Source: a virus (lineage: Duplodnaviria > Caudoviricetes). From it: a DNA stretch of 58,788 nucleotides. A program made the translations under genes and the position numbers. Positions within the stretch are counted from its first letter, which is position 1; each line of letters starts with the position of its first letter. Under the pieces are notes generated by a model. That model did not search any database and had not been told where the DNA came from. It was given only the letters and a program-made list of their open reading frames with translations. Where the stretch lies: the IMG/VR virus record IMGVR_UViG_3300007094_000198, positions 1 through 58,788 of that record; one strand, written 5' to 3'. Below, piece after piece: positions 1 to 58,788 of this stretch.

Positions 1-510
1 CGTCATCACGATTATCTCCTGGGACGCCGTAACGCACAGGCTTTTCTGCGCGCAAATTTTGCATTGCCGGTCAATAATCCATTATTCTCTGAATTTCCTG
101 AGGAACGAAGACAAAAATGGCTGGTGCGCGACATCGCCAGCGGCAAACTCCGCACCCATCAGACTGCAGAGGGTGAACGCGCGGGACTACCAATAATTCC
201 GCTGACGCCAGAACTACTCAAGGAGATTTCCATCGGCCCGGCTGATCTGCCAAAACCACAGGTCTTCGATAATCCAGCCATCTCTTTGCAACTCAGAACG
301 GCGATTGACAAGCGCTCCACCCGCGTCGTCGACGTTCTTATCGAAAACGATTTGCGCGGCATGATATCTGGCCGATTTGGTTATCTGAAAAGAATGGGAG
401 CAAAATACTTCGGCGCCGACCTCCTGACGACCAAATTTACCGAAGCAGTGCTGGGCCCCGGTGGCGCGATCGACAGCGTACGCGCTGCATTTTATCCAAC
501 GAAGTTCTAG
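1..510 (+). CDS. C-terminal part of a probable patatin-like phospholipase (5' truncated by window), bacterial-type segment
   Basis: Frame is open from base 1 (RHHDYLLGRRNAQAFLRANFALP..NPLF..LPIIPL). The HDYLLGRRN motif resembles the C-terminal region of bacterial patatin-family proteins. Confidence 0.45.
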   Translation, partial: RHHDYLLGRRNAQAFLRANFALPVNNPLFSEFPEERRQKWLVRDIASGKLRTHQTAEGERAGLPIIPLTPELLKEISIGPADLPKPQVFDNPAISLQLRTAIDKRSTRVVDVLIENDLRGMISGRFGYLKRMGAKYFGADLLTTKFTEAVLGPGGAIDSVRAAFYPTKF

Positions 511-572
511 GGGGTTATATGCGCTTTGCAGAATGGACGCCGCCTTGGCGAGCATGACGCGTTTGACTCTTA

Positions 573-1633
573 TTATACTTGCGTTCGCAATACTTTAAGT
601 CTTAAAAACTTATTATCCCCCGAAGGGAGATTCCCGAAAAATTCTTTGTATTGTTTCGAAAATCTCCCGAGATGATTGATGTTATGTTCATTAGCCATAG
701 TCGTTATACTCTTATATGAGCCTTGTTTTATCATTTCTGCGCGCATTTGATATAATCTAATTATTTTCTTCAGAGCCACAAAGCCTAAGCCCAATTGTTC
801 CTGAACCGCAAGTTGTATTGATCTTCTGATGACGTTCAGAATTTCTGTGAGTTCATCAAGAGTTATGTCCCTGCAATCATCGCGCTCTGATGGCGATAAC
901 CATAGTAATTGTTCAATTCTCAGCGCCAGATCCCGCCTTGCCTGACTGCTAAGTTTGTTTTCAAGTATATTTTCCAGGGTAATTTCATTTACGACATTTC
1001 GGGACATTTCGACGAGTGTGTCATGGTCGAAAACATTGGAGATTTGATTACATCCAGGAATCTCTATTGAGGAAATGTCATGATTTGAGTTCACATCGTC
1101 AAAATGAATGCCTGTCTCTTCATCAAACTTGCGCAGAACATTTACAGCTCTCTGCTTCAGGCGTAACGCCGCCGTGCAGGTTTTACAACGAGTGACCTTC
1201 CTGATCCAAACAGTTTTCCCATATTTTTTATTCCGATCAACGCCTCTGGAGCGAGGATCTGATCAGCAAGAGCTTTTGAAAAATTCAATTCAATTCCAAG
1301 CGCGCCAACATCTGACAAGCCATCCCAATCATGACCGCCAATCCTAATCATCAGGATGCTGTCTATTTTTCCGAAACCCTGCAGCCTGGCTTCGACAGTA
1401 GAGTAGCTGTCAATAAAATTTAACTGCAAGCCCTGTTTTTTAAGACCTGCATTGAATCTGACCTGCCCTCTAAAGTCGTAGCGGACTATCTCAAAGTCGT
1501 CGGAGAGCGGCAGATTTGTCTTGGATTACCAGAAGGATTTCGGATCGAAACTGTAAATCGTAAAATCCCAGTTTTCGGGTGAAACAAATCGATCTTGCTC
1601 TGTTGTCGCCAGATATTTAGCTCTCAGCATCAT
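573..1633 (-). pseudogene. AraC/EutR-like transcriptional regulator, disrupted
   Basis: ATG at about 1630, in-frame TAA at 1526-1528, the same frame continues as ORF 1157-1429, then a frameshift near 1160-1260 into ORF 573-1094, which ends in an AraC HTH (ITTMANEHNINHLGRFSKQYKEFFGNLPS). Confidence 0.65.
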
Positions 1634-1890
1634 CCGATCCGTCGATGATATTCCTCATATTTTTTTGATGAATAAATTTTGCCGCTCAAAAAATTCTTCG
1701 GTCTCTTTTGTGTTGTGCTGTGTTCGGATGACTGTGAAAGATAAGAGATTATCCATATTGTGCGGTTCAATGCCGGGATTATTCTGCTCGGCAGCCGCAG
1801 GACACAGGCCATCGTTGTCAAAAATGTTTCAGGTTACGGGCAGTGGATCGAGCTGGAGGTTGCTCTCTTCATAGGAATGGCGCCTTAGGA

Positions 1891-2433
1891 TCAAACCATG
1901 TGCGCCTCCGCACATACGGTCGTCATTTGTTTAAATAGTTTTAGTTCATCGAGACAAAAGCGATGAGGGGAATACCAATGACCAAGATCTTCAATAAGAG
2001 TAATATTATGTACTTTCTCAAACTGCGCTAATGTATCTTGTATGTCTATTTTATCTGTGGTATATTTTTCAACAGCGTCATTAATCGCCTTTAAAAGACT
2101 TTTTTCTTTTAAAAATTTTTCAGTGTTATGCACTAACTCGTCTTTATTGAATTTTGAATCTAACTGCTTAAGCTTAGCGCTTACTTCATTAAAAGCTTTC
2201 TTTTCAATATCTGAAGTTAGCCTTGCTTTTATCTCAGTAAGAGAAGGTACTACCCCTCTCTCGTTAAAAAACGAAGCAATAGACTTAAAGATTGTGCCTA
2301 TGTTTTTATCATTAAAAAACATAGGGTCTAAATGCTCAACAATAGAAGCTAAATACTCTTGATTTAAGAGTGCATTTAATAAAATAACACCTTCGTAGTA
2401 TTCAAAGTCTAGTTTACTTGAATCTGCTGGCAT
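1891..2433 (-). pseudogene. gp41: T4 gp41-like replicative helicase, N-terminal fragment truncated at about 1970
   Basis: N-terminus resembles gp41 (ILLNALLNQEY..F..I..F....PS..EI; ..EDLGHWY) and follows uvsX as in T4-like phages. It has no RecA-like ATPase domain, and the last ~26 codons run into the unrelated GC-richer segment. Confidence 0.75.
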
Positions 2434-2437
2434 TATA

Positions 2438-3544
2438 TTAAATATTTTCTAGTTCTTCTTCAATTTCTTTTGTTGTTGTGTCTGCACCGTAACAAAGCTT
2501 CTCCTGAAGCGCGTTTTCAAGGTCCGGCATAATCTTTTCCCAAAACTCTGGAGATTTTTCTACATCTTTTCTATAACCTAAACTTTCTCCTTTATATATA
2601 ACCGTACGCCCTGGTTTTTCAATTACACCAAAAGCTTCTGCGATTTCAAAAAGACCGGCATGTTTATCAAGCCCTGTTTTAAAGTTTAAATAAAGCTCGG
2701 TTTTTAGATATGAAGGTACAAAACGATTTTTTACCGTCAAGGCGCCTAAAGTGACACCGGAGATGTTATGTGCTATTGCAATTGATTGCTCTTCCGGGTT
2801 ATCTGATGATTTCTCGTTACGGGTGCTTAGCTGCACAAGTACAGAAGCGAGATATATAGGTCCTTTACCACCACTCTGCGTTTTAACAAGAGTTGGAAAC
2901 ATTTCCATACCTTCATATATGTGATTGCTAAACAAAATCGGTACTTTAGCTTTAGCAGCTTTATATGTTAAAGTACGCATCATGGATTTTATCGCTTTAG
3001 CTCTCTGCCCGACATCACTTGCTTCCTTACCTGCTGCTGTATCTCTAACTTCTTTAGCACTTGCAAGGTTGCCTAGAGAATCAATTGCTACAATAAATTT
3101 AAGATCAGGGTTATCAGCTTTAATAACATTATCAAGAAACATACACATCTGGTTTCTACAATCCTCAATAGTCTCGACAGGGTAATACTTAACTCTAGAC
3201 GTATCCATACCTGCGTTCTGTGCACTCTTCTTATCTACTGCAACCTCCGAGTCCCAAATAACTGGCATGTACCCTTTCTTCTGAGCATTAGCCATAATTT
3301 TATTCATTATAAGTGTCTTACCGGCCATAGAAGGGCCTGCGAACCCTGTTATTCTACCTGAGGGTATTCCTTTATAGAGAGAGCCTGATATAATCGCGTT
3401 TAATGCATACGAACCAGTGTCAATCCAGTCTTCAGCTGTAGAAAGAGTAGCTGCATCTAAAATTGCAGCATCTGGGTTAAGGTCATCTACCCCTTTAAAG
3501 ATATCTTTTAAGTTAACGTTTTCACTTTTATTTTTTGTAGCCAT
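2438..3544 (-). CDS. uvsX: UvsX RecA-like recombinase
   Basis: WIDTGSYALNAIISGS, Walker A GPSMAGKT, Walker B VAIDSLGNL, SGGKG and KNRF motifs. Confidence 0.95.
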   Translation of the reverse strand: MATKNKSENVNLKDIFKGVDDLNPDAAILDAATLSTAEDWIDTGSYALNAIISGSLYKGIPSGRITGFAGPSMAGKTLIMNKIMANAQKKGYMPVIWDSEVAVDKKSAQNAGMDTSRVKYYPVETIEDCRNQMCMFLDNVIKADNPDLKFIVAIDSLGNLASAKEVRDTAAGKEASDVGQRAKAIKSMMRTLTYKAAKAKVPILFSNHIYEGMEMFPTLVKTQSGGKGPIYLASVLVQLSTRNEKSSDNPEEQSIAIAHNISGVTLGALTVKNRFVPSYLKTELYLNFKTGLDKHAGLFEIAEAFGVIEKPGRTVIYKGESLGYRKDVEKSPEFWEKIMPDLENALQEKLCYGADTTTKEIEEELENI

Positions 3545-3555
3545 ATTTCCTGTAA

Positions 3556-3583
3556 ATTATACACGTTATTTTTCTTATTTCAA
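3556..3583 (-). promoter_or_regulatory. sigma70-like promoter upstream of uvsX (TTGAAA-N16-TATAAT)
   Basis: Hexamers read directly; the same 16-bp spacing recurs at several other genes. Confidence 0.7.
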
Positions 3584-3584
3584 G

Positions 3585-3616
3585 AAAAAAGCCCCGTAAA
3601 TAAATACGGGGCTTTT
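3585..3616 (-). terminator. Intrinsic terminator
   Basis: AAAAGCCCCGTA-loop-TACGGGGC followed by a T6 run on the minus strand. Confidence 0.85.
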
Positions 3617-3638
3617 GCATACTTGATGTTAATTTCTT

Positions 3639-4001
3639 TTATTCATCATCAAACAGTTTAACGACATCCGCAGGGGCGCTTTGTGGTTGTACTGTTACTG
3701 GTGCAAAAAGTTGCTGATATTGAGCATTAAGCTTAAAATCAAACAACAGTTCTTCGCACACTGTGATACTATTCTTATGGTAGTGCCAAACAGTAGCTTC
3801 GTTTTTATCAGCTAAAAACTCCTTAAAAAATAAAGGTAAAATTTGCAACTGCAAACCACCTTGTGGTTGCGGGGAAATTGCAACAACAGCTGGGTTTTTA
3901 ACTGCAAGAATTTCTTCTGTGGTTTTTTCATCAACACGTTCGCCGAGCACTGTACGGCCAACAGAATCTAGAAATGTGATTAGTTTGTTTTCTTGTTTCA
4001 T
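3639..4001 (-). CDS. Hypothetical protein, possibly Sm-like beta-barrel as seen in T4-like replication modules
   Basis: 120 aa beta-rich pattern (LITFLDSVGRTVLGE..LAVKNPAVV..LQILP). Confidence 0.45.
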   Translation of the reverse strand: MKQENKLITFLDSVGRTVLGERVDEKTTEEILAVKNPAVVAISPQPQGGLQLQILPLFFKEFLADKNEATVWHYHKNSITVCEELLFDFKLNAQYQQLFAPVTVQPQSAPADVVKLFDDE

Positions 4002-4044
4002 GTTCGTATCTATTTTATGTTTCTTTTTTTAATAAATCCACTTA

Positions 4045-4953
4045 TTACTGTCTAGGGGTCTTACAAAACCCTGCATTTGCATCTTGAAGAAACTCTGGTA
4101 TTAATTCTTTTTTATTCGCTCTAACAGGGTTAATATCCAAGCTACCCCGTCTCACATAAAAACAACCTACCAACAGTTCTTCTGGTTGGAAAACTTCTAA
4201 TAAACGTACATACATACACTCGCAAATTTCCTCATGAAAATGACACTCGTTTCTAAAGCTTATTATATACTTTAATAAGCTTTCTTGATCTAGTATATTT
4301 TTAGATGAAATATGTATATAAACATCCCCTGCGTCAGGTTGCCCTGTAACTCTGCAATTAGATCTCAATAAACTACTCCTAAACCGCTGCACTACCGGCA
4401 TTAGCGCAGCATCACCTGACTGTTTTAACAGGGTTTTATCTTCATTATACGCATTAGTAGCGAGATTTGGATTAATATCATCTATACATTTAAACGTACT
4501 AAAATAACGCAAGGCGTCGAGCGTAAGTGGGGTTTCTGTAGCAGGGAAAACTCGTACCTGTACATTAGCCTCTAAAAACGTCGATAAATCTTCAGACGCT
4601 GTCTTTTCAATATTTGAAATAACATCTTGAGGGGTATCTCCGAATTTAGACATATTAAAAGAATTAAAATACAATTTAGCAGATTTCGATTCAACAATAT
4701 ATGGATTATTACACGGGTAGGTTATTTTCGCGATACCTGTAACCGGTAAACCTGTATTCGTAAGGGCGCTTATCTCCCAGTTATTCCAAATATCTACCCC
4801 TACAAAAGGTAGATCTCCTTCTTTAATATCGAGATACTCTCTATTGCTGGATCTCTTCTCTCTAACTAAAATACTTGCATCGTATTGTTTCGGTGCATCT
4901 ACTCGTTGACCGAGAACCTTGCTTATCTCTGTATTATCTAGTGTGTTGTTCAT
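4045..4953 (-). CDS. queF: QueF, NADPH-dependent preQ0 (7-cyano-7-deazaguanine) reductase, bimodular type
   Basis: QueF motif VESKSAKLYFNSFN, catalytic SNCRVTGQPD, FHEEICE, RRGSLDINP. Confidence 0.92.
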   Translation of the reverse strand: MNNTLDNTEISKVLGQRVDAPKQYDASILVREKRSSNREYLDIKEGDLPFVGVDIWNNWEISALTNTGLPVTGIAKITYPCNNPYIVESKSAKLYFNSFNMSKFGDTPQDVISNIEKTASEDLSTFLEANVQVRVFPATETPLTLDALRYFSTFKCIDDINPNLATNAYNEDKTLLKQSGDAALMPVVQRFRSSLLRSNCRVTGQPDAGDVYIHISSKNILDQESLLKYIISFRNECHFHEEICECMYVRLLEVFQPEELLVGCFYVRRGSLDINPVRANKKELIPEFLQDANAGFCKTPRQ

Positions 4954-5468
4954 AAATTGTTTTTAATTTGCTGTATTCTTTCGTTTACTGTACCGCTTAA
5001 GCGAGTCACTTTGACTTTATAATTCACTATTATAGCTTCAAAATTTTTATTTACTATATTAAAAAAATCTTGATTTGTAGATCTCTCTCCGTCGTTTACG
5101 AGTGGTAGCTCAGGTGTTATATAAAAAATCTTATCATACTTTCTTATCATTAACTCAAATAATTTAGTTATAACTACTCTTTCCGGTTGTTCAATTTTAT
5201 CAAAAAAGTACATACTATACGCTAAACCATCGAGTGCGCATCGATCTAATACCGCGTTACCTTCATATTGTAACCGCTCATAATGATTAAGCATTACGTA
5301 GAGCTGGGTTACTGCAGTTCCATTCTCGTTAATAGGAATACCTTTTTGATTTAAGTTTCTAGTTAAATTTGTAAAAAAATTATAACCAGTAAAATCAGTA
5401 TCACTTTCTAAAGCTCTTACTAAAGTACTTTTACCTTGACTCGCGCCGCCTGATATTGCTATTTTCAT
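4950..5468 (-). CDS. P-loop nucleotide kinase (AAA_28/dNMP-kinase-like)
   Basis: GGASQGKST Walker A, LDRCALDGLAY, YDKIFY and DGERST motifs. Confidence 0.75.
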   Translation of the reverse strand: MKIAISGGASQGKSTLVRALESDTDFTGYNFFTNLTRNLNQKGIPINENGTAVTQLYVMLNHYERLQYEGNAVLDRCALDGLAYSMYFFDKIEQPERVVITKLFELMIRKYDKIFYITPELPLVNDGERSTNQDFFNIVNKNFEAIIVNYKVKVTRLSGTVNERIQQIKNNL

Positions 5469-5998
5469 AATTTCTGTTTTAAAAAGTTATACCACAATTT
5501 TGTAGCTCTTTTATGTGTTAATCCAGTTATTATTTCTAAATTAAACCCTTTTACTAAGAACTCATCTTCTAAAAAAATTTCACCACTATCAAGTTCTGCA
5601 GTACACTTATGTATGGTATTCCCACCATATTCTAATTTTTGTTCAAAAATTCTCTTCTGTGGGTCTTTGCCCTTTAAAAACGGGTACCTCGTTAACGGGG
5701 CCGGGTGTAGATTGTATATATTATATTTCTCGCAAATCTCTGGTGGTACAATTCTCAAGAACCCGTGAAGCGTTACAATATCTGCCCCCTCTAATATCAC
5801 ATCATACTCTTCAATACTCGGTTTTTTTTCTAAAAAAATAAAACGATCCCACCCAGTATTTACTAAATTATAATTTACTTTTTCAACATCTTGAAATTCT
5901 CTATTTGTTGCAATTACATCTGGTAAACGCTTTAAATCCCGAGAAAGATTGTAAATTTCACTACCTGTTTGCGAAAACAACGCGACCCATCTCTTCAT
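5465..5998 (-). CDS. dpdN: PurN-like formyltransferase, candidate preQ1 formyltransferase (DpdN-like)
   Basis: FSQTGSE, LHGFLRI, NLHPA and GNTIH..ELDSGEI formyltransferase motifs; lies between a DpdA-like gene and queF. Confidence 0.7.
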   Translation of the reverse strand: MKRWVALFSQTGSEIYNLSRDLKRLPDVIATNREFQDVEKVNYNLVNTGWDRFIFLEKKPSIEEYDVILEGADIVTLHGFLRIVPPEICEKYNIYNLHPAPLTRYPFLKGKDPQKRIFEQKLEYGGNTIHKCTAELDSGEIFLEDEFLVKGFNLEIITGLTHKRATKLWYNFLKQKL

Positions 5999-6825
5999 TT
6001 AGTTACTATCTTTCTAAACATGTTAACATTATACCACACATCTTTCAACTGTTGAGTGGTGAGTTCTGCATTTATAAAATCAACTAATTTATAAGACCAT
6101 TTCTCATCAAGCCCGTGTTCCTTATACTTCTTACCTAACATACCTGCGACTATAGGGTTCGAAGTATCAATAGTATCTATATAGTGATCCAGTTCAAGAT
6201 ACTTATAAAAACCAAACTCAACAGGTAAAGAGCAACCTAAGAGATGTAATTTCTTTTTCGAGGAAAGAATTTCTTCTTGATGCAATCTATACAACGTAGC
6301 TGCTCGTCCGAGAGCATATCCCCACCATTTACCTTCGTTTGTTGAAAAATTAAGCCGCTTTGCGTATTCTCTACATTCTTCACTCAAATAATAGCTATAA
6401 TCAAAAGAAATAGCTATCTTGTTAACTAGCTCGTTACTCGAAAAATATAAATAAAGGTCCTTAATCTCTTCGTACGTTTTACCTTGTACAACAGCTATAC
6501 GCTTACCTGGTAAATCGCTATATTTTGCTATAAAGCTTTCAAAACTAACTTTAGTCTGCTCTGCTTCTTCTAAGACGTCAGGTATAATATATTCTGTCGG
6601 TCTTAAATCATTAACCCACTTTGCAAATTCGTCAGGGTTATATGATTCGCCAAGTTCGAATATACTGTTATCCAGTAACACATGTCTACCGCTTTCAACA
6701 GAAGAAAAATAATGCTCTCTATACTTTTCGTGTTGCGGTAAAAGATGTACAAGACAATAGCAATACGAATTAAAAGATTGGGAAATATCTAAAAGATCTA
6801 TCGGTACTTCATGGGAGATTCTCAT
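5995..6825 (-). CDS. dpdA: tRNA-guanine-transglycosylase-like protein (DpdA3-like 7-deazaguanine insertion/synthesis enzyme)
   Basis: TGT-like TIM-barrel motifs LLDNSIFE, IPDV, AVVQG, LHLLG and DTIDTSNP; context with queF and the polymerase. Confidence 0.78.
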   Translation of the reverse strand: MRISHEVPIDLLDISQSFNSYCYCLVHLLPQHEKYREHYFSSVESGRHVLLDNSIFELGESYNPDEFAKWVNDLRPTEYIIPDVLEEAEQTKVSFESFIAKYSDLPGKRIAVVQGKTYEEIKDLYLYFSSNELVNKIAISFDYSYYLSEECREYAKRLNFSTNEGKWWGYALGRAATLYRLHQEEILSSKKKLHLLGCSLPVEFGFYKYLELDHYIDTIDTSNPIVAGMLGKKYKEHGLDEKWSYKLVDFINAELTTQQLKDVWYNVNMFRKIVTK

Positions 6826-6842
6826 AAAAACATAATAATAAA

Positions 6843-9395
6843 TTACTCTCCAAATAAATCAAATAAATCGGTCTGTACTTCTTTAGATAAATTCGGCATT
6901 CTCCAGTTAATAGCTTCGTACACACTTTCAATCGGAGCAGCTACAATTTTTTCAAACATTTTATTATAATCAATCTTTATATACTCCTTAAACTCTTCTG
7001 GAAACTCCGCTACAAACGCAACAGCATCTAAATTGTAACGGTTTTTTGTTGCGTAAAAATACTTTATTTTTTGCCCAGAATTTATTCTTTCGTATTTACT
7101 TTCTAAATCGTGTTGCTTTAATAATAAATTATAAGCAATTGCTGCTTTAACGTGACACGGTGTACCTTTCTCAAAACCACTTAAACTAGCAGTCTTACCG
7201 TATTTTTCGTAATCCTTCACAGCTCGACGAAAAGACGCATCTTGTATATCTAAGTTTTTAAACTCTTCAAATACTTCTCTAAATATATCATTCGTTTGTT
7301 TAATATCTTTTGTGAGAAACGCAGTTTCAATAGTTTTTTTAATTAATTCTTTTACTTTCTTTGGTGTTGTTGACCTTGCTATCTCAACACCAACATACTT
7401 AAATTTGTTAACCGGAACACCTTCATCGTCTAATACACGTATAATGTAACGCTTTTTTTGTAAAAAAGTACCAACATCCGCTATAGCTTCTCTCTTAAAT
7501 TCGTAGCGCGGGTCCATTGAGTTTAGCTCAGCACTCGCCCACTCAAGTATTTCTGTATTAACAACCTTATCTAGATCATCAACTACTTCGTGTGCTTCCT
7601 TCGTAATCTGTCCTGTCTGATCTACAAGCTTAATATCACACTTTTTTAAGATAGGTTGAATTGTAATATAACATGAATCTGTGTCATTGTAAATAACGAT
7701 ATCTTCTTCGACTCCGTATTTCTTGTTTACGTAGCGTCTAATAATATCAGACCCTGCTTTAGCAACCGCTTGTCCTGTGAGGGTAATTGAAGAAGCATTA
7801 TCTATATCCATAAACGGGGAATGTTTATTAGCGAATACTCCGTAAATTGAGTTTAGAAGAATCTTTAACGTATACTGTAAGGTATCGTAATAGATAATAC
7901 CGTCTTTAGTTTCTTTATCTTTCTTCTTAGTTAGTTGAAGCTCTTTCATTTTCTTTTTAGCCTCTACTCTCTCTGCATAAATCTTATTGATTAGATTAGG
8001 ACATACTCCTTTAAATTTTTGAGAATACAATACCCCTGCTTTTGAGACTGCTACTTTTTCATTTTTAATAAATTCTTTAAACTTAGAGGTACTGATTGTT
8101 GATACTTTACCACTAACCAATTTAATATCTATTTTTTCATCTGTTTCAATGTTCCCTGTAACAATCTTACCTAATTTCGTTTCCGAAGAAATGTTTAACG
8201 TTATAATAGTATTTGGGTATAGAGAGTTAACGTCAAAACTCACTATACTATCATGTAAACCTCTAACCGGGTCTTTAACAAAACCACCTGCTAGAGAATC
8301 TCGTATTTCCTCATTAACAAAAGTAGGTATAACATAACCTTGCTCTCTAGCCTGTAATGACATTGCCCCGGTAACAATAGCAATTTTACCGAGAGCAGAT
8401 TCAAAATTCGTACAACCTTTGTAAGCTAAAAGACGCACAATGTTGAGGTAATTTAGCTTTTTATCTAACTTTATAAGCAAGTTGACATCTTGTATATTAT
8501 AATCAACAAAATTCTCCCAATCTGTCTCTGCTAGATTTGAAAGATTTGTTGCGTTAATAGCTAACTTACCTTCTTGTAGTTCATACTCGGTTATATAATT
8601 TAAAGAATATGATTCTCTATCCCCTTTAGAGAATTTTTTATATAAATCCATGTAATCAATACAACTTATACCGTTAATAACCCACTTACCTGTATCTTGA
8701 CCAAAGTCGTTATGAAACTCCCTGTATCTTAAGCTTCTTAAAGGAGACAATTGATTGATAAATTCATCATTAAGAAGTTTTCTACCTCTATTAATAATGT
8801 ACGGTATATCAAACTGTTCAGAGTTCCAGCCTACCCAAATATCTGGAGGATCAGCTTTCCAGAAATTCATAAATTTTTCAAATAACTCGCACTCAGATCT
8901 ACAGCGATGGTATCTTACGTTTTTAAGTTTGGGTGTATACTCTTTCTCAATACCCCAGGTATCTATTTGATCGGTTAACGAGTTATAAACAGTAATGAGC
9001 ACAACCGGGTCTTTCGCTTCTTTTGGTTTCGGAAACTCGTTTGGAGAAAACGTTTCAATATCAAAATAATATACTTTAAGTGGAAATTTACTAAAATCCT
9101 TATCATGAACTGTTTCATGAAACATATCTATAAGAAATTGCTGCTCGGGGGGTAAATTACCAAACAAACGTTTCTTACCAGATTCTTTTACGTATTTGTT
9201 TCTTTCAAAGCTATTTTGAAAGTTTTTTCTCTTTAAAGGGGTCTTAAATATTGATGTTGCGCAATTGGCGTTGTCTTCCTCAACAAAGAGGTACGGGGTA
9301 AAAGGCATTTCCGTGTCTATTCTTACCCCCTCTTCAGACCAAGTACGTAGAAACACAGTGCTTGTATAACTATTGTAGTAGCAGTTTCGATACAT
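6843..9395 (-). CDS. gp43: Family B DNA polymerase (gp43)
   Basis: Exonuclease motifs FDIET, GWNSEQFDIPY, YNIQD; polymerase motifs SFDVNSLYP, KILLNSIYG, YNDTDS, KKRY. Confidence 0.97.
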   Translation of the reverse strand: MYRNCYYNSYTSTVFLRTWSEEGVRIDTEMPFTPYLFVEEDNANCATSIFKTPLKRKNFQNSFERNKYVKESGKKRLFGNLPPEQQFLIDMFHETVHDKDFSKFPLKVYYFDIETFSPNEFPKPKEAKDPVVLITVYNSLTDQIDTWGIEKEYTPKLKNVRYHRCRSECELFEKFMNFWKADPPDIWVGWNSEQFDIPYIINRGRKLLNDEFINQLSPLRSLRYREFHNDFGQDTGKWVINGISCIDYMDLYKKFSKGDRESYSLNYITEYELQEGKLAINATNLSNLAETDWENFVDYNIQDVNLLIKLDKKLNYLNIVRLLAYKGCTNFESALGKIAIVTGAMSLQAREQGYVIPTFVNEEIRDSLAGGFVKDPVRGLHDSIVSFDVNSLYPNTIITLNISSETKLGKIVTGNIETDEKIDIKLVSGKVSTISTSKFKEFIKNEKVAVSKAGVLYSQKFKGVCPNLINKIYAERVEAKKKMKELQLTKKKDKETKDGIIYYDTLQYTLKILLNSIYGVFANKHSPFMDIDNASSITLTGQAVAKAGSDIIRRYVNKKYGVEEDIVIYNDTDSCYITIQPILKKCDIKLVDQTGQITKEAHEVVDDLDKVVNTEILEWASAELNSMDPRYEFKREAIADVGTFLQKKRYIIRVLDDEGVPVNKFKYVGVEIARSTTPKKVKELIKKTIETAFLTKDIKQTNDIFREVFEEFKNLDIQDASFRRAVKDYEKYGKTASLSGFEKGTPCHVKAAIAYNLLLKQHDLESKYERINSGQKIKYFYATKNRYNLDAVAFVAEFPEEFKEYIKIDYNKMFEKIVAAPIESVYEAINWRMPNLSKEVQTDLFDLFGE

Positions 9396-9406
9396 AATAT
9401 ATAGCC

Positions 9407-9434
9407 ATTATATGCTATATACTTTTCAAATCAA
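9407..9434 (-). promoter_or_regulatory. sigma70-like promoter for the polymerase (TTGATT-N16-TATAAT)
   Basis: Hexamers read directly, 11 nt before ATG. Confidence 0.6.
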
Positions 9435-9440
9435 ATTCAA

Positions 9441-10682
9441 TTATGGGTTAACTTCTCGCAAAAATTTACGCTCCGCGCTACCGTACTGTGTAAAGTAAGC
9501 TTCTTGATGCTTACCTATGTTATTTTCACTCTCTAACCAATAATTTTCTGCAAACGCTCTAGATTTCTTACAAAGCTGAACATATCTACCTTGATCTTTT
9601 AATGCGTATTTAACTTGATCAATAAGTTCGTCCCCTGTACGGTATTTTAAGAAAGCATCTTTATATGTAACCATATCCGGGCATACGCACGGTAGGCCTA
9701 TAGCTCCTGCCTCTAATAATTTAATGTTACTCTTTGCACGATTAAAATCATTATCTTGCAAAGCTGCGAATGTAAGTTGCGTTCCTGCACCTGCAACAGT
9801 ACCAGGGAAATCAGGTAGCTGTACCCACGGAGAATACACCATTTCCCCTGAGTCAATAAAAGGCTTAAGAGGTAGCGGGTAACTACCGTAGAATTGCCAC
9901 TTATAGTCTTTTCTTGTTTTAATGATGGCGCTTATAACTGCTGTAAAATCGTCTTGCTGATTGGTACGGTTTACAACATCAACGTGCGTTCCTGATGCGA
10001 AAATAGAGATAACCGGTCTCTTTTTATTTTTTTCATAACTCTTAGTTAGTTTATTAATGTCGTAGTACCTATCAAACCACCATTTTAGTAGATAGTTCGG
10101 TATAACTGTAACATTTTGATTTCTCGTCTTACTCTTAAAATAATCTCTCATGAAGTCACATGTAACTGTTACTTCATCACACATTTCAATAATATCTATA
10201 ATTGAATTTCTAATTTCATCTGAAACAAAAGCTTCTTTATTTCTATTGTAGTCAGGTATACCTTCTCTAAACACAATATCATCTACCTCGTAAATAATCT
10301 TAAACCCTATCTCTCTCGAGAGACCTTTAAGTAGTCTAACGAATTCTCGTTGAGCTGGTGTAGCTTGTCTTTGTATTTTAACTGCTTGTACGCCTTGATA
10401 GAACCGTGGATCTAAGACCATAGCTGTAGATTCAATAATAACAGCTTTTTGGTAAAGGTTTAACATTAAATTAGGAGACATACAGCGATAAAAACTACAC
10501 CCACCATAATCTGCTAAATAATTTACAGCTCTCGGTAGCCCGTGACCAGGCATCTCTGGGGGTGGTATCACGCTATCTCTAACCGGTAGAGCATGTACGG
10601 CTCCTGGTATATTGGGCGGTAGCCCTATAGGTTTACCAACTATTGTGTTTAATCCGGACTGTAAGAGAGCGTAGTTTGTCAT
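9441..10682 (-). CDS. GT-B glycosyltransferase
   Basis: GCSFYR, YEVDD, VIPN, FNRAKSNIKLLE and G.P.V motifs of GT4-like phage glycosyltransferases. Confidence 0.8.
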   Translation of the reverse strand: MTNYALLQSGLNTIVGKPIGLPPNIPGAVHALPVRDSVIPPPEMPGHGLPRAVNYLADYGGCSFYRCMSPNLMLNLYQKAVIIESTAMVLDPRFYQGVQAVKIQRQATPAQREFVRLLKGLSREIGFKIIYEVDDIVFREGIPDYNRNKEAFVSDEIRNSIIDIIEMCDEVTVTCDFMRDYFKSKTRNQNVTVIPNYLLKWWFDRYYDINKLTKSYEKNKKRPVISIFASGTHVDVVNRTNQQDDFTAVISAIIKTRKDYKWQFYGSYPLPLKPFIDSGEMVYSPWVQLPDFPGTVAGAGTQLTFAALQDNDFNRAKSNIKLLEAGAIGLPCVCPDMVTYKDAFLKYRTGDELIDQVKYALKDQGRYVQLCKKSRAFAENYWLESENNIGKHQEAYFTQYGSAERKFLREVNP

Positions 10683-12481
10683 TGTTTTAATAAATATGTA
10701 ATACCGTTTTGTTTTTCAAGCATAATAATATTGTCCGCTTTACTAATAAATTCTTCCCCTCGATGTGTTATAATATAGCTGCTTTCATTGTAAAGTTCTT
10801 GTCGCTCTTTTAAAACATTAAAAACACCCTCTACCCCTACATCATCCAGTGCAGAATCAAAAAGTTCATCGTAAAAAATTGCACTATAATTAACATCGCC
10901 TTGTAATCTTCTAATATCTAGAAAGGCAAACAAACATGCTAAGTCGATTCTTTTTCTTTCTCCGCCTGAAAAATTAAAGTAAGAACGTTGAGATCCATCT
11001 TCACTGTAAATACTATCTTCAAAAAACTCATTAAAAATACACCTACAATTAGCATCTAATTTTTGAAGATAATATGTAATTCTTAAATTTAATAAGGTTA
11101 ATATTTTTTTTACAATATACGATTTCACTCCTTCTTCTGAAGCAATAAATTTTACGCATTCGTGTATTTTTAATTTAGCATTAAGATTGTTTAAAATGTT
11201 TTCATAATTAGCAAGCTCTTGACTTGAAGTTTTAATAATATCTTCTAAAAGACTGTTTGTTTCTTTTTTACTATCTTCAAGCTCTTGAGCAAATTGAGTA
11301 TCAAAATTTTGTAATAGTTGTATTTTTGTTTTTATGTTTTCGTTACGACTTTCAATATTTTTAAAGTCTTTTTTTTTATTTTCTAAAACTTCAAGACCTT
11401 GCTTCAAAAGTGTTACACTGTTAAAAACCTTATTGTGTTTTTCACAAATGGTTTGCTTTCTTTCTTGCAGTAACTTTATTTCCTTTAAATACTCTTCGAT
11501 GTGCTGCTGCACAGAGTTTGTATCGCTCGTTGAAAGCGATCTTTTACATGTAGGGCATACAGCATTTGCTTCTTTAAGCTTATTAATGTTTTCGTTTTTA
11601 GATTTAATAAACGTGCTAACCTCTATTTTTAATTCTTCATAGCTTTTAAGTTCGGTTTCATGTTTTTTAAGTTCTAAAAGAATTTTCTCTTTTTTTTGAT
11701 CTAAAGTATCTAACTCTTTTAAATTAACATCTTTAATTTGGCTAGTTAATAATTTAATATCTTCGATATTTTTCTTTTGTTTTTTAAAAATATTTTCTAT
11801 TTTTTGTTGTTTATTAATTTCAAAATGTTTTAACTGAGTTTCGTAACTCTCTAACGTTGTTTGTAAAGTTTGTTTTTTACTAAAAGTAATTTCGTAATCT
11901 TTTTTAAACTCATTATATTCTTCCCTTATAAGAGATAGCATTTTTGAAAAAACTTCTAAATTTAAAATATTTTCAATAAATTTTCTTTTGTCAACTTTTG
12001 ACTGTGACATAAAGGGAATAGCACTACCTGCTGACATTATTACAGAATTTTGAAATACATTTTCTGATGAATGTATAAGCTTTTGAATAAGATCATTCGT
12101 CTTTTGTATAGTTGAAAGTGTAATATCTATGCCGTTTTTTTCTAAAAAACACTTTGTAGGGGAAAGCGTTCGGGTTACTATATACTTATCAACATTGTTA
12201 TTTTGAATTATTTCAAAAGTTAATTTAACCTCACATTTTTTACCAGTAAACGAATTGATTATTAACTCTTTGTTCAATTCTCTCACCGTATTACCGAACA
12301 TTGCAAAGTACAGAGCATCCACAACCGTTGACTTACCTACCCCGTTTTTTGAATCTTCTTTGTCTTTATTTATTCCTGTGATTACGTTAATACCGCTCTT
12401 AAACACAAGGGTGAGTGGTGAAGTATCACCTACGGATAAAAAATTTCTAACTGTAAGTTCTTTAAAAATTACTGAACACAT
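10679..12481 (-). CDS. gp46: Recombination endonuclease ATPase subunit gp46 (Rad50/SbcC)
   Basis: NFLSVG, NGVGKST, coiled coil with CPTC hook, FSGGE, YDELFDS, ITH. Confidence 0.95.
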   Translation of the reverse strand: MCSVIFKELTVRNFLSVGDTSPLTLVFKSGINVITGINKDKEDSKNGVGKSTVVDALYFAMFGNTVRELNKELIINSFTGKKCEVKLTFEIIQNNNVDKYIVTRTLSPTKCFLEKNGIDITLSTIQKTNDLIQKLIHSSENVFQNSVIMSAGSAIPFMSQSKVDKRKFIENILNLEVFSKMLSLIREEYNEFKKDYEITFSKKQTLQTTLESYETQLKHFEINKQQKIENIFKKQKKNIEDIKLLTSQIKDVNLKELDTLDQKKEKILLELKKHETELKSYEELKIEVSTFIKSKNENINKLKEANAVCPTCKRSLSTSDTNSVQQHIEEYLKEIKLLQERKQTICEKHNKVFNSVTLLKQGLEVLENKKKDFKNIESRNENIKTKIQLLQNFDTQFAQELEDSKKETNSLLEDIIKTSSQELANYENILNNLNAKLKIHECVKFIASEEGVKSYIVKKILTLLNLRITYYLQKLDANCRCIFNEFFEDSIYSEDGSQRSYFNFSGGERKRIDLACLFAFLDIRRLQGDVNYSAIFYDELFDSALDDVGVEGVFNVLKERQELYNESSYIITHRGEEFISKADNIIMLEKQNGITYLLKQ

Positions 12482-12511
12482 TAAATTAATGTAATATAAA
12501 AATACTAATTT

Positions 12512-13246
12512 TCAAGAATTATAGTCAAATTTACTATAATGTGGCTCTCTATCCCATAAAACTCTCCACATAGCTCGTGTGTGTCCTGTAATCCCACCTA
12601 TATCGATGTTTTCTGGATATGTAAACGAGACCGGTTCGTCTATTACTTTTGGGGTTAAATTACAGTTTTTTATATGTAGGCCTAAAAGCGTTTCAGGGTG
12701 CCCGCAATTTAATGTTCGTATGTTTGAAAAGACGTCGGCATATAAATCTATTGCAGCTGATCGCCCTATTGCAAATCCGTCTCTTTCAGCTAAAGGATGT
12801 ACTCCCTTAATACCTACTTGGGCGGGTATTAAGATTGTATTGTTTTCTATATTAAATTCTTCAGAATGTATTTGTCTAACAAAAAAATTATCTAAACGAG
12901 AACGTATAACAATATCGTAAACAAATCCTTGCTCCTGTTCGTAGTCTTTTTTTAATTGATTGCACATCATAACATTATACCACATCGGTATAACAGTAGG
13001 AGTGTTAAATGTAATTTCTGGTATATTAAAAATGTCTTTTTTGTAAAAATTTATAGTGTTAACTACTTGTTTTTTAGGTTTATATAGTTCCCACAGGTCA
13101 TTTACGTTTTGCTCATAACCGTCCTTGTTTTCAACCCCGTAAATAAAAATATCTGAATTATATACATCTTGAAAGAGCGTTTTAAAGTACGGGTACGTAT
13201 CTTTATAATTCCTTATTCCACCAGAAAAACAAATAGCTATTTTCAT
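12512..13246 (-). CDS. Putative glycosyltransferase-like protein
   Basis: KIAICFSG..R, YDIVIRSRLD, D.FAIG, HPETLL pattern typical of surface-polysaccharide cluster proteins. Confidence 0.55.
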   Translation of the reverse strand: MKIAICFSGGIRNYKDTYPYFKTLFQDVYNSDIFIYGVENKDGYEQNVNDLWELYKPKKQVVNTINFYKKDIFNIPEITFNTPTVIPMWYNVMMCNQLKKDYEQEQGFVYDIVIRSRLDNFFVRQIHSEEFNIENNTILIPAQVGIKGVHPLAERDGFAIGRSAAIDLYADVFSNIRTLNCGHPETLLGLHIKNCNLTPKVIDEPVSFTYPENIDIGGITGHTRAMWRVLWDREPHYSKFDYNS

Positions 13247-13277
13247 AAAGATACTAAAACTACCCCTTAACTTATAC

Positions 13278-13913
13278 CTATAATTTATACGCTACTGCTA
13301 ACCCATAATCGTCTTCGTTTAAGAAATGCTTTTCCACTCTAAACATTTCAGGGTCAATACAATCAATAAACACTCTAGGCCCTGGGTGATAGTTGGTGTC
13401 GTGAAAGAACACTATACTTGACTCTGATAAGAGATCTGTGTATAACCAATCGTTAATACAAGCGTTCACAGAATGCCAACCATCTATAAAAAGTATAGAT
13501 ATTTTGTCTATCCCGATTTGTTTAATATAATTTCTAATAATATCTTGATTAAATGAATTTTCTTTTATTGTGTAAATATTATTTTGAGAATTATTTAAAT
13601 ATGTTTTATCTTCCAAATCTATTCCGAGATATTTAATATGGTTCGGTTTGTTTGACAACAATGCATTCGTAAAAGATCTATCACCGTTTCTCGAAACACC
13701 TATCTCTATGACACCGCTAGTCATGTAATTTTTACTAATTGTTTTTACAAGATTAAAGTTGTTTACTGATACCTCTAAACTACAAGATTTTGTAAACGAA
13801 GCCCAGTCAGCGTCATTATCGTATTTTACCATTTGTGGCTTATACTTTAAACCGTTAATATCTGTACCTAACTCTAATACTTCTACTACCGTGTTATTAA
13901 TTTCTATTTGCAT
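13278..13913 (-). CDS. Class I SAM-dependent methyltransferase (Methyltransf_24-like)
   Basis: IEIGV, GID, LFIDGWHS and FFHDT motifs. Confidence 0.75.
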   Translation of the reverse strand: MQIEINNTVVEVLELGTDINGLKYKPQMVKYDNDADWASFTKSCSLEVSVNNFNLVKTISKNYMTSGVIEIGVSRNGDRSFTNALLSNKPNHIKYLGIDLEDKTYLNNSQNNIYTIKENSFNQDIIRNYIKQIGIDKISILFIDGWHSVNACINDWLYTDLLSESSIVFFHDTNYHPGPRVFIDCIDPEMFRVEKHFLNEDDYGLAVAYKL

Positions 13914-13925
13914 TTTTTAAAAAAA

Positions 13926-15155
13926 TTAAAATATTCTATAAGCTAAATCTTTTGAGTGTTGTTTATAACCCCATTTTTCAATAGCCGCTTTATATTCAGG
14001 CTTGTTTATGTCTAAATCAATAGCCTGTCTCATAGCTGCTCCACCTGATCTCGTTCCATTCGGGTGACCGTGCAAAGCGCCACCTACATTAGCCATCCAG
14101 TCAAAGCTTTCAATCGCTTTATTAATGTATTGCACTAAGCCGGGGTGCATACCACAACTCAACGCAGGAATTATTCTATAATGCCATAACACTTTAAGAG
14201 AATCTAACAATTCTTGATCATCTTGATTCATATAACCGCCAATCATACCTGCGTGTATAGAATCACAACCTGACCACCCTGCTATTTTACAGAGTACTGG
14301 CCAGTAAATATGATATGGTGACCTTTTGTCAGTAAAAAATTTATCTCCACTTTTTTGAAAATGTATCCACAAACCTGGGTTTTGTTTTCTAATAGCTCTG
14401 TATACACCGAGACCGCTCCATACATTAATATGTATACCCGTACCACCTTCGCTTGCAATAAATTTTGCTCTCTCTAAAGCAAATGGGCTATCGCCATTTA
14501 TACAAAATGTGTAGATAACATCAGAAGCGTTATTCTTTAACCAGTTTGTTATTAAAGGCACTCTTTTCTTTAGCGAACAATGCTCTGGGTCTCCTAACAA
14601 CTCATCTTCTTTAATAAAATTAACTCCCCCGTAAACCATTTCTTTTACTGCATCCAATAAAACTTCAGGTGTCATACCTACTTTAGGTTTTACTATACCA
14701 CCTAAGAACGGTTTTTGAAAAACATTACAAAAATCCCGGAACCCTTCAATACCGTATGCTGGCTTTAATGTAAAAATGCTTTCTACTTCGGGTGGTAGAT
14801 GTATGTCTAAAACATGGCATTGCTCTAATTCAAGTATATCTACTTGCCCTCCTGCTATATAACATAATATTTGAGATATACCGTCTTCCTCTAAATTAAG
14901 GTTTTCTAACGGAAAAGCAATCTCAACAATACCTTCATTTTTATTTTTTAAAATCTCTTCTTCCTCTAAAACCCTACAAGTGTGATTTTCAAACATTGCT
15001 TCAGTCTCCCAGACACTACGATTATTAGGGTTTCCTATACTTTGACCTATAGCTAAATTCCAAGACGCGTCTCTTAAAGAGGTTTTACCCTTCAAAAAAT
15101 ATTTTACTATAAAATACTTGCTCTTATCAATTTCCTTAGTAAAGATTTTAGTCAT
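13926..15155 (-). CDS. RuBisCO-like protein (form IV, RLP)
   Basis: GGIVKPKVG, FIKEDE metal/carbamate motif, IHFQ, IHAG, LSCGMH, GGALHGHP. Several carboxylase residues are substituted. Start taken at ATG 15155. Confidence 0.9.
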   Translation of the reverse strand: MTKIFTKEIDKSKYFIVKYFLKGKTSLRDASWNLAIGQSIGNPNNRSVWETEAMFENHTCRVLEEEEILKNKNEGIVEIAFPLENLNLEEDGISQILCYIAGGQVDILELEQCHVLDIHLPPEVESIFTLKPAYGIEGFRDFCNVFQKPFLGGIVKPKVGMTPEVLLDAVKEMVYGGVNFIKEDELLGDPEHCSLKKRVPLITNWLKNNASDVIYTFCINGDSPFALERAKFIASEGGTGIHINVWSGLGVYRAIRKQNPGLWIHFQKSGDKFFTDKRSPYHIYWPVLCKIAGWSGCDSIHAGMIGGYMNQDDQELLDSLKVLWHYRIIPALSCGMHPGLVQYINKAIESFDWMANVGGALHGHPNGTRSGGAAMRQAIDLDINKPEYKAAIEKWGYKQHSKDLAYRIF

Positions 15156-15183
15156 AAAATAAAACTTATTTAAATAGTGCTTT

Positions 15184-15507
15184 TTAAGCAACAATAAATT
15201 TATCTTCTATACCTGAAACTGTCTTAACTATAATTAAAACACAATCTTCTAAAAACACTGGGTCCGCTATTTCATATGGATGTATAACAAAAACGTCTCC
15301 TCCGACAAGAATTTTGCCCTGTATAGACATCTGCCCAGTTATCAATAAATTTATTTCTGTACCGATTTTATGGTAGTGGGTTTCCCATTTCTCACCTTTA
15401 TAATGTTTTTTGTAACAAACTTCAAAATTATTAGTTTTATAAGCTGTTGGTTCAAACCCTCCAACAAACCAACCATCTTTAAATTCTTCGTATTTATACA
15501 CGTCCAT
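15184..15507 (-). CDS. Cupin-domain protein
   Basis: GWFVGGFEP, HYHK..TEIN, G.M, GDVF.I.P cupin pattern. Confidence 0.75.
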   Translation of the reverse strand: MDVYKYEEFKDGWFVGGFEPTAYKTNNFEVCYKKHYKGEKWETHYHKIGTEINLLITGQMSIQGKILVGGDVFVIHPYEIADPVFLEDCVLIIVKTVSGIEDKFIVA

Positions 15508-16231
15508 ATACGTTTTCTTCAAAAAACTTTAAATCCTCTGGTGTCCCGATCGGAAAATGTAAATTATAATAATAAGGTAGAATTTTTTTACCTTTTTGTA
15601 TCATATAATTATAGGTGGGAGCTACGTAAAACTCGTTACTGTACTTTTCATTTTGCGCGATCATTTCTTCAGCTGAGTTCACAAAGTCTGTCCCTTTAGC
15701 CCAAAAGTGAATACCGTTAGTAGCTATATTACTAATAACTATTTTTTCTTTAATAACCTCAATATCTAAATTATTTGTTAATTTTAAATAACTATTTTTT
15801 TTAGATGTTGAGTGAAACGTACCAACAACCCCGTCAGCTTTATTAAGCTCTGCAAATGTTAATAAGTTTTTTAAACTAAAATCAGCGATTATTTGATCGC
15901 AATTAAGAATCAGCAACGGGGTATTGTTGTTAATTTGCTCTTTAACAAGTAAACATGTACATGCCGGTCCTTCCGTTACTATATCTATTAAATGTATGTT
16001 ATATTTAATATTTAATTTTTTAAAAATATCTAAAAATGCTTGCTGAGTGCCTATGTGTGTAGATGTAACGACCGATAAATTAATTTGCTGTAAATCTCCA
16101 AGGTTTTTAATTACTTTCTCAATCATAGGTTCCCCACATACATCTATTAAGGGTTTAAGCTGATTAGGGTGACTCTGGTTGAACCTTGAACCAGTGCCTG
16201 CCATAGGTATTACAATGTTAATTTTACTCAC
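15494..16231 (-). CDS. Sugar-phosphate nucleotidyltransferase
   Basis: IVIPMAGTGSRF, KPLI, TEGPACT, NCDQ, EK, NEFYVAP, IGTPEDL. GTG start at 16231. Confidence 0.85.
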   Translation of the reverse strand: MSKINIVIPMAGTGSRFNQSHPNQLKPLIDVCGEPMIEKVIKNLGDLQQINLSVVTSTHIGTQQAFLDIFKKLNIKYNIHLIDIVTEGPACTCLLVKEQINNNTPLLILNCDQIIADFSLKNLLTFAELNKADGVVGTFHSTSKKNSYLKLTNNLDIEVIKEKIVISNIATNGIHFWAKGTDFVNSAEEMIAQNEKYSNEFYVAPTYNYMIQKGKKILPYYYNLHFPIGTPEDLKFFEENVYGRV

Positions 16232-16248
16232 AGTTATTTTTTTAAGTT

Positions 16249-16833
16249 TTATTCTTTTATTCTTATACACCAAGCATAATCAGCGAACGTTTCTTGTAAA
16301 AAAGGCTTTAAACCTGAAAAATCAGCATAACTATCTTCAAACTCTTTCCAGTTCCAAATTTTGTGTAAATATTTTTCATTAAAAATCTCATCATTCGGGG
16401 CGTAATCGTGAGCCATAATTACATCTCCATCTTTTAAGTATTTGTAAAATGTCTGAAACTCTTGTTTTTTGTTACCACCGTCGCACAGGAGTAGTGTGCG
16501 CCCTGAGCTTTGTATTAACTCTCCTAATGTTTTTTCTATTTGAAAGACGTTTTGATTCGTGAAATTTATTTTTTCGTTATGGGAAACAAAGCGAGTCGGG
16601 TTAATATCAAATGTGTGTATTTTAGCGTTTAAACTGATACTGTGATCCGCTAGTAAGTTTGTTAACCCACCGTAATCTGTGCCTATCTCTATTATTTTTT
16701 GAAACGGGGTATTAATACATTTTTCTGCTAAAATAGTAAATGCTTTTTCAACGCCATATTTTTGTAACGCTTTTTGACCTTTATATGTAAAAACATCTAC
16801 CCCAATATCGTAATATAATTTTTCAACATTCAT
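16249..16833 (-). CDS. SAM-dependent methyltransferase (CmcI-like)
   Basis: IIEIGTDYGG, LCDGGNK, MAHDY; paralog of 51568-52221. Confidence 0.7.
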   Translation of the reverse strand: MNVEKLYYDIGVDVFTYKGQKALQKYGVEKAFTILAEKCINTPFQKIIEIGTDYGGLTNLLADHSISLNAKIHTFDINPTRFVSHNEKINFTNQNVFQIEKTLGELIQSSGRTLLLCDGGNKKQEFQTFYKYLKDGDVIMAHDYAPNDEIFNEKYLHKIWNWKEFEDSYADFSGLKPFLQETFADYAWCIRIKE

Positions 16834-16893
16834 ATTGTATATATATTAACAAATAAACATAAAGAAAGCAACCTAATAACGTCTGTATTTTGG

Positions 16894-17595
16894 CTATTCA
16901 AATATATGAAAACAACTACCGTAATTACCTGTTTGCGATCCTTGATAAATTTTTGGTTCTGTTGCCCAATAAACTGTAAAGTTATTTAACATTTGTAAGT
17001 AATTAAGTTCCCAGTCAATAACCGTAAAGAACGGTAAAGCAGTGTTTAATATTTGATTTACAGCAGAGCGTTTAATTATATAAGAATCACTACAGCGGCT
17101 GTGTTTTTGATGATTTTCGACTAAAGGCTCTCCTTTTGTATAAGATATTGAGAGCTGGCACCCTGAACCTAAATAGCATATGTCGCAGTTATCTGGTATA
17201 CAGTTCTCGTAAAAATTAATTATATCTTGCAAAGGTTCCTTAAACATAGCATCATCCTCTAAAATTAAAGACCAATTATCCGTTGTATTAAAAATTATAT
17301 GTTCAAACGTTTTATAATGTTCTAATGTTACAGCTCTGTACGCTTTACCTTTTATGGTTGTATTATCTGGGCCAATACTCACTCGCTTTTCAAACGGTAG
17401 CATTATTAAATTACGCTTATCTCGATTTTGAGAGCTAATATCAAAATAGCGTTCGTCTAATATTTCTAAGGAGTCTCTGTCGTACAAAGAGCGATACAAA
17501 AAAGGAACAGAGACTGATTGTAATTGTTCATCTAAATATTTTTTACGATCTATATTTTTATTATAATGTATAATGTATATACTATCTACTTTCAT
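16894..17595 (-). CDS. Glycosyltransferase family 25-like
   Basis: YIIHY....DRK, LEH, LILEDD, YLG, SYII and IDW motifs. Confidence 0.75.
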   Translation of the reverse strand: MKVDSIYIIHYNKNIDRKKYLDEQLQSVSVPFLYRSLYDRDSLEILDERYFDISSQNRDKRNLIMLPFEKRVSIGPDNTTIKGKAYRAVTLEHYKTFEHIIFNTTDNWSLILEDDAMFKEPLQDIINFYENCIPDNCDICYLGSGCQLSISYTKGEPLVENHQKHSRCSDSYIIKRSAVNQILNTALPFFTVIDWELNYLQMLNNFTVYWATEPKIYQGSQTGNYGSCFHIFE

Positions 17596-18215
17596 GTTTT
17601 TTTAAAAAAAAGACCTCTATGCTCGAAATGATTGCCGTCAAAGTCTGGGCAAAAAATTAAACGATCTGCTTTAGCGAACTGTTTTAATTGTTTTGTGTAC
17701 ATACTATCGTAAATAAAACCTCTCTTTTCAATCTCTTCTATCCAATAATGTGCAGGCTGACAATTAACATGATGATGGCCTCCTTGCCCTGGTCCAGCGT
17801 GCGTAAGCACTATATATTTACCTTTATCGAAGCATTTTAAAAAGTTTTCTTTGTACTGTTCTTCAATGTGTTCTACAACCTCTACACAATAAACAAGATC
17901 AAAATCGTTCTGAATTACTGGGGACCCTGCGGTAAAGTCCCAGTGTATTACGTTTTCTTTTAATAGCGAATGCTCTACAGCTACAGGGCAACCTTCGATA
18001 CCTGTAACATTAACGTTCATGTTTTTAAAATGTTGCATTGTGAAACCTCGTCCACAGCCAACATCAAGCATATTTTGTATTTTTAAATTCTTTATTAAAA
18101 ACGACCACATCGTGGGATAAGTAGTCGCTATATCTCCTTCAAAAAAATATCCTCCTAAATGACTTAACCCCCCTTCATGTCTTATCATTCCTGTTGTTGA
18201 ATTGTTTATTTTCAT
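17592..18215 (-). CDS. Class I SAM-dependent methyltransferase
   Basis: LDVGCGRG, FDLVYCVEVVEHI, PGQGGHHHVN. Confidence 0.85.
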   Translation of the reverse strand: MKINNSTTGMIRHEGGLSHLGGYFFEGDIATTYPTMWSFLIKNLKIQNMLDVGCGRGFTMQHFKNMNVNVTGIEGCPVAVEHSLLKENVIHWDFTAGSPVIQNDFDLVYCVEVVEHIEEQYKENFLKCFDKGKYIVLTHAGPGQGGHHHVNCQPAHYWIEEIEKRGFIYDSMYTKQLKQFAKADRLIFCPDFDGNHFEHRGLFFKKT

Positions 18216-18221
18216 ATGTTA

Positions 18222-19025
18222 TTAATAGCGTTTTGAATAAGCTTCCCACTCCTCACAAAGCCATTTTTGACCGCCGGCAAAATGTCGATTTATAACTTGG
18301 TCTTTAGTAGTGTGAACTATGTCATACGTGTTACGGTTTCCAAAACTATTACCCGTTTCTTCTAAGAGATGAGTCGTATTCCATTCAGGTCCTAACACTT
18401 CTATATTTTTCATAAGCTCATCTATAGAGAATAATGTAAATTCGGTTTTGTTTGTATGAAAACCGTAATCAGGTAAATCTAAGAATGAAACCCAACTATG
18501 TGGTTTAATACCAGCTATATGATAATATGCATGTTGGTCATTAGCATAAAAAACAACTTCTTGTTTTACGTCTTCCTTGTAATATTTTTTTTGCATGAAA
18601 TAATTAAAACGTTCCTGAGAGACCATTGCGTTAATAATTTTTTTCGTAAACTCATTTACCTGTAAGGAAAATATACCCATACAATGAGTGTTGCCAGAGT
18701 CAATAGCGTATGTAAAGCTCTTTTTAGTGGTAATGTCATAATTAAGTTTTGCGATATATACATCACAATCAAACATTGTTACTATATCTCCTTCCTGAAG
18801 TTTACCTTCATCGATAGCATCTTTAAGTATCTTCCACCTGTAAAACATTACACTGCCTTCTGGGGAAACATTTTCAAACACCTTAACATTTGTTGAATAC
18901 GGTAATTCTACGTACTTATAACCATGTAGTTTACAGTATTGTATGTTTCTTGGGCGCATATAAGTCGTATATGCTCCCAGCCTCCAGTCGGTGTAATTCG
19001 GGAGGGTAAGGAATATTTTTTTCAT
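18222..19025 (-). CDS. GT-A glycosyltransferase (GT34-like)
   Basis: YCKLHGY, DCD (DxD), DQ, WN and RHFAG motifs. Confidence 0.65.
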   Translation of the reverse strand: MKKIFLTLPNYTDWRLGAYTTYMRPRNIQYCKLHGYKYVELPYSTNVKVFENVSPEGSVMFYRWKILKDAIDEGKLQEGDIVTMFDCDVYIAKLNYDITTKKSFTYAIDSGNTHCMGIFSLQVNEFTKKIINAMVSQERFNYFMQKKYYKEDVKQEVVFYANDQHAYYHIAGIKPHSWVSFLDLPDYGFHTNKTEFTLFSIDELMKNIEVLGPEWNTTHLLEETGNSFGNRNTYDIVHTTKDQVINRHFAGGQKWLCEEWEAYSKRY

Positions 19026-19039
19026 AACGAATTTTTTAT

Positions 19040-19867
19040 CTATCTAAAAGAGTTTATTTTATTGCACCAATATGTTATATTGAGTCTTTCAGTGTTTACG
19101 AATGCTTGTCCGTTTTTATATAAATTTTTAAAATAACTCATTTTTTCTTGTAGTTCCATTTCATCGTTCCAGTCTTTAACAAAAAGCACAGGTAAACCTT
19201 TCGTTATTTCTCTAAGAGAAAAACTCTCTTCAACAATCGGTATAGAACCTAAATACAACGTCTCCCATGTTCTATGGCAATCTAAACCGTTCCCGCGAGG
19301 CGACGCTATAAATAAAAATTCTTTAACCTTCTCGCAATAAGCTTTATACTCTCTTCCTACGTCTAAAAAACAAATGTCGTTTTGCTGGAGTTTTTCTAAA
19401 ACATTTCTCCGATTTGAATGTGTTCTCAGGTTAAAATTACAATATATTTTATTTATAATCTTGTTTGAAACCGGTTCAGGTGCTACATTATTAAAGAGCC
19501 AATTAAAATCAGTATACGCGCCTCTATATGGTCCTGAATTACTCTCTAGCCCAATAGGTATACAATGTAAATCTGGGTGCTCATATGTAACATTTTGGGC
19601 AAACCATTTAATAATATTACTCGGTTTTTTGTCGAAAAAGATTTTATTTATTTCATAATCACTGCAATGCGTAATTAATATAAATTTACTCTCTGGTACT
19701 GAACTGCATTGGTTAAACACTAAATCTAAAAAATCCGGTCTACACCAAACAACCTTAGTTGTGTTTGAAGGTAATATACGATCCTGTCTATCTGGACCGA
19801 TAATGTAATCAGCTATTCGCTGGTACTGAGTACCAGCTATAAACTCATTCGCAAAATCCTTAATCAT
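19040..19867 (-). CDS. Exostosin/GT47-like glycosyltransferase
   Basis: SPRGNGLDCHRTWETLYLGSIPIV motif. Confidence 0.75.
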   Translation of the reverse strand: MIKDFANEFIAGTQYQRIADYIIGPDRQDRILPSNTTKVVWCRPDFLDLVFNQCSSVPESKFILITHCSDYEINKIFFDKKPSNIIKWFAQNVTYEHPDLHCIPIGLESNSGPYRGAYTDFNWLFNNVAPEPVSNKIINKIYCNFNLRTHSNRRNVLEKLQQNDICFLDVGREYKAYCEKVKEFLFIASPRGNGLDCHRTWETLYLGSIPIVEESFSLREITKGLPVLFVKDWNDEMELQEKMSYFKNLYKNGQAFVNTERLNITYWCNKINSFR

Positions 19868-20535
19868 TTTTCTCCTATAAATAAGTACGCGCCACTATTA
19901 TATTGAGGGTATCTACTCTCTGCTCTCGAAAGTACTTTTTTAAAAATTGTTTTATATTTATTACTTATAAAGCTATCGATTTCCTTTTCATCGAGCATTA
20001 TAGGGTGCATTTTATCATTTTTTACAACGTCGTTATTTTTATCTAAATCGTCTTTCAAATCTTGCCCTAAAATAAATACTCCACCTGGCCGTAAAAGAGA
20101 TTCAATTTTCTCGAAACACCGCTTTACCGAGTATACATGATCCAAAACATTAATCATAATTATACAATCTACAGGTTCACATTCTAATTCTTCAAGAGGT
20201 TTGGTGAAGCCTAAAACTTTTTTTTCCCTCATAAAACGTCCTACGCTCTTATTAAGATCAATGTAATCTTTAAGCAGAGGATCATTTACAAACATTTTCG
20301 GGGTGTAACCTAAAGCTTTAATTAAGAGCTGTATGTTTTTTGCCCATGGTCCACACCCAACTTCTAAAACAGATTCGAATTTGCGGTTCGAAACATCTTG
20401 AAAATTATTTAACTTCTCACACCACCAGTTATTCCAATCATCTCCATCCGCTTCTGCGTAAACCCAATTTCTTAATTCTAAAGGTTGAGCTTCTTCTGCC
20501 CATTGTTTTTTTGTAATTTCGTTGTATGTGTTCAT
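19864..20535 (-). CDS. Class I SAM-dependent methyltransferase (type 11-like)
   Basis: LEVGCGP, NVLDHV, LRPGG. Confidence 0.85.
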   Translation of the reverse strand: MNTYNEITKKQWAEEAQPLELRNWVYAEADGDDWNNWWCEKLNNFQDVSNRKFESVLEVGCGPWAKNIQLLIKALGYTPKMFVNDPLLKDYIDLNKSVGRFMREKKVLGFTKPLEELECEPVDCIIMINVLDHVYSVKRCFEKIESLLRPGGVFILGQDLKDDLDKNNDVVKNDKMHPIMLDEKEIDSFISNKYKTIFKKVLSRAESRYPQYNSGAYLFIGEK

Positions 20536-20576
20536 TTTTTTAATTATAAAAAACTTCTCTTTAAAGCCACTCTATA

Positions 20577-21497
20577 TTAACTATCACATCTTTCTAAGAT
20601 TTCTTTAATCACTCTCTTATTATGTACATGTAAATTGAATATGGGTACCGCTTTATTGTTATACATGATATACGGAGCTTTATTCATATTAACTGAAATT
20701 TGTTTGTTTATTATAGCTCTACCAACATAATGCTTAAAATCTGTAAAACCTGGTGCTTCGCCACTGTTTGTACCACCTATATATTGCCCGTATGATGTAG
20801 GATCAAATACACACTGAAGCTCTTCAAAGTTCTCCGAACTAATACCGAACGGTAAACTCGGTAACATTTTATAGTTTTTTTTATATCTGTAAATTATATC
20901 TAACAAAGGCATATCTGTTATATAATTACAGAAATACCCTACATAAGGCGCGAGTTTATGTTCTCCTTTTTCGTATAATTGAATATGCTTTTGTAATAAA
21001 TTATCTGCTGCAACTTCATCTTTTAAAAAAATAAAAGAAGGAGCTGAAGAAAAAGGACCTTCATTACAAAAGCCATACTCGCCGTTAGAAAAAATTTTAT
21101 TTAATATTGAAACATTGTTTGCAAAAATAATGTTATCAGCTTCCACGTGGGTTACGTTTTTGAGATAGTGCTTTTTAATATATATACAAAGAAGAATAAC
21201 TCTAATAGATGTATTATACCAAAAAGGGTTTTTTTTATATCTTGACCATTTTTCGTTAATAACTTGATCTAAATATTTAAAATCTTTATCTTCTAATAAA
21301 TCTTGTATATCTTTATTTTCGTTCGTAATAAAATGAGAGTTTTTAAATTTTGCTTTATTAAAGTTATACGTTAACGTGTAAAACTCCGGTAAAGTGGTGT
21401 GCGCGTACCATGTATCTTCTCTGTTCTTACTATCTGTAAAGCTAGAGTTTAAAAAAACATAAACAAGGTTATTAATATTGTTATTATCTTCTTCCAT
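20577..21497 (-). CDS. Putative glycosyltransferase-like protein
   Basis: HVEAD, DM, FDPTSYGQYIGG, NLHVH pattern; glycan-island context. Confidence 0.5.
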   Translation of the reverse strand: MEEDNNNINNLVYVFLNSSFTDSKNREDTWYAHTTLPEFYTLTYNFNKAKFKNSHFITNENKDIQDLLEDKDFKYLDQVINEKWSRYKKNPFWYNTSIRVILLCIYIKKHYLKNVTHVEADNIIFANNVSILNKIFSNGEYGFCNEGPFSSAPSFIFLKDEVAADNLLQKHIQLYEKGEHKLAPYVGYFCNYITDMPLLDIIYRYKKNYKMLPSLPFGISSENFEELQCVFDPTSYGQYIGGTNSGEAPGFTDFKHYVGRAIINKQISVNMNKAPYIMYNNKAVPIFNLHVHNKRVIKEILERCDS

Positions 21498-22233
21498 ATA
21501 TTGTACCTCTGTGATGTAGGAACACTCTCTGATATGTACAACTTACCGGTCTTAGCCCGTCCCCTGCTTCTGAGGGTTCCGGGTAAAGCCTTACGTCGTA
21601 TTGTTGCGCAAGCATTGAAACCACAGATTGATCGTGTCTGTTATCTACTTTTTGAGGAAAATCCTTACCTAATACTGAAGGCTCGTCAGTGACAATCCTA
21701 CGGTCAGTGCAAAACTGAAAATACTCTGTTACAAACTTCACTGTTTCTGGGTTTTTTTGATATAGTTGAAAAGCTGCATCAACTTGGCTACCGTAATGAT
21801 ATTCCTTAGTATCACAATCCATTAAAATAAAAGCGTCCCTCTTTGTCCACATGTAGTTTTGCCATATTTGCCCTTGCGGGTGACCTGAACGGTTTTCAAA
21901 AAGAAGAAACCCTCTATTTTTTACACATAATTCAAATAACGGCTCAATATCTCCAACTATATCCGTACCACTGTCTATATAAAAAACAAAGTCTCCCTCA
22001 TCTACGTTCTCTAACGTTTTTAAAATAATATACGGTTTCCAAAACCAAAAACCTACACCTCTTCTGTATTGCGAAATTTCAGGGTATTGCTTGAATAGCT
22101 GTATAATTGAAGAGGTATTTTCATCAAAATTAGCGCAACCATTAAATACTTTTTTAGACTGCTGTGTAAGTCTGTCTTGACTCATTTTTAATGCGTAACT
22201 GTACCCTGCAAACGTTGTTAAAATTTTTTTCAT
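21484..22233 (-). CDS. Putative GT-A glycosyltransferase
   Basis: GFWFWKPYII, YIDSG and RHDQS motifs. Confidence 0.6.
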   Translation of the reverse strand: MKKILTTFAGYSYALKMSQDRLTQQSKKVFNGCANFDENTSSIIQLFKQYPEISQYRRGVGFWFWKPYIILKTLENVDEGDFVFYIDSGTDIVGDIEPLFELCVKNRGFLLFENRSGHPQGQIWQNYMWTKRDAFILMDCDTKEYHYGSQVDAAFQLYQKNPETVKFVTEYFQFCTDRRIVTDEPSVLGKDFPQKVDNRHDQSVVSMLAQQYDVRLYPEPSEAGDGLRPVSCTYQRVFLHHRGTIYGRR

Positions 22234-23024
22234 AGTGTAAAATATTTTTTTTCTAAATCTACTTCATTATCAAATGGAACGTACCAAAGAATGTTATTAT
22301 GAGTTGCTCGTTTTAAAAGTACGTTTTGTACGTATCCAAACCATCTCGCACCTAAATGATCGCTATCTGTAACAAAGACTTGTTCATTATAACTATTACC
22401 TGAAGATTGCTCCATTGATTCGCTCTTGTGATCGAGATGAAAAACCGGTAAGGGTGGTTTATTTAAAACCATACAATCTCCGTATAGCATACATTTAGTA
22501 AAAAAATATGTATCCCAGTACGCACACCCTAAAACCATTTTTTTAAATTTTTTTCTATTCGCGGTCCACCATTGTTTCTTAACCCCAAACCCCTCAAACC
22601 CGTGTACGCTAACAGACTGTGGTATAGGTGCTGGGTCATTAATAGAATCTAGTTTTGTAAAATGCAGTTTTGAAGCGGGAAAACAATCTTTATTGGGGTT
22701 ACTCTGTATAGATTTAACAAAACGATCAGAAACTGCTAAATCATTATTTATAAAAATAAAATAATCATCGCTATTTTCTGATAAAATATCAAAAAATTGA
22801 TTAACAAACGGTAGCTGTCTCCCGTCACTATTAAAGTATTCTAACACTTTTTTTATATTTTTGAACCCCTCTATTTCGTGTTCTTTTTCGTCAATAATAT
22901 TACAAATTTCAACAGTATCCGTAAACTTGCTTTTTATTTTCAATAACGATTGATAGCACATTATCTCCCGGTTATTAAAATCTTTTAGCTTCTTAAACGT
23001 GTTTATACCTATAGTAATTTTCAT
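22230..23024 (-). CDS. Putative GT-A glycosyltransferase
   Basis: LPFV, FIFINND, G...WD, HLDH. The ATG at 23024 overlaps the upstream stop (ATGA). Confidence 0.55.
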   Translation of the reverse strand: MKITIGINTFKKLKDFNNREIMCYQSLLKIKSKFTDTVEICNIIDEKEHEIEGFKNIKKVLEYFNSDGRQLPFVNQFFDILSENSDDYFIFINNDLAVSDRFVKSIQSNPNKDCFPASKLHFTKLDSINDPAPIPQSVSVHGFEGFGVKKQWWTANRKKFKKMVLGCAYWDTYFFTKCMLYGDCMVLNKPPLPVFHLDHKSESMEQSSGNSYNEQVFVTDSDHLGARWFGYVQNVLLKRATHNNILWYVPFDNEVDLEKKYFTL

Positions 23025-23794
23025 TGTTTTAATTTTTGTATCTTTTGCAAAACTCGCTCTCTTGAAGTATCCGGTATTTGATTGACCATCAACCCATGCT
23101 TTTGAACAAACATTTCCCACTGTTCTCGGATACGTTGCTCTCTGTTTCCGTCTGGTCTATCGCCTTGCAATCTACTAACAGCTACAGGGTTGTTTTTGAT
23201 ATATAAATCGGAGTCCGTAATATCTGCAAACCACCAAAATGGGGCTGCATACTCTTCTTGAGACTCTCTATACGCCATATCAATATCAAAAGGATCTCGA
23301 AACTGTGTATCGTACAAACCTACTTTTTCAAAGCAAGAACTGTGATGGTAAGTAAACTCATTACACATGTTTTTGTAAAAAGATACACTAATATCTTTAC
23401 TATACTGTACAACTAACCTTGGTGTTCTACTCCTTGGTGCTCCTGAATCCCAGGATGTACTCACAAAAGAAAAATATTTTAACCCTGTTTTTTTAGACGT
23501 CTCAATATATTTACTAAAAATATTTGAATCTTTAATGATCATGTCATCTTCAATTATAAAAATATGCTCGCAGTCGTTTTTTATAAGAGATTTAATTGCG
23601 TCATTCCTACACACTGCTGGGTACTTGTTTATTTTATGCTGTATCCATTCACTACAAACATACTTGTCCTGGTACACATCACCACCATTAACTACAACAA
23701 AGTGATTAATTTTATTTTGATCTATACTTTTATACAGTTCTTTAAAGTAATTTTCTGAATTATAAGTAACTATACCTACGCCTATTTTTTCCAT
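23021..23794 (-). CDS. GT2-family glycosyltransferase
   Basis: GIVTYN, RN, IIEDD, VGLYD; paralog of 23782-24579. Confidence 0.8.
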   Translation of the reverse strand: MEKIGVGIVTYNSENYFKELYKSIDQNKINHFVVVNGGDVYQDKYVCSEWIQHKINKYPAVCRNDAIKSLIKNDCEHIFIIEDDMIIKDSNIFSKYIETSKKTGLKYFSFVSTSWDSGAPRSRTPRLVVQYSKDISVSFYKNMCNEFTYHHSSCFEKVGLYDTQFRDPFDIDMAYRESQEEYAAPFWWFADITDSDLYIKNNPVAVSRLQGDRPDGNREQRIREQWEMFVQKHGLMVNQIPDTSRERVLQKIQKLKQ

Positions 23795-24579
23795 AATTTC
23801 TTAATTTTTTTTAATGATTGTATAGTTTCTTCTTTACTAGCGACTTTAGCTTGTGGGTCTCTTACATCAAAATTATTTTGTTTAGCGAAATAATCAGCCA
23901 TTTTATAAAAATTATGAACCCAGTTCTGGTCTTTTCTAATTGTAGATCCTGCGTGATTGGAATCTTGTTCTGAAATATATTTTGAACTATCAGCAATGTC
24001 CGCAAACCACCTAAAAGGTGGGTGCATTTGGTTTTGAATAATTTTGTAAGTGTGGTCTACATGTTCCAAAGCATTATAATAATACTCATCCATATAACCA
24101 CATTCTTCAATACATTTACGAGTGTAAAAAGATAACGCCCCGTAAACATTAGGGTAAAGACAAACTGTGCAATCCTTTGAGTATTCAACCTGTAAATTAA
24201 TAGCAGGGGTTCTGTCTGCTCTATAATTGTCAGTTCCGTGAAACGCAAAATTAAAATGCTGAATACCTGATAATTTAGATGCTTCAATATATCTTTGAAA
24301 CACACTTAAGTCTTTTATGACTATATCATCTTCTAAAAGAAAAAAATAATCATAACCTTCTGACATAAACTGCTTTAAAGCTATATTTTTAGCTTTTCCG
24401 ACTCCGCTCCTCGGTGTTTCAGTCGTTAAACCGTAACCACACTCTATGCTTTCAGATATATCTTGATTACCGTCATTCACAATAAAAATGTCTTCTGTTA
24501 CGTTTTTAACAGAGTCTAAAAGCTGTCGCACGTAATCAAGTCTATCACAAGTAATAATACCAACACCAAAAGCACCCAT
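23782..24579 (-). CDS. GT2-family glycosyltransferase
   Basis: GIITCDR, VNDG, GVGKAKN, LLEDD, GYMDE, EHVD. Confidence 0.85.
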   Translation of the reverse strand: MGAFGVGIITCDRLDYVRQLLDSVKNVTEDIFIVNDGNQDISESIECGYGLTTETPRSGVGKAKNIALKQFMSEGYDYFFLLEDDIVIKDLSVFQRYIEASKLSGIQHFNFAFHGTDNYRADRTPAINLQVEYSKDCTVCLYPNVYGALSFYTRKCIEECGYMDEYYYNALEHVDHTYKIIQNQMHPPFRWFADIADSSKYISEQDSNHAGSTIRKDQNWVHNFYKMADYFAKQNNFDVRDPQAKVASKEETIQSLKKIKKLWKK

Positions 24580-24580
24580 A

Positions 24581-25198
24581 TTACTTTTCTTTATTGCTCT
24601 TAATATACTCTTTAAGAGACGCTTTTAATTCTTCTATTTCTTGGTATTTTTTATTTTGTGGGAAATCCCCATGCTTATAATTAAACCACCCACACGATAA
24701 TTCCTCCATAATGTTTTTACTCACTTTTTTCTCCTCTGTTGCTACATCAAACAACCACGGTAGATGTTTTGTGCTTAGATTAGGGTATTTTTTAGCGCTA
24801 CTGAGCCTATGAACATAATCCCCATAACAGCAATTATCTGTTAATCTTTCATCAAAATACCCCACTGTTTGTATAGCTTCTCTTGTAATAAACAAAGTAA
24901 TTATTTTTTGCTCAAGTATACTACCTGCAAGGAGCGCTACCCCACTACCGCAATCGATTGTTTGCTGAGCCTGTAGCCTGCCAGCAAAAAAAGGTAGCTT
25001 TATTTTCTGATGAGCTTTCACGCAAAGCTCCATATAACTTTGAACCTGTTCTTCAGTAAGAACAGGTAGTTCTGTTTTTGTAAAATATATTAACGCGCAA
25101 TCTTCTGAACTATTATGAATAAAATCTCTTAAAATTTTATTAACTTTTGTGCCTATTAATTCTATTTGCTCTTCTAATTTGTATAATTTTGTAGTCAT
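24581..25198 (-). CDS. Degenerate GT2-like protein
   Basis: FITREAIQTVGYFDERL..D...R matches the C-terminal GT2 motif of its neighbours; N-terminal DxD region absent. Confidence 0.45.
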   Translation of the reverse strand: MTTKLYKLEEQIELIGTKVNKILRDFIHNSSEDCALIYFTKTELPVLTEEQVQSYMELCVKAHQKIKLPFFAGRLQAQQTIDCGSGVALLAGSILEQKIITLFITREAIQTVGYFDERLTDNCCYGDYVHRLSSAKKYPNLSTKHLPWLFDVATEEKKVSKNIMEELSCGWFNYKHGDFPQNKKYQEIEELKASLKEYIKSNKEK

Positions 25199-26247
25199 TT
25201 TTCTAATAAAGCTCTTTTATAAATATCCTCAACTACTGATAAAATCTCTTCTTTACTTACATCAACTGTCATAGAATTTACAAACTCATGTATAGCGCTC
25301 TGTATGTCTATACCTACCATTTCAAGATCTTGCTCTTCATCTATAAAGCTCTCGCGCACTGTATGTTCTACTCTGAACTGTAGAGGGGACATACATGTAA
25401 TCATTGATGTAATTTTATGGAGTTTATCTTGCTCCACAGTTCTGTCTACTAAAAAAGATACTATGTTATTTTTTACTTTTTCTTTAAAAATACTAATTTT
25501 ATCTTTTTGTTCTAAGAGCTCTGATAATTTTATTTTAAAATGCACCGGGGAAACAGGGTTTTCAATAAATTCAAAATTTAACGTTTCACTATTTAAGATA
25601 GTATAACCTTTGACTTGCTCTCTCTCACCAAAATCCATTTGGTACGGAGCGCCTAAATATAATACCTCTCTACCAGTATCATAATACCGGTGCTCTCTTA
25701 AATGAAAATGCCCTGTTACTACCTTACTTCCCACTACATGCAAATCTTCAGCTGATTGACCGTGTTCACATATCTTGAAAGAATTCATTTTAAAATTTGT
25801 AAGTTCAAAATGTCCAAATATAATGTCACACGCCTGTATGTCTTCCACAGCTGTACCCCACGGGCAAAACATATAGCTTCTACTTCCATGTCTTACCAAC
25901 GTTGGCGTGTCAAGTATAGTAACATTCTCCCAAGATTTAAATACTTCAAGGGAATGTACCGTTGCGTTACTCTTAAAGTAACAGCAATGGTTACCCGGTA
26001 TCATTACTAAATTAAAATCTTTGAATTTATTTAAAAATTCAATACCACACTTTAGTGTTGTCTGTTCTATTTCATGTCTCGTGTGAAAAAAATCCCCGCA
26101 AAATATAATATCTTTAATATTTTTACGGTTAAGCTCCTTTACAAACCAATCTCCAAAATTTAATGCAATAGTATGCCACACAGAGGAATCTTTATGAACC
26201 CCAATATGTAAATCAGAAAACAACGCAATTTTTGAATTTTTAAACAT
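25195..26247 (-). CDS. gp47: Recombination endonuclease subunit gp47 (Mre11/SbcD)
   Basis: DLHIG, GDFFH, PGNH, PW, GHFE and GHFH phosphoesterase motifs; adjacent to gp55. Confidence 0.93.
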   Translation of the reverse strand: MFKNSKIALFSDLHIGVHKDSSVWHTIALNFGDWFVKELNRKNIKDIIFCGDFFHTRHEIEQTTLKCGIEFLNKFKDFNLVMIPGNHCCYFKSNATVHSLEVFKSWENVTILDTPTLVRHGSRSYMFCPWGTAVEDIQACDIIFGHFELTNFKMNSFKICEHGQSAEDLHVVGSKVVTGHFHLREHRYYDTGREVLYLGAPYQMDFGEREQVKGYTILNSETLNFEFIENPVSPVHFKIKLSELLEQKDKISIFKEKVKNNIVSFLVDRTVEQDKLHKITSMITCMSPLQFRVEHTVRESFIDEEQDLEMVGIDIQSAIHEFVNSMTVDVSKEEILSVVEDIYKRALLEK

Positions 26248-26256
26248 TAAACAAAA

Positions 26257-26808
26257 TCATTCTAACTCTTCATCATAATAACCGCTCTTATCTTCATCAT
26301 AAGAATCATCTTCGTTTGTTCTCTTAGTATTTTTTCTTGTAGGTATTTGATTATTCTCCGTAAGTAAATTGAATACTTCCTCTTGGTATCTATGTAGTGT
26401 CTCGTGCTCCTTCTTTTCTTTTTTAATTCTATTCTGAAAAGCTCTATACGCAACCTTTGTAAAGTAAGAAAACGGGTTATAGCCCTTGTTACATTTAAAG
26501 CGCTTTCTTGTTAATGCTGTTATCATTTTTATAACTGCGTCTCCGATCATTTCAGTCTTAAAGGAGTAGTTAATGAAATTTTGAGCATACCCTAGGCGAG
26601 TAGCGATTTTCTGTATCATGTCTGCAAGATCGTTCTTAAGCTCGCCTGTCTTGTAGTATAGTACAATCAGCTTCTCCATCTCGATCGGGTCTACATAATT
26701 TTCTTTTAGCTCTTCTTTTGTACGTCGTACTCTCTTTTTAGGGAGGGTAATTGGGTCGTCTGCAAATGATTGCTGTTTAAGTATAACGGATTTTTTAGCT
26801 GTAGCCAT
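26257..26808 (-). CDS. gp55: Late-transcription sigma factor gp55
   Basis: NYVD, KIA..L...NF.NYS...EMIGDA, NPFSYFT...AF..RIKKEKK. Confidence 0.92.
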   Translation of the reverse strand: MATAKKSVILKQQSFADDPITLPKKRVRRTKEELKENYVDPIEMEKLIVLYYKTGELKNDLADMIQKIATRLGYAQNFINYSFKTEMIGDAVIKMITALTRKRFKCNKGYNPFSYFTKVAYRAFQNRIKKEKKEHETLHRYQEEVFNLLTENNQIPTRKNTKRTNEDDSYDEDKSGYYDEELE

Positions 26809-26822
26809 AAAGATGTTTTTTG

Positions 26823-26850
26823 ATTATATTACTTTTGTTACATTTATCAA
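26823..26850 (-). promoter_or_regulatory. sigma70-like promoter for gp55 (TTGATA-N16-TATAAT)
   Basis: Hexamers read directly. Confidence 0.7.
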
Positions 26851-28304
26851 GGCTGGTAAATGTCTTTTATTGTAAATTTTATAGATTCTGATTGATAAAG
26901 CGAAATACGTTCATTCATATGAGCTGCACTATATTTTAAATTGTCAGCTATATCGAGTATATACGCGCTTTTTTTAGATTCGTGAAGTCGTAAGCTCCTG
27001 CCAATAGATTGTATTATTTTATTTTTTGCTTTACCGATAGATGCAAAAACAACGTAATGTAAGTTACGTATGTTAATACCTGTACTAAAAATTTTAGAAA
27101 TTGCTATACATATTACATTATTGTTATGCTCCATAATGTTTCTAATCTTTTCGCGTTCCTCTATCTCAACAGAACCCTGCACAAAGAAAACTTGTTTGTT
27201 TGATATATCTTTAATTTTTTCTAGTAGAACCTCTCCATGATTGATACGATCTACCATAATTAAAGAGTTTTTCTCCATCTTAGAGACTAGTTTATAAATT
27301 ACATCGTTTCTAAACTCATTTTCTTGTAAAAACTGTATTTCTTCCTCATATTCCGCAGTCGGGTTAGCAATAGATGCTTGCGTAAAGTTAGGTTGGGTGC
27401 TATGAATTAAGTTTATAACACCGACGTTAACTTGAGTTATGTATTTTTGTTCGCGTAACTCAATAGATTTTTTTGTATAAACAATATCTCCTAATTCTCC
27501 GCAAAGCCCCCACTTATCAATTTGATCAACAGGTAATGTACCTGTAAAACCAAAGCGATATTTTGCTGTTATTTTTTTAAGTACTTTCACTATACTGTTA
27601 CCCTGCTTACACTTGTGCACCTCATCAATAATCAATAAACCTACGCTATTCAGTACATCTAAATCTTGTTTTTTAGATAAGAGTATTTGACTGTTTGCTA
27701 TAATAATATTTTTTGAAAAATCCGGTGGGTTCCCCCCAGACCATTTGGTTATGTCGTTTTCAGATATACCATACTCAAGAAAATCCCCGTACGTTTGCTG
27801 TACAAGCTGTATATCTGGTACAAGTATAAGAGCTTTTTTATTTTGCGCTTGCTCTTGTATACTTTTACAAAGTGTGGCTATAACTAGAGTCTTACCTGCG
27901 GATGTTGGTAATACAACCACCCCAGATTTTTTCTTTAAGCATTCCCTAACAGCTTCCTCTTGATAATCTCTCAACTCTCTATTGAGAGAGAAGATTTCTT
28001 CTTTAAGAGTCGGTATAAACGTTTTTTCGTGAAACTTTTGCGTAATTTGCACACTAACCGCGGTACCGGATAAGCGTAAGCTTTCTACATATCTTTGTAT
28101 CTCACAAAGAAAACGTGGCTCAAATCTACCTTGAGGGGTTATTACATACTTACGTGTTTGCGGTCTATAACCTACTGCATACCTTCTTTTAAAGGCTTGC
28201 TGCTTATCTTCTACAGAAAAATACTCTCTTATATTGGGTAGAAACTCTGAAAGTATCTGACCTTTCTTTTTTATATCATCAAAATCTATCTTAACTTCTA
28301 CCAT
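26847..28304 (-). CDS. uvsW: UvsW SF2 helicase
   Basis: LRDYQ, PTSAGKT, DEVH, GFTGT, FSTGINI, QSIGRSLR. Confidence 0.93.
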   Translation of the reverse strand: MVEVKIDFDDIKKKGQILSEFLPNIREYFSVEDKQQAFKRRYAVGYRPQTRKYVITPQGRFEPRFLCEIQRYVESLRLSGTAVSVQITQKFHEKTFIPTLKEEIFSLNRELRDYQEEAVRECLKKKSGVVVLPTSAGKTLVIATLCKSIQEQAQNKKALILVPDIQLVQQTYGDFLEYGISENDITKWSGGNPPDFSKNIIIANSQILLSKKQDLDVLNSVGLLIIDEVHKCKQGNSIVKVLKKITAKYRFGFTGTLPVDQIDKWGLCGELGDIVYTKKSIELREQKYITQVNVGVINLIHSTQPNFTQASIANPTAEYEEEIQFLQENEFRNDVIYKLVSKMEKNSLIMVDRINHGEVLLEKIKDISNKQVFFVQGSVEIEEREKIRNIMEHNNNVICIAISKIFSTGINIRNLHYVVFASIGKAKNKIIQSIGRSLRLHESKKSAYILDIADNLKYSAAHMNERISLYQSESIKFTIKDIYQP

Positions 28305-28723
28305 TAAGTTGTTTCTAATTGTATTATCTTAATGATGTTACCGATATCATATGATACACTTCGAAAGTTAGACTCAACTTTACCGAGGTACTCTACAAGT
28401 AGCTCGTTCTCTGCTATTTGCTCGTCTATCTTTTGCACAACTGGGTGCTCATCTGCGGAAATTTCTGCAGTCTTCATGGTTAATGTAACAGGGGATGCTT
28501 CCGACATTTTTGAAATTACTTTTTGTTTAGCTTGCTTTCTAAGTTTTTTAAGCTTAATAATTTCTTGCTTATGAAACATCAGTCTCGAAACCCAGTAATG
28601 TCTTGCAGCAGGTAGACCGAGCTGTATATCTTTCATATTGAACTCAGTTACATTAATTTGCTGCTGTATTTGCTCGTGATACTGCTCAAAAATACTTTTC
28701 TTTTCTTCTATCTGTTCCTCCAT
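28304..28723 (-). CDS. uvsY: UvsY recombination mediator
   Basis: 139 aa helical protein immediately upstream of uvsW; C-terminal YL......F....YDI.NII pattern. Confidence 0.7.
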   Translation of the reverse strand: MEEQIEEKKSIFEQYHEQIQQQINVTEFNMKDIQLGLPAARHYWVSRLMFHKQEIIKLKKLRKQAKQKVISKMSEASPVTLTMKTAEISADEHPVVQKIDEQIAENELLVEYLGKVESNFRSVSYDIGNIIKIIQLETT

Positions 28724-28788
28724 ATAATAAAAATATTCATTAATATAGTATACTTCTATTAAAAAGCCATTTAATTAAATGATATTGT

Positions 28789-28796
28789 AATAAATA
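28789..28796 (+). promoter_or_regulatory. T4-type late promoter (AATAAATA)
   Basis: Close to the gp55 consensus TATAAATA; 8 nt before ATG 28805. Confidence 0.5.
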
Positions 28797-28804
28797 ATAA
28801 CATA

Positions 28805-29053
28805 ATGACTAGCTTTGTGGAAATTGTGCTTAGTGTTTTAAATGAAGAAAACGTAGCGGGGTCTGGGGGACCTCTCGGTACATTTGACGCACATGCACCC
28901 GGGGTAAGCTTTAACTATAGTCCGCAAGACCATCGCTTACCGTACTCATTACCGCATATGTTCAAGCGCACGTTAAGTAACGATAGTTTTATTAGTGGTG
29001 GTAAAAAGAAATACGGTACCCGTAAAAAGAGTAAAAGTAAGAACCGAAGATGA
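28805..29053 (+). CDS. Small hypothetical protein with a basic C-terminus, possible internal head protein
   Basis: MTSFVEIVLSVLNEE N-terminus, K/R-rich tail, late promoter. Confidence 0.5.
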   Translation: MTSFVEIVLSVLNEENVAGSGGPLGTFDAHAPGVSFNYSPQDHRLPYSLPHMFKRTLSNDSFISGGKKKYGTRKKSKSKNRR

Positions 29054-29490
29054 TTGATACTGGTCATTGGCGTGTTACTGAGGGGGTCGTGTTTAATGAA
29101 CATGTATTCGGTTTTATTTACGAGATTGTGTGTACTGTAAGCGGTAAAAAGTATATAGGTAAAAAGCAGTGTAAAACAAAGCTGAAGCGTAAACCGTTAA
29201 AAGGAAAAACGAAAAGAAGGATAGAGGAAATAGATACTGATTGGCGAACATATTCCGGTTCTTCGACTGAGCTTAATAAGGATATAGAAAAACACGGTAA
29301 AGATAGCTTTACATTCACTATAATAAAAGCTTGTAGATCGAAATGGGAGCTTGCTTACGAAGAAATAAAAGAGCAAATAAAACGAGATGTACTCCTTCGA
29401 GATGATTATTACAACGGTATTGTTAATGTAAGAATAGGTACGCCGCCAAAAGAAATTATTGAAGAGTATAAAACAAACATAAATATATAG
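29050..29490 (+). CDS. GIY-YIG endonuclease (T4 endonuclease II/DenA-like)
   Basis: GFIY..KYIGKKQ, W.TY.GSS, E, YYN motifs; stand-alone 146 aa. Confidence 0.8.
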   Translation: MIDTGHWRVTEGVVFNEHVFGFIYEIVCTVSGKKYIGKKQCKTKLKRKPLKGKTKRRIEEIDTDWRTYSGSSTELNKDIEKHGKDSFTFTIIKACRSKWELAYEEIKEQIKRDVLLRDDYYNGIVNVRIGTPPKEIIEEYKTNINI

Positions 29491-29496
29491 AATTAT

Positions 29497-30117
29497 ATGA
29501 TTTGTGAAAAAACTACAGTTATTAAACCAGTGAGTCGTTGTATGTACTGTAATTCAACAAGCTACGGTAAGGGTTGTAGGTTTTCACCTGGAGGTGTGCA
29601 TTTTCACGGCAGTGACGCGAAGAAGTGCTCGTATTGTGGTTCGCCTAATTACGGAAAAGGGTGTAGGCTTAACCCTGTTGAAGATACACATGTGCACGGG
29701 ATACAATATAATAGCATGTTTACGGAGAGCGTACAAAATAATTTACGTAAAGAGCTACTATTAAAAGAGCTTACAAAGCCTATTACGGAGCACAAAGCTT
29801 ATGAGCTAGGTATTATAGACTGTAACGGTAATAAAATAAAAGAGCCTGTAACAGAAGAAGAAATGCAAAGCTACCTACCGTTAAACCGTACTATACTTAA
29901 AATAAAAAGACATCTAGGTAGTAAGCTTGATGTAATAGCTAGTACAGCTCTATTTGAAGATGTATTAAACATAAATTATAATAAGGAACATCACAAAAAA
30001 ATTCTTTCTTATGAAAGTAAAATAAGAAATAAGATTGACGAAATATTTGAAATAATTGATAATGCAATTAGTGACGGTATAACGTTCAGTGAGATAGATG
30101 AGCTTTTGCAAAAATAA
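29497..30117 (+). CDS. Hypothetical protein: two Cys/His repeats fused to a conserved T4-like domain
   Basis: CxxC-x4-YGKGC repeat twice, then LTKP....AYELGIID.NG.KIK. Confidence 0.6.
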   Translation: MICEKTTVIKPVSRCMYCNSTSYGKGCRFSPGGVHFHGSDAKKCSYCGSPNYGKGCRLNPVEDTHVHGIQYNSMFTESVQNNLRKELLLKELTKPITEHKAYELGIIDCNGNKIKEPVTEEEMQSYLPLNRTILKIKRHLGSKLDVIASTALFEDVLNINYNKEHHKKILSYESKIRNKIDEIFEIIDNAISDGITFSEIDELLQK

Positions 30118-30622
30118 ACATATAAAAGAATACCCGGAACACAGAGTTTGTGTAATAGACTTCTTGCCGTGTATTGAGCGTGCTGTAAAAGATACATATA
30201 ATTTTTTCTTGGAATTAAATGTACCTTCTACGTTTTTTTCTAAAAACAAAAAAGATCTATTGAAGGTGTTCTATCACTACACGTTTAGTAATTTATGTGA
30301 AACATATCAACAATGTGAATCAGCATATAGAAAAGTATTTGCTACGTATAATATTGAAGAACGTAATGTAATACCTGTTCTTTTCTTAAAAAATATTAAC
30401 ACAGTGTTAAAGGTCTGCCCCGTACACTGGTGTAAAGTAACTTCTCTAAATAGCCCAGATGTTGGTATCGCAGCTTCCGTTGCCTCTGAAAAACAAATTG
30501 AGGTTTACTCAAAGCTTTCTAAATTTACAAAAGAAAAGCAGTTAACAGCTATTTCTTCTAAAATTAAAAAAAGTAGACTATTTTCAAACATTTTAGTTGA
30601 TTTTTCTACGGTGGAGAAATAA
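30098..30622 (+). CDS. Hypothetical protein
   Basis: 174 aa ORF overlapping the upstream gene; no recognised motif. Confidence 0.55.
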   Translation: MSFCKNKHIKEYPEHRVCVIDFLPCIERAVKDTYNFFLELNVPSTFFSKNKKDLLKVFYHYTFSNLCETYQQCESAYRKVFATYNIEERNVIPVLFLKNINTVLKVCPVHWCKVTSLNSPDVGIAASVASEKQIEVYSKLSKFTKEKQLTAISSKIKKSRLFSNILVDFSTVEK

Positions 30623-30746
30623 GTGCTTTAAAGCTTTTAAAGCCCCCGCATACCATGTTTCTCTCTTTTTAGAAGTTATTTCATGAAGACTCTAAATTGC
30701 TTAATGCTTTTACGTACTTTTCGTGCTCCCAAGAATAAATAAAGTT

Positions 30747-31088
30747 ATGACTAAGTTTGATTCAATTTTAACAGATCTGTGCGAGGCTAATAATTATCCT
30801 GCTCCGGGCGCTCAGCAGCCAGCTGGTACTCAAAATCAACAACCTGCTAGACCTGTTACTGGTAACACAACTGCACCAACAACTGCACAAGCACAACAAA
30901 ACAAACCAGGTCAAACACAAGCGCAAGACCAGCAACAACCACAGCAAAATAAACCGGCAACAACCACCAGCACTAACCAGGTTAAACTCACGCCTCAGCA
31001 AACTAAACAGTTAATGGATGATTTTAACGGACCAGCTCAAGTTAAAAGCGCTGCAGATTTTCAAAAATACGGTATCAATTTAAGTTAA
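30747..31088 (+). CDS. Q/T/P-rich low-complexity protein, possible virion internal protein
   Basis: AATAAATA at 30734-30741 then ATG 30747; MTKFDSILTDLCEA N-terminus. Confidence 0.6.
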   Translation: MTKFDSILTDLCEANNYPAPGAQQPAGTQNQQPARPVTGNTTAPTTAQAQQNKPGQTQAQDQQQPQQNKPATTTSTNQVKLTPQQTKQLMDDFNGPAQVKSAADFQKYGINLS

Positions 31089-31100
31089 TACCTAGATAAC

Positions 31101-31128
31101 TTGATATATCTTGTTTTTGTGTTATAAT
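31101..31128 (+). promoter_or_regulatory. sigma70-like promoter (TTGATA-N16-TATAAT) heading the queD-queE operon
   Basis: Hexamers read directly, 8 nt before ATG 31137. Confidence 0.7.
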
Positions 31129-31136
31129 AACACGAA

Positions 31137-31463
31137 ATGAGAGCAAGCAAAAACACTAAAAAGACGGTCAAAGAGACAAAGCAAGCGTCCGTTTCTCTGA
31201 CATACTCAGAATTAAATAACGTTATAGAGGCTTTATTATTCGCTAGTTCCGTGAATGTATGCGCTGATTGGGGATACGAGCAATGCGAAAAGTTTCTTGA
31301 TTTAGCTATTAACCTTAAGGGTAAGCTACCGAAATCTCATCTCTCTCTAAAAAACGTTGTTTACTACGATGATGATAATCTTCAGGAGTCGTGGACACAA
31401 AAGCTACAGCAAAATTTTAACGTGAACACTTTTAATATTAAAACTCTTAATGAAGATGTATAA
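31137..31463 (+). CDS. Hypothetical protein
   Basis: 108 aa ORF after the promoter, overlapping queD. Confidence 0.6.
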   Translation: MRASKNTKKTVKETKQASVSLTYSELNNVIEALLFASSVNVCADWGYEQCEKFLDLAINLKGKLPKSHLSLKNVVYYDDDNLQESWTQKLQQNFNVNTFNIKTLNEDV

Positions 31464-31890
31464 GTCAACAAAAATTATAGAATTGGGTTCGTGTGCTTTT
31501 AGGCAGTGGCGAGCAGAAGATACACATTGCAAGTATGTACACGGTTATCGCTTAATGGCTAAGTTTTGGTTTGAAGGTGAGCTCGATAATCGTAACTGGG
31601 TTGTAAATTTTGGTGGGTTAAAAGATCTAAAGTCAGAGCTCCAGACCTGGTTTGATCATACATTATGCGTTGCAGCAGATGACCCTCTGCTAGATTTATT
31701 TCGACAACTTCATGATGCAGGAGGTTGTAGTCTGCGTGTGATGCCTGGAGTAGGTATTGAGTTAACCGCAGAATTTTGCTTTAAAGTAGCACAAAAGCAT
31801 ATTGATAAACTCACTGAAGGTCGTTGCAGAGTGACTAAAGTTGAAGTTTGGGAACATGAACAAAATAGCGCAATTTACACAGAAAAATAA
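31450..31890 (+). CDS. queD: QueD, 6-carboxy-5,6,7,8-tetrahydropterin synthase
   Basis: HCKYVHGY, V.FG.LK, FDH, E..AE, VEVWEHEQNSA. Confidence 0.88.
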   Translation: MKMYKSTKIIELGSCAFRQWRAEDTHCKYVHGYRLMAKFWFEGELDNRNWVVNFGGLKDLKSELQTWFDHTLCVAADDPLLDLFRQLHDAGGCSLRVMPGVGIELTAEFCFKVAQKHIDKLTEGRCRVTKVEVWEHEQNSAIYTEK

Positions 31891-31891
31891 T

Positions 31892-32650
31892 ATGATAGAC
31901 AATAATACCGAGACACTGTATCTTTCAGATGACAAGATTTTTTATACATTAGAAGGAGAAGGAGAATACGTAGGTAAACCCTCTGTTTTTATGAGACTTT
32001 CTATGTGTAATTTAACTTGCAAAGGTTTTGCATCTAAAGACTCTCCTAATGGGTGTGATTCTTACATTTCGTGGTCGGTGAAAAATAGAATGACGTTTAA
32101 TGAGGTCTTTCAAATGCTTGAAGACAAGCAATACATAGAGCATTTAAGAAACGGTGCAATCTTTAAACTTACAGGTGGCGAACCTCTTGTGAGTCAAAAG
32201 CAGTTACTCAAGTTTATTAAATCATTTGTCATAAAATATCGCTTCACACCTAGAATTGATTTCGAGACAAACGCCACCATTATGCCTGATGAAGAGTGGG
32301 TTACGGGGTATAAAGCCACATTTACAACATCCCCGAAGCTTTCAACGAACGGAGACCCTGTCGAAAAGACTTATAAACCTGACGTGTTGAGATGGCATGT
32401 TGATCATAACTCAGGTTTTAAATTTGTAATTACATCTGATAAAGATATTGAAGAAATTTGGAAGAAGTATGTTTTAGATTATGAAGGTATAAATGTGCCA
32501 CTTCAACGGGTTTGGTTTATGCCGTGCTGCGGTTCTAGAGAAGAACATATTGAACGTGCACCAGCTGTAGCTGAGTACGCAAAAGCTATGCACGTTAATT
32601 TTAGCCCGAGATTACATCTATTACTTTGGAATATGGCACTACGAGTATGA
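31892..32650 (+). CDS. queE: QueE, 7-carboxy-7-deazaguanine synthase (radical SAM)
   Basis: FYTLEGEG..G.PSVF.R, CNLTC..GCDS, TGGEP, ETN, SPKL, FKFV, SPRLH. Confidence 0.92.
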   Translation: MIDNNTETLYLSDDKIFYTLEGEGEYVGKPSVFMRLSMCNLTCKGFASKDSPNGCDSYISWSVKNRMTFNEVFQMLEDKQYIEHLRNGAIFKLTGGEPLVSQKQLLKFIKSFVIKYRFTPRIDFETNATIMPDEEWVTGYKATFTTSPKLSTNGDPVEKTYKPDVLRWHVDHNSGFKFVITSDKDIEEIWKKYVLDYEGINVPLQRVWFMPCCGSREEHIERAPAVAEYAKAMHVNFSPRLHLLLWNMALRV

Positions 32651-32928
32651 AGAAACTTGAAAAGAAATTCTCAAAAAAAGGCTTTACATACACTCAAGTA
32701 AAAAGAGTGGGTATGAAAGCAATATACAGTCAAGCTAAAGACGATATCGAATCCTCAACTTTACGTTATGAGGTTATTGTAATAAAGTCTCATGATGGAT
32801 ACGAAATTGCAGGTAATAAAATACCACCAGGGGAAGTTTACCCTAGCTCTACACAATGGGGGGTGTTAGGTTGGACGTATCTGGATTTAAAGAGCGCGGA
32901 GAATAAGTTTCTTAAGCTTAAAGAATGA
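32647..32928 (+). CDS. Hypothetical phage protein
   Basis: ATG overlaps the queE stop; YEV...E.YPSS.QWG..GWT pattern. Confidence 0.6.
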   Translation: MKKLEKKFSKKGFTYTQVKRVGMKAIYSQAKDDIESSTLRYEVIVIKSHDGYEIAGNKIPPGEVYPSSTQWGVLGWTYLDLKSAENKFLKLKE

Positions 32929-33506
32929 AAGTAAGTAAAAAGAAACCTATTAAAAAAATTCAAAAACCTAAACGAGCTTCTCTCACGGAGCTTGTTTGCG
33001 TTTTATCTGGTAAAACAGAGAAAGTAAATTTAGCAAAACTTACTAAGTTAGCTGCAAAGTTTAAGTTCGAAACTACAGAAGAATATGTAAAGTATTTTAT
33101 ATCTAAAGATTGTATAAAGTTGCTTAGACAGGGTTACACGGAAAAGCAAATTCAAAAACAATTCAATTACGAAACAGATACCCAAATACCGTTTAACGTG
33201 TTAAAGCATTATGTTAAAAAATTTAAAAACAGAGCGAAGATTGAGAAGCTCGAAAAACGTAAGGAGGTCTTAAGGTACATGGAAGATAAGCCTGGAGCGT
33301 ATATTGTAACACCGAAAGCTAGACAAACTGTAGATTTTACAAATAAAGAACAAGTTGCAGACCTTACGAGAGATGCATGTTGGAGACCTGATATATATTT
33401 GAATAATGATAGAGCTTGTAACGGGTGCTATCTATACGAACATTGTAAGTGTGCTATACGTAGATGGGATGATCCGAACGAAAAGCGTACAAGAAAGAAA
33501 AAGTAA
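32925..33506 (+). CDS. Basic hypothetical protein with a C-terminal Cys cluster
   Basis: K-rich; CWRPD...CNGCYLYEHCKC. Confidence 0.6.
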   Translation: MKVSKKKPIKKIQKPKRASLTELVCVLSGKTEKVNLAKLTKLAAKFKFETTEEYVKYFISKDCIKLLRQGYTEKQIQKQFNYETDTQIPFNVLKHYVKKFKNRAKIEKLEKRKEVLRYMEDKPGAYIVTPKARQTVDFTNKEQVADLTRDACWRPDIYLNNDRACNGCYLYEHCKCAIRRWDDPNEKRTRKKK

Positions 33507-34285
33507 TGCAGCAAGATTTTGCTAAAAAACTGAGCATATTTAATTGTATTACGTTTAAGGAAGATACTCATAAATATTTTATTCACGGTCAAGAAGCTTC
33601 GAGGTTGTCAGTTACAGGTCTAATAAGCAAATATAAGCCTAAATTTGAAGAAGATAAATGGGCTAGAATTAAAGCTAAGAGTCTGAATATATCTGTTGAA
33701 GAAATGAAGTTTTTATGGTCTGAAAAAAACCTTTATTCGACTACTCTTGGTACAGAATTACATCGTTTGATAGAGTGCGCGTATACAAACGAAACTTATA
33801 AATTCGATAGCGATAAAATTAAGCAATCTTTAGGAGAAAGTACATACAAAGGTTTTAGCGATCATCTGTGTACTATTGCAAGTCATTTTAAGAACTTCTA
33901 TACAGACACAAAAGAAACTTTACAAGTTGTAGCTAACGAGCTTACAGTGGGAGATATAGACGGTACAAAGGTATGTGGTACGCTGGATATGTTAGCGTAT
34001 AACAAGCAAGAAAACTGTTTAGATATATACGATTTTAAAACTAATAAGTCGATTACATATAATAGCACGTATAAGGAAAGATTTAACGAGCCACTCAGCA
34101 GCCTTGATGTATGCGAGTACAACACTTATAGTTTACAGCTCTCTATATATAGATATATAATTGAGAAATACACAACTTTAAAAATTAAAAATCTTTATAT
34201 AGTTTGGTTTAATAAAGAAAATAAAAATTACAAATTAATACCTTGTAATTTTTTAGAAGAACAAGTCAAATTAATTTTAAGTTAA
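33506..34285 (+). CDS. PD-(D/E)XK exonuclease
   Basis: H.Y, SVT, GTELH, E, GTLD, IYDFKTN, YSLQLSIY. Confidence 0.85.
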   Translation: MQQDFAKKLSIFNCITFKEDTHKYFIHGQEASRLSVTGLISKYKPKFEEDKWARIKAKSLNISVEEMKFLWSEKNLYSTTLGTELHRLIECAYTNETYKFDSDKIKQSLGESTYKGFSDHLCTIASHFKNFYTDTKETLQVVANELTVGDIDGTKVCGTLDMLAYNKQENCLDIYDFKTNKSITYNSTYKERFNEPLSSLDVCEYNTYSLQLSIYRYIIEKYTTLKIKNLYIVWFNKENKNYKLIPCNFLEEQVKLILS

Positions 34286-34641
34286 AGATCATATATTTTC
34301 TTTAACCCGCCATATATGAAGAGTGTGCAAACGTACAATAGCGGTATAAGGCTGTACGTTTCAGAGTAGGTACAAATACCTACTGAAGTCCAAAAATTAA
34401 GACAAAACACACAGGTTATTAGCTTTATACAGAATCTTATTATTGGGTTGTTAGATATTTTTTCTTTATTTTCATAAAGATATTGAGGGTACATTACATT
34501 AGGTGGTGTTTTTTCGTATTCTTTGAAAAAACCACCAAAACCAAACAGTTTTAAATAATCATAAAACGCGGTAGTATTGAACCATACAAACAATAACATA
34601 CTGTTTAAAGCTAATGCTATAAAAAAATCAATAACACCCAT
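34282..34641 (-). CDS. Small membrane protein (DUF1360-like)
   Basis: Hydrophobic helices with LITCVFCLNFW. Confidence 0.55.
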   Translation of the reverse strand: MGVIDFFIALALNSMLLFVWFNTTAFYDYLKLFGFGGFFKEYEKTPPNVMYPQYLYENKEKISNNPIIRFCIKLITCVFCLNFWTSVGICTYSETYSLIPLLYVCTLFIYGGLKKIYDL

Positions 34642-34664
34642 AAATATACATATACTTATTTATG
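34639..34664. promoter_or_regulatory. Back-to-back late promoters (CATAAATA on each strand)
   Basis: CATAAATA at 34639-34646 and its reverse complement at 34657-34664, each overlapping the opposite gene's start codon. Confidence 0.55.
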
Positions 34665-35078
34665 AACTTTGAAAATCTCTACGCTCGTGTTTTTGTAAAT
34701 GAAGCTGAAAACGTCGACGCACCAGCTTTAGCTCCCGATGAAATAAAAAGCAAAGTACCGATGCCTGATAATTATGATGTTGAACCGATGCCAGTACCAA
34801 GAGGCACAGCTAGTACGGTCGCTGGTTTAGAAGAGTATATTAATAAACTACAAGATTTTTTAGAAACCTTAAACGGTACTGGTAGCGATTCTTTACAGAG
34901 ATTTATCGTGAACGCTGAAGGCCAGAGTAGCTTACTTAAAGGTATAGCTGATGAGACTAAAGACGACATCGTTAAGATGGCCGGAGGCTTGGCGTCCTTA
35001 GTACAAACTTTAAAAGGTTTTGTTGCTGCGGCAGATTTGAGACGAAAAGAATTAGCAGTTAACACTAGCCAGGTTTAA
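34662..35078 (+). CDS. Hypothetical protein, possible internal head protein
   Basis: MNFENLYARVFVNEAE N-terminus; late promoter. Confidence 0.6.
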   Translation: MNFENLYARVFVNEAENVDAPALAPDEIKSKVPMPDNYDVEPMPVPRGTASTVAGLEEYINKLQDFLETLNGTGSDSLQRFIVNAEGQSSLLKGIADETKDDIVKMAGGLASLVQTLKGFVAAADLRRKELAVNTSQV

Positions 35079-35099
35079 GTTTTAGTATATATTAAGAGG

Positions 35100-36125
35100 G
35101 TGGAGATACCTCAAGACTTTGTAATACAGAACTTATATACGTATTGCAAAAGACCTTTCTATAAGAAAAACGAAGGCGTGTATAACGCTGAGTGTTGTAT
35201 ATGTAAAGAAGGTACTTCGAGCGGTTCTAAGCGTAGGTTGTTTTATTTTCCAAGCGAACGTTATTTTTATTGCTTTAACTGCGGACAATCATGGTCTGAG
35301 ATGAAGTGGCTAACAACTGTTACAGGTATGCAACCGGCTGAAGTGTTAAGAGAGACAATAGCTTATACACCAGAAATATCGGAGAGTAGCACACCAGGTT
35401 TTTTAAAAGTGGAAGACGAAGTTATAGTACCTATAACTCCACCGGTGCCATCAGACTCTGTTAACATTCTCGATAAAGAACAGTTTTTATTTTTTAAAGA
35501 TAAAAAAGAATTTAGTTTAATTAAAAAAGCGTTAATATATAGCTCGCAAAGAAGATTGTTGACTGCTGTTAATAGACCGAAGGCTCTATATGTGTCATGG
35601 AGTGACCCTGTACATGCAGATAGGTTGATTATACCCTTTTATAATGAAGATGATAAGCTATATACATATCAAAGTCGTTTATTAGAAAATAAACAGGGTG
35701 TACCTAAATATCTTACTAAATACGGAGACAAATGCTTTTACGGTGAAAATAACATAAATGAAAATATACCGTTTCTCTTTGTTACAGAGGGACCTATTGA
35801 TTCAATGTTTATTGAAAACGGTTTAGGAACTGGTGGCGCGAAGACCACTGAGCAGCAGAGAGCGTTTTTAAGTAAGCATTTTGATAAGCAAGTAGTATAT
35901 GTTTTTGATAACGATAGAAACAACACAGAAATGCAAAAAACAATACAAAAGGCTATATCTAAAGGTAATAGAGTGTTTGTTTGGCCTAAGGAGCTTAAAG
36001 AATATAAGGATATTAACGAAGTATGCTGTAAGCTTAAATTAGATAAAATTTCTACGGATTTTATAGTAAGAAATTCGTATACAGGTACAGAAGCGCAACT
36101 TAAATATAAGTTATCGTTATTATAA
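35100..36125 (+). CDS. gp61: DNA primase gp61
   Basis: Zn motif C.IC..CFNC, RLIIPFY, YQSR, KY, Toprim VTEGPIDSMF, FDND, KDINE. Confidence 0.93.
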   Translation: MEIPQDFVIQNLYTYCKRPFYKKNEGVYNAECCICKEGTSSGSKRRLFYFPSERYFYCFNCGQSWSEMKWLTTVTGMQPAEVLRETIAYTPEISESSTPGFLKVEDEVIVPITPPVPSDSVNILDKEQFLFFKDKKEFSLIKKALIYSSQRRLLTAVNRPKALYVSWSDPVHADRLIIPFYNEDDKLYTYQSRLLENKQGVPKYLTKYGDKCFYGENNINENIPFLFVTEGPIDSMFIENGLGTGGAKTTEQQRAFLSKHFDKQVVYVFDNDRNNTEMQKTIQKAISKGNRVFVWPKELKEYKDINEVCCKLKLDKISTDFIVRNSYTGTEAQLKYKLSLL

Positions 36126-36332
36126 CTGAGAAAGATAAAAGTTTATAGCTTTTATAAACTTTTCCTTGTATTTCGCGACAGGTTTACTACTTTCTTGCTC
36201 AACGTCTGAGTGTTGCTGTATTGCCTTATACTCTCTTTCAAGCTGCTTTAAAAAATTTGAAGTAAAGCAAATTTGCTTTGGGTACCGTATACGTGTGGTT
36301 ATTTTAAGAGTGGTGGGTAGCTGTTTATTCAT
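36120..36332 (-). CDS. Hypothetical protein
   Basis: 70 aa ORF immediately downstream of 36334-37767. Confidence 0.45.
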   Translation of the reverse strand: MNKQLPTTLKITTRIRYPKQICFTSNFLKQLEREYKAIQQHSDVEQESSKPVAKYKEKFIKAINFYLSQL

Positions 36333-36333
36333 A

Positions 36334-37767
36334 CTACTTAAGTACGCCAGCGAGCGCTTTTACACTCTGACCTAAATTGAACTTGTTATCTTTACCTATA
36401 TACTCTGCCAAGTTACGTAAAATATCTCTAAGCTCTTGCGCTTCTTTAGCATTAGGTTGATCAGCTAAATTGCTTATAAAGCCAACATTATAAACAAATG
36501 CACGATTGTTTATTTTTTCTTTTGAACTATCTAATGGAAGCTCAACTTCCTCAGCAGAACCTTCAGGTACTATTTGGTTTTCAGGTACTTTTATATTTGT
36601 CTTTATGACACCAGTTTTTAAGAAACTTTCATACTCCGTTATAGAGGATGGTAGTTTTTTCGTACCAGTGATAACGTATTTGATACCTGTCCAGATTCCT
36701 TGTATTGCTTTTCCTCCATATCTCTCTACATAAGTTGAGATATTTTGCCATAAGTCTGCTTCAGTTAAAATATCTTTTTTGTGCGTAAATCTCTCAAAGG
36801 AAGGGAAACTTAGTATATCATTATACATCTGTAAACTTGAAAGATCTAATTTAGCAGCTTTAGCAGTTGCTCTACGGTTTCGTGATCTAACAGCTTCAGG
36901 ATGAGTGCTGAGAGGTTTTTTACCAGGTACAGTTGCAACAGGGGTTGTAATAGCCTGTTCTTTAGCTTTACGTTCTAAAGCTAGAGCACCTATTCTAGCG
37001 ACCTCTGATTTATAAAAAGCAGCGCAAGCTAAACTCAATGCCACCAAAGCACGGTCAGATATATCACAATATTTAAAAAAATCTGCAGGTAATTTTTTTA
37101 CAGAAGCAGCAACCTGCTCCGGGTTATTTAATATCTCTCGCAAGACGGTTTCATACTTCGTCGCATTACCTAAGCGTCTCGCTATTTCTCCTTCAAACTT
37201 TTGTAAAGGGGTTATTCTTCTTTCCACAATACCCATTAGGGCATTATATATAGTGTCATTGTTATAAACACTAAGAGCAGCTGTAGATAGCGCTTCCTTG
37301 TCTTTTCTTTTATTAGCATATTCTTTTGCTAAAGCTGCGTTTTTTATAGTATACCCTTCGTAATCACCATCTTGTAATTGAGCCTTCCACTGTGTCAAAA
37401 CACTCTGTACAGCAGAATCGTCTATATTATCTTGTACGTTTTTAAGAAAATCTTCCCACGGTAGTATTTTAGCAGCTAACTCGTATTTATTTACAACTTT
37501 TACAGCGTAAAGTTCCCTTATGAGGTCTTGAACCGGGTAAAATGTAAGACTTACATTTCTTTGAGCAATTTTACCGACAGTTTTATAATAAAGGTCGCTA
37601 TTAAGAAGGTTTACAGTGCCTGGGTAACATTTACCTATAACTATCTCAGCATCTTTTACCCACTCCGGTTTTACCGCAGGTTGAGGGGCAGCACCCGGGA
37701 CAGGCGGGTCTACGAGCTCGTAAAGTACATGTTGGCTGTTTATAAGCTCATTAAAAGCTTTTGTCAT
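36334..37767 (-). CDS. Hypothetical late protein, possible internal/ejected virion protein
   Basis: TATAAATA at 37774-37781, 6 nt before ATG; helical, with a basic patch and L-x-E sites. Confidence 0.65.
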   Translation of the reverse strand: MTKAFNELINSQHVLYELVDPPVPGAAPQPAVKPEWVKDAEIVIGKCYPGTVNLLNSDLYYKTVGKIAQRNVSLTFYPVQDLIRELYAVKVVNKYELAAKILPWEDFLKNVQDNIDDSAVQSVLTQWKAQLQDGDYEGYTIKNAALAKEYANKRKDKEALSTAALSVYNNDTIYNALMGIVERRITPLQKFEGEIARRLGNATKYETVLREILNNPEQVAASVKKLPADFFKYCDISDRALVALSLACAAFYKSEVARIGALALERKAKEQAITTPVATVPGKKPLSTHPEAVRSRNRRATAKAAKLDLSSLQMYNDILSFPSFERFTHKKDILTEADLWQNISTYVERYGGKAIQGIWTGIKYVITGTKKLPSSITEYESFLKTGVIKTNIKVPENQIVPEGSAEEVELPLDSSKEKINNRAFVYNVGFISNLADQPNAKEAQELRDILRNLAEYIGKDNKFNLGQSVKALAGVLK

Positions 37768-37773
37768 ACTATA

Positions 37774-37781
37774 TATTTATA
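37774..37781 (-). promoter_or_regulatory. T4-type late promoter TATAAATA
   Basis: Exact gp55 consensus. Confidence 0.7.
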
Positions 37782-37785
37782 GTAT

Positions 37786-38424
37786 TTATTCGTAAAACGG
37801 TGTTAAAAGACTCGGGGAATCATCACTATAGAAATTACCACTCTCGTTAACGTATAGCTTAATTTGCTCACATCTAGCATTTGGATGCATATCTAGTGTT
37901 ATAACTGCAGGACAATCACTTAAAGGAAAAAACTGGCCAGTGCTCTTTTCATAAGTAGTGACGAGCGCTCGTATAATATTATCTATCTCCACTCTATATG
38001 TCTCATCTTTATCTCTATTCTTTTTCGGGGTAAGCTTTATGCTTTCATGTATAGGTAAATAAAAAATAATATCGTATAACTTCAACGTCTCAGCAGCTAT
38101 TGTCTTACTCGTACGTATAAAATCATCAGATACCTTACCGTTTGCATTTAACCATAGAGAATACGCAATATTATCTATAACACAACGATCAAAAACCACA
38201 TTGGTCTCTCCAGTTGACAGGCATCCCTGTACTTCATCAACTAAAGCGTTTAAAATTACACGTTGACTCTCCTCAGTACCCTTTTTATTAAGCTTTAACT
38301 TTTTCTCTTGTATTAAATCCCTGTAAGTTTTTTTAGGTAAATTATACATTGGCCATTTAGTTAAAAACTCCTGTATTAATGTAGATTTACCTACAGACTG
38401 AGACCCCATGAATGCAATTTTCAT
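37786..38424 (-). CDS. P-loop nucleotide kinase (AAA_28/dNMP-kinase-like), second copy
   Basis: GSQSVGKST, FDRCVIDNIAY, YDIIFY. Confidence 0.75.
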   Translation of the reverse strand: MKIAFMGSQSVGKSTLIQEFLTKWPMYNLPKKTYRDLIQEKKLKLNKKGTEESQRVILNALVDEVQGCLSTGETNVVFDRCVIDNIAYSLWLNANGKVSDDFIRTSKTIAAETLKLYDIIFYLPIHESIKLTPKKNRDKDETYRVEIDNIIRALVTTYEKSTGQFFPLSDCPAVITLDMHPNARCEQIKLYVNESGNFYSDDSPSLLTPFYE

Positions 38425-38466
38425 AAATACATTTATCTCGTATACAACCTTAAGTCAAGAAATGTC

Positions 38467-38480
38467 TCTAGCGCTCAACA
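38467..38480. repeat. 14-bp inverted repeat, copy in the hsp20 3' UTR (TCTAGCGCTCAACA)
   Basis: Exact reverse complement of 39014-39027; also sits inside a local GTCTCT/AGAGAC hairpin. Confidence 0.85.
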
Positions 38481-38494
38481 GAGACTAATTCTTA

Positions 38495-38968
38495 TTAATC
38501 AACGACGATATCTACGTCAGTGATCTCCGGTTGAATTACAGGGACAACTACTCGCAATAAGCCATCCTTGTAACTTGAACTAATTTTTTTAATGTTAATG
38601 TTTTCATTTAATCTAAAAGTCATTTGCCCGCTACGCTGACTAATACCTTTTTTGACATATGAATTATTTTTTTCACTATCTTCTTTACTGACGTTAATAT
38701 TGAGTCTACCGTCTCTAACCTTAACGTCAATATTCTCTTTACCGATGCCAGCCAGTGCAACCTCAATAACATAGTTTACAGGCTCATTATTCTCATTATG
38801 AGTCGTAAGTACATTATACGGGTATACTGCCCCAGGTACATCAAACGCTCGATCAATTTTATCGAACGCACTTTCAAGCCAACTATCGTTAAACAGAGCG
38901 GGGAGTTGGCGTAAAACCCTCTCTGTGGACGAGAAGTGTCCAGGTGTTAATGTAGTTAATGTTGTCAT
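38495..38968 (-). CDS. Small heat-shock protein Hsp20
   Basis: YPYNV, IEVALAG, KGISQR, SSYKDGLL.V alpha-crystallin pattern. Confidence 0.92.
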   Translation of the reverse strand: MTTLTTLTPGHFSSTERVLRQLPALFNDSWLESAFDKIDRAFDVPGAVYPYNVLTTHNENNEPVNYVIEVALAGIGKENIDVKVRDGRLNINVSKEDSEKNNSYVKKGISQRSGQMTFRLNENINIKKISSSYKDGLLRVVVPVIQPEITDVDIVVD

Positions 38969-38979
38969 ATTTTTATTTT

Positions 38980-38997
38980 CTCCTTTTTAAAAGCGAG
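38980..38997 (-). promoter_or_regulatory. ROSE-like RNA thermometer hairpin over the hsp20 Shine-Dalgarno
   Basis: mRNA CUCGCUUUUAAAAAGGAG: UCGCU pairs with AGGAG leaving a bulged G. Confidence 0.65.
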
Positions 38998-39013
38998 TTG
39001 TTATTCATAGCCT

Positions 39014-39027
39014 TGTTGAGCGCTAGA
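39014..39027. repeat. 14-bp inverted repeat, copy at the 5' end of the hsp20 leader (TGTTGAGCGCTAGA)
   Basis: Exact reverse complement of 38467-38480; just downstream of CATAAATA (39035-39042, minus). Confidence 0.85.
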
Positions 39028-39052
39028 ACAAAATTATTTATGCTATCAAACT

Positions 39053-39093
39053 AAAAAAAAGCCACCTCTAAATGGTATTTTAGAGATGGCTTT
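39053..39093 (-). terminator. Intrinsic terminator after nrdA
   Basis: GCCATCTCTAAA-loop-TTTAGAGGTGGC followed by T8. Confidence 0.85.
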
Positions 39094-39115
39094 AGTTCGA
39101 CTCCGCTATACAAAG

Positions 39116-40771
39116 TTACGACTCACATGACTTACATGTTAAAATACTTCTAGCTAGTTCTTGTGCGGGATTAGCGGAGCGCTGATAATAAAGGGATTTA
39201 ATGCCTTGCTCCCAAGCAAAGATCATTAACTCATTTACTTCTTTCGGCTTAGTGTCTGGTGGTATCATTATATTCAATGATTGCCCTTGATCTATATGCT
39301 TTTGTCTTTGTGCAGCTTGAATAATAATTTCTTTTTGAGATATCTCGCCAAACGTCTTAAAGACGTCTTTTTCAGCTTGCTCAAGAAAATCTAAATGCTG
39401 CACACTCCCGCCTTTTACAAGAATAGACTTCCAAGTCTCATCATCGTCTTTATGTTTTTCTTTTAAAAGCTTTTTAAGATACGGGTTTTTAAATGTAAAT
39501 TTACCTTTTGCTAAATCTTTAACAAAATAGTTGGAATTGAGAGGTTCTATACTAGGAGACACTTGACCAAGTATAAAGCTCGAAGATGTAGTTGGAGCAA
39601 CAGCAAGTGTTGTAGTGTTTCTTCTTTTATCTGTAGAGTTCTTATATATCGGCGCTTCACCAAAAAGTTTAGCAAGCTCTTTAGTAGCTATATCCGCTCT
39701 ATCTCTAATAGTTTTCCAAATTTGGTTATTTAGCATCTTAGCTTCCATTGATTCAAACCCGATCATTCTTAATTGAAGCAGAGAATGCCATCCAAGCGCA
39801 CCTAAACCGAGAGCTCTTTGAGAAACAGCAAACCTTCTAGGCGCTTCCATGAATTTTATGTCTTTTGTTTTTTCAATAAACTCTGACATAACTGCGTCAA
39901 GGAAATAAATTATAATTTCTACAGCATCAGTATCCTTCCAATCATCCCAACGCTCTAAATTCATTGACGATAGATCACAAACAAAAGACTCGTCCTCTGA
40001 ATTCGAAAGAAATATCTCACTACACAAATTACTATTATTAATTCTCAGTCCTTTTTCTTTATAGATTTGCGGCGCTTGATTATTAGCGTTATCACTAAAA
40101 AATATGTACGGGTAACCAGACTCAAAACGCTTTTTAATAACTAATCCCCAGATACGTCTTGCATCCTTATCTCCATCAACCATCTTCTTCATCCATTCAT
40201 CGGAAACACATACACCAATAGAAAGATCTTGTATCTCATTACCCTCTGAACGTATTTTTAAAAATTCTTCAATATCCGGATGATCAATTGGTAAGTAAGC
40301 AGCAAACGAACCCCTGCGTACATTTCCCTGAGACACTACATTCATGAGTTTATTGTAAAGCTCCATAAAATGCACGGAACCTGTGGACTCTCCACCAGAA
40401 GATATAGGTGTCCCACGACCTCTTAAAGCACCAAAATAAGCTGAAGTACCCCCACCACCTGCTGTCATAATACCTACCTCTGCTACTTTATGCATGATAC
40501 ACTCAAGTGTGTCGCAAATATACGAACCGAAACATGAGATGGGTAATCCACGCTTACGTCCAAAATTACTCCATATCGGACTTGCAAGAGAATAAAAACC
40601 TCTATGCATATAATCTTCAAATTTATCCGCAAACCCCTCCTTACCGAGATATCTTTCAGCAGTCTCTGCAATATCACGTATTCTCTGCTCAGCTGTTTCT
40701 CCTTCTATAAGATACCCCCTTTCAAGAAATTTTCGTGAATCCTTATTAAGCCAGTAAATATCTTTATGCAT
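39116..40771 (-). CDS. nrdA: Class Ia ribonucleotide reductase alpha subunit (short, no ATP-cone)
   Basis: SP, PISCF, GGG, QGNVRRG, SNLCSEI, CDLSS, APTTSSS, DQGQS, LYYQR, C-terminal CKSCES. Confidence 0.95.
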   Translation of the reverse strand: MHKDIYWLNKDSRKFLERGYLIEGETAEQRIRDIAETAERYLGKEGFADKFEDYMHRGFYSLASPIWSNFGRKRGLPISCFGSYICDTLECIMHKVAEVGIMTAGGGGTSAYFGALRGRGTPISSGGESTGSVHFMELYNKLMNVVSQGNVRRGSFAAYLPIDHPDIEEFLKIRSEGNEIQDLSIGVCVSDEWMKKMVDGDKDARRIWGLVIKKRFESGYPYIFFSDNANNQAPQIYKEKGLRINNSNLCSEIFLSNSEDESFVCDLSSMNLERWDDWKDTDAVEIIIYFLDAVMSEFIEKTKDIKFMEAPRRFAVSQRALGLGALGWHSLLQLRMIGFESMEAKMLNNQIWKTIRDRADIATKELAKLFGEAPIYKNSTDKRRNTTTLAVAPTTSSSFILGQVSPSIEPLNSNYFVKDLAKGKFTFKNPYLKKLLKEKHKDDDETWKSILVKGGSVQHLDFLEQAEKDVFKTFGEISQKEIIIQAAQRQKHIDQGQSLNIMIPPDTKPKEVNELMIFAWEQGIKSLYYQRSANPAQELARSILTCKSCES

Positions 40772-40880
40772 ATTGTATATTAAATTTAATCTAAACTTTT
40801 AAAAATACAAAGCCTTATTTTAGCTTTGTAGTAGTTTAGACTATTATAGACGAAAAACGCTCTTAAGCTAGCTACTTTTG

Positions 40881-41852
40881 TTAGAAAAGATCGTCTTCAG
40901 AAAATGATTGAGACTTTTTTGAGTACTCTACAGGACGAGAGTGAAAGAAATCCGTCATATTGTTACCAAGTAACTCTTCCTCGAACCACATCGTTGTAGC
41001 AATAATCTCTTTATCCACTTTAAAGACTTTTGGAAATTTAATTTGCACAAGTGATTCGTTTATTCGGTTTTTAATAAACTCTTTCAACGTAGCTGCACTC
41101 AAGCCTTCTTCTTGAATACCATTCACCATCCAGTCAACAATTTTTGACTCAGCCTCAAAAGCCTCTTGAGCTTCATGAGTTACTTTATCAATAAGGTCTT
41201 GATCAAATAGTTCAGGGTATTCTTCGCGTATAGTGTTTATAAGTTTAATACCGACAAGAGCGTGTATATTCTCTTCGTTACGGGTATATTTCACTTGTTG
41301 ATCCGTATCTTTCAACACGTTTCTAAAACGAGCAAACCAATTTACAACGTAAAACTGACTAAACAACGAAACGTTCTCAACAAAAAGAGTAAACAAAATC
41401 AAAGCGTACAAATATTGTTTTTTCGAGTCTTTATAATACCTATGAGTATACTTTTTAAGGTACTTTACTCTGCCTTGTATCCAGTCAAGTTTAAGATTCT
41501 CTTCAAAGACTTTTTCAAGACCTAAGGTAGTTATTAAACGTTCGTACGCATTATTATGTATGACTTCTACGTTAGCCATAACATAGCCTAAATCCTGCAA
41601 AGAAGGGTGAGGTAAGTTTTCCCCGAGCTTTGCCCAGAACGTCTTAACAGCAACTTCAATTTGCCCAATAGCTGTTAACGTACGTATAACAATTTCACGT
41701 TCTTGTTCATTAAGTTTAACTTTAAATTGCTGTACATCTGACTTAAAAGAAAATTCTTTATCCGTCCAGAACCCGTTATGCATGCTTTCGATGAATTTTT
41801 CTGTCCACGGGTATAAATTTGGTTTTCTTGAAATTTGTTCTTCGAAGATCAT
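40881..41852 (-). CDS. nrdB: Class Ia ribonucleotide reductase beta subunit
   Basis: YPW, FW, EVIH..AY, ENVSLFSQF, EENIH, DFF..RPVEY. Confidence 0.95.
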   Translation of the reverse strand: MIFEEQISRKPNLYPWTEKFIESMHNGFWTDKEFSFKSDVQQFKVKLNEQEREIVIRTLTAIGQIEVAVKTFWAKLGENLPHPSLQDLGYVMANVEVIHNNAYERLITTLGLEKVFEENLKLDWIQGRVKYLKKYTHRYYKDSKKQYLYALILFTLFVENVSLFSQFYVVNWFARFRNVLKDTDQQVKYTRNEENIHALVGIKLINTIREEYPELFDQDLIDKVTHEAQEAFEAESKIVDWMVNGIQEEGLSAATLKEFIKNRINESLVQIKFPKVFKVDKEIIATTMWFEEELLGNNMTDFFHSRPVEYSKKSQSFSEDDLF

Positions 41853-41939
41853 AATGTTAATATATATTTATTAGGAAAAAGACGGAACTTGTTGAAAAAA
41901 TTAGACATGTAACACGTTGATTTTTATGATGTTACATTT

Positions 41940-42161
41940 TTAGATGGCTTTTGCATCAGTTATTGTAAAGACCCCAGCATTTAAGTTACCGTACTGTCTC
42001 AAGGTACCAATATATTTGACCCCCTCCCAGCGCCATTTAACCATATCCCCGTCTTCATACCCTTGTAAGTGCTGCGTACCATCAGCATAATCCTCAGTGT
42101 CTACAAAAAACGTATCACTGTTTTCATCTTTATATATGTATTTAGAAATATCGTCACTCAT
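41940..42161 (-). CDS. Small hypothetical protein
   Basis: 73 aa ORF in an operon. Confidence 0.55.
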   Translation of the reverse strand: MSDDISKYIYKDENSDTFFVDTEDYADGTQHLQGYEDGDMVKWRWEGVKYIGTLRQYGNLNAGVFTITDAKAI

Positions 42162-42163
42162 TT

Positions 42164-42595
42164 TTACTTTATATAATCATATGTATTATCGTTTGTCGAC
42201 CAAAAAACTTTTTTAAAACTAAAATATTTTAAAAGATTATCACAACTCATACAAGGCTTCGCAACCGCGATCTTCCAGTTTCTATCATAACGTAAATTGA
42301 CAAGCGTACACTTATCTGTCTGTATATTTGTAAGTCTCTTAAGCTTCTGTATTGCGTTAAACTCGCTACACGTGTGCTTTTGCTCGGAAATATCTTCCCC
42401 CGTACGTTTAGAAAATTTTCTATTTTTTAAGTTCGTTGGATGGGTTTTAGATGCATTCATTCCTATTGAAACAATTCTCTTTTTATAAAGTATGAACGAA
42501 AAATGATAACATCGTTTATATTTATTGCAATCAATGAGAGAAAGAGCTATCTCTTCTAACCTTTTAAAATCAAATCTGCTCGCACTCAATCCCAT
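42164..42595 (-). CDS. Cytidine-deaminase-fold protein
   Basis: H.S.I, SIGMN, HTCSE, KPCMSC, V.WS. Confidence 0.7.
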   Translation of the reverse strand: MGLSASRFDFKRLEEIALSLIDCNKYKRCYHFSFILYKKRIVSIGMNASKTHPTNLKNRKFSKRTGEDISEQKHTCSEFNAIQKLKRLTNIQTDKCTLVNLRYDRNWKIAVAKPCMSCDNLLKYFSFKKVFWSTNDNTYDYIK

Positions 42596-42974
42596 AAAAC
42601 TGAAATATTTCTAATGCAGAGTCATCTCTATGATAGCACTCCCTATACACTACTTTTTGTACATTATGAGCAACTATCAATGATGCACAAGAAGAACACG
42701 GCAGTAAAGTGCAGGCAAGTAGTCTGCAATCCCCTCTACTAAACAAAGATAGTAGATTAGCTTCAGCGTGTATCATATATTTTCTACGCTCATCTCTATC
42801 CTTCCAAAAACCCGGAGGCGCCTCTATACCCGCGGCTAACCCATTATAAGCAACACCTATAACCCTGTTTGAGTGATCCAACGCACATGCCCCAACCTTT
42901 TTATACGGGTCTTCAGAACGTTGAGAACCGACTTCCGCGATCTTTATAGCATATTCTTCCCAATTAATCCTCAT
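42570..42974 (-). CDS. cd: dCMP deaminase
   Basis: RSEDP..KVGA, AYNG, HAEAN, PCSSC. Confidence 0.9.
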   Translation of the reverse strand: MRINWEEYAIKIAEVGSQRSEDPYKKVGACALDHSNRVIGVAYNGLAAGIEAPPGFWKDRDERRKYMIHAEANLLSLFSRGDCRLLACTLLPCSSCASLIVAHNVQKVVYRECYHRDDSALEIFQFYGIECEQI

Positions 42975-43227
42975 AATCAGGGCGCTCAATATGTATATCG
43001 TAGTTAAATCGTTCTTTTAATATCACAGCTAAAGCATCATTAAATCTTTCCTCGTAACCGATTTGCTCTTTATCCGGTAAAGAGCGCATTACAACTTCGA
43101 GTAACGCTGTAACAAAACCTGCTAGCATAGAAGGCGTAACAACACTATCACCGATTACGAGTACAGCAGGGTTATCTTCACAAGTACCTATTTCAAATAT
43201 AGGTGTAAAATCTTCAAACTTTGGCAT
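42964..43227 (-). CDS. Hypothetical protein
   Basis: 87 aa, overlapping its neighbours. Confidence 0.55.
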   Translation of the reverse strand: MPKFEDFTPIFEIGTCEDNPAVLVIGDSVVTPSMLAGFVTALLEVVMRSLPDKEQIGYEERFNDALAVILKERFNYDIHIERPDYED

Positions 43228-43508
43228 TAGTCTGTATGCTCAACAGTAATTTTTTCTAAGACTTGACAAACAACATCGTTCACAGGTATGTCTTTCTCTA
43301 TAGACTCTGTTACTAAGTACTCTAACACCTCTCTAGATAACTCAGAAAGCTCAATATCCAATTTAACAAATTTCTCTAAAAAAATCGAACCATCATCTTG
43401 TATCTTCCAAGAAAATTTATCCCCTTCAGAGATATTAAGCTGTTTAAGCTCTTCATCAGTAAATTGTATATAAAGTTCGTCAGAACGCTGTACAGTTTTT
43501 TTAATCAT
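43227..43508 (-). CDS. AbrB/MazE-like DNA-binding protein
   Basis: LYIQF..E.L..L...EGD...W....GSI.L swapped-hairpin pattern. Confidence 0.55.
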   Translation of the reverse strand: MIKKTVQRSDELYIQFTDEELKQLNISEGDKFSWKIQDDGSIFLEKFVKLDIELSELSREVLEYLVTESIEKDIPVNDVVCQVLEKITVEHTD

Positions 43509-43704
43509 ATTCAACAATACCTATTTTTTCTCCTTTACCAAACCTATACCCGCAACTATATAAAAAATTTTCAAACGCTTCACATACCCGAATAAGTGGA
43601 ACATCTCCGTCAATAGTATGAGAAATTTCTGTCTTTGGAAATTCATCAAAACCTTCATGCTTATAAGAGAAGGTTATTGATGTGTCTGATTCTTTATATT
43701 CCAT
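43501..43704 (-). CDS. Hypothetical phage protein
   Basis: 67 aa, FENFL..CGY; first gene after a promoter. Confidence 0.55.
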   Translation of the reverse strand: MEYKESDTSITFSYKHEGFDEFPKTEISHTIDGDVPLIRVCEAFENFLYSCGYRFGKGEKIGIVEYD

Positions 43705-43711
43705 ACCGCAA

Positions 43712-43739
43712 ATTATACAATAACAAAAGAATGTTTCAA
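43712..43739 (-). promoter_or_regulatory. sigma70-like promoter (TTGAAA-N16-TATAAT)
   Basis: Hexamers read directly, 7 nt before ATG. Confidence 0.7.
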
Positions 43740-43742
43740 CTG

Positions 43743-44108
43743 TTAAATGTTTTCATCTTCAGATATACCCAGAAGATCTCTCCAGAACCAAAGATTGTTA
43801 GATAACACATCACAACTACCCCAATCTCTCATCTGCATACTATCTTCAAAATCTTTTTCGTATTTTTCTAATTTTTTCTTGATGTCACATTTGTAATCTT
43901 CAGAAATCAAACTCTTTATACAAGCTAAAAGCTTTTCTAAATCTTTATCGTCCAAATGTAAGGTTACATCACACCCATCGTACTTTGACTCATAACCACA
44001 AATTATCTTCAAGTCAACAGGCGCACCACATTCCCCTAAATTTTTACCAGAAAAATCTGAATAAAAAACAGACTCTTCTCTCTCCGCAGGCTTTGTGATT
44101 TTTTTCAT
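43743..44108 (-). CDS. Hypothetical protein
   Basis: 121 aa ORF. Confidence 0.55.
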   Translation of the reverse strand: MKKITKPAEREESVFYSDFSGKNLGECGAPVDLKIICGYESKYDGCDVTLHLDDKDLEKLLACIKSLISEDYKCDIKKKLEKYEKDFEDSMQMRDWGSCDVLSNNLWFWRDLLGISEDENI

Positions 44109-44110
44109 AT

Positions 44111-44512
44111 TTATAAATTACTCTTATTCCAACAAAAAACAACGTTATTATAATCTTTTAACTCTTTAATAAGATTGTCTCGTATTAAGTTCTCCCATAT
44201 TTGATAACGGTTAGCTAGTCCCCCACCTAGTTGAGATACAAAATAGATATTATCCGGGTTAGCTTTCACAAGACTCGTAAGCTTATTTAGCTCTTCAAAA
44301 AACACCTCTTCATATTCTTCTACATGATAGAAAGACGTATCTCTATTATCTGGAAATTTTTTAGTAATAAACCCTATAGCACGCGGGTGATCTCTAAGCT
44401 TAGCTGCACCACCGTAGCCGCGTCTTATTATATTATCTCCAAATACAAAGTATATGTTCGGATTATTATCTAAGAACGTTTGTGTAACTTCAATTATCTT
44501 ATGTAACGACAC
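44111..44512 (-). CDS. Macro-domain-like phage protein
   Basis: FVFGDN....GYGGAA, G..T, LGGGLA glycine loops resembling macrodomain folds. Confidence 0.5.
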   Translation of the reverse strand: MSLHKIIEVTQTFLDNNPNIYFVFGDNIIRRGYGGAAKLRDHPRAIGFITKKFPDNRDTSFYHVEEYEEVFFEELNKLTSLVKANPDNIYFVSQLGGGLANRYQIWENLIRDNLIKELKDYNNVVFCWNKSNL

Positions 44513-44513
44513 C

Positions 44514-44903
44514 TTATTTTACCTTGTACGGTGTTTCTCCTTCCTTGGAGTACACCTCTTTCAATTGAGTGAGCAAAGAAACAAAATTCTTTATACTGTT
44601 TTTATCTTTTATTTGCTTAGTGTTATATGCATCGAGTAAAGCATCTATAGATTGAGTAACATACTCATTTACGTAGAAAATAGTATCTCTTTCAATGCTC
44701 GTAGAAATTTTTTCAGCTATCCGCTCTGAATAACTATCAGTTACTTCAATATCTTTATCTTCATGCTGCTCTTTAAGCTCTTGCATATAGTGCTCTTCCC
44801 GTTCGTTTTGAAATTTCTCTATATCTTTAAAAATAAACTTATAAACATCATCAACAGTAGTTTTTTTATTGTTAATAATCTTTATAGCTTTTTCGATATT
44901 CAT
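44514..44903 (-). CDS. Hypothetical protein
   Basis: 129 aa helical ORF; promoter TTGCTT-N16-CATAAT at 44921-44948. Confidence 0.55.
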   Translation of the reverse strand: MNIEKAIKIINNKKTTVDDVYKFIFKDIEKFQNEREEHYMQELKEQHEDKDIEVTDSYSERIAEKISTSIERDTIFYVNEYVTQSIDALLDAYNTKQIKDKNSIKNFVSLLTQLKEVYSKEGETPYKVK

Positions 44904-44949
44904 AAAAAATAAGCTCGTGGATTATGTTGTTTATTTTATAAAAAGCAAG

Positions 44950-45726
44950 CTAATCGTTAAAATCTCGCTTACCGTTTAAGGATACTAATAACCTTGCTAA
45001 TGAACCATCATCGCAACCGTGATGCAAAACAGCATCTCCTCTTATAGTTTCATCAAAACGAAGTCCACCAGGAAAATTATTATTATCTTCCCCTCTCATA
45101 CACCCCATTGCAATTTCTTTGTAGTTTTGTGTACGAAAACAATGCTGAAAAAGTAAGCTATGATGCGTTACAGGTACAAGTTCCCATTGACAAAGTACGT
45201 CAAACGCTGTTGAAATTTTATCTACATAAGCCCAAACCTTACACACTGAATCTATATCTGCAGGGTAAATACCCGCTCCCACTAAATGCTTACCTATAGG
45301 TACCACAACCCCGTCAGAGGTTATAGTTGTAGTATCCTGTACCCACCCTAAGCAAGGCTTACCACATTCCTTATACTCTTCTTCCAGTGTATCTAGCCAC
45401 CCTCTCTTAAGCGGGGTCATATCTAATTCCATCCACAGCCAAGGGGTTTTTATGGTTCTTTGATTTAAGAAAAGTATAGTTTGCTTCCAGTAGTGATTAG
45501 GTCCTTGCGGCCAACCTTTTATTCCATCTTCATTAAACACATGTATGTTTGCACTCTTAAATAGCTCTCGTGTTTTATTAAAGAGACGTACTCCGTAAAG
45601 GGCATCAGACGGTCTGCATACAATTAATAGATCATGCTTTACATAAGGTCCAAATAGCGTTAGACAGCTCGTAAAGTCTGGTATTAATTTTTCATCTGCA
45701 TTTGAGACAGGTATAACAACTAGCAT
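44950..45726 (-). CDS. Putative GT-A-like protein
   Basis: GWPQGPN, WLWMELD..P....WL, G.GIYP, HHGCDDGSL; TATAAATA at 45732-45739. Confidence 0.5.
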   Translation of the reverse strand: MLVVIPVSNADEKLIPDFTSCLTLFGPYVKHDLLIVCRPSDALYGVRLFNKTRELFKSANIHVFNEDGIKGWPQGPNHYWKQTILFLNQRTIKTPWLWMELDMTPLKRGWLDTLEEEYKECGKPCLGWVQDTTTITSDGVVVPIGKHLVGAGIYPADIDSVCKVWAYVDKISTAFDVLCQWELVPVTHHSLLFQHCFRTQNYKEIAMGCMRGEDNNNFPGGLRFDETIRGDAVLHHGCDDGSLARLLVSLNGKRDFND

Positions 45727-45757
45727 AAAGCTATTTATACGCTATGCATTACATTCT

Positions 45758-46465
45758 CTACAAAGTAAGTAAAAATAATTCATCAATGTTTAAAAGTCTG
45801 TGCGTACAACCTTGTATGTTTTCCACATAGTTGTGATGAAAATGACCGTAAAAATGCTTAGAAGGTTGGCAGATTTTAAAAATTTCATCCATAACTGCTC
45901 TCTCGTCTGTTAATTCTTCTAATAGATAAGCATCTTCTCTAGCCCAACTATAAACCATCTCATTAAACGTTTGAGGGTAGCAAAAACTTGGTGCTGTATG
46001 AGTGATTAAGACATCAACCTTCTTGCAAGACTCTCGCTCGAATACCACTCCCTCGTCTTCCCAGTAGGAAACTCCCTCCTTTCTACCCGTTCTATCTATC
46101 GAGATTGCTCCACCAATAAGTTGAATGGTACTATCACCATATTTCGCTGTAGTATAATCTTCTAATAATTCGAAATTGCTAAAAACTAATCTATTATTAC
46201 CTTTAAAAAAAGACGGGTCATCATGATTACCTCTAATACCATAAAAAATATTGTCTCTTTGTTTAAATTGATTATTCAGATTTTCACTCTGCTTGTACTC
46301 GTGCTCTTTTTTATATTTAAAACCTATACCAAGATCGCCAACTGAAACAATATAGCTGTTTTTTATATCGTGTTCTTGTATTTGAAAAAACAATTCATTC
46401 CAATCTCCATGTATGTCGCCGAGTAAAAATAAGGATTTATTTCTATCTAATGTCTTTACGTTCAT
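45758..46465 (-). CDS. Calcineurin-like metallophosphoesterase
   Basis: GDIHG, GDLG, RGNHD, GGA.SIDR, THTAP, GHFH. Confidence 0.9.
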   Translation of the reverse strand: MNVKTLDRNKSLFLLGDIHGDWNELFFQIQEHDIKNSYIVSVGDLGIGFKYKKEHEYKQSENLNNQFKQRDNIFYGIRGNHDDPSFFKGNNRLVFSNFELLEDYTTAKYGDSTIQLIGGAISIDRTGRKEGVSYWEDEGVVFERESCKKVDVLITHTAPSFCYPQTFNEMVYSWAREDAYLLEELTDERAVMDEIFKICQPSKHFYGHFHHNYVENIQGCTHRLLNIDELFLLTL

Positions 46466-46466
46466 A

Positions 46467-47297
46467 TTATGTGCTTTTAAAAATTAACTCCCAATTATGT
46501 ATGTTTTGTAATATTTGCGTAAAACCACAGATACTACAAATCTGCTTAAATGTGTCAAAGTTATACGTACCTTCTACTTGTATTTGCTCTTTTATATAAT
46601 TTACTTCTCTTTCGCAATTAAGAGACATTGCTAGATCTGTAAGTAGCATGTTTCTTTTTACAATACTGTTTTGTTCTTCTGTTAATACTAACTCATTGTT
46701 TAGAATCTTTTCAAGTTTTTTAATACCTATACCTGGTACACCTTCTATGTTATCTGATTTATCCCCTAATATTGCTTTTCTTAATAAGAAATTTTGTTTT
46801 GTTATACCTAATGTATCTACAAAATTACTTTCAGTAAATAATGTCTTACGCACAGGGTCGTACACCGTAGTTGTATTATTTATCAACTGACACATGTCTT
46901 TATCAGCAGTTATAATTTTAATATTAGCATTTTTATAAATGCTATGTAAAATCGCAATTACATCATCCGCTTCATATCTTTCAGGGTAAATACTCTGAAT
47001 ATTAAGCGTCTTTAAAGCACCAACAATTACAGAGTTTTGTTGGTGCACATTTTTTGCACTCTCTGTGTCTCGGTTTAATTTATATTGAGGGTATAAGTCT
47101 CTTCTAGGGTTAGGTAGATTTGTTTTCTTTTCATCCCACACACAAAAAGTAATATCTGGTGAGAATTCCTGTACGTATGATTTGACGCTAGTTAAGAAAA
47201 GGTATACGTGAAAATACTTGTTAAAGTCTTTTTGATTTTTTGAAACCCAAAAGACTCTATGTACAAGATTGTTACCGTCAATAATAAGTACTTTCAC
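46467..47297 (-). CDS. rnh: T4 RNase H / 5'-3' flap exonuclease
   Basis: IDGNNL, WD, YK.NR, EADDVI, DKDMCQL, GDKSDNIEGVPGIG. Confidence 0.9.
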   Translation of the reverse strand: MKVLIIDGNNLVHRVFWVSKNQKDFNKYFHVYLFLTSVKSYVQEFSPDITFCVWDEKKTNLPNPRRDLYPQYKLNRDTESAKNVHQQNSVIVGALKTLNIQSIYPERYEADDVIAILHSIYKNANIKIITADKDMCQLINNTTTVYDPVRKTLFTESNFVDTLGITKQNFLLRKAILGDKSDNIEGVPGIGIKKLEKILNNELVLTEEQNSIVKRNMLLTDLAMSLNCEREVNYIKEQIQVEGTYNFDTFKQICSICGFTQILQNIHNWELIFKST

Positions 47298-47303
47298 AAG
47301 CTT

Positions 47304-47331
47304 ATTATCGTTAGTTTTTAAACTTTTTCAA
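47304..47331 (-). promoter_or_regulatory. sigma70-like promoter (TTGAAA-N16-GATAAT)
   Basis: Hexamers read directly, 6 nt before GTG. Confidence 0.6.
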
Positions 47332-47344
47332 ATAAAAAAAGCCC

Positions 47345-48058
47345 TTAAACCGCTACAGGCTCTTCTCTACTAGCTGCTTGAAAGACAGCTTTACGTACAG
47401 GGTCCAAATCAGAGATAGTGTATGAAGTACCAGCTATGTTCGCTGATACAACGCTGTCTAAGCTTATTGTTCTTACTTCAACACTATCTTCAACTCCCTG
47501 ATAATGACCACTCTTTACTCTCGCTCCTTTATATTTTTCGACTTCCTGTTTACTTGTAACCGTAAAATCATTAGAGGATGTTGGATTCTCCGTGCTAGCC
47601 ATTACATACACAGGCTTAGTAGTAGCTGATGTCTGCATAGGGCTGTAACGAATATAAAGCTGTTCACCCTTTGTAACAAGCACACTACTGCCCGGAAGAG
47701 GAGAGTAAGTACTAGCTTGAGCTACAAAACCACCCTCTTTACCCTCTCGCTCTCTTTGCTTGTTAACTCTGCTCTGATAGTCATAACCAACAAGAACGTT
47801 GACTCTAGTTACCTTTGCAAAGTACGTCTTACCATTCTTTAACCCCGGTAGCGTAAATGAAGGTAGATCCGCCTTATTCGTAGTTTCTTTTGTTACTTGT
47901 GTGACACTAAAAAAGTTTGTACCTTTATGAGCAGCTTCCGCTGCTTTGATTATATCAACAAGCTGAGCTTTAGTTACGGTTTGTCCACCAGCTCCGAACT
48001 GACCTTCGATAATTTTTTCGTATTGCTCTTGAAGCAAGGCAGAATCTTTATTAATCAT
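47345..48058 (-). CDS. Hypothetical late protein
   Basis: AATAAATA at 48066-48073; MINKDSALLQEQYEKIIEG N-terminus. Confidence 0.65.
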   Translation of the reverse strand: MINKDSALLQEQYEKIIEGQFGAGGQTVTKAQLVDIIKAAEAAHKGTNFFSVTQVTKETTNKADLPSFTLPGLKNGKTYFAKVTRVNVLVGYDYQSRVNKQREREGKEGGFVAQASTYSPLPGSSVLVTKGEQLYIRYSPMQTSATTKPVYVMASTENPTSSNDFTVTSKQEVEKYKGARVKSGHYQGVEDSVEVRTISLDSVVSANIAGTSYTISDLDPVRKAVFQAASREEPVAV

Positions 48059-48077
48059 ATGAGTATATTTATTAATT

Positions 48078-49175
48078 TTAACTAGCTTTTAGTGTTTTAC
48101 CAAGAGCAGCTACGGATACTTTCTTATTAGAAATGAGAGCAGTTTCTACAGCGAAATCATCTCCAGAATAACTTATAATCGAAAAAGCATTCTGCCAATT
48201 AGCTGCAGAAGCATACAACGGCTTAAGATTACATCCACAGCCGTTTTCATACACTCTAATTATTTTTTCATCTTGAGTACCTATAGACGGTATACGTTGG
48301 GATGTCATACCAACTCTATGAGTATGGTTACACATAATCGATGTAAACCACTTTTCAAAAAGACCTCTAGCAGAATATCCGCCATGACGTCTTACAACAT
48401 CACCGTGCATAACAATAAAACCAGGCACGACTTCTACATAATCAACGAGTTTAACTCTACTCCACTCAGCTTTAGGTAAAAACACGGAAGAGTAGGAAAG
48501 ACGTTCTTTAATTTCAGGTAAACCACCTATCTCTCCAAGTCTATCGCTAAGATATCTCCACCATCTACCCTCGTTACCGTCTCCAGAGTGATTAGAGTTT
48601 GTTTCGTATATTTTAGTTTGATAAGGCTCAGTTATATCATGTAATTGTTTTAAGAATTTATGATAACCTTGTCTCTCTTGAAAAAGAGAGTATGTTTGAC
48701 GTATATCCTTTGGATACCGACTAATAGCAAACATATCCAAAGTATCACCGTTTAGTATAACAACCTCCGGTTTAATCTCATCAACAGTCTGCAAAAACAA
48801 ATCAATAACATCCCAATCTTCAGTTCCAAAGTGAATATCACCGATTACTAAAGCGCATTTATTAGCCTGTTGATACAGCTTTGGCTTTTTAGGTGCATCG
48901 TACGATATTGGTGCAAGCTGCATAATAAACTCTTTTACGTCTTCGTTTTCTTCTCGTCTTGCAGCAGAAGTTTTTATATAAGGCATCGGGGAGGTCTGCT
49001 TGAGCACACTTTCTCCAACTTCATGTATAAGCTGAGAATTACCTCGCCTACGATCTGTGACCCAATCCCAAGCAGTTGATGGCTTTGTATCTAAGAGCTC
49101 AGCTATTTGTTTAAAGCTATAGCCCTGTGAGCGTAGTTCTTTAGCTTTGTTTATTTTCGCTTGTTGTGTCAGCAT
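48078..49175 (-). CDS. HTH-fused calcineurin-like metallophosphoesterase
   Basis: N-terminal HTH (LRSQGYSFKQIAELL...STAWDW); DIHFG, NGDTLD, SNH, HGD, HTHR. Confidence 0.8.
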   Translation of the reverse strand: MLTQQAKINKAKELRSQGYSFKQIAELLDTKPSTAWDWVTDRRRGNSQLIHEVGESVLKQTSPMPYIKTSAARREENEDVKEFIMQLAPISYDAPKKPKLYQQANKCALVIGDIHFGTEDWDVIDLFLQTVDEIKPEVVILNGDTLDMFAISRYPKDIRQTYSLFQERQGYHKFLKQLHDITEPYQTKIYETNSNHSGDGNEGRWWRYLSDRLGEIGGLPEIKERLSYSSVFLPKAEWSRVKLVDYVEVVPGFIVMHGDVVRRHGGYSARGLFEKWFTSIMCNHTHRVGMTSQRIPSIGTQDEKIIRVYENGCGCNLKPLYASAANWQNAFSIISYSGDDFAVETALISNKKVSVAALGKTLKAS

Positions 49176-49210
49176 AAGTTTTAAACAGTCTATAAAAAAA
49201 TAAAAAGAAA

Positions 49211-51571
49211 TCAACTCTCTTTTCTCAAAGAATGATCGTAATGTGCAAAACGATTGTGATCTGTAGGCGAGATTAACAGTATACCTGATGTTAAATTACC
49301 TTTTCTAGTTTCTTGATACATAAAGCTCATCCAGGTTTGTTCAAAAGGATGTGCCCATTTTGTAGTTAAAAACATTTTTTGATTACCTTCTTTAGTTACA
49401 AGTTGAGGCCAATTGCAATAATAAACTTCCCCTAAGGCGTAAGGCACATCTTTATATATCTTAATAGATTTAAAATTTGTTCTAGGGGAATTTAAATCAA
49501 TGCCTTGTTCAGGTAAAGTACAATACTCTGGCCAAATTTCCTGTCGCACAGACTGCGGTACGTTGTACCAAGCCCATTGCATAGAATTGTCTCCGTAAAA
49601 TTCAGAAAATGAGAGCTTTAAAAAATCGAGTTTTTCTTTATAAAGAATATGAGAAGATTTTTGTAATAATTTAGGTACAACTCTATTAAACCCAGACTTA
49701 CACACTTGTTTATTATTTGGATCAGTAAAAAACATATCATCCTCAAAGAATAACATGTAATCTAAATTTGTTTCTGCAAAATGCTCTGCAATAAACTGTC
49801 TACCACCACATATACCTAAATTATCTTTTTTAATATGGGTAAAATTGTATTGAGCGCACAGACTTTCATATTCTGGTGTTGTATTAAGATCAGTTGAATT
49901 GTTTAGCAAGTACTTTGTCGTGCAACCTATAAATTCACTATCATAAGAATTCATAGTCCCAATTAAATCTTTAAATTGAGCGGGGCTATTATATGTGAGT
50001 ACATATAAACCAGCCTTTTTAACGCTAAAATCTTCTTCAATCACTACTCTAGGGCTGCTTTGCTGTACTAATCTCTGCACGTTGCTGCAGTTTTCAACAA
50101 CCACTTGATTGTTTTTCACATCTTCAAAAAACGTGCCCATTAACCCGTTATCTTGTATTTTTGCGTAATCAAAAAGTTCAGGGTACTTATAAAGCAGTAT
50201 TGTGAACAGAGATTCTTCTGTACCCATCAGTCCCTTGTTTAAAGTGCTTTGCAGTAACCCGTAATAAATATTATTAAAATCTGTAACTCTCTCCACAGGT
50301 CCTCCGAAGAACCCTGCTCGAGCAACCATCTCTGTACGCGCGTTAGCCTCTCTACAGAGCTCTGAATATGTAAACCCATGTACTTCAGTTTCTGCTTTAT
50401 ACGGAAAACAAACAAAGAGCAGTTTTTTGGTTAGGGATTGAATTTTTTCTAAAACATTATCATGAGTGAAATACCCAGGGTGTACGGTATTGGTTAAACC
50501 AGCATCAATCCAATATAAATGTGTGCTTCCAAACTTATCAAGAATTTTAGCATCATTAAGTAAGAACACCTTTGACATTACAAGAGGGTTATACATCTCT
50601 AAAGATGCTTGAGTTGACCCCTTCAACCAACCTACCTGGTTATACCAACTCTCTTGCTGTCTAATTTTCTGTATTAAGGGAAAATGCTCATTAGTCTTAA
50701 ACCAATCTAACCCCCTACAAATAAACTGCGTGTCTTTATTGTCTCTTCGTTCTCCGACAAAGCGTTCAAGTTCTTTATCCCCGTATATAATAAGATTACA
50801 GTTAACTTTAAGTAGCTCACTAAGCTTATCAAGGTAATGATTGTAGTTTCTCGACCAACCCTCAGACAGTTTATCTCTACCCAAATCCCAAAGCCCGGTG
50901 ACAAGCGTCACTGCTGCTTTTTGTGTTTGAGCGAACCCGGGGTTATTCTTCTGCATCACACCTAATTGATTACACGCATTCATTACATTATATTCGACAT
51001 TACGTTTCTTCAAAAAATCTGTTATTGCTGCCCTAACCCCTGGTAGATCGGGTCTATCATAATCGTGAAAACATATATACCCACCATCTACCACTCTATC
51101 GTATACTTTCTCTAAACTATCGTAAATAGATTCGTAAAAATCACCATCCAAGAACGCGAAAGATATTTTTTGCGGTAATCGTTCCTCAGGTATATCTTTA
51201 AACCATCCTTTAGTTATCACTGGTAACGGTAGATTGTTTTGCTTGAAATTAGACTCAAAGATTTCTTGTGTTGTTTTAAGGGTACCGGGTCTCCAACCAC
51301 TAAACTCTTCGTACTTTGATAGCTCAGGTAACCCCTCAAAGGAATCGTATACGTAAAGTTGCTTTTTAAAGCCAGTCTCCTGTATAACTCTCATCAGGTA
51401 CTTACTAGACTCTCCTACATAACAACCCAACTCCACAACATCTCCCTCAACATTACTATCTATAACTCGTATAAGATACTCAATTAGCTTTGAAATCTGA
51501 CCTTCTGAAATAATCGACGAATCTATTTTTTTATTCTCCACAGCGAGTATTTTGGCAACAAGATCTATCAT
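49211..51571 (-). CDS. Three-domain fusion: TylF/MycF-type O-methyltransferase + HtrL/YibB-like + GT-A domain
   Basis: GDVVELGC, DSFEGLP, KGWF, LDGDFYES, HDY; TLVTGLWD, WIDAG, GFFGG, GTEE; YVLTYN, GICGGRQ, FFEDD. Confidence 0.8.
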   Translation of the reverse strand: MIDLVAKILAVENKKIDSSIISEGQISKLIEYLIRVIDSNVEGDVVELGCYVGESSKYLMRVIQETGFKKQLYVYDSFEGLPELSKYEEFSGWRPGTLKTTQEIFESNFKQNNLPLPVITKGWFKDIPEERLPQKISFAFLDGDFYESIYDSLEKVYDRVVDGGYICFHDYDRPDLPGVRAAITDFLKKRNVEYNVMNACNQLGVMQKNNPGFAQTQKAAVTLVTGLWDLGRDKLSEGWSRNYNHYLDKLSELLKVNCNLIIYGDKELERFVGERRDNKDTQFICRGLDWFKTNEHFPLIQKIRQQESWYNQVGWLKGSTQASLEMYNPLVMSKVFLLNDAKILDKFGSTHLYWIDAGLTNTVHPGYFTHDNVLEKIQSLTKKLLFVCFPYKAETEVHGFTYSELCREANARTEMVARAGFFGGPVERVTDFNNIYYGLLQSTLNKGLMGTEESLFTILLYKYPELFDYAKIQDNGLMGTFFEDVKNNQVVVENCSNVQRLVQQSSPRVVIEEDFSVKKAGLYVLTYNSPAQFKDLIGTMNSYDSEFIGCTTKYLLNNSTDLNTTPEYESLCAQYNFTHIKKDNLGICGGRQFIAEHFAETNLDYMLFFEDDMFFTDPNNKQVCKSGFNRVVPKLLQKSSHILYKEKLDFLKLSFSEFYGDNSMQWAWYNVPQSVRQEIWPEYCTLPEQGIDLNSPRTNFKSIKIYKDVPYALGEVYYCNWPQLVTKEGNQKMFLTTKWAHPFEQTWMSFMYQETRKGNLTSGILLISPTDHNRFAHYDHSLRKES

Positions 51572-52221
51572 ACAATACCTTTCTTTACCTTACACGTCCA
51601 AGCCACCTCATTAAAGATGTCTTCTCTATACCCCTCCAGGTTTTCCCGTGCACACGCTTCCTCTATATCTCCTTGTGTAATTTCACACCAATTCCACACT
51701 CTTCTATTAATTCTCTCTTCAAAAACCTCTCGATTAACAGCGTAATCATGTGCTAAGATAAAATCTCCTTTCTTAAGATGGCAGGAGAGTGTATTGAACT
51801 CTTGTATTTTATTGCCTCCGTCACAAAGAACAATAGTCGTGCCCTCTCTACCTATATACTCAGAAACATAAGGATCAGTTAACTCGTACGTCTCTGAGAA
51901 AACGTTTTGTACTCTAACGTCTATCCCTCTTTCACGCATATCCTTATACCATGCATATTCTATAATATCGTATGTCAACACGTTACATGGTATACCAAGC
52001 TCGTCAATAAAACTTTTTAATATCATGGTGAACCCTCCAAGGGCAGTACCAATTTCTATAATATTAGAAGGCCGATTAACATTTAAAAAGTTAAAAAAAA
52101 CTTCAAAAGCGTTTTGTGTTTGTTGACATGCATGGTTATCGTAACCAGATAAACCGTTGTTTTCTTCTAAATCAATTCGCCTTGTGATTCGCTCTTTATT
52201 AAAAAAAGGTTGAGAGGTCAT
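51568..52221 (-). CDS. SAM-dependent methyltransferase (CmcI-like)
   Basis: IIEIGTALGG, LCDGGNK, LAHDY. Confidence 0.7.
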   Translation of the reverse strand: MTSQPFFNKERITRRIDLEENNGLSGYDNHACQQTQNAFEVFFNFLNVNRPSNIIEIGTALGGFTMILKSFIDELGIPCNVLTYDIIEYAWYKDMRERGIDVRVQNVFSETYELTDPYVSEYIGREGTTIVLCDGGNKIQEFNTLSCHLKKGDFILAHDYAVNREVFEERINRRVWNWCEITQGDIEEACARENLEGYREDIFNEVAWTCKVKKGIV

Positions 52222-52259
52222 ACGTATAAATATGTTTTTAAGATTAAAAAATCGAGCTC

Positions 52260-53222
52260 TTATTCGAATATAGTAAAATCTTTTAAAAACGAATGCAAAA
52301 TATTAACCTGTTTTTCAGGTACACAGTTTTTCTCGTACCACTCTCTACCATTATTTAACATATTATAAAATTGCTCTGTGTTTGCAAAATTTTGAATCAT
52401 ATCGATCTTACAGTTTATATTTTGTATAATCTCTTCTTTATCTACTCTGTTAAAAGCATGGTAATCTATAATCCTTGACATAAACGCATCATCAAAGAAC
52501 TGGTAGTAATGTGTACCAGGTATGAGCGGATCGTATGTTAGCGCGTTTAAAGGTTGCCTGAGGTTTATAGTTTTTAGACCGAATAACTCAAGATCTCTAT
52601 AACATATATTAGCAGCACCGTTAAAACTAGCACCAAATAAAGAGTTTGAAATTTCTTTATAATAAACATCTTTTTGTATGTAAGTTTTACTTTTATCGTG
52701 TATATTGAAATAAGGATGTAATGCCAAAGTCTCCATAAAGTGCGCTCGAACACCGTGCGCGAGACCTGCAAAATACACTCTTGATAGTTTTTGCTGTGCT
52801 GTGTCTTGAAAAATTTTTTCTAGTAACAAATAATCCGACCAATATTCAAAACAATATACAGACGGTTGTACATTTTTTCGGGTACTTATAAAATTTTCAG
52901 TAATATTTGATACACCTGAAAATAAAGCAATATCAAGACCTTTACGCTCACACCATTCAAGCGTAGCAAACGCATGATCATACCAACTATGTACAAAAAG
53001 TTTACCGTTTTTGTTACACCTTATTATTAACGAGTAATGTCCGAAAACACTATCAGAAGATATTTCAGTTTCAAAATTATACTGTTTATTTAAATCTCGT
53101 AACTCAACATATTCAAAACATATACCTGTTTTTTCTTCTATTTTTTTGTGAAAAAACTTGTAAAACTCGCTTACATACCAATCAGGCCACCCGCTCGAGT
53201 AAGAGATTGTATAATCAAACAT
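52260..53222 (-). CDS. Putative GT-B glycosyltransferase
   Basis: YFAG....R, S.NG...CYRDLE, L.PG.HY pattern. Confidence 0.55.
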   Translation of the reverse strand: MFDYTISYSSGWPDWYVSEFYKFFHKKIEEKTGICFEYVELRDLNKQYNFETEISSDSVFGHYSLIIRCNKNGKLFVHSWYDHAFATLEWCERKGLDIALFSGVSNITENFISTRKNVQPSVYCFEYWSDYLLLEKIFQDTAQQKLSRVYFAGLAHGVRAHFMETLALHPYFNIHDKSKTYIQKDVYYKEISNSLFGASFNGAANICYRDLELFGLKTINLRQPLNALTYDPLIPGTHYYQFFDDAFMSRIIDYHAFNRVDKEEIIQNINCKIDMIQNFANTEQFYNMLNNGREWYEKNCVPEKQVNILHSFLKDFTIFE

Positions 53223-53224
53223 AA

Positions 53225-54073
53225 CTACCTGAGTGTCGCGTATACTTTACCGCCCTTTGGCCCTGTTTTATATCCATTGAAAGTTATAATTTTACCCCAA
53301 ACAGGGTCACTGTAACCTATATCTCTCACATTAAACCCCGCAAGATACGCAGATACTCCAATCTCAAACGCTTCCGCCCAAGTACCCCAAGTGTACTCTC
53401 TATTTACGAGATAATCATGAAACCACTTCCACTGCTCAACAAATTTCTCGAGCTTATTTCCAGTGTTATAAAAAAGCAGCAAATGCTCAGCAGGCAATCC
53501 CGCTGGTCCCCACTTGGGTGTATGTGAGTCCGAAACCCGCAAAGGTGACGTGCTCACCATATCGTAATTAAAAAACTTATGCCAAATCAACGTAGAGGAT
53601 TGATAATGTGTTTCATCTTTTTCACATTGTGCGTTAAACGAGTCTATACAAGTCTGCACAGTTAAACCTGCTCTAGGTGCTAAGAAATCAAAACCTTGTT
53701 GGAAATTTCTAGTGGTATACTCTTCTACAACTTGCTCATCCCACCAATCAAACGAGTTATCACAGTCTGTGTATAAAATAAGTGCGTCTGTAAATTTCAT
53801 TACAGGTTCAAAGCAGAGATACTTTAAATTAAAGTTAAAATCGTCTCCTCCTTTATTTTCCCCCATAGGTATTCGTATTTTTACATCTTTTAGATTTATA
53901 TCCTTTATTTTTATTCTTTCATTTTGCCCGTATACGCCTTCTATTACATCTCTACAATTAGTAGTAACATAAAGATCAAGAGATGAAAGCTCAAGTACAT
54001 CCTTAATGAGACGTATTGTGTACTCTGAGGTATATTCTGCCCCGAGGCTAAGTGTGGTTAAAACTTTTTTCAT
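53225..54073 (-). CDS. Putative GT-A glycosyltransferase
   Basis: FNFNLK, YTDCD (DxD), E, E..EIG pattern. Confidence 0.55.
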   Translation of the reverse strand: MKKVLTTLSLGAEYTSEYTIRLIKDVLELSSLDLYVTTNCRDVIEGVYGQNERIKIKDINLKDVKIRIPMGENKGGDDFNFNLKYLCFEPVMKFTDALILYTDCDNSFDWWDEQVVEEYTTRNFQQGFDFLAPRAGLTVQTCIDSFNAQCEKDETHYQSSTLIWHKFFNYDMVSTSPLRVSDSHTPKWGPAGLPAEHLLLFYNTGNKLEKFVEQWKWFHDYLVNREYTWGTWAEAFEIGVSAYLAGFNVRDIGYSDPVWGKIITFNGYKTGPKGGKVYATLR

Positions 54074-54085
54074 AATATTGTGATG

Positions 54086-55459
54086 TTATTTAATCTCAGT
54101 GCTCAGGTAAATGTTTAAATCTTCCGGGGTACCTATACCCCACATTTTTTCAACCTCAAACACTCTTATCTGTTTACTGTCTTCTATAGCCTGGTTAAAC
54201 ACAGGGCAAACATAATACTCGTTATTAACTTTAATGTTCTTCTCTATCATACTCTCTGCATATTTGACGTAATCTGATCCATGCTTCCAAAAGTAAATAC
54301 CGGCAGTAGCGATATTTGATATCGGGTTTTTTTCAGCTACCTCTACAACTAACCCGTCTTCATTAACTTTAGCAAACGACCATTTGGGGTGCGTTGAAAT
54401 GAACGTAACGATTCCGCCGTCACACTCAGTCTCATTCATCTTATACATAAATTCATTTGAATTCCATTCCACTATTTGATCAGAGTTAGCTATTACAAGC
54501 GGGTTTTCGTTATTGATAAACTCTCTCGCCAGTAATGTCGTACATGCTGCCCCGCTAGTGATACCGTCAGTCTCTACAATCTCGCAATCAGGCGCTATTA
54601 ACCCTAACAAAGATTTTAAATTATATTTTTTATTATGTTCTCTTTGTACTATAAACACAAACTTTGCATCCATATTAAGATTATCAACCACGGTTTGTAT
54701 CATCGGTTTACCGTTAACGTCAATGAGTGGTTTTGGAAACGTGTAACCAGCTCTCTCAAACCTACTTCCCGCCCCCGCCATCGGTATAAGCACTGTTAAC
54801 TTTTTATCAGACCATTTCGGTGTTTTACTCAAGTTATTCATGTTTAAACAATTTATTCTTCTTTCTAATAAATTAAAGGTTATTTCTTTCGGGGTACTAA
54901 CTCTTAATATATTAGCGTGACTACGACTTGCAGCCTGTAGCCCGTGTGGAGAATCTTCTACTACAAGCACCTCCTCCGGTAAAACCTTAAAATAAGAAAT
55001 CGCGCTCCAATATATTTCTGGATGCGGTTTGCTGTTTATTACGTCTTCGTTTGATAAAATTAAATCAAAGTATTCAATAATATCTAACCTATGTAACGCT
55101 GTTAGCACTGTTTTCTTAATACTGTTACTACAACAACCAATTTTAATACCTTGTTCAGCTAACCGCTCCACACATTCTTTTATATTTGAAGCCACAGTTA
55201 GGGTCTGAAGGGCTTTTTGCGTTAATTTTTGCTTATGCTCCCAAACTTGTTTAAAAGATGCTCGCGACAAACCTCTTCTTACGTGTAACAGCTCCAATTT
55301 TTCGTTTGTTTTAAGCCCATCGAATACTTCTAAATGTTCGGCCCAGTTAATTACATACTCTTCCCCTTCTAATTTTAGTGCAGAGTTGAGACTATCAAAA
55401 TGTATTCTTTTAGCCTCTATAAGCACGCCATCTAGATCAAATAAAACAACCTTTATCAT
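54086..55459 (-). CDS. HAD phosphatase fused to sugar-phosphate nucleotidyltransferase
   Basis: FDLDGVL, SN, KPHP, VEDS; then IPMAGAGSRF, PKPLI, NSDQ, AEK, GTPEDL. Confidence 0.9.
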   Translation of the reverse strand: MIKVVLFDLDGVLIEAKRIHFDSLNSALKLEGEEYVINWAEHLEVFDGLKTNEKLELLHVRRGLSRASFKQVWEHKQKLTQKALQTLTVASNIKECVERLAEQGIKIGCCSNSIKKTVLTALHRLDIIEYFDLILSNEDVINSKPHPEIYWSAISYFKVLPEEVLVVEDSPHGLQAASRSHANILRVSTPKEITFNLLERRINCLNMNNLSKTPKWSDKKLTVLIPMAGAGSRFERAGYTFPKPLIDVNGKPMIQTVVDNLNMDAKFVFIVQREHNKKYNLKSLLGLIAPDCEIVETDGITSGAACTTLLAREFINNENPLVIANSDQIVEWNSNEFMYKMNETECDGGIVTFISTHPKWSFAKVNEDGLVVEVAEKNPISNIATAGIYFWKHGSDYVKYAESMIEKNIKVNNEYYVCPVFNQAIEDSKQIRVFEVEKMWGIGTPEDLNIYLSTEIK

Positions 55460-55905
55460 GTTTTATATTTTTCTATGTAATCACTACACACCCCTATACA
55501 ACCTTGTACATCTTCATTATAAACCTCAGGTAATACAGCTACACTTTTTAATATAGGTTGCTTACCAGGGTAAGCCCATATATACCCTCTTGATGTTAGC
55601 GTAACAGTATCATTTTCGTGCCAGAAGTAATTAAAATTATGTCTCCATGATATGTCTTTAAAAAAAAGTAAGGCGTTAATATTCTTACAGTGCACCCAGA
55701 GCTCTGTACTATACAGCTTTAACCAATCAAGCGTAACTCTGTATTGCGGCTTATCGTGACCGAGGTATAACTCATTTTCGTTAATATTCCAAACATCGAT
55801 CTCTACATCATAACCTAAGTCTAGAGCATTTAAAATATATACTAACGAATTTTCTTTAGTAGGGTTTTTTCCAGATAGATTACCTCTATGAGATATTAAA
55901 ACCAT
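55456..55905 (-). CDS. Glycerophosphodiester-phosphodiesterase-like (PLC-like) small protein
   Basis: ISHRGN, EN, VEIDVW, LGHD, WVHCKN, GVCSD. Confidence 0.7.
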   Translation of the reverse strand: MVLISHRGNLSGKNPTKENSLVYILNALDLGYDVEIDVWNINENELYLGHDKPQYRVTLDWLKLYSTELWVHCKNINALLFFKDISWRHNFNYFWHENDTVTLTSRGYIWAYPGKQPILKSVAVLPEVYNEDVQGCIGVCSDYIEKYKT

Positions 55906-55906
55906 A

Positions 55907-57181
55907 TCATAGGTTACCGGTGATGCGCTCACACCAGCCTTTTGATTTAGAATAAGGCCATACGACCCAATATGATGGTTTTTCTGCTACTTGAAACTCT
56001 CTCCACACTTTGCAATAACCATCTGGGTCTGCTTTCATGTGCATAATTTCACCGGGGTCAGCGTCTTTTCTAAAAAGCGTGTTATCGTTCTTATCGTGGA
56101 AAGCAACTACCCAGAAATCATAATCTTTCTCAGGTACTTGATGAAACCCTATATCTATACAATGTTTAAAGACTCTTAAGAATGACTCTTCATACTCTTT
56201 TTGAGTACTGTATACAGGGTTTGGTGGTTCCTTATGATCTAATGTAAATTGTTGCACACTTCGAGATTTAAAAGATATACCTGCATACTTTTCATAGTCT
56301 TCTAAGGTGCGAGCTGTACCAAAACCGTAAACACCGAAATCTGTAGCTCTTTCTTCACCGTCCATGCCAAAAAGCTTTCTATTCTTAGCGTGACTTTGAT
56401 CGTTATGCTTACCCCAATCCTTGACATCATCCCATTGCTTCGTACGACCTACTCGTGTATATTCGTGCCAAGCTAAGATTTTATGTGGATGAAATAAGTC
56501 ATACCCATTTGTAAACGCACGTACTGCTATACTGATTTCTTCCCCGTGGAAATAATAGTCAGGGTCATGTGGTACCTCTTTACAGAACTGTCCAACTGTA
56601 AACGCAAAATGAGCGGAGTAGAATCTAGCTCTCAAAGGCTTAGTTCTCTCTTTATAATCATCAATACTTGCTGGAAGAAAGAAAACAGCCCCCTCGGGTA
56701 TAAAGCGATCGAAATTCATCTTCCAAGGTATATCAACTCTTTCTGCAGGATCATTTTTCGGGTTATAGCTAGATATATAACCAGTAAGAAGCGGTTTCTT
56801 AAAACCATCTTTTTGCAGATCTTCGAGCATGTTAATACACTCTTCATCCCAGTTTTTAATAAATCTATGATGACTATCAAGCTGCATCGTAAACATCTCG
56901 CCATCATATTTCTGCTGTATTAAATTTCTTGCCCAACATGCCCCTTTACTTTCCATAAACGGTACATCTATAATTCTAAAGCGAGAGTCTTTTACATATT
57001 CATCTAAATTCTCCTCAGGTCCGTGTTGCCAACAAATTCCGAACCTTAAATTTTCCGGGTACTTTGCGTTAGCTAAACAATCTTTAAGTGTAGGAATAAG
57101 CTCGGGGTCTCTGTATGAAGCTATCTGTATGAAAATAGTTTTTGCTTCTTGCTTATTATTCTTTTTTTTAGTTTTCTTCAT
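55907..57181 (-). CDS. GT60-like (Skp1-type) polypeptide GlcNAc-transferase
   Basis: IFIQIASYRD, G.CWAR, QLDSHHRF..NWD, F.GEE, G.GTARTL. Confidence 0.8.
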   Translation of the reverse strand: MKKTKKKNNKQEAKTIFIQIASYRDPELIPTLKDCLANAKYPENLRFGICWQHGPEENLDEYVKDSRFRIIDVPFMESKGACWARNLIQQKYDGEMFTMQLDSHHRFIKNWDEECINMLEDLQKDGFKKPLLTGYISSYNPKNDPAERVDIPWKMNFDRFIPEGAVFFLPASIDDYKERTKPLRARFYSAHFAFTVGQFCKEVPHDPDYYFHGEEISIAVRAFTNGYDLFHPHKILAWHEYTRVGRTKQWDDVKDWGKHNDQSHAKNRKLFGMDGEERATDFGVYGFGTARTLEDYEKYAGISFKSRSVQQFTLDHKEPPNPVYSTQKEYEESFLRVFKHCIDIGFHQVPEKDYDFWVVAFHDKNDNTLFRKDADPGEIMHMKADPDGYCKVWREFQVAEKPSYWVVWPYSKSKGWCERITGNL

Positions 57182-57192
57182 TGTAGTTGTTG

Positions 57193-58263
57193 TTAGTTTA
57201 TTATGAACGGATCGTGTGCTTTGTATGAAAAGTCTGGACCTTTAAAAAATAATTCAGATGCAACAGTGTTTAAATCTACCCGTGTAACATCTGTTAATTT
57301 TTGATGAGAAGAGCAATGCGTTATACTATTAAATAAGTCATACGCGTTAATATTTGAATTAGCAGTAGATAGCCATCTACTGTTCATATTTTTCACCTTT
57401 TTGTCTTTATACGCTTCAACAATTATAGTGTCGTTGAAATAACTATTAGCTAAATCTTCTGACTCTTTTAAAAGAACGTTACGAGCATTGTAAAACTCTC
57501 GAAGAGATGCTTTATTTTCTTTTAGTTTCTTACTTGATTGCTTCACTGTGTTTTGTAAGTCTTTAGCGACAGTTGTATTAATCAGTTTATTGAATGCACT
57601 TTGTCTAAATTCTCTATTTTGAAAATATCTTTGAGAAGACATATGAGTAACAGTCATGCCATTTACGCAGCTAAGTCTTAAAAAATAAGGCGATACTTGA
57701 GTTTTATTTTCCCCTAATGTTAAACTAAACCCACCTGACCATAAATCACTGTTATCTCCGAACACATCTATAGTTAAGTCTGTATTACGGAAGCGCGTCT
57801 CCAGTTGTAAGGTATGCAAATTAAAACTAACATCCTGTATCTTTATGTTCTCTCCTTGAGAAGCTATATAACCCTCTATATATTCAATACCCTTATTCAA
57901 ATTTAACTCTGAAATATTTTCAATAGGTTCATCATTAAAACGTAATATCTTTTTCTCTTGATTGTTCCTTATATCACAAAACGCGGTGATAGTTCTATCG
58001 TTTTTTATATTGGATAGACTGCTATGGAGCGGGGACCATTGAGTTTCATCGTTCTGTATTTCACCTATTAGATTATTTCTTATTGAAAGAATTCTAAGTA
58101 AATCATTCAACGCGGTTTCAGATACTGAGTTTTCATCATAAAAAAACTCTATTCCTCTTTTTTGTATCTTAGATAACTGTACAGGTACTTTAATAATACC
58201 TTTTATATCTGGTAATACGTTATTAATTTTCTCGTTTAAGAGAGTTACATGTGGTAAATGCAT
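57193..58263 (-). CDS. DUF932-like phage protein
   Basis: PYFLRLSCVNGM, NAYDLFNSITH; promoter TTGATG-N16-TATAAT at 58275-58302. Confidence 0.5.
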   Translation of the reverse strand: MHLPHVTLLNEKINNVLPDIKGIIKVPVQLSKIQKRGIEFFYDENSVSETALNDLLRILSIRNNLIGEIQNDETQWSPLHSSLSNIKNDRTITAFCDIRNNQEKKILRFNDEPIENISELNLNKGIEYIEGYIASQGENIKIQDVSFNLHTLQLETRFRNTDLTIDVFGDNSDLWSGGFSLTLGENKTQVSPYFLRLSCVNGMTVTHMSSQRYFQNREFRQSAFNKLINTTVAKDLQNTVKQSSKKLKENKASLREFYNARNVLLKESEDLANSYFNDTIIVEAYKDKKVKNMNSRWLSTANSNINAYDLFNSITHCSSHQKLTDVTRVDLNTVASELFFKGPDFSYKAHDPFIIN

Positions 58264-58298
58264 TATTAGATGTAATTATAGAAGGTATCTATAATACA

Positions 58299-58788
58299 TC
58301 AAGTTGTTTTTTGTAACGCTGTAGAGAAATCGTTTCGCATGTGTTCTACAGCTTTATATAAAGTTATTTTATACTTTTTCGCTTTACCAGGTTTTGTATT
58401 TAAAGCTTTAAAAAAACCAAGTTTATCAAATATAACTTGAGGGGTGTTTGCTTTAGTAAGCTCGTTAAACTTAACAAGAGGGGTCTTTGCAAAATTTAAA
58501 ACACTATTTAAGAATTTCTCGTGTTTAGCATTATATAATTTAACAAGATCGAAATCTTGTAATTTTAAATACTTTTTAGCTAGACGCTTATATTCTTCAG
58601 ACGTATTATATAATGAATTAACAACACTACTTATAATTGCCTCAGTTTCTATAGGTTCAAGATAATAATCTTCTCCTGGCTCTTCTTTCACTACTTCTTC
58701 TTGATATTTATCAGATGTAGTTTTGTAATGTTGCACAGATTGTACAATTTCATGGGATACAACAGTAAAAATATCTTGCTTAAAATAT
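58299..58788 (-). CDS. Hypothetical protein, 5' truncated by window end
   Basis: Frame stays open from 58736 to the window edge. Confidence 0.55.
   Translation of the reverse strand, partial: YFKQDIFTVVSHEIVQSVQHYKTTSDKYQEEVVKEEPGEDYYLEPIETEAIISSVVNSLYNTSEEYKRLAKKYLKLQDFDLVKLYNAKHEKFLNSVLNFAKTPLVKFNELTKANTPQVIFDKLGFFKALNTKPGKAKKYKITLYKAVEHMRNDFSTALQKTT

Follow-up and report, generated by a model that had tools for sequence, protein, structure and literature searches.

A DpdA3/DpdN-type cassette predicts a formylated 7-deazaguanine in the DNA of an uncultured, distantly T4-like phage

On the minus strand of the stretch of phage DNA analysed here (58,788 nucleotides, hereafter the window), a DNA polymerase gene is followed directly by genes for a TGT-like protein, a PurN-like formyltransferase, a small kinase and QueF, which raises the question of what base may replace guanine in this phage and by which route. 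The region is probably a DpdA3/DpdN-type 7-deazaguanine DNA-modification cassette, with 7-(formylamino)methyl-7-deazaguanine (fdPreQ1) standing in for most or all dG of the virion DNA. Collinearity with the cassette of Flavobacterium phage immuto_2-6A, the TGT/DpdA fold and the PurN catalytic triad make fdPreQ1 DNA the best prediction, one drawn from homology and gene order. The cassette type is already known from the cultured immuto, and the uncultured phage of the window is a further case. If the prediction is true, restriction enzymes that recognise G should be less effective on fdPreQ1 DNA.

Gene organisation of the locus

The window comes from an uncultured, distantly T4-like phage and is a fragment, 28% complete. 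The five minus-strand genes are contiguous, as an earlier note made from the sequence alone had described them. The first encodes an 850-aa T4 gp43-like family B DNA polymerase, PolB (6843..9395; Pfam DNA_pol_B 6.6e-28, exonuclease domain DNA_pol_B_exo1 1.3e-21). Seventeen bases after its stop codon begins the gene of a 276-aa DpdA3-type guanine transglycosylase with a TGT/DpdA fold lacking the zinc subdomain (5995..6825). It is followed by genes for a 177-aa DpdN-type (PurN-like) formyltransferase (5465..5998; Pfam Formyl_trans_N 1.6e-10), a 172-aa P-loop kinase of nucleoside/nucleotide-kinase fold (4950..5468; Pfam AAA_28 3.5e-14) and a 302-aa bimodular QueF, the preQ0 to preQ1 reductase (4045..4953; Pfam QueF_N 8.8e-32, QueF 9.1e-18). 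Each of the three junctions among these last four genes is a 4-base ATGA stop/start overlap.

The earlier note also placed the genes behind one promoter and called them polymerase-coupled. A single promoter for the whole PolB-QueF run is weakly supported: a sigma-70-like match, TTGATT-16-TATAAT (10 of 12 consensus positions; 9407..9434, minus strand), lies in the 45-base gap 5' of PolB as a possible operon start, and no terminator-like sites were seen between the PolB to QueF genes. However, the promoter-like sites of the region (49, against 38.7 +/- 4.7 in shuffles) are not clearly enriched, and the promoter type of the host may differ. As for the polymerase, the adjacency holds, with PolB at most 2 kb upstream of DpdA3 in 33 of 62 close loci, but adjacency does not demonstrate functional coupling. 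Among cultured phages, Pelagibacter phage HTVC008M has the nearest relative of PolB, with 31% identity across 98% of the query.

Relationship to phages of known base composition

Immuto_2-6A (Cui et al. 2023, NAR 51:9214) carries DpdA3, DpdN, a 'thymidylate kinase' and QueF in the same order and orientation as the window, and the identities of the window proteins to these counterparts are 40, 44, 32 and 43%, respectively (E-values 2e-64, 3e-50, 1e-26 and 1e-84). Cui et al. (2023), who use the names DpdA3 for the transglycosylase and DpdN for the PurN paralogue (YP_010114479.1), report 345,000 fdPreQ1 per 10^6 nt in immuto DNA, with no dG peak and no dPreQ1, and resistance of this DNA to restriction enzymes whose sites contain G. 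What the earlier note says of DpdA3, of DpdN as a PurN paralogue and of fdPreQ1 in a Flavobacterium phage agrees in its essentials with that paper, and its proposal that fdPreQ1 replaces dG gains support from the full-length collinear counterparts of the immuto set.

Like the window, immuto encodes QueD and QueE and has a DNA polymerase gene nearby. The polymerases differ, being T4-like family B directly upstream in the window and family A, two small genes downstream, in immuto, as do the phage backbones. Immuto has genes for FolE, a phosphoribosyltransferase and a PRA-PH/MazG-like hydrolase just 5' of dpdA; FolE and the hydrolase were not found in the window, and BLASTP revealed no counterpart of the phosphoribosyltransferase there. 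The two DpdA3 proteins fall into different well-supported clades. At no more than 32-44% identity to the characterised cassette, the window enzymes may have shifted in substrate or product.

The CP220 group of Campylobacter phages (dADG DNA) and Cellulophaga phage phiST (dDG DNA) share the transglycosylase subfamily of the window, and in both a small P-loop kinase gene adjoins DpdA3. Unlike the window, they lack QueF and DpdN and have different end bases. Complete replacement of G is reported for both, as for immuto (Cui et al. 2023).

Transglycosylase and formyltransferase

The 276-aa protein had no family match in Pfam or NCBIfam, and its family profile found no TGT among PDB sequences; its TGT-like identity is instead borne out by fold. 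With the AF2 model (pLDDT 94.6), the top 50 Foldseek matches are all TGT, and VIA-align gave Z-scores of 17.9 for ArcTGT 1iq8, 17.4 for DpdA 7ui4 and 17.0 for TGT 2pwv, with rmsd of about 3 A over about 230 residues. The protein is about 39% identical to those of the CP220 group, and its family profile aligned with phiST CGPG_00065 at 98% hhalign probability. The Asp residues of the LDN(S/G) and (S/T)xD(T/S) motifs are invariant across eight lineages. No conserved Cys cluster was found among 33 members, all of which are acidic (median pI 5.42). The RecA encoded in the same window has a pI of 5.67.

Bacterial DpdA, which acts with DpdB in Salmonella Montevideo, has the same TIM-barrel TGT fold (7ui4; rmsd 3.2 A, 230 residues). 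It exchanges the base with an ATP-using partner, DpdB, whereas the gene linked to DpdA3 encodes a nucleoside/nucleotide-kinase fold unlike DpdB. At 276 residues against 413, DpdA3 is also about 140 residues shorter, and it lacks the conserved Cys cluster. Less than 0.1% of G is replaced in bacterial DNA, against complete replacement in DpdA3 phages (Cui et al. 2023).

Aligned with immuto DpdN, the formyltransferase scores 147 bits with 98% of its length covered. Among phages, only the four immuto records hold a full-length relative, other phage PurN genes matching over the 41-51% catalytic core alone (45-53 bits). The Asn-His-Asp triad (N96/H98/D137) is invariant in 28 sequences and aligns with the Formyl_trans_N core and structures of E. 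coli PurN (1c3e/1cde), and the invariant FSQxGSE loop aligns with FSGNGSN of PurN. The alignment with PurN is confined to this core, about 85 residues (34 bits); the 177-aa protein is shorter than PurN (about 210 aa), and the PurN equivalog model gives 34.6 bits against a cut-off of 150.1. Further invariants are W4, P26, N32, a KGKDPQ stretch and W169.

Supply of preQ1 and the predicted pathway

The queD and queE genes, which the earlier note located at 31.4-32.6 kb, were found on the plus strand at 31.45-32.65 kb. QueD (6-carboxytetrahydropterin synthase; 31450..31890; Pfam PTPS 1.1e-16) is 46% identical to immuto QueD. The QueE-like radical SAM enzyme (CDG synthase; 31841..32650; Fer4_12 2.7e-05) is weakly similar to the QueE of immuto and BSP7, and its five best NCBIfam matches (best 5.5e-13) are all QueE models, every one below cut-off. 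QueF likewise scores 244.6 bits on TIGR03138, below the cut-off of 293.45. FolE and QueC were not found in the 28%-complete window; the complete relatives G004 and G005 encode both, and in G004 both lie inside the stretch around the dpdA3 cassette (L045). The sub-cut-off NCBIfam equivalog scores of QueF and QueE, and the absence of FolE and QueC from the window, were counted against the fdPreQ1 prediction, as were the so far predicted activity of DpdN and the failure of DpdA3 to work in E. coli (both Cui et al. 2023).

In the predicted pathway, FolE, QueD, QueE and QueC would convert GTP to preQ0, with QueD and QueE supplied by the window and FolE and QueC expected elsewhere in the genome or from the host. 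QueF would reduce preQ0 to preQ1, DpdA3 would exchange guanine for the deazaguanine base, and DpdN would formylate the aminomethyl side chain with a folate as donor, so that fdPreQ1 would replace most or all dG of the virion DNA. For this phage, we infer these chemical steps, how far dG is replaced and whether exchange or formylation comes first.

Distribution in related phages

Of the 52 close IMG/VR loci that extend 3.2 kb or more downstream of DpdA3, 48 have DpdN, the kinase and QueF after it in this order, and the four-gene set is common among uncultured phages. On the DpdA3 tree the window belongs to a clade of 29 rows (SH-aLRT 99), 25 of them with this order. In three sister loci (L023, L027 and L030) DpdA3 is accompanied by the kinase but by neither DpdN nor QueF, and a large clade has DpdA3-kinase-QueF without DpdN; this patchiness indicates that the final base varies among close relatives, a further point against the fdPreQ1 prediction.

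The linked kinase

The cassette kinase matches phrog_2107 ('thymidylate kinase') in PHROG and is 32-33% identical to immuto gp203 and CP220 gp057. Foldseek with its AF2 model (pLDDT 88.9) retrieved dCK, dAK, TMPK and NadR ribosylnicotinamide kinase (TMq 0.77). Invariant residues include the Walker A G7/G12/K13/T15, R37, Q55, D75-R76, D80, Y84, D126, R129 and R164. Judged by its modelled fold, the protein would be a small-molecule (nucleoside/nucleotide) kinase.

In every one of the 60 close loci that extend 1.9 kb or more downstream, the kinase gene lies 3' of DpdA3. In two samples, a small ORF with an N-terminal Walker A motif occurs at most two genes from DpdA3 in 61/69 and 48/69 loci, against 5/626 and 4/371 among genes further off, a 60- to 100-fold enrichment over the background of the same loci. 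Among cultured phages, relatives above 30% identity are confined to 18 records (14 Campylobacter, 4 Flavobacterium); the full-length DpdA3 matches come from these taxa in identical numbers. The kinase gene is thus a little-noticed, strongly linked partner inside the cassette, and we take its product to be a functional partner of DpdA3.

Kinases flanking distant DpdA3 genes come from other Pfam families. PhiST has an AAA_18 kinase upstream of DpdA3 (29.8 bits, cut-off 29.4), Chryseobacterium phage MA9V-3 has AAA_18/AAA_33 and Aeromonas phage Ahp1 a T4-type DNMK, and in BSP7 a distant P-loop protein is encoded near DpdA3 (hhalign E 1.4e-4, 52% probability). Out of 112 rows, seven N-F rows, one --F row and six rows with none of the three genes lack the AAA_28 kinase in the cluster, and at least three of these absences are losses nested among kinase-bearing relatives. 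A search of five kinase-less records, one of them 94% complete, gave no AAA_28 match, the search having no positive control.

Level of action and alternative explanations

The fold of the kinase, its linkage to DpdA3 and the presence of other-family kinases elsewhere make a nucleotide-level, pre-replicative route a tentative candidate. By this route DpdA3 would act on free deoxyguanosine or a nucleotide of it to exchange the base, DpdN would formylate the aminomethyl nucleotide much as PurN acts on GAR, the kinase would raise the product towards the triphosphate and the neighbouring polymerase would incorporate it. The resulting fdPreQ1 DNA would be the same, the level of action alone differing, and a modified triphosphate built in by the polymerase would explain 100% replacement.

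T4-type pre-replicative base replacement employs the dCTPase gp56, the dCMP hydroxymethylase gp42 and the dNMP kinase gp1. In several phages the genes around DpdA3 likewise bring together a hydrolase of dNTPs, an enzyme that changes the base, a nucleotide kinase and a polymerase. The parallel is one of function only; the base-changing enzyme of T4 has no homology to DpdA3. Several lineages have a gene of dNTP-hydrolase type next to DpdA3: MazG in phiST, which also has DpdL; PRA-PH/MazG-like genes in immuto and six IMG/VR loci; an HD-AAA_33 protein in CP220; and a DCD/dUTPase-like gene in Ahp1. In L045 a DCD/dUTPase-like gene is about 3.7 kb from DpdA3, not adjoining it, and in L101 a dUTPase and a class II RNR flank DpdA3 on opposite sides. 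DpdA3 also has polymerases of families A, B and C adjoining it or nearby. The invariant Walker A, DR, Gln and lid Arg residues of the kinase, the retained PurN-like loop of DpdN and the acidic DpdA3 without a Cys cluster fit the same route, although acidity is weak evidence given the pI of RecA. Complete replacement in DpdA3 phages only, the failure of DpdA3 to work in E. coli (noted in the Discussion) and the ADG nucleoside in infected cells, all as reported by Cui et al. (2023), are also in line with it.

On the other hand, all characterised TGT/DpdA enzymes work on a polynucleotide, and post-replicative insertion is proposed for all DpdA families by Cui et al. (2023). No HD, MazG, PRA-PH or DCD match was found in the window, which is a fragment, and the kinase absences described above also count against the nucleotide-level route. 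Nucleotide-metabolism and replication genes often cluster in large phages, so the adjacency of DpdA3 and kinase may be modular rather than mechanistic. To our knowledge, nucleotide-level activity has been demonstrated for no TGT-family protein.

It is unlikely that DpdA3 acts on DNA after replication with the P-loop protein hydrolysing ATP to drive insertion, as DpdB does with bacterial DpdA. In its favour are the need of bacterial DpdA for the ATPase DpdB when preQ0 is inserted into DNA (Gedara et al. 2023), the structural match of the DpdA3 model to DpdA 7ui4, the tight linkage of the P-loop gene to DpdA3 and the failure of DpdA3 alone in E. coli. Against this, the fold and invariant residues of the partner are those of small-molecule kinases, Ahp1 has a T4-type dNMP kinase in the same position, and the P-loop gene is absent from some lineages.

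More doubtful still is a general role for the kinase in the nucleotide pool, as a dNMP or nucleoside kinase for replication that is present only through gene clustering and has no specific part in modification. Its losses in some DpdA3 lineages would fit, as would the 52 Streptomyces phage records with distant AAA_28 relatives (23-27% identical), the AAA_28 gene of Streptomyces phage Jay2Jay having no DpdA3 neighbour in the region examined. A second AAA_28 paralogue in the window (37786..38424, minus strand; AAA_28 3.7e-12), beside Hsp20 and the RNR genes NrdA/NrdB, aligns with the cassette-kinase profile (hhalign 99.5% probability, E 1.3e-22) and is possibly a further nucleotide kinase. However, the closer relatives track DpdA3 across the 18 cultured records, ATGA overlaps flank the gene on both sides, and both the enrichment beside DpdA3 and the different kinase families in the same position argue for a role in modification.

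That the DNA holds another base (dPreQ1 or another derivative), with DpdN serving folate/purine metabolism through GAR formylation, is improbable: PurN-like auxiliary genes occur in cyanophages and others, related clades lack DpdN and its activity is so far a prediction (Cui et al. 2023), but the protein falls far below the PurN equivalog cut-off, has full-length similarity to DpdN alone, is encoded between DpdA3 and the kinase with translational coupling, a position kept in the 48 loci, and shares its arrangement with immuto, whose DNA has fdPreQ1 and no dPreQ1.

One further gene adjoins the cassette. A 120-aa protein of unassigned function is encoded just 3' of QueF (3639..4001, minus strand); it had no Pfam, NCBIfam or PHROG match, its Atlas matches being viral hypothetical clusters only, and its part in the modification system is uncertain. 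The gene is conserved in this position in the clade of the window and follows QueF in most close loci, with 43-74% identity.

Organisation of the gene string

The record, 58,788 bases long and making up the whole of the window, is linear and 28% complete by CheckV estimate, with a G+C content of about 34% except in its first 2 kb (positions 1-2000), where it reaches 45% and an AraC-type HTH_18 protein is encoded at 573-1094; foreign origin of this segment, or a join made in assembly at the contig end, may account for the difference. PolB shares only 31% identity with its nearest cultured relatives, those of Pelagibacter phage HTVC008M and cyanomyoviruses, and the replication-type genes of the window encode RecA/UvsX-like and Rad50-like proteins, a primase, a helicase, a ribonucleotide reductase (RNR) and a 5'-3' exonuclease. 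On these grounds the window seems to be part of the genome of an uncultured phage distantly related to T4.

The ORF list and family scans bore out the contiguous string of polymerase, TGT-like, PurN-like, kinase and queF genes described in the earlier note. All are on the minus strand: PolB (9395..6843), a 276-aa DpdA3-type protein (6825..5995), a 177-aa Formyl_trans_N protein of DpdN type (5998..5465), a 172-aa AAA_28 P-loop protein (5468..4950) and a bimodular QueF (4953..4045). The overlap of stop and start codons among the last four genes was also confirmed, with ATGA at each of the three junctions; 17 bases separate PolB from the next start. The queD and queE genes reported at 31.4-32.6 kb are both present on the plus strand by family scan, QueD at 31450-31890 and a QueE-like radical SAM gene at 31841-32650, and a SegE-type GIY-YIG homing endonuclease gene (29050-29490, plus strand; 2.1e-29) lies at the start of this block.

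The further claim that the string stands behind one promoter is less secure. A sigma-70-like match does precede PolB, and the scan found no terminator-like sites between the cassette genes, but the 49 promoter-like sites in total barely exceed the 38.7 +/- 4.7 of shuffled sequences, and the promoter consensus of the host may differ; a single promoter is therefore only weakly suggested. When the DNA of the 5.35-kb region was compared with that of cultured phages, the sole match was 100 bases of QueF, 74% identical to Flavobacterium phage immuto_2-6A (hereafter immuto); no close relative is found among them.

The DpdA3-type transglycosylase

Neither Pfam nor NCBIfam assigned the 276-aa protein to a family, PHROGs gave only an unnamed one, and a profile of 33 homologues searched against all PDB sequences found no tRNA-guanine transglycosylase (TGT), the best matches being at chance level (E 0.07 and worse). 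While the sequence families are silent, the AlphaFold2 model built with these 33 homologues (pLDDT 94.6) predicts a TGT-type TIM-barrel fold, in line with the gene's earlier designation as TGT-like: every one of the top 50 structures that Foldseek retrieved from the PDB is a tRNA-guanine transglycosylase (E down to 6.6e-8), and VIA-align superposed about 230 of the 276 residues at an rmsd of about 3 Å, with Z scores of 17.9 to archaeosine TGT (1iq8), 17.4 to the bacterial DNA preQ0 insertase DpdA (7ui4) and 17.0 to bacterial TGT (2pwv).

The protein is also kin to named DpdA3 proteins. By tblastn it matches 24 records of cultured phages, comprising 14 Campylobacter phages of the CP220 group (38-39% identity), four Flavobacterium immuto records (39.9%), annotated as 'DNA guanine transglycosylase', and six Bacillus phages (about 24%); direct comparison with immuto DpdA gave 40% identity (E 2e-64). 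An HMM comparison, of the kind proposed in the earlier note, favours the same assignment, since the family profile matches CGPG_00065 of Cellulophaga phage phiST, the founding DpdA3, at 98% probability (E 1.6e-13). At E <= 0.001, 2273 relatives are present in the protein collection, and a Pfam domain is lacking in all of the 120 that were listed.

Two aspartates, D52 (LDNS) and D220 (DTSNP), do not vary among 33 close sequences, and 12 DpdA3 sequences from eight lineages all keep the Asp in LDN(S/G) and that in (S/T)xD(T/S); going by motif shape, they may correspond to the catalytic Asp102 and Asp280 of TGT. A conserved cysteine cluster is absent from the family, which accordingly appears, on its alignment, to have no TGT zinc site. 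Each of its 33 members is an acidic protein, and the median pI is 5.42. Genes for 7-deazaguanine synthesis are encoded alongside, QueF in the overlapping string itself and QueD and QueE in the window. A tRNA-directed role in queuosine salvage was set aside because the closest characterised relatives all belong to DNA-modifying phage systems and no tRNA genes were found in the window.

The DpdN-type formyltransferase

The 177-aa protein, encoded between DpdA3 and the kinase, scores 41.4 bits against Formyl_trans_N of Pfam (cut-off 26.1). Its Asn96, His98 and Asp137 are invariant in 28 family sequences and, in alignments with 5cjj and 1c3e, fall in the PurN core, presumably corresponding to the PurN triad at 106, 108 and 144; a PurN-like phosphate-loop motif is invariant as well. 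Identity as PurN itself was rejected, the GAR transformylase equivalog TIGR00639 giving 34.6 bits against a cut-off of 150.1. The protein shares 44% identity with YP_010114479.1 of immuto over 175 of its 177 residues, and the only full-length phage matches are the four immuto records (98% coverage, 147 bits), whereas other phage PurN genes match in the core alone (41-51% coverage, 45-53 bits). Together with the retained triad, this points to the PurN-like formyltransferase of DpdN type that had been proposed. Cui et al. (2023, PMC10516641) name YP_010114479.1 DpdN and predict, from their side too without assay, that it is a preQ1/dPreQ1 formyltransferase.

Supply of preQ1 and the expected DNA modification

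The QueF of the window passes the Pfam cut-offs for both QueF_N (110.2 bits) and QueF (64.7 bits), and scores 244.6 bits, under the cut-off of 293.45, against the bimodular QueF equivalog TIGR03138. An ESKSxKLY stretch and the Cys in SNCRVTxQPD, which we take to be the QueF motifs, are conserved between the QueF proteins of the window and immuto. Family searches for QueC and FolE were empty in this 28% complete record. Both genes are present in two near-complete relatives, G004 (163 kb, with terminal repeats) and G005, and in G004 their coordinates fall within the stretch around the dpdA3 cassette (locus L045); QueC and FolE are therefore plausibly encoded elsewhere in the genome of the window phage.

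DpdA3, DpdN, the kinase and QueF match their immuto counterparts over full length at 40, 44, 32 and 43% identity, respectively. The DNA of immuto contains 345,000 7-(formylamino)methyl-7-deazaguanine (fdPreQ1) per 10^6 nucleotides with no dG peak, and it resists restriction enzymes with G in their sites, as reported by Cui et al. (2023, PMC10516641). By analogy, preQ0 would be synthesised and reduced to preQ1 by QueF, DpdA3 would exchange the base and DpdN would formylate it, and the resulting fdPreQ1 DNA would resist G-reading restriction enzymes. This sequence of steps is probably correct for the window phage. The earlier interpretation of fdPreQ1 in the phage DNA is thus supported as far as sequence goes, by the homology of the four genes, the full-length DpdN match, the PurN score under the cut-off and the retained triad.

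The kinase

The 172-aa protein scores 53.8 bits against AAA_28 (cut-off 27). Invariant residues of its family include G7, G12, K13 and T15 of Walker A, R37, Q55, the D75-R76 pair, D80, Y84, D126, R129 and R164, so that Walker A, a DR motif and a lid arginine are all found. Its model (pLDDT 88.9) has a kinase fold, and Foldseek matched it to dCK, dAK and TMPK (E 3.6e-7 to 1e-5) and to the NadR ribosylnicotinamide kinase domain (TMq 0.77, rmsd 2.9); by modelled fold it is classed as a small-molecule nucleoside/nucleotide kinase. The name thymidylate kinase, which comes from phrog_2107 and record annotations, was rejected, as no NCBIfam dTMP-kinase model matched and the only hit was nadR_NMN_Atrans at 19 bits. 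A second AAA_28 paralogue is encoded in the window besides the cassette kinase.

Cultured-phage relatives of the kinase above 30% identity number 18 records, 14 of Campylobacter and four of Flavobacterium phages, and thus agree in taxa and in number with the full-length DpdA3 matches. At 23-27% identity, remoter relatives come from 52 records of Streptomyces phages; in the one such region examined, that of Jay2Jay, no DpdA3 was found beside the kinase relative. In more distant DpdA3 phages the neighbour is again a small P-loop kinase, of another family by its sequence: AAA_18 for CGPG_00066 of phiST (29.8 bits, cut-off 29.4), AAA_18/AAA_33 in Chryseobacterium phage MA9V-3, a T4-type DNMK in Aeromonas phage Ahp1, and a distant P-loop protein in Bacillus phage BSP7 and Weizmannia phage Youna2. 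Cui et al. (2023, PMC10516641) discount CGPG_00066 on the ground that homologues are missing from other deazaguanine phages, and the word 'kinase' appears nowhere in their main text. Complex prediction for DpdA3 with the kinase gave 0.00 in two runs without controls, which counts neither way on binding.

Distribution of the cassette

A pattern scan of IMG/VR with the DpdA3 family alignment confirmed at least 593 stretches, and the 80 best were retained. Among these 80, the kinase follows DpdA3 in all 60 loci with at least 1.9 kb downstream, and the order DpdN-kinase-QueF follows it in 48 of the 52 with at least 3.2 kb, the exceptions being kinase-QueF in two and kinase only in two. PolB (at least 45% identity) lies within 2 kb in 33 of the 62 loci with at least 2.7 kb upstream, and in 19 of these within 100 bases. 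A second sample comprised 78 IMG/VR loci ranked by similarity to the DpdA3 of phiST. In mechanical gene calls, an ORF with an N-terminal Walker A followed by 115-225 residues was found within two genes of DpdA3 at 61 of 69 evaluable loci in the first sample, against 5 of 626 genes farther away, and at 48 of 69 in the second (32 directly adjacent), against a background of 4/371. The association of DpdA3 with a small P-loop ORF is thus strong but not universal.

Profile labelling of the neighbours separated three groups of loci. The first, a large one, has DpdA3-kinase-QueF without DpdN, and its gene content would predict plain dPreQ1; the second is of the window's type; and the third, of about ten loci, has FolE-DpdA3-DpdN-QueF-QueC without the kinase. 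A quick IQ-TREE phylogeny was made of 112 distinct DpdA3 proteins, rows being kept only where three genes were called downstream. With DpdN, kinase and QueF coded as N, K and F and absence as a dash, the rows comprise 61 NKF, 29 -KF, 7 N-F, 6 with none, 4 -K-, 2 NK- and 1 --F, with phiST and MA9V-3 as outliers. The window groups with locus L002 in a 29-row clade (SH-aLRT 99) in which 25 of the 29 rows are NKF, and immuto belongs to a different one (SH-aLRT 97). The N-F forms, which have no kinase, are nested among NKF relatives and imply three or more changes; the kinase profile, run without a positive control against five records of this kind (one 94% complete), gave no match.

The IMG/VR phages with DpdA3-kinase-QueF and no DpdN form a clade of many loci (L102-L172, e.g. 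L118:3849-6094) that accounts for 29/112 tree rows. Three sister loci of the window's own subclade (L023, L027 and L030) have DpdA3 and the kinase, with neither DpdN nor QueF before a 120-aa gene and RecA; one backbone thus carries differing cassette contents. For the 120-aa gene that follows QueF, searches gave no family explanation.

Other neighbours of DpdA3 and the stage of base exchange

Genes of dNTP-hydrolase type stand beside DpdA3 in several lineages. MazG is found beside it in phiST; a PRA-PH/MazG-like gene lies beside it in immuto and directly upstream in six IMG/VR loci; in CP220 the neighbour is an HD + AAA_33 fusion; and DCD/dUTPase-like genes adjoin it in Ahp1 and L098-L100 and lie about 3.7 kb away in L045. 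In the window, a record 28% complete, family searches for HD, MazG, PRA-PH and DCD were empty; RNR and two dCMP-deaminase-like genes are present, the latter being adjacent dCMP/cytidine-deaminase-like genes (42164-42989, minus strand; 1.5e-05 and 5.7e-14) downstream of NrdA/NrdB. Searches with phmmer against PDB sequences gave no match for DpdA3 neighbours of 748 aa (L118) and 167 aa (L098).

DpdA3-proximal polymerases belong to three families: that of the window's clade is of family B, those of immuto, BSP7, Youna2 and L134/L136/L137 are of family A, and phiST and relatives have a split Pol III alpha. The phiST genes (L095:5630-9230, minus strand, equal to 41629-45229 of NC_020842) are two long ORFs, one of 525 aa and one of 673 aa, which carry PHP, DNA_pol3_alpha, finger and HHH_6 domains and lie one small gene from DpdA3, in a stretch for which the phiST record lists no CDS. 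In locus L101 (2535-6265, plus strand), a divergent DpdA3-like gene has a class II (B12-type) ribonucleotide reductase gene on one side and a trimeric dUTPase gene on the other; another two genes upstream, a family A polymerase is encoded.

The insertion of 7-deazaguanines is held to be post-replicative (Cui et al. 2023, PMC10516641), and bacterial DpdA is reported to need the ATPase DpdB (Gedara et al. 2023). A possible but rather doubtful alternative for all DpdA3 systems is a pre-replicative route resembling that of T4, in which DpdA3 would exchange the base on free deoxyguanosine nucleoside or nucleotide, DpdN would formylate the small molecule as PurN does GAR, the kinase would lead to the triphosphate, MazG/HD/dUTPase-like hydrolases would clear dGTP, and the adjacent polymerase would complete the substitution. 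The predicted nucleoside/nucleotide-kinase fold, the non-homologous kinases that hold the same position in different phages, and the hydrolase and polymerase genes next to DpdA3 argue for such a route, and the invariant PurN-like phosphate loop of DpdN would fit a nucleotide substrate. According to Cui et al. (2023, PMC10516641), moreover, complete replacement occurs only with DpdA3, DpdA3 alone failed in E. coli, and the nucleoside ADG was present in infected cells. However, every known TGT-family enzyme uses a polynucleotide, some lineages have lost the kinase, and clustering of replication genes with nucleotide genes is to be expected in any case.

Relation to known systems and significance

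The cassette is the DpdA3/DpdN system already described by Cui et al. (2023, PMC10516641), who also list three uncultured phages with DpdN, and the prediction of fdPreQ1 in the DNA is therefore sound but not new. The window differs from immuto in its T4-like backbone and in having PolB directly upstream. In the literature searched, outside subscription journals and the supplements of Cui et al., the sole relevant use of the name 'DpdA3' was that study, and neither a treatment of the kinase link nor a nucleotide-level route for DpdA3 was found. The DpdA3-kinase association has been overlooked and is the part worth following; the pairing offers an experimental handle on 100% replacement and on the failure of DpdA3 alone in E. 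coli. If true, the pre-replicative route would make DpdA3 the first member of the TGT family with a free nucleoside or nucleotide as its substrate, and would overturn the view that all 7-deazaguanine DNA marks are post-replicative.

The gene set is not confined to one Flavobacterium phage, its transglycosylase family having 2273 protein relatives and at least 593 IMG/VR stretches, many on large T4-like contigs. Given so many relatives, fully G-substituted DNA may be common among uncultured aquatic phages, which matters for restriction evasion, for sequencing and for the nanopore base-calling of viromes.

Other genes of the window

Two long minus-strand blocks of sugar-modification-type genes, at 12512-25198 and 49211-58263, encode NTP_transferase, several methyltransferases, Glyco_transf_25, RXYLT1_C, TylF with HtrL, a HAD-NTP_transferase fusion and a GlcNAc transferase, for which capsid, host surface or DNA are candidate targets. 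Between the Rad50-like gene and PolB lies a glycosyltransferase-like gene of 413 aa (9441-10682, minus strand; phrog_7162, weak Glyco_trans_1_2), whose position is kept across the clade at 59-82% identity. A 422-aa protein resembling the RuBisCO large subunit is encoded at 13926-15194 on the minus strand, in a block of nucleotidyltransferase, methyltransferase and glycosyltransferase genes; it matches RuBisCO_large (3e-31) and the N-terminal domain in Pfam, and in NCBIfam the top-scoring model, that for type III RuBisCO, gives 152 bits, a long way short of its cut-off.

What the first reader, a model, noticed from the sequence alone, without database searches (positions are those of the whole stretch)
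13926..16231. Phage-encoded RuBisCO-like protein in a nucleotidyltransferase-cupin-RLP module: candidate new nucleotide-sugar pathway
Seen: a ~409-aa RuBisCO large-chain fold keeps KPK, the KEDE metal motif, the H294/H327 equivalents and the GMH/GG phosphate loops. By eye it replaces the E60 (GQS), N123 (Q), R295 (F) and loop-6 K334 (GGYM) equivalents. It follows a nucleotidyltransferase and a cupin and is surrounded by glycosyl- and methyltransferases. Established: such substitutions mark form IV RLPs, which do enolisation-type chemistry on sugar phosphates (methionine salvage, branched-sugar catabolism), not CO2 fixation. No methionine-salvage genes are in the window. Inference: this RLP works biosynthetically, rearranging a sugar phosphate (possibly to a branched sugar or sugar acid) that the NTase activates and the GTs transfer. 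That would be a new RLP function in a virus.
Basis: partly seen in the sequence, partly recalled or inferred. Interest (0 to 1): 0.9.

Follow-up and report, generated by a model that had tools for sequence, protein, structure and literature searches.

The report
Phage RuBisCO-like enzyme in sugar-activation cassette
A large T4-like phage carries a RuBisCO relative that cannot fix CO2 and that, in well over a hundred related phage and metagenome stretches and in one bacterial-type contig, sits next to, and is sometimes fused with, enzymes that activate sugars, pointing to an undescribed biosynthetic role for this enzyme family.

Summary
The gene is real: a 409-aa RuBisCO-like protein (RLP, 13926-15155, minus strand) under strong purifying selection. 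It lies in a methyl-/glycosyltransferase island that splits gp46 from gp47 of an uncultured T4-like phage.

It keeps the enolisation and metal residues: K175, K177, K201, D203, E204, H327, S379 and G381. It lacks the carboxylation set: E60>G, N123>G, H294>Q and K334>Y, each the same in 31-32 of 32 clade members.

It belongs to a separate clade (SH-aLRT 99), apart from MtnW, form I/III and the acid-sugar RLPs. This is probably the phage 'IV-like' clade that Jaffe et al. 2018/19 reported without a function.

New here is a conserved cassette: nucleotidyltransferase, small metal cupin, RLP and a 149-aa GDPD-like protein. Of 77 non-redundant loci, 70 have the NTase, 56 the cupin and 60 the GDPD-like gene within three ORFs of the RLP. 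There are NTase-cupin, RLP-NTase and GDPD-like-glycosyltransferase fusions. The same four genes stand together on a 72% GC, Azospirillum-like contig.

The biosynthetic sugar-activation reading is well supported by genomics. The substrate and chemistry remain inferred.

The parts
13926..15155 (-). RuBisCO-like protein (RLP), 409 aa, member of the phage-dominated 'IV-like' clade. Enolisation and metal residues are kept; carboxylation residues are lost.
15184..15507 (-). Small single-domain cupin, 107 aa, with a G-x5-H-x-H-x4-E-x6-G metal motif. phrog_24762.
   Evidence: No Pfam or NCBIfam hit at E<=0.01.
15494..16231 (-). Nucleotidyltransferase, 245 aa from GTG 16231, of the sugar-phosphate NTase type. 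phrog_3980. Nearest solved structure is 4evw.
13278..13913 (-). Probable methyltransferase directly downstream of the RLP. It holds the same position (+1) in 20 related IMG/VR loci.
   Evidence: Methyltransf_24 and CmcI, both below their cut-offs
12512..13246 (-). DUF7796 protein with a GT-A glycosyltransferase-like fold. In locus L062 it is fused to the GDPD-like protein.
   Evidence: 36 bits against cut-off 27; pLDDT 78.8; GT6 4ayj, E 1.3e-7
16249..16833 (-). Probable methyltransferase upstream of the NTase.
   Evidence: Methyltransf_24, 24.4 bits, below cut-off 26.3
55456..55905 (-). 149-aa GDPD-like (PLC-like barrel) protein, here called U149. phrog_34507. It is the usual fourth cassette member, placed in this window beside the second NTase.
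54086..55459 (-). Fusion of a HAD domain (beta-phosphoglucomutase-like) and an NTase, 457 aa.
55907..57181 (-). Glycosyltransferase of the PF11397 'GlcNAc' family, next to U149.
   Evidence: 6.1e-71
12512..25198 (-). About 12.7 kb same-strand island of methyltransferases, glycosyltransferases and the RLP cassette, inserted between gp46-like SbcC (10679-12481) and gp47-like SbcD (25195-26247).

Best explanation
The ORF encodes a functional, non-carboxylating RuBisCO-like enzyme. It works as part of a conserved cassette made of an NTase, a cupin, the RLP and a GDPD-like protein.

Most likely mechanism (inferred):
1. The RLP uses its retained carbamyl-Lys/Mg site (K201, D203, E204) and K175 to enolise a phosphorylated keto-sugar drawn from central metabolism, such as a pentulose, hexulose or heptulose phosphate. 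It reprotonates the enediolate to give an isomer or epimer.
2. The product is brought to the 1-phosphate form. Where a beta-PGM-like HAD is present, fused to an NTase, that domain may do this.
3. The NTase converts the 1-phosphate to an NDP-sugar.
4. The metal cupin isomerises or epimerises the sugar just before or just after nucleotidylation.
5. The neighbouring O-methyltransferases and GT-A-type transferases then build a modified glycan on a phage or host target.
6. The GDPD-like protein handles a phosphodiester at the transfer step or at the substrate-supply step.

Shown here: the fold, the residue pattern, clade separation, purifying selection, conserved linkage, gene fusions, and a bacterial copy of the cassette.
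Inferred: the substrate, the reaction type, the order of steps and the glycan target.
For: RLP residue pattern:
- Every enolisation and metal residue is kept in 32 of 32 clade members.
- E60, H294 and K334 are replaced by the same residues (G, Q, Y) in 32 of 32, and N123 by G in 31 of 32.
- dN/dS is 0.04-0.08.

Clade:
- It forms its own clade: SH-like support 99 among 120 rows and SH-aLRT 99 among 63 rows with LG+C20.

Linkage:
- Of 74 IMG/VR loci (window included) with at least 3 ORFs on each side, the NTase lies within 3 ORFs in 68, the cupin in 66, U149 in 55, and all three in 46.
- Among 944 ORFs more than 6 genes away there were 3 NTase, 0 cupin and 3 U149 hits.
- Of 32 metagenome loci: NTase 31, U149 25, cupin 16.
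- Non-redundant at 90% identity, 77 clusters: NTase 70, U149 60, cupin 56, all three 40.

Fusions:
- NTase-cupin in 21 ORFs and HAD-NTase in 12 ORFs.
- RLP-NTase in P0122 (Pfam domains at 145-416 and 435-616). Its 90% cluster has 128 members, and 12 of the 15 listed are 667-671 aa.
- U149-DUF7796 in L062.

DUF7796 has a GT-A fold.

Bacterial copy:
- L095 has GC 0.70-0.72 and an RLP 96% identical to a protein that a source names as Azospirillum.
- It carries U149-RLP-cupin-NTase, followed by a TPR-FkbM methyltransferase and CysN/APS kinase.

Other neighbours in phage loci include NAD-epimerase/dehydratase, UDP-GlcNAc 2-epimerase, and FkbM and TylF methyltransferases.

Cultured cyanophages without an RLP carry the NTase, cupin and U149 inside nucleotide-sugar and glycosyltransferase clusters.
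Against: - There is no biochemical evidence of any kind.
- No substrate can be read from the sequence.
- The P2 phosphate site is altered (R295>K, H298>D), so RuBP itself is doubtful.
- A whole sub-lineage has NTase-RLP-NTase and no cupin (L099-L109, L170).
- At least two loci (L136, L167) show the RLP with none of the partners within 5 ORFs.
- In this window U149 is 40 kb from the RLP.
- The GDPD-like role is unexplained. Its family assignment rests on an N-terminal 50-residue profile match (E 1.3e-4) and weak Foldseek hits (best E 6e-3, TM 0.3-0.5).
- Many loci are related phages, so counts are not fully independent even after 90% clustering.
- No RNA run holding the stretch was listed, so expression was not examined.
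Confidence: 0.55

Rival explanations
1. Same cassette, different chemistry. The NTase acts like IspD, TarI or LicC on a terminal phosphate of an acyclic RLP product (a polyol, ketol or acid phosphate). This would make a CDP-X donor whose phospho-X group is transferred teichoic-acid style. The GDPD-like enzyme would then trim or edit the resulting phosphodiester.
For: - Weak N-terminal matches of both NTases to IspD, KdsB and LicC-type models.
- A constant phosphodiesterase-like partner with an intact H-R / E-N / E-x-D / H-D residue set.
- In S-SKS1 the same NTase family is annotated as fused to a DHBP-synthase domain. From recalled knowledge, that enzyme makes a 4-carbon ketol phosphate.
Against: - The best full-length matches of the NTase are sugar-1-phosphate enzymes (4evw at 2.7e-27; RmlA, GlmU and GMPP at about 1e-8).
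- The HAD fused to the sister NTase is closest to beta-phosphoglucomutase, which fits a route through a 1-phosphate.
- The associated DUF7796 looks like a GT-A sugar transferase, not a phosphotransferase.
Confidence: 0.2
2. A catabolic or salvage auxiliary metabolic module. RLP plus cupin (plus HAD) would act like the methionine-salvage trio MtnW, MtnX and MtnD, or like the Rhodospirillum RLP + cupin MTA-isoprenoid shunt (recalled). The effect would be to redirect host sulfur or pentose metabolism, not to build glycans.
For: - The RLP beside a small cupin mirrors the mtnW operon on a Priestia plasmid, where an RLP, a HAD phosphatase, a dehydratase and a cupin are adjacent.
- All RLP functions that I recall as characterised are catabolic or salvage.
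Against: - MtnW model scores 91.6 bits against a cut-off of 513.6.
- The Lys that replaces N123 in MtnW is Gly here.
- Phage cupin against the operon's cupin: hhalign probability 33%.
- Phage HAD against MtnX: no similarity, E 0.32.
- No mtnK/A/B-type genes were seen among the window ORFs scanned.
- This reading does not explain the NTase fusions or the transferase and methyltransferase context in both phage and bacterium.
Confidence: 0.1
3. A non-catalytic or decaying RLP: a structural, regulatory or vestigial protein.
For: It has lost four canonical RuBisCO catalytic residues.
Against: - The replacements are themselves the same in 31-32 of 32 members.
- The metal and enolisation residues are all kept.
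- dN/dS is 0.04-0.08.
- One search found 2287 proteins at E<=0.001 (this count also includes distant RuBisCO-family members); the 120 best listed are 74-100% identical to the query.
Confidence: 0.03
4. A true CO2-fixing RuBisCO acting as a photosynthesis-type auxiliary gene.
For: Only the fold, and best raw scores to form III models.
Against: - K334, E60, N123 and H294 are all absent.
- rubisco_III scores 152 bits against a cut-off of 497.
- It sits outside the form I/III side of the tree.
Confidence: 0.01

Closest known systems
Phage 'form IV-like' RLP clade of Jaffe, Castelle, Dupont & Banfield (bioRxiv 10.1101/386292; Mol Biol Evol 2019, PMC6389311)
   Same: RLPs on IMG/VR and metagenomic Myoviridae-type contigs. 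They are highly divergent from other RLPs, lack several catalytic residues, have a few bacterial relatives, and have no known function (passages read).
   Different: I could not compare their sequences directly, so identity of the clades is inferred. Their main text contains none of the words nucleotidyl, glycosyl, cupin, neighbor or synten. The cassette, the fusions and the Azospirillum-type copy appear to be additions. Their supplementary figure S1a (a phage genome map) could not be opened.
MtnW/YkrW 2,3-diketo-5-methylthiopentyl-1-phosphate enolase (methionine salvage RLP)
   Same: Same fold. K175, K201, D203, E204 and S379 are kept. Non-carboxylating enolisation chemistry. A cupin and a HAD stand nearby in the operon.
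   Different: 91.6 bits against cut-off 513.6. A separate clade. The N123 position is K in MtnW and G here. H294 is kept in MtnW and is Q here. K177 and H327 are lost in MtnW and kept here. The partners differ.
RLPs of acid-sugar and apiose catabolism (OiaX type; RLPs next to DUF1537 four-carbon acid-sugar kinases)
   Same: RuBisCO superfamily enzymes acting on small phosphorylated keto-acids or sugars.
   Different: OiaX scores 110 bits against cut-off 700. The kinase-linked RLPs keep E60, N123, H294, R295 and K334. They form another clade and sit with kinases and transporters, not NTases.
Bifunctional type II phosphomannose isomerase / GDP-mannose pyrophosphorylase (ManC/AlgA/XanB architecture; recalled)
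   Same: Domain order of N-terminal NTase then C-terminal metal cupin, as in the 21 NTase-cupin fusion ORFs. The cupin profile weakly matches a small mannose-6-phosphate isomerase chain (7zvm, E 7e-4).
   Different: The phage cupin is only about 107 aa and has no Pfam hit. The NTase is nearest to 4evw, not to GMPP. An RLP and a GDPD-like partner are added.
Glycerophosphodiester phosphodiesterases (GDPD, PLC-like TIM barrel), compared with the U149 partner
   Same: N-terminal HRG...EN...ExD...HD residue pattern. Profile match to 7e0v at 1.3e-4. The top Foldseek hits are GDPDs. One depositor names a cyanophage homologue as GDPD.
   Different: 149 aa against about 220-250 aa. No Pfam hit at E<=0.05. 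TM-scores of only 0.3-0.5. Substrate unknown.

Membership tests
RuBisCO large-subunit superfamily | N-terminal domain plus C-terminal barrel domain above the Pfam gathering scores | tested here: met
   PF00016 scores 109.2 against 30.1; PF02788 scores 28.4 against 20.7. 98 PDB relatives.
Bona fide RuBisCO (forms I-III) | Full catalytic set including E60, N123, H294 and K334 (numbering recalled) | tested here: not met
   E60>G, N123>G, H294>Q, K334>Y. rubisco_III scores 152.3 against 497.45.
Bona fide RuBisCO / RLP common core | Carbamylatable K201, metal ligands D203 and E204, and K175 | tested here: met
   All kept in 32 of 32 clade members.
MtnW (DK-MTP-1-P enolase) equivalog | NCBIfam TIGR03332 / NF007095 cut-off, and methionine-salvage neighbours | tested here: not met
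   91.6 against 513.6 and 113.5 against 409. Separate clade. No mtn genes found in the scanned ORFs.
OiaX / acid-sugar RLPs | NCBIfam NF042437 cut-off, and a DUF1537 kinase neighbour | tested here: not met
   110.3 against 700. Separate clade.
Phage 'IV-like' RLP clade (Jaffe et al.) | Groups with their phage and Beckwithbacteria sequences as an outgroup to other RLPs | not testable with these tools
The description matches, and my clade is likewise apart from all other rows.
NTP_transferase (sugar-phosphate nucleotidyltransferase), for the NTase | Pfam PF00483 gathering score and the G-x-G-x-R...K-P signature loop | tested here: met
   32.4 against 21.2. Invariant G, G, R, K and P in A4. 4evw at 2.7e-27.
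Cupin superfamily, for the 107-aa protein | Two-His-one-Glu motif 1 in a beta-barrel | tested here: inconclusive
   The motif is visible and H43, H45 and E50 are invariant. PDB profile hits to cupins at about 1e-4. No Pfam or NCBIfam hit at E<=0.01. Its structure was not modelled.
GDPD (PF03009), for U149 | Full PLC-like TIM barrel with catalytic His pair and metal ligands | tested here: inconclusive
   No Pfam hit. N-terminal 50-residue profile match at 1.3e-4. Confident model with pLDDT 96.4, but Foldseek best E is 6e-3 and TM is 0.3-0.5.
GT-A glycosyltransferases, for DUF7796 | GT-A Rossmann-like fold with an acidic motif | tested here: inconclusive
   Foldseek gives GT6 and glycogenin at E 1e-7 to 1e-5 with TM about 0.5, on a model with pLDDT 78.8. 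D110 and D118 are invariant. No activity data.

The most novel reading that the evidence does not exclude
The RuBisCO superfamily has an anabolic branch. In this reading the clade's RLP commits a Calvin-cycle or pentose-phosphate ketose phosphate (Ru5P, Xu5P, RuBP or S7P type) to a previously undescribed nucleotide-activated, O-methylated sugar. A four-enzyme cassette (RLP, NTase, cupin, mini-GDPD) does this. Large aquatic T4-like phages, and a few bacteria such as an Azospirillum, would use the product to decorate virion or cell-surface glycans. Phages would then be the main reservoir of this RLP function.
Probability: 0.35. Interest if true: 0.85.

Novelty: new variant of a known kind. Interest (0 to 1): 0.7.

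Why it matters
Every RLP function that I recall as characterised is catabolic or salvage: methionine salvage, the MTA-isoprenoid shunt, and apiose or acid-sugar breakdown. The phage 'IV-like' clade was left without a function when it was reported.

A conserved, partly fused cassette with a nucleotidyltransferase gives this clade its first concrete and testable functional hypothesis. It would extend RuBisCO-family chemistry to glycan precursor synthesis.

The hypothesis also points to an unknown sugar on abundant freshwater and marine phages, which bears on host recognition and on defence evasion. The bacterial copy of the cassette offers a culturable system in which to test it.

Tried and rejected
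Cultured phages. tblastn of the RLP against 50,697 phage records found nothing. Megablast of 20 kb of the window found nothing. PHROGs has no RLP family.

Species-representative genomes. The scan used two exact peptide patterns and found one relative among 49 pattern matches. That relative is a 64-kb MAG contig (L089). The scan cannot see distant relatives.

Plasmids. tblastn with the Azospirillum-type RLP found only homologues at 31% identity or less. I used five of them as named references.

Methionine-salvage reading. It was tested and found to have no specific support.

HAD-NTase-cupin triple fusion. I first read some 443-471-aa ORFs this way. Domain-level checking found only NTase-cupin and HAD-NTase orders, so I withdrew that reading.

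HAD as a core partner. Rejected: 1 of 77 non-redundant loci by BLAST with the window's HAD domain, which is an insensitive test.

RLP as a simple replacement for phosphoheptose isomerase. Rejected: GmhA-like ORFs occur in 11-14 RLP loci.

ESM Atlas. It gave only unnamed viral clusters for U149 and the cupin. The nearest named ones were GDPD (0.86) and Cupin_2 (0.96), which are leads only.

tRNA and Rfam scans of the window found nothing.

Sequencing runs. 20 DNA holders were listed from 9 studies, labelled riverine, freshwater or wastewater. No RNA holder was listed.

Literature.
- 'rubisco-like' + 'nucleotidyltransferase' + 'cupin': 0 papers.
- 'rubisco-like protein' + 'nucleotide sugar': 4 papers, none relevant by title or abstract start.
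- 'rubisco-like protein' + 'phage': 24 papers.
- A four-term search from 2019 on: 46 papers; I read passages of two of them and found nothing on function.

Tools and files not available.
- The look-up of encoding contigs was announced as closed, and I did not call it.
Fig. S1a of Jaffe et al. may show a gene map that bears on the novelty of the cassette.

Subsets and dropped rows.
- A1 used 21 of the 120 listed homologues plus 2 locus ORFs.
- A2 used 26 of 55 distinct U149 sequences, A3 23 of 44, A4 23 of 47, and A6 17 of 19.
- The tree used only representatives of 330-760 aa, so shorter fragments were dropped. The tree used 63 of those 120 rows.
- The neighbourhood counts dropped loci with fewer than 3 ORFs on either side: 74 of 81 IMG/VR loci and 32 of 80 metagenome loci were kept.
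- L042 gave no RLP ORF and was left out of the counts. L095, L096 and L168 also gave none under the overlap-filtered ORF caller; their RLPs were recovered with unfiltered frames.


Full report
WHAT IS THERE

The window is a whole IMG/VR virus record of 58,788 bases. CheckV estimates it as 28% complete.

It encodes T4-type replication and recombination genes:
- UvsX-like recombinase
- gp43-type DNA polymerase (6843-9395)
- SbcC/gp46-like protein (10679-12481)
- SbcD/gp47-like protein (25195-26247)
- a helicase
- NrdA and NrdB
- an RNase H-like 5'-3' exonuclease

The polymerase is only about 31% identical to that of any deposited phage. The best matches are Pelagibacter phage HTVC008M and cyanomyoviruses. 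The host is therefore unknown. Public runs that hold the stretch are labelled riverine, freshwater or wastewater DNA.

Between the gp46-like and gp47-like genes lies a same-strand island of about 12.7 kb. It holds methyltransferases, glycosyltransferases and the three genes of the finding.

THE RLP

The ORF at 13926-15194 (-) has an ATG form of 409 aa (13926-15155). That form is identical to a database protein, and the homologues have the same length.

Family matches:
- Pfam RuBisCO_large at 3e-31 and RuBisCO_large_N at 2.1e-6, both above their cut-offs.
- 98 distinct PDB sequences match; the best is the Pyrococcus form III enzyme 2cwx at 8.3e-35.
- No NCBIfam equivalog cut-off is approached: rubisco_III 152 against 497, mtnW 92 against 514, OiaX 110 against 700.

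Catalytic residues were read from the HMMER alignment to 2cwx and from an alignment with an annotated form I enzyme. The spinach numbering is recalled.
- Kept: K175, K177, K201, D203, E204, H327, S379, G381, G403.
- Replaced: E60>G, T65>N, W66>P, N123>G, H294>Q, R295>K, H298>D, K334>Y, G380>C.

Across 32 members of the clade, both the kept residues and the main substitutions are constant. G60, Q294 and Y334 occur in 32 of 32, and G123 in 31 of 32. The lost residues are those that, from recalled RuBisCO enzymology, serve CO2 addition and hydration or cleavage. The kept ones serve metal binding and enolisation. dN/dS to three relatives is 0.04-0.08, with saturated dS; for two further relatives dS could not be estimated.

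CLADE

A search of 1.84 billion cluster representatives found 921 relatives at E<=1e-3 and 50 at E<=1e-30.

Two trees agree. A FastTree of 120 rows and an IQ-TREE of 63 rows under LG+C20 both put the window protein, all sampled phage RLPs and the 36-53%-identical representatives on one side of a branch with support 99. On the other side are:
- a named mtnW
- a named form I large subunit
- IF-2B-fused form III-like proteins
- three named RLPs that sit beside four-carbon acid-sugar kinases

The clade also holds a protein that a source names as Azospirillum (P0286) and one from an Actinomycetota MAG (P0134).

This matches the description of the phage 'IV-like' RLPs by Jaffe et al. They reported about 80-90 non-redundant sequences, some on Myoviridae contigs, with unclear function (passages read). 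I could not compare their sequences directly.

The GOS paper had already noted RuBisCO homologues that cluster with no known form (passages read). Whether those include this clade was not tested.

THE CASSETTE

I collected 80 IMG/VR loci, out of 141 that encode a relative. I also collected 80 metagenome loci, out of at least 513. Neighbours were scored with HMMs built from family alignments.

Loci with at least 3 ORFs on each side of the RLP:
- IMG/VR plus window, 74 loci: NTase within 3 ORFs in 68, cupin in 66, the 149-aa protein U149 in 55, all three in 46.
- Background, 944 ORFs more than 6 genes away: 3 NTase, 0 cupin, 3 U149 hits.
- Metagenome, 32 loci: NTase 31, U149 25, cupin 16.
- Non-redundant at 90% RLP identity, 77 clusters: NTase 70, U149 60, cupin 56, all three 40.

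The usual gene order is NTase, cupin, RLP, an optional methyltransferase, then U149.

Gene fusions tie the parts together:
- NTase-cupin, 21 ORFs, in that domain order.
- HAD-NTase, 12 ORFs.
- RLP-NTase in P0122. Its 90% cluster has 128 members, and 12 of the 15 listed are 667-671 aa.
- U149-DUF7796 in L062.

Exceptions:
- One sub-lineage has NTase-RLP-NTase without a cupin.
- Two loci show no partner at all within 5 ORFs.

THE PARTNERS

NTase. It is a sugar-phosphate nucleotidyltransferase by Pfam and belongs to phrog_3980. Its nearest solved structure is the uncharacterised 4evw (2.7e-27), followed by GMPP, RmlA and GlmU at about 1e-8.

Cupin. It has the H-x-H-x4-E metal motif, invariant across 23 sequences. 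It gives only generic cupin matches, including a small mannose-6-phosphate isomerase at 7e-4.

U149.
- In this window it is at 55456-55905, beside a beta-phosphoglucomutase-like HAD-NTase fusion and a PF11397 glycosyltransferase.
- It has invariant H5, R6, E17, N18, E34, D36, H49 and D50.
- Its N-terminal 50 residues match GDPD by profile at 1.3e-4.
- Its AF2 model is very confident, with pLDDT 96.4.
- The top Foldseek hits are GDPDs, but they are weak: best E 6e-3, TM 0.3-0.5.

DUF7796. This protein (12512-13246) models as a GT-A glycosyltransferase-like fold. The best hit is the GT6 enzyme 4ayj at 1.3e-7.

Other recurrent neighbours are FkbM, TylF and CmcI-type methyltransferases, NAD-epimerase/dehydratases and UDP-GlcNAc 2-epimerases.

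OUTSIDE UNCULTURED PHAGES

Cultured Synechococcus myoviruses carry homologues of three parts, always inside nucleotide-sugar and glycosyltransferase clusters and without an RLP:
- U149, in 17 records
- the HAD-NTase fusion
- the cupin, in Bellamy and SynMITS9220M01

The RLP thus looks like an add-on to a pre-existing phage sugar-activation toolkit.

A 72% GC contig, L095, has an RLP 96% identical to the Azospirillum-named protein. It carries U149-RLP-cupin-NTase in a row, followed by a TPR-FkbM methyltransferase and a CysN/APS-kinase fusion. The context is therefore glycan-modifying in a bacterium as well.

HOW IT MOST LIKELY WORKS

The following steps are inferred:
1. The RLP enolises a phosphorylated keto-sugar at its carbamate/Mg site and reprotonates it to an isomer or epimer.
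2. A mutase-type HAD, where present, and the NTase convert the product to an NDP-sugar.
3. The cupin, in the same NTase-cupin order as the recalled bifunctional PMI/GMP enzymes, isomerises or epimerises just before or just after nucleotidylation.
4. Methyltransferases and GT-A-type transferases use the product.
5. The GDPD-like enzyme acts on a phosphodiester at the supply or the transfer step.

Rival readings:
- A CDP-polyol or ketol head-group variant of the same cassette.
- A salvage or catabolic module. This was tested, and no specific similarity to MtnW, MtnX or MtnD was found.
- A non-catalytic protein. The conservation pattern contradicts this.
- A true carboxylase. The residue pattern contradicts this.

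NOVELTY

The existence of phage RLPs is published. I found no paper that links them to nucleotidyltransferases, cupins or nucleotide sugars (searches; main text of PMC6389311). Supplements could not be read.

I rate this a new variant of a known kind: a known enzyme superfamily and a known clade, with a newly evidenced and apparently anabolic functional context.

LIMITS

- There are no biochemical data.
- Loci are phylogenetically related, so counts are not fully independent.
- ORFs in the loci were called by a simple script.

Noticed in passing
window 4045-6825 (-): A bimodular QueF-like protein (PF14819 + PF14489; TIGR03138 at 244.6 bits, below the 293.45 cut-off). PHROGs labels it 'GTP cyclohydrolase'. 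An AAA_28 protein and a formyltransferase-like protein follow it. This may be 7-deazaguanine-related chemistry in the phage.
   Followed up: partly
window 10679-12481 and 25195-26247 (-): The SbcC/gp46-like and SbcD/gp47-like genes are separated by the roughly 12.7 kb transferase and RLP island. From memory, they are adjacent in T4. The spot behaves as a hyperplastic insertion site.
   Followed up: partly
P0222; P0154 and P0160 (representative proteins): Other RuBisCO-family fusions in the database. P0222 is a TIR-domain + RLP protein of 583 aa. P0154 and P0160 are IF-2B-family + RuBisCO proteins of 726 and 742 aa.
   Followed up: no
window 1-2000: GC is 0.454 against 0.30-0.38 in the rest of the window. 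The region holds an AraC-type HTH_18 ORF (573-1094) and an unannotated open-ended ORF. It may be a foreign or host-derived segment at the contig end.
   Followed up: no
L006 6001-7428 (Synechococcus phage S-SKS1); L014, L015, L017, L025, L026 and L039, about 5 kb upstream of the RLP: In S-SKS1 the same NTase family is annotated as fused to a 3,4-dihydroxy-2-butanone-4-phosphate synthase domain. Free-standing homologues of that domain, 211 aa and 52-54% identical, occur in six RLP loci of one lineage.
   Followed up: partly
L005 8054-9628 (Synechococcus phage Bellamy gp093): This 524-aa 'hypothetical protein' is a tandem of two NTase domains. Both halves hit the phage NTases in more than 100 loci.
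   Followed up: partly
window 49211-51571 (-): A 786-aa protein that combines a TylF-type O-methyltransferase with an HtrL/YibB domain. It heads a second transferase island at 49-58 kb.
   Followed up: no
L099-L109 and L170; L136 and L167: One RLP sub-lineage (RLPs of 418-421 aa) is flanked by two NTase genes and has no cupin. Two groundwater-type loci have an RLP of this clade with none of the cassette partners within 5 ORFs.
   Followed up: no
L089 (genome contigs): The only hit among the species-representative genomes is a 64-kb contig binned into a Saprospirales MAG, with an RLP 75% identical to the window's. It may be a phage contig binned with a possible host. I did not examine it.
   Followed up: no

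Follow-up and report, generated by a model that had tools for sequence, protein, structure and literature searches.

Conserved and covarying complementarity between the two ends of a phage hsp20 message

The hsp20 message of the phage analysed here very probably closes on itself, as judged from its own sequence and from those of its relatives: the leader and the trailer hold complementary segments, as in a 5' UTR-3' UTR interaction, the complementarity is conserved with compensatory changes in related loci, and an alternative local hairpin at the 5' end covaries as well. An earlier note on this DNA had claimed that the ends of the hsp20 mRNA are exactly complementary over 14 nt, and had put forward a long-range pairing of its 5' and 3' ends as a way to close the message. 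The exact inverted repeat (39027-39014 and 38480-38467, minus strand, flanking hsp20) was found in sequence and position as described within the window, by which we mean the whole analysed stretch of 58,788 nucleotides, and the core of the proposal is supported by 49 of 66 related loci, by covariation and by RNAalifold. That the RNA does pair in this way, and that selection maintains the pairing, is in our view highly probable. The exact 14-nt core stands, but the predicted pairing is larger than that: it joins 39030-39008 with 38487-38463 in a 23-bp helix (-33.4 kcal/mol) that carries two 1-nt bulges and whose uninterrupted stretch measures 14-15 bp. This closing helix is present in both the minimum free energy structure and the centroid structure predicted for the 576-nt RNA (z -4.49).

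The features of the locus are presented in Table 1. The hsp20 gene is probably a self-contained, monocistronic expression unit, limited upstream by the terminator-like hairpin that ends the ribonucleotide reductase gene and downstream by the AAA_28 / thymidylate-kinase-like gene. The leader occupies 38969-39030, and 45 nt, including the AAGGAG, lie between the 14-nt 5' core and the coding sequence; we infer the position of the transcription start from the spacing to the promoter-like element CATAAATA.

Table 1. Features of the hsp20 unit and of its immediate surroundings in the window
Feature	Position	Strand	Details
Ribonucleotide reductase large-subunit gene, upstream of hsp20	39116-40771		Pfam Ribonuc_red_lgC
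Upstream terminator-like hairpin	39058..39093	-	15 pairs and T-run (terminator scan); ends the ribonucleotide reductase large-subunit gene
Promoter-like element CATAAATA (-10-like or T4-late-like)	39035..39042	-	7 nt ahead of the 14-nt 5' core
Local 5'-terminal hairpin (leader hairpin I)	39001..39031	-	-8.0 kcal/mol, z -2.6
5' arm of long-range helix, 23 nt	39008..39030	-	duplex prediction and covariation
Exact 14-nt core of 5' arm, TCTAGCGCTCAACA	39014-39027	-	sequence
Leader hairpin II, ROSE-like	38980..38997	-	UCGCU opposite AAGGAG Shine-Dalgarno, bulged G, -3.1 kcal/mol
Shine-Dalgarno AAGGAG	38980-38985	-	outside the long-range helix
hsp20 coding sequence, 157 aa	38495..38968	-	Pfam HSP20, E 3.6e-16
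Covarying hairpin within hsp20 coding sequence	38878..38910	-	7-bp stem, 19-nt loop; RNAalifold
hsp20 stop codon	38497-38495	-	
3' arm of long-range helix, 25 nt, two 1-nt bulges	38463..38487	-	starts 8 nt past the stop codon
Exact 14-nt core of 3' arm	38467-38480	-	reverse complement of TCTAGCGCTCAACA, 14 nt past the stop codon
Local 3' hairpin and T-rich tail, terminator-like	hairpin 38464-38485, with tail 38454..38485	-	-11.7 kcal/mol; terminator scan
Downstream gene (AAA_28 / thymidylate-kinase-like) with its own promoter-like element	37786..38424	-	

The record is a 58.8-kb piece of an uncultured phage, whose DNA polymerase shares about 31% identity with the polymerases of Pelagibacter phage HTVC008M and of T4-like cyanophages, so that the label "T4-like" given by the earlier note holds at the superfamily level only. 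When the region was searched at the nucleotide level against 50,697 phage records, no match was returned. Among public RNA runs, six RNA rows contained 7-13% of the sampled words; the contigs assembled from RNA libraries (four runs) span only 38510-38938, within the hsp20 coding sequence, and could be DNA-derived.

Conservation and covariation of the two arms

The 14-mer has no further copy in the 58.8-kb record at up to two mismatches, i.e. there are two copies in all, and it is the sole exact 14-mer inverted repeat with arms at most 1 kb apart in the whole window. Its length alone is not significant, because at least one such repeat (mean 0.63) occurred in 37% of 300 dinucleotide shuffles, as a chance match in AT-rich DNA would have it. 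Repeats with at least 7 G+C were far rarer (mean 0.017 per shuffle; one in 1.3% of the 300 shuffles), a criterion that was picked post hoc, after the repeat had been seen. Both arms fall within the short spacers on either side of a single gene, and hsp20 stands out most among the 76 open reading frames of the window: its leader/trailer duplex, at -34.6 kcal/mol, is the strongest (mean -15.0, sd 5.6), and an exact leader/trailer run of more than 6 nt was found for hsp20 alone. By itself this single locus is suggestive, not conclusive; it is the conservation and the compensatory change in related loci that lift the match above chance.

Protein-guided scans yielded 10, 44 and 62 related loci, overlapping between the collections, and comprising 82 distinct flank pairs. 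The 66 with 110 nt upstream and 70 nt downstream were kept, and 16 with truncated flanks were dropped. The leader/trailer duplex energies of the 66 distinct loci are bimodal: in 49 the energy is -24 kcal/mol or lower and the helix occupies the homologous position (the paired class), and the other 17 have values of -6.7 to -17.3 kcal/mol (the unpaired class). One locus with a frameshifted reading frame (L112) gave a spurious pairing at first; past the true stop codon its arms are the same as those of L050. Subtracting this locus and seven duplicate arm pairs from the 49 paired loci left an alignment of 41 non-redundant loci. In these, the helix has a median length of 25 bp (range 15-35) with 1-3 bulges or internal loops, its extended 3' arm starts 1-21 nt past the stop codon (median 4), and the arms tolerate bulges and indels. 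The sequence of the boxes diverges widely among the loci with complementarity maintained; L001, which at 80% protein identity is the closest of the distinct relatives, already has T for C in its 5' box and correspondingly A for G in its 3' box.

In the alignment of 41 loci, 85.4% of the 972 cells of the 25-pair long-range structure are paired, against 33.6-53.3% in slid controls, the structure having been taken from per-row duplex votes on the same sequences and the cells not being independent events. Changes on both sides occur in 22 of the 25 pairs, and double-change cells number 120, compared with 38.1±5.5 in shuffles (0/500 reaching this count). RNAalifold, run without a supplied structure, predicted the outer 13 pairs as an enclosing helix. 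Additionally, each 5' arm pairs with its own 3' arm at a mean of -31.7 kcal/mol (cross mean -18.1), and in a ranking of the 3' arms the own one comes first in 23 of the 41 loci, within the top three in 34 and within the top five in 37. Natural covariation thus supplies the compensatory changes of a 5' UTR-3' UTR interaction. The varied but complementary boxes, the covariation counts and the RNAalifold result already refute a chance match, to which we give a practically negligible probability; the conservation with compensation in 49 of 66 loci is the strongest point against it. A hairpin within the coding sequence (Table 1) was also found to covary, with 98.6% of its cells paired and 50 double-change cells versus 15.1±7.0.

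On the Hsp20 tree, with five cultured cyanophage and pelagiphage proteins as the outgroup, the paired state is found on every deep branch of a clade with 100/100 support that extends to proteins of 37% identity. Nested in it, the 17 unpaired loci, with 16 distinct proteins, group in a single clade (support 99/97), so that one loss is implied. No 3' complement was found in the six cultured phages Mosig, P-HM2, P-SSM2, S-T4, S-CRM01 and S-SM2, whose longest exact matches are 5-8 nt. Since it is absent from 17 of 66 loci and from all six of these cultured cyanophage and pelagiphage hsp20 genes, the 3' complement is dispensable. The neighbours of the hsp20 unit are diverse (at least 15 upstream and at least 25 downstream protein clusters), so that whatever the unit does would be intrinsic to it.

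Local hairpins, termination and the ROSE-like leader

Both arms of the long-range helix can also be folded locally. The local 5' hairpin (hairpin I) is paired in 88% of cells, seven of its nine pairs change on both sides, and there are 34 double-change cells versus 12.5±2.6. At one position of hairpin I the pair is G·U, A-U or G-C, never mismatched, and the same base forms G-C or A-U in the long helix. As this hairpin covaries in its own right, both the local and the long-range states appear to be maintained, and a two-state design is plausible. A similar 5' hairpin can be seen by eye, outside the folding and the counts, in four of the six cultured cyanophage and pelagiphage leaders, partly in S-T4 and not in P-HM2.

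The alternative local hairpin at the 3' copy, also described in the earlier note, does exist: GTCTCT pairs with AGAGAC in a stem of seven pairs, three of them G-C, with a loop of 8, and its tail ATTTCTTGAC (five T of eight) passes a simple terminator scan. In the alignment, a vote-based local 3' hairpin is backed by only 10-11 of the 41 rows, too few for a covariation count. Of the 41 loci, 19 have a T-rich tail behind the 3' arm (background 18%) and 22 have none. The stretch from the stop codon to the 3' arm was found to hold no terminator, the terminator-like site lying at or past the arm, and five deep-branching loci (L048, L050, L104, L105 and L106) have a separate, stronger canonical terminator past it. 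Termination as the sole role of the 3' element is disfavoured by the limited occurrence of the tail and by these separate terminators.

The leader segment that separates the 5' arm from the start codon consists of UCGCU, a few A/U and AAGGAG, and is predicted to fold into a weak hairpin with a bulged G (hairpin II). UCGCU or UUGCU together with a Shine-Dalgarno sequence was found in 49 of 49 loci of the paired class, and the U(U/C)GCU motif can be recognized by eye in five of the six cultured phage leaders, all but P-HM2. In the unpaired clade, the Shine-Dalgarno sequence was found in 0/17 loci and the motif in 1/17, within hairpin I and probably by chance. A U(U/C)GCU imperfectly paired with the Shine-Dalgarno sequence in a 3'-proximal hairpin defines the ROSE-like thermometers of small heat-shock genes as characterized in PMC3669281. 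The location in a 5' UTR before a small heat-shock gene and the motif opposite the Shine-Dalgarno sequence are both found here; hairpin II may thus be called ROSE-like by motif only. Its cells pair in 90.7% of cases with slight covariation. The leader of the window did not reach the gathering score of the Rfam families ROSE, ROSE_2 and ROSE_3, and the Rfam search of the region at E up to 10 gave five chance-level hits, none of them to ROSE; in an Rfam search of 16 related or cultured loci, only the S-SM2 leader was hit, by ROSE_3 and below threshold (24.9 bits, cut-off 43).

The earlier note had suggested that the long-range pairing is perhaps coupled to temperature. The folding model does not support this and leads us to reject the long helix as a thermometer, the pair probability of its 14-bp core being at least 0.96 across 10-70 C. 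For the Shine-Dalgarno hairpin the model gives mean pair probabilities of 0.96 at 10 C, 0.79 at 37 C and 0.58 at 50 C, and hairpin II may be the better candidate for temperature sensing.

Proposed mechanism and alternative explanations

We propose that the hsp20 mRNA would start with hairpin I and finish with the terminator-like 3' hairpin, and that the two hairpins, being reverse complements of each other, could zip into one end-to-end helix that closes the message of about 575 nt into a loop. The local hairpins would fold first, while transcription is still under way, with the 3' one helping to terminate it in this lineage. The released mRNA would then pass to the more stable closing helix, burying its 5' terminus and its 3' end, and this helix would set the rate of decay or processing by limiting the access of a 5'-end-dependent endonuclease and of a 3' exonuclease. 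The transcript ends, the order of folding and the effect on RNases are what we infer from these features. Taken as a whole, we give about even chances to this reading, a closing helix resembling that of the hbs mRNA that would control mRNA decay or processing; for stabilisation or decay control as the main effect of the pairing, the chances seem to us equally balanced. The 5' and 3' local hairpins alone would already protect the ends, so that stabilisation is not obviously in need of 5'/3' complementarity. Moreover, translation may keep the inner helix partly open, because its inner part starts within reach of a terminating ribosome.

The same helix could instead be made for cutting. Ribosomal RNAs are flanked by stems that are cut by RNase III, and a helix of 15-35 bp, about two turns, matches the size range of the substrates of this enzyme. 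An RNase III processing stem of about 25 bp may trim the hsp20 mRNA from longer transcripts or trigger its decay; the predicted lengths in the related loci (median 25 bp) and the 23 bp formed from the gene flanks in the window agree with that size, and the local hairpins, of 6-10 bp, could not serve as such a stem, which would explain the selection for complementary ends. In icaR, the pairing of the 5' UTR with the 3' UTR reportedly promotes RNase III cleavage. The continuous stretch in the window is, however, only 14-15 bp, and the conserved bulges could equally be antideterminants, and we take this processing stem to be a real but unlikely possibility. It is rather doubtful that the message is a natural bistable, self-closing mRNA whose hairpins meet through complementary loops before zipping into the end-to-end helix of about 25 bp. 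The switch could then act as a kinetic timer or a heat-driven ratchet, or as a prokaryotic "closed loop" in which ribosomes that terminate are passed back to the start site; the latter is conceivable because a median of 4 nt separates the stop codon from the extended 3' arm, and about 25-35 nt, as estimated from the leader sequences, lie between the end of the 5' arm and the Shine-Dalgarno sequence. If true, the bistable mRNA and the ROSE-like Shine-Dalgarno hairpin would form a two-layer RNA device for phage chaperone supply.

Two further explanations deny a function to the RNA pairing. The 3' element could be the hsp20 terminator, originating as an inverted duplicate of the leader hairpin, with the complementarity a historical side effect; the terminator-like local hairpin, the enrichment of T-rich tails and the inverted similarity that at times continues into the A/T-rich flank would fit. 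An unselected match of 14-25 nt would decay, though, whereas the arms co-change across the clade to 37% protein identity, the five loci with separate terminators keep the arm, and more than half of the loci (22/41) have no T-rich tail, which makes this explanation improbable. For a DNA-level inverted repeat, i.e. paired protein-binding sites, inversion sites or, as the earlier note had offered as an alternative, terminal repeats of a mobile hsp20 cassette, the many different neighbours of the unit can be cited, together with the shuffling of genes in T4-type phages via promoter/terminator cassettes, the PeSLs, in the accounts of PMC2839356 and PMC4122927. The cassette fits the data poorly: all 41 related loci carry a -10-like element, late-like or clearly of the sigma-70 type, directly ahead of the 5' arm, so that the promoter belongs to the conserved unit and the arms are not its termini; neither a transposase or invertase in the unit nor a flanking direct repeat in the window was found, and the record has just two copies. 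The arms vary and compensate with free sequence variation and indels ill-suited to a protein recognition site, and the order promoter, arm, Shine-Dalgarno sequence and ATG is the same in all 41 loci, the inverted orientation relative to the promoter being found in none. On the sense strand, G·U cells (96) exceed A·C mismatches, which are present in 40 cells of the long-range helix, and in its outer, well-aligned part the counts are 38 and 9. We therefore hold a DNA-level repeat to be very improbable. A mirrored antisense promoter at the 3' element was also considered and rejected, a -10-like element being found there in 7 of 41 loci with a loose motif, versus 41 of 41 on the sense side. As to the class of the promoter, which the earlier note had called late-promoter-like, the promoter-like CATAAATA is present, but some relatives have clear sigma-70-type promoters. 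The excess of G·U over A·C, the tolerated bulges and indels, the promoter in 41 of 41 loci and the 3' arm near the stop codon favour selection acting on the sense-strand RNA.

Significance and comparison with known systems

End-to-end mRNA pairing has rarely been documented in bacteria or their viruses; the few cases, such as hbs and icaR, were described one at a time and came without broad evolutionary support. The hsp20 family offers 41 non-redundant natural "compensatory mutants", an internal control clade in which the 3' arm was lost, and outgroups with only the 5' hairpin, which makes the role of end-to-end closure in stability, processing, termination or ribosome recycling testable. It also shows phage hsp20 genes moving as whole expression units with their own RNA-level control, including the ROSE-like leader. 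The earlier note knew of no description of such pairing in phage hsp20 genes, and our full-text literature search likewise found no paper on 5'/3' complementarity in phage hsp20, nor one on ROSE-like leaders in phage hsp20 or in phages. In a paper on cyanophage small heat-shock proteins (PMC3827213), the words thermometer, ROSE, UTR, promoter, untranslated and upstream are all absent.

The precedent for such a closing helix, and perhaps its closest relative in design, is hbs of Bacillus subtilis, for which a fully complementary 14-nt 5' UTR/3' UTR pair beside the terminator is described (Braun, Durand and Condon 2017, PMC5737220). In that account, compensatory mutants show that the interaction forms in vivo, restrains RNase cleavage and changes stability (PMC5737220). 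Both hbs and the phage hsp20 thus have a 14-nt leader/trailer pair in the mRNA of a small gene, and the separate terminator past the 3' arm in the five deep-branching phage loci corresponds to the hbs arrangement as described. In contrast, the 5' segment of hbs comes after two leader hairpins, whereas the phage hsp20 arm would lie at the 5' terminus; the hbs gene is a host gene, with no phylogenetic covariation reported in that account, and hsp20 represents a phage gene family. Additionally, the phage helix, of about 25 bp, would take in both termini and competes with two local hairpins, unlike the hbs pair as presented there.

In RNA viruses, such as the flaviviruses and the plant viruses with 3' translation enhancers, cyclisation sequences or 5'-3' kissing loops join the ends of the RNA. 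The likeness is that complementary end elements join the ends and that hairpin loops can nucleate the pairing; the difference is that these elements serve genome replication or cap-independent translation in eukaryotic RNA viruses, and those described here belong to a bacterial-type mRNA of a DNA phage. In icaR of Staphylococcus aureus, the 3' UTR is said to mask the Shine-Dalgarno site, whereas that of the phage hsp20 lies outside the long-range helix. The two would share an mRNA whose 3' UTR pairs with its own 5' UTR and controls its fate (PMC3868564 for icaR).

The ROSE-like leaders of Pseudomonas ibpA, as depicted in PMC3669281, resemble the phage leader in being small heat-shock leaders of about 60 nt with a hairpin I followed by a U(U/C)GCU/Shine-Dalgarno hairpin. 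The phage leader differs in that its hairpin I is also complementary to the 3' UTR and in that it scores below the Rfam ROSE covariance models. With the PeSLs, as outlined in PMC2839356 and PMC4122927, the hsp20 unit shares a terminator stem-loop followed by a promoter upstream of the gene, and its occurrence in many contexts. PeSLs are described there as direct repeats, dispersed and serving as points of DNA recombination, whereas the phage hsp20 repeat is inverted, unique to hsp20 and evolving by compensatory change. With the 14-mer present in only two, inverted copies, we do not identify it as a PeSL; the terminator and promoter upstream of hsp20 are a different element.

A conserved hairpin within the hsp20 coding sequence

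Strong covariation was found in a hairpin lying inside the hsp20 coding sequence (listed below). Counting one base pair in one aligned locus as a cell, 50 double-change cells were observed, as against 15.1±7.0 in shuffles (0/500), and 98.6% of the cells are paired. Six to seven of the seven pairs are retained in all 23 distinct arm pairs of the 66 related phage hsp20 loci with full flanks, in the paired class (loci with leader/trailer complementarity) and the unpaired class alike. The codons under the hairpin specify RQL...D(S/N)W, and the Ser/Asn codon co-varies with synonymous Gln and Leu sites.

Features of the hsp20 region and of L100, a related phage locus
Feature	Coordinates	Strand	Basis
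ROSE-like hairpin, UCGCU opposite AAGGAG, bulged G, over the Shine-Dalgarno site	window 38980-38997	minus	motif and predicted fold
Hairpin in hsp20 coding sequence, 7-bp stem and 19-nt loop	window 38878-38910	minus	covariation
Promoter-like TTGACT, 16-nt spacer, ATAAAT, 5' of AAA_28/thymidylate-kinase-like gene	window 38422-38458	minus	sequence
tRNA gene directly 3' of hsp20 unit	L100:718-788		Rfam tRNA, 55.5 bits
tRNA gene directly 3' of hsp20 unit	L100:1218-1289		Rfam tRNA, 52.3 bits

At window 38510-38938 the coding sequence is matched by short contigs (151-261 nt), five with 95-99% identity and one with 90-95%; they come from four runs labelled as metatranscriptomes, belonging to four studies. 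These matches are compatible with expression in freshwater samples; they could also originate from DNA carry-over.

The ROSE-like hairpin and its loss in a nested clade

The ROSE-like motif is present in all 49 paired-class loci and, as judged by eye from printed hsp20 leaders, in five of six cultured cyanophage and pelagiphage genes, the exception being P-HM2. The window's hairpin scores beneath the Rfam ROSE thresholds; its modelled pairing is 0.96 at 10 C and only 0.58 at 50 C.

One nested clade of 17 loci (L002-L004, L006, L009, L016, L020, L021, L024, L032, L060-L063, L067, L069 and L072) has jointly lost the 3' arm of the long-range helix and the U(U/C)GCU motif, together with the Shine-Dalgarno site, which none of the 17 retains. 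Since this triple loss is a single evolutionary event, it does not amount to a statistical correlation. The clade retains hairpin I, the local 5'-terminal leader hairpin, has acquired a strong canonical terminator, and offers a natural control for experiments.

Flanking genes and promoters

Downstream, the ATAAAT of the AAA_28/thymidylate-kinase-like gene ends only 6 nt 5' of the ATG, ahead of which no Shine-Dalgarno site was found; the mRNA is a candidate leaderless transcript. In one relative, L100, tRNA genes adjoin the hsp20 unit downstream.

The upstream flank of hsp20 in the window has no -35 element at the ~17-nt spacing found in relatives. In many of these, including L002, L004, L009, L014, L062, L063 and others, a terminator stem-loop is followed directly by GTTGAAA or GTTGACA, ~17 nt and (G)ATAAAT, a putative terminator/early-promoter cassette resembling the PeSL cassettes of T4-type phages.
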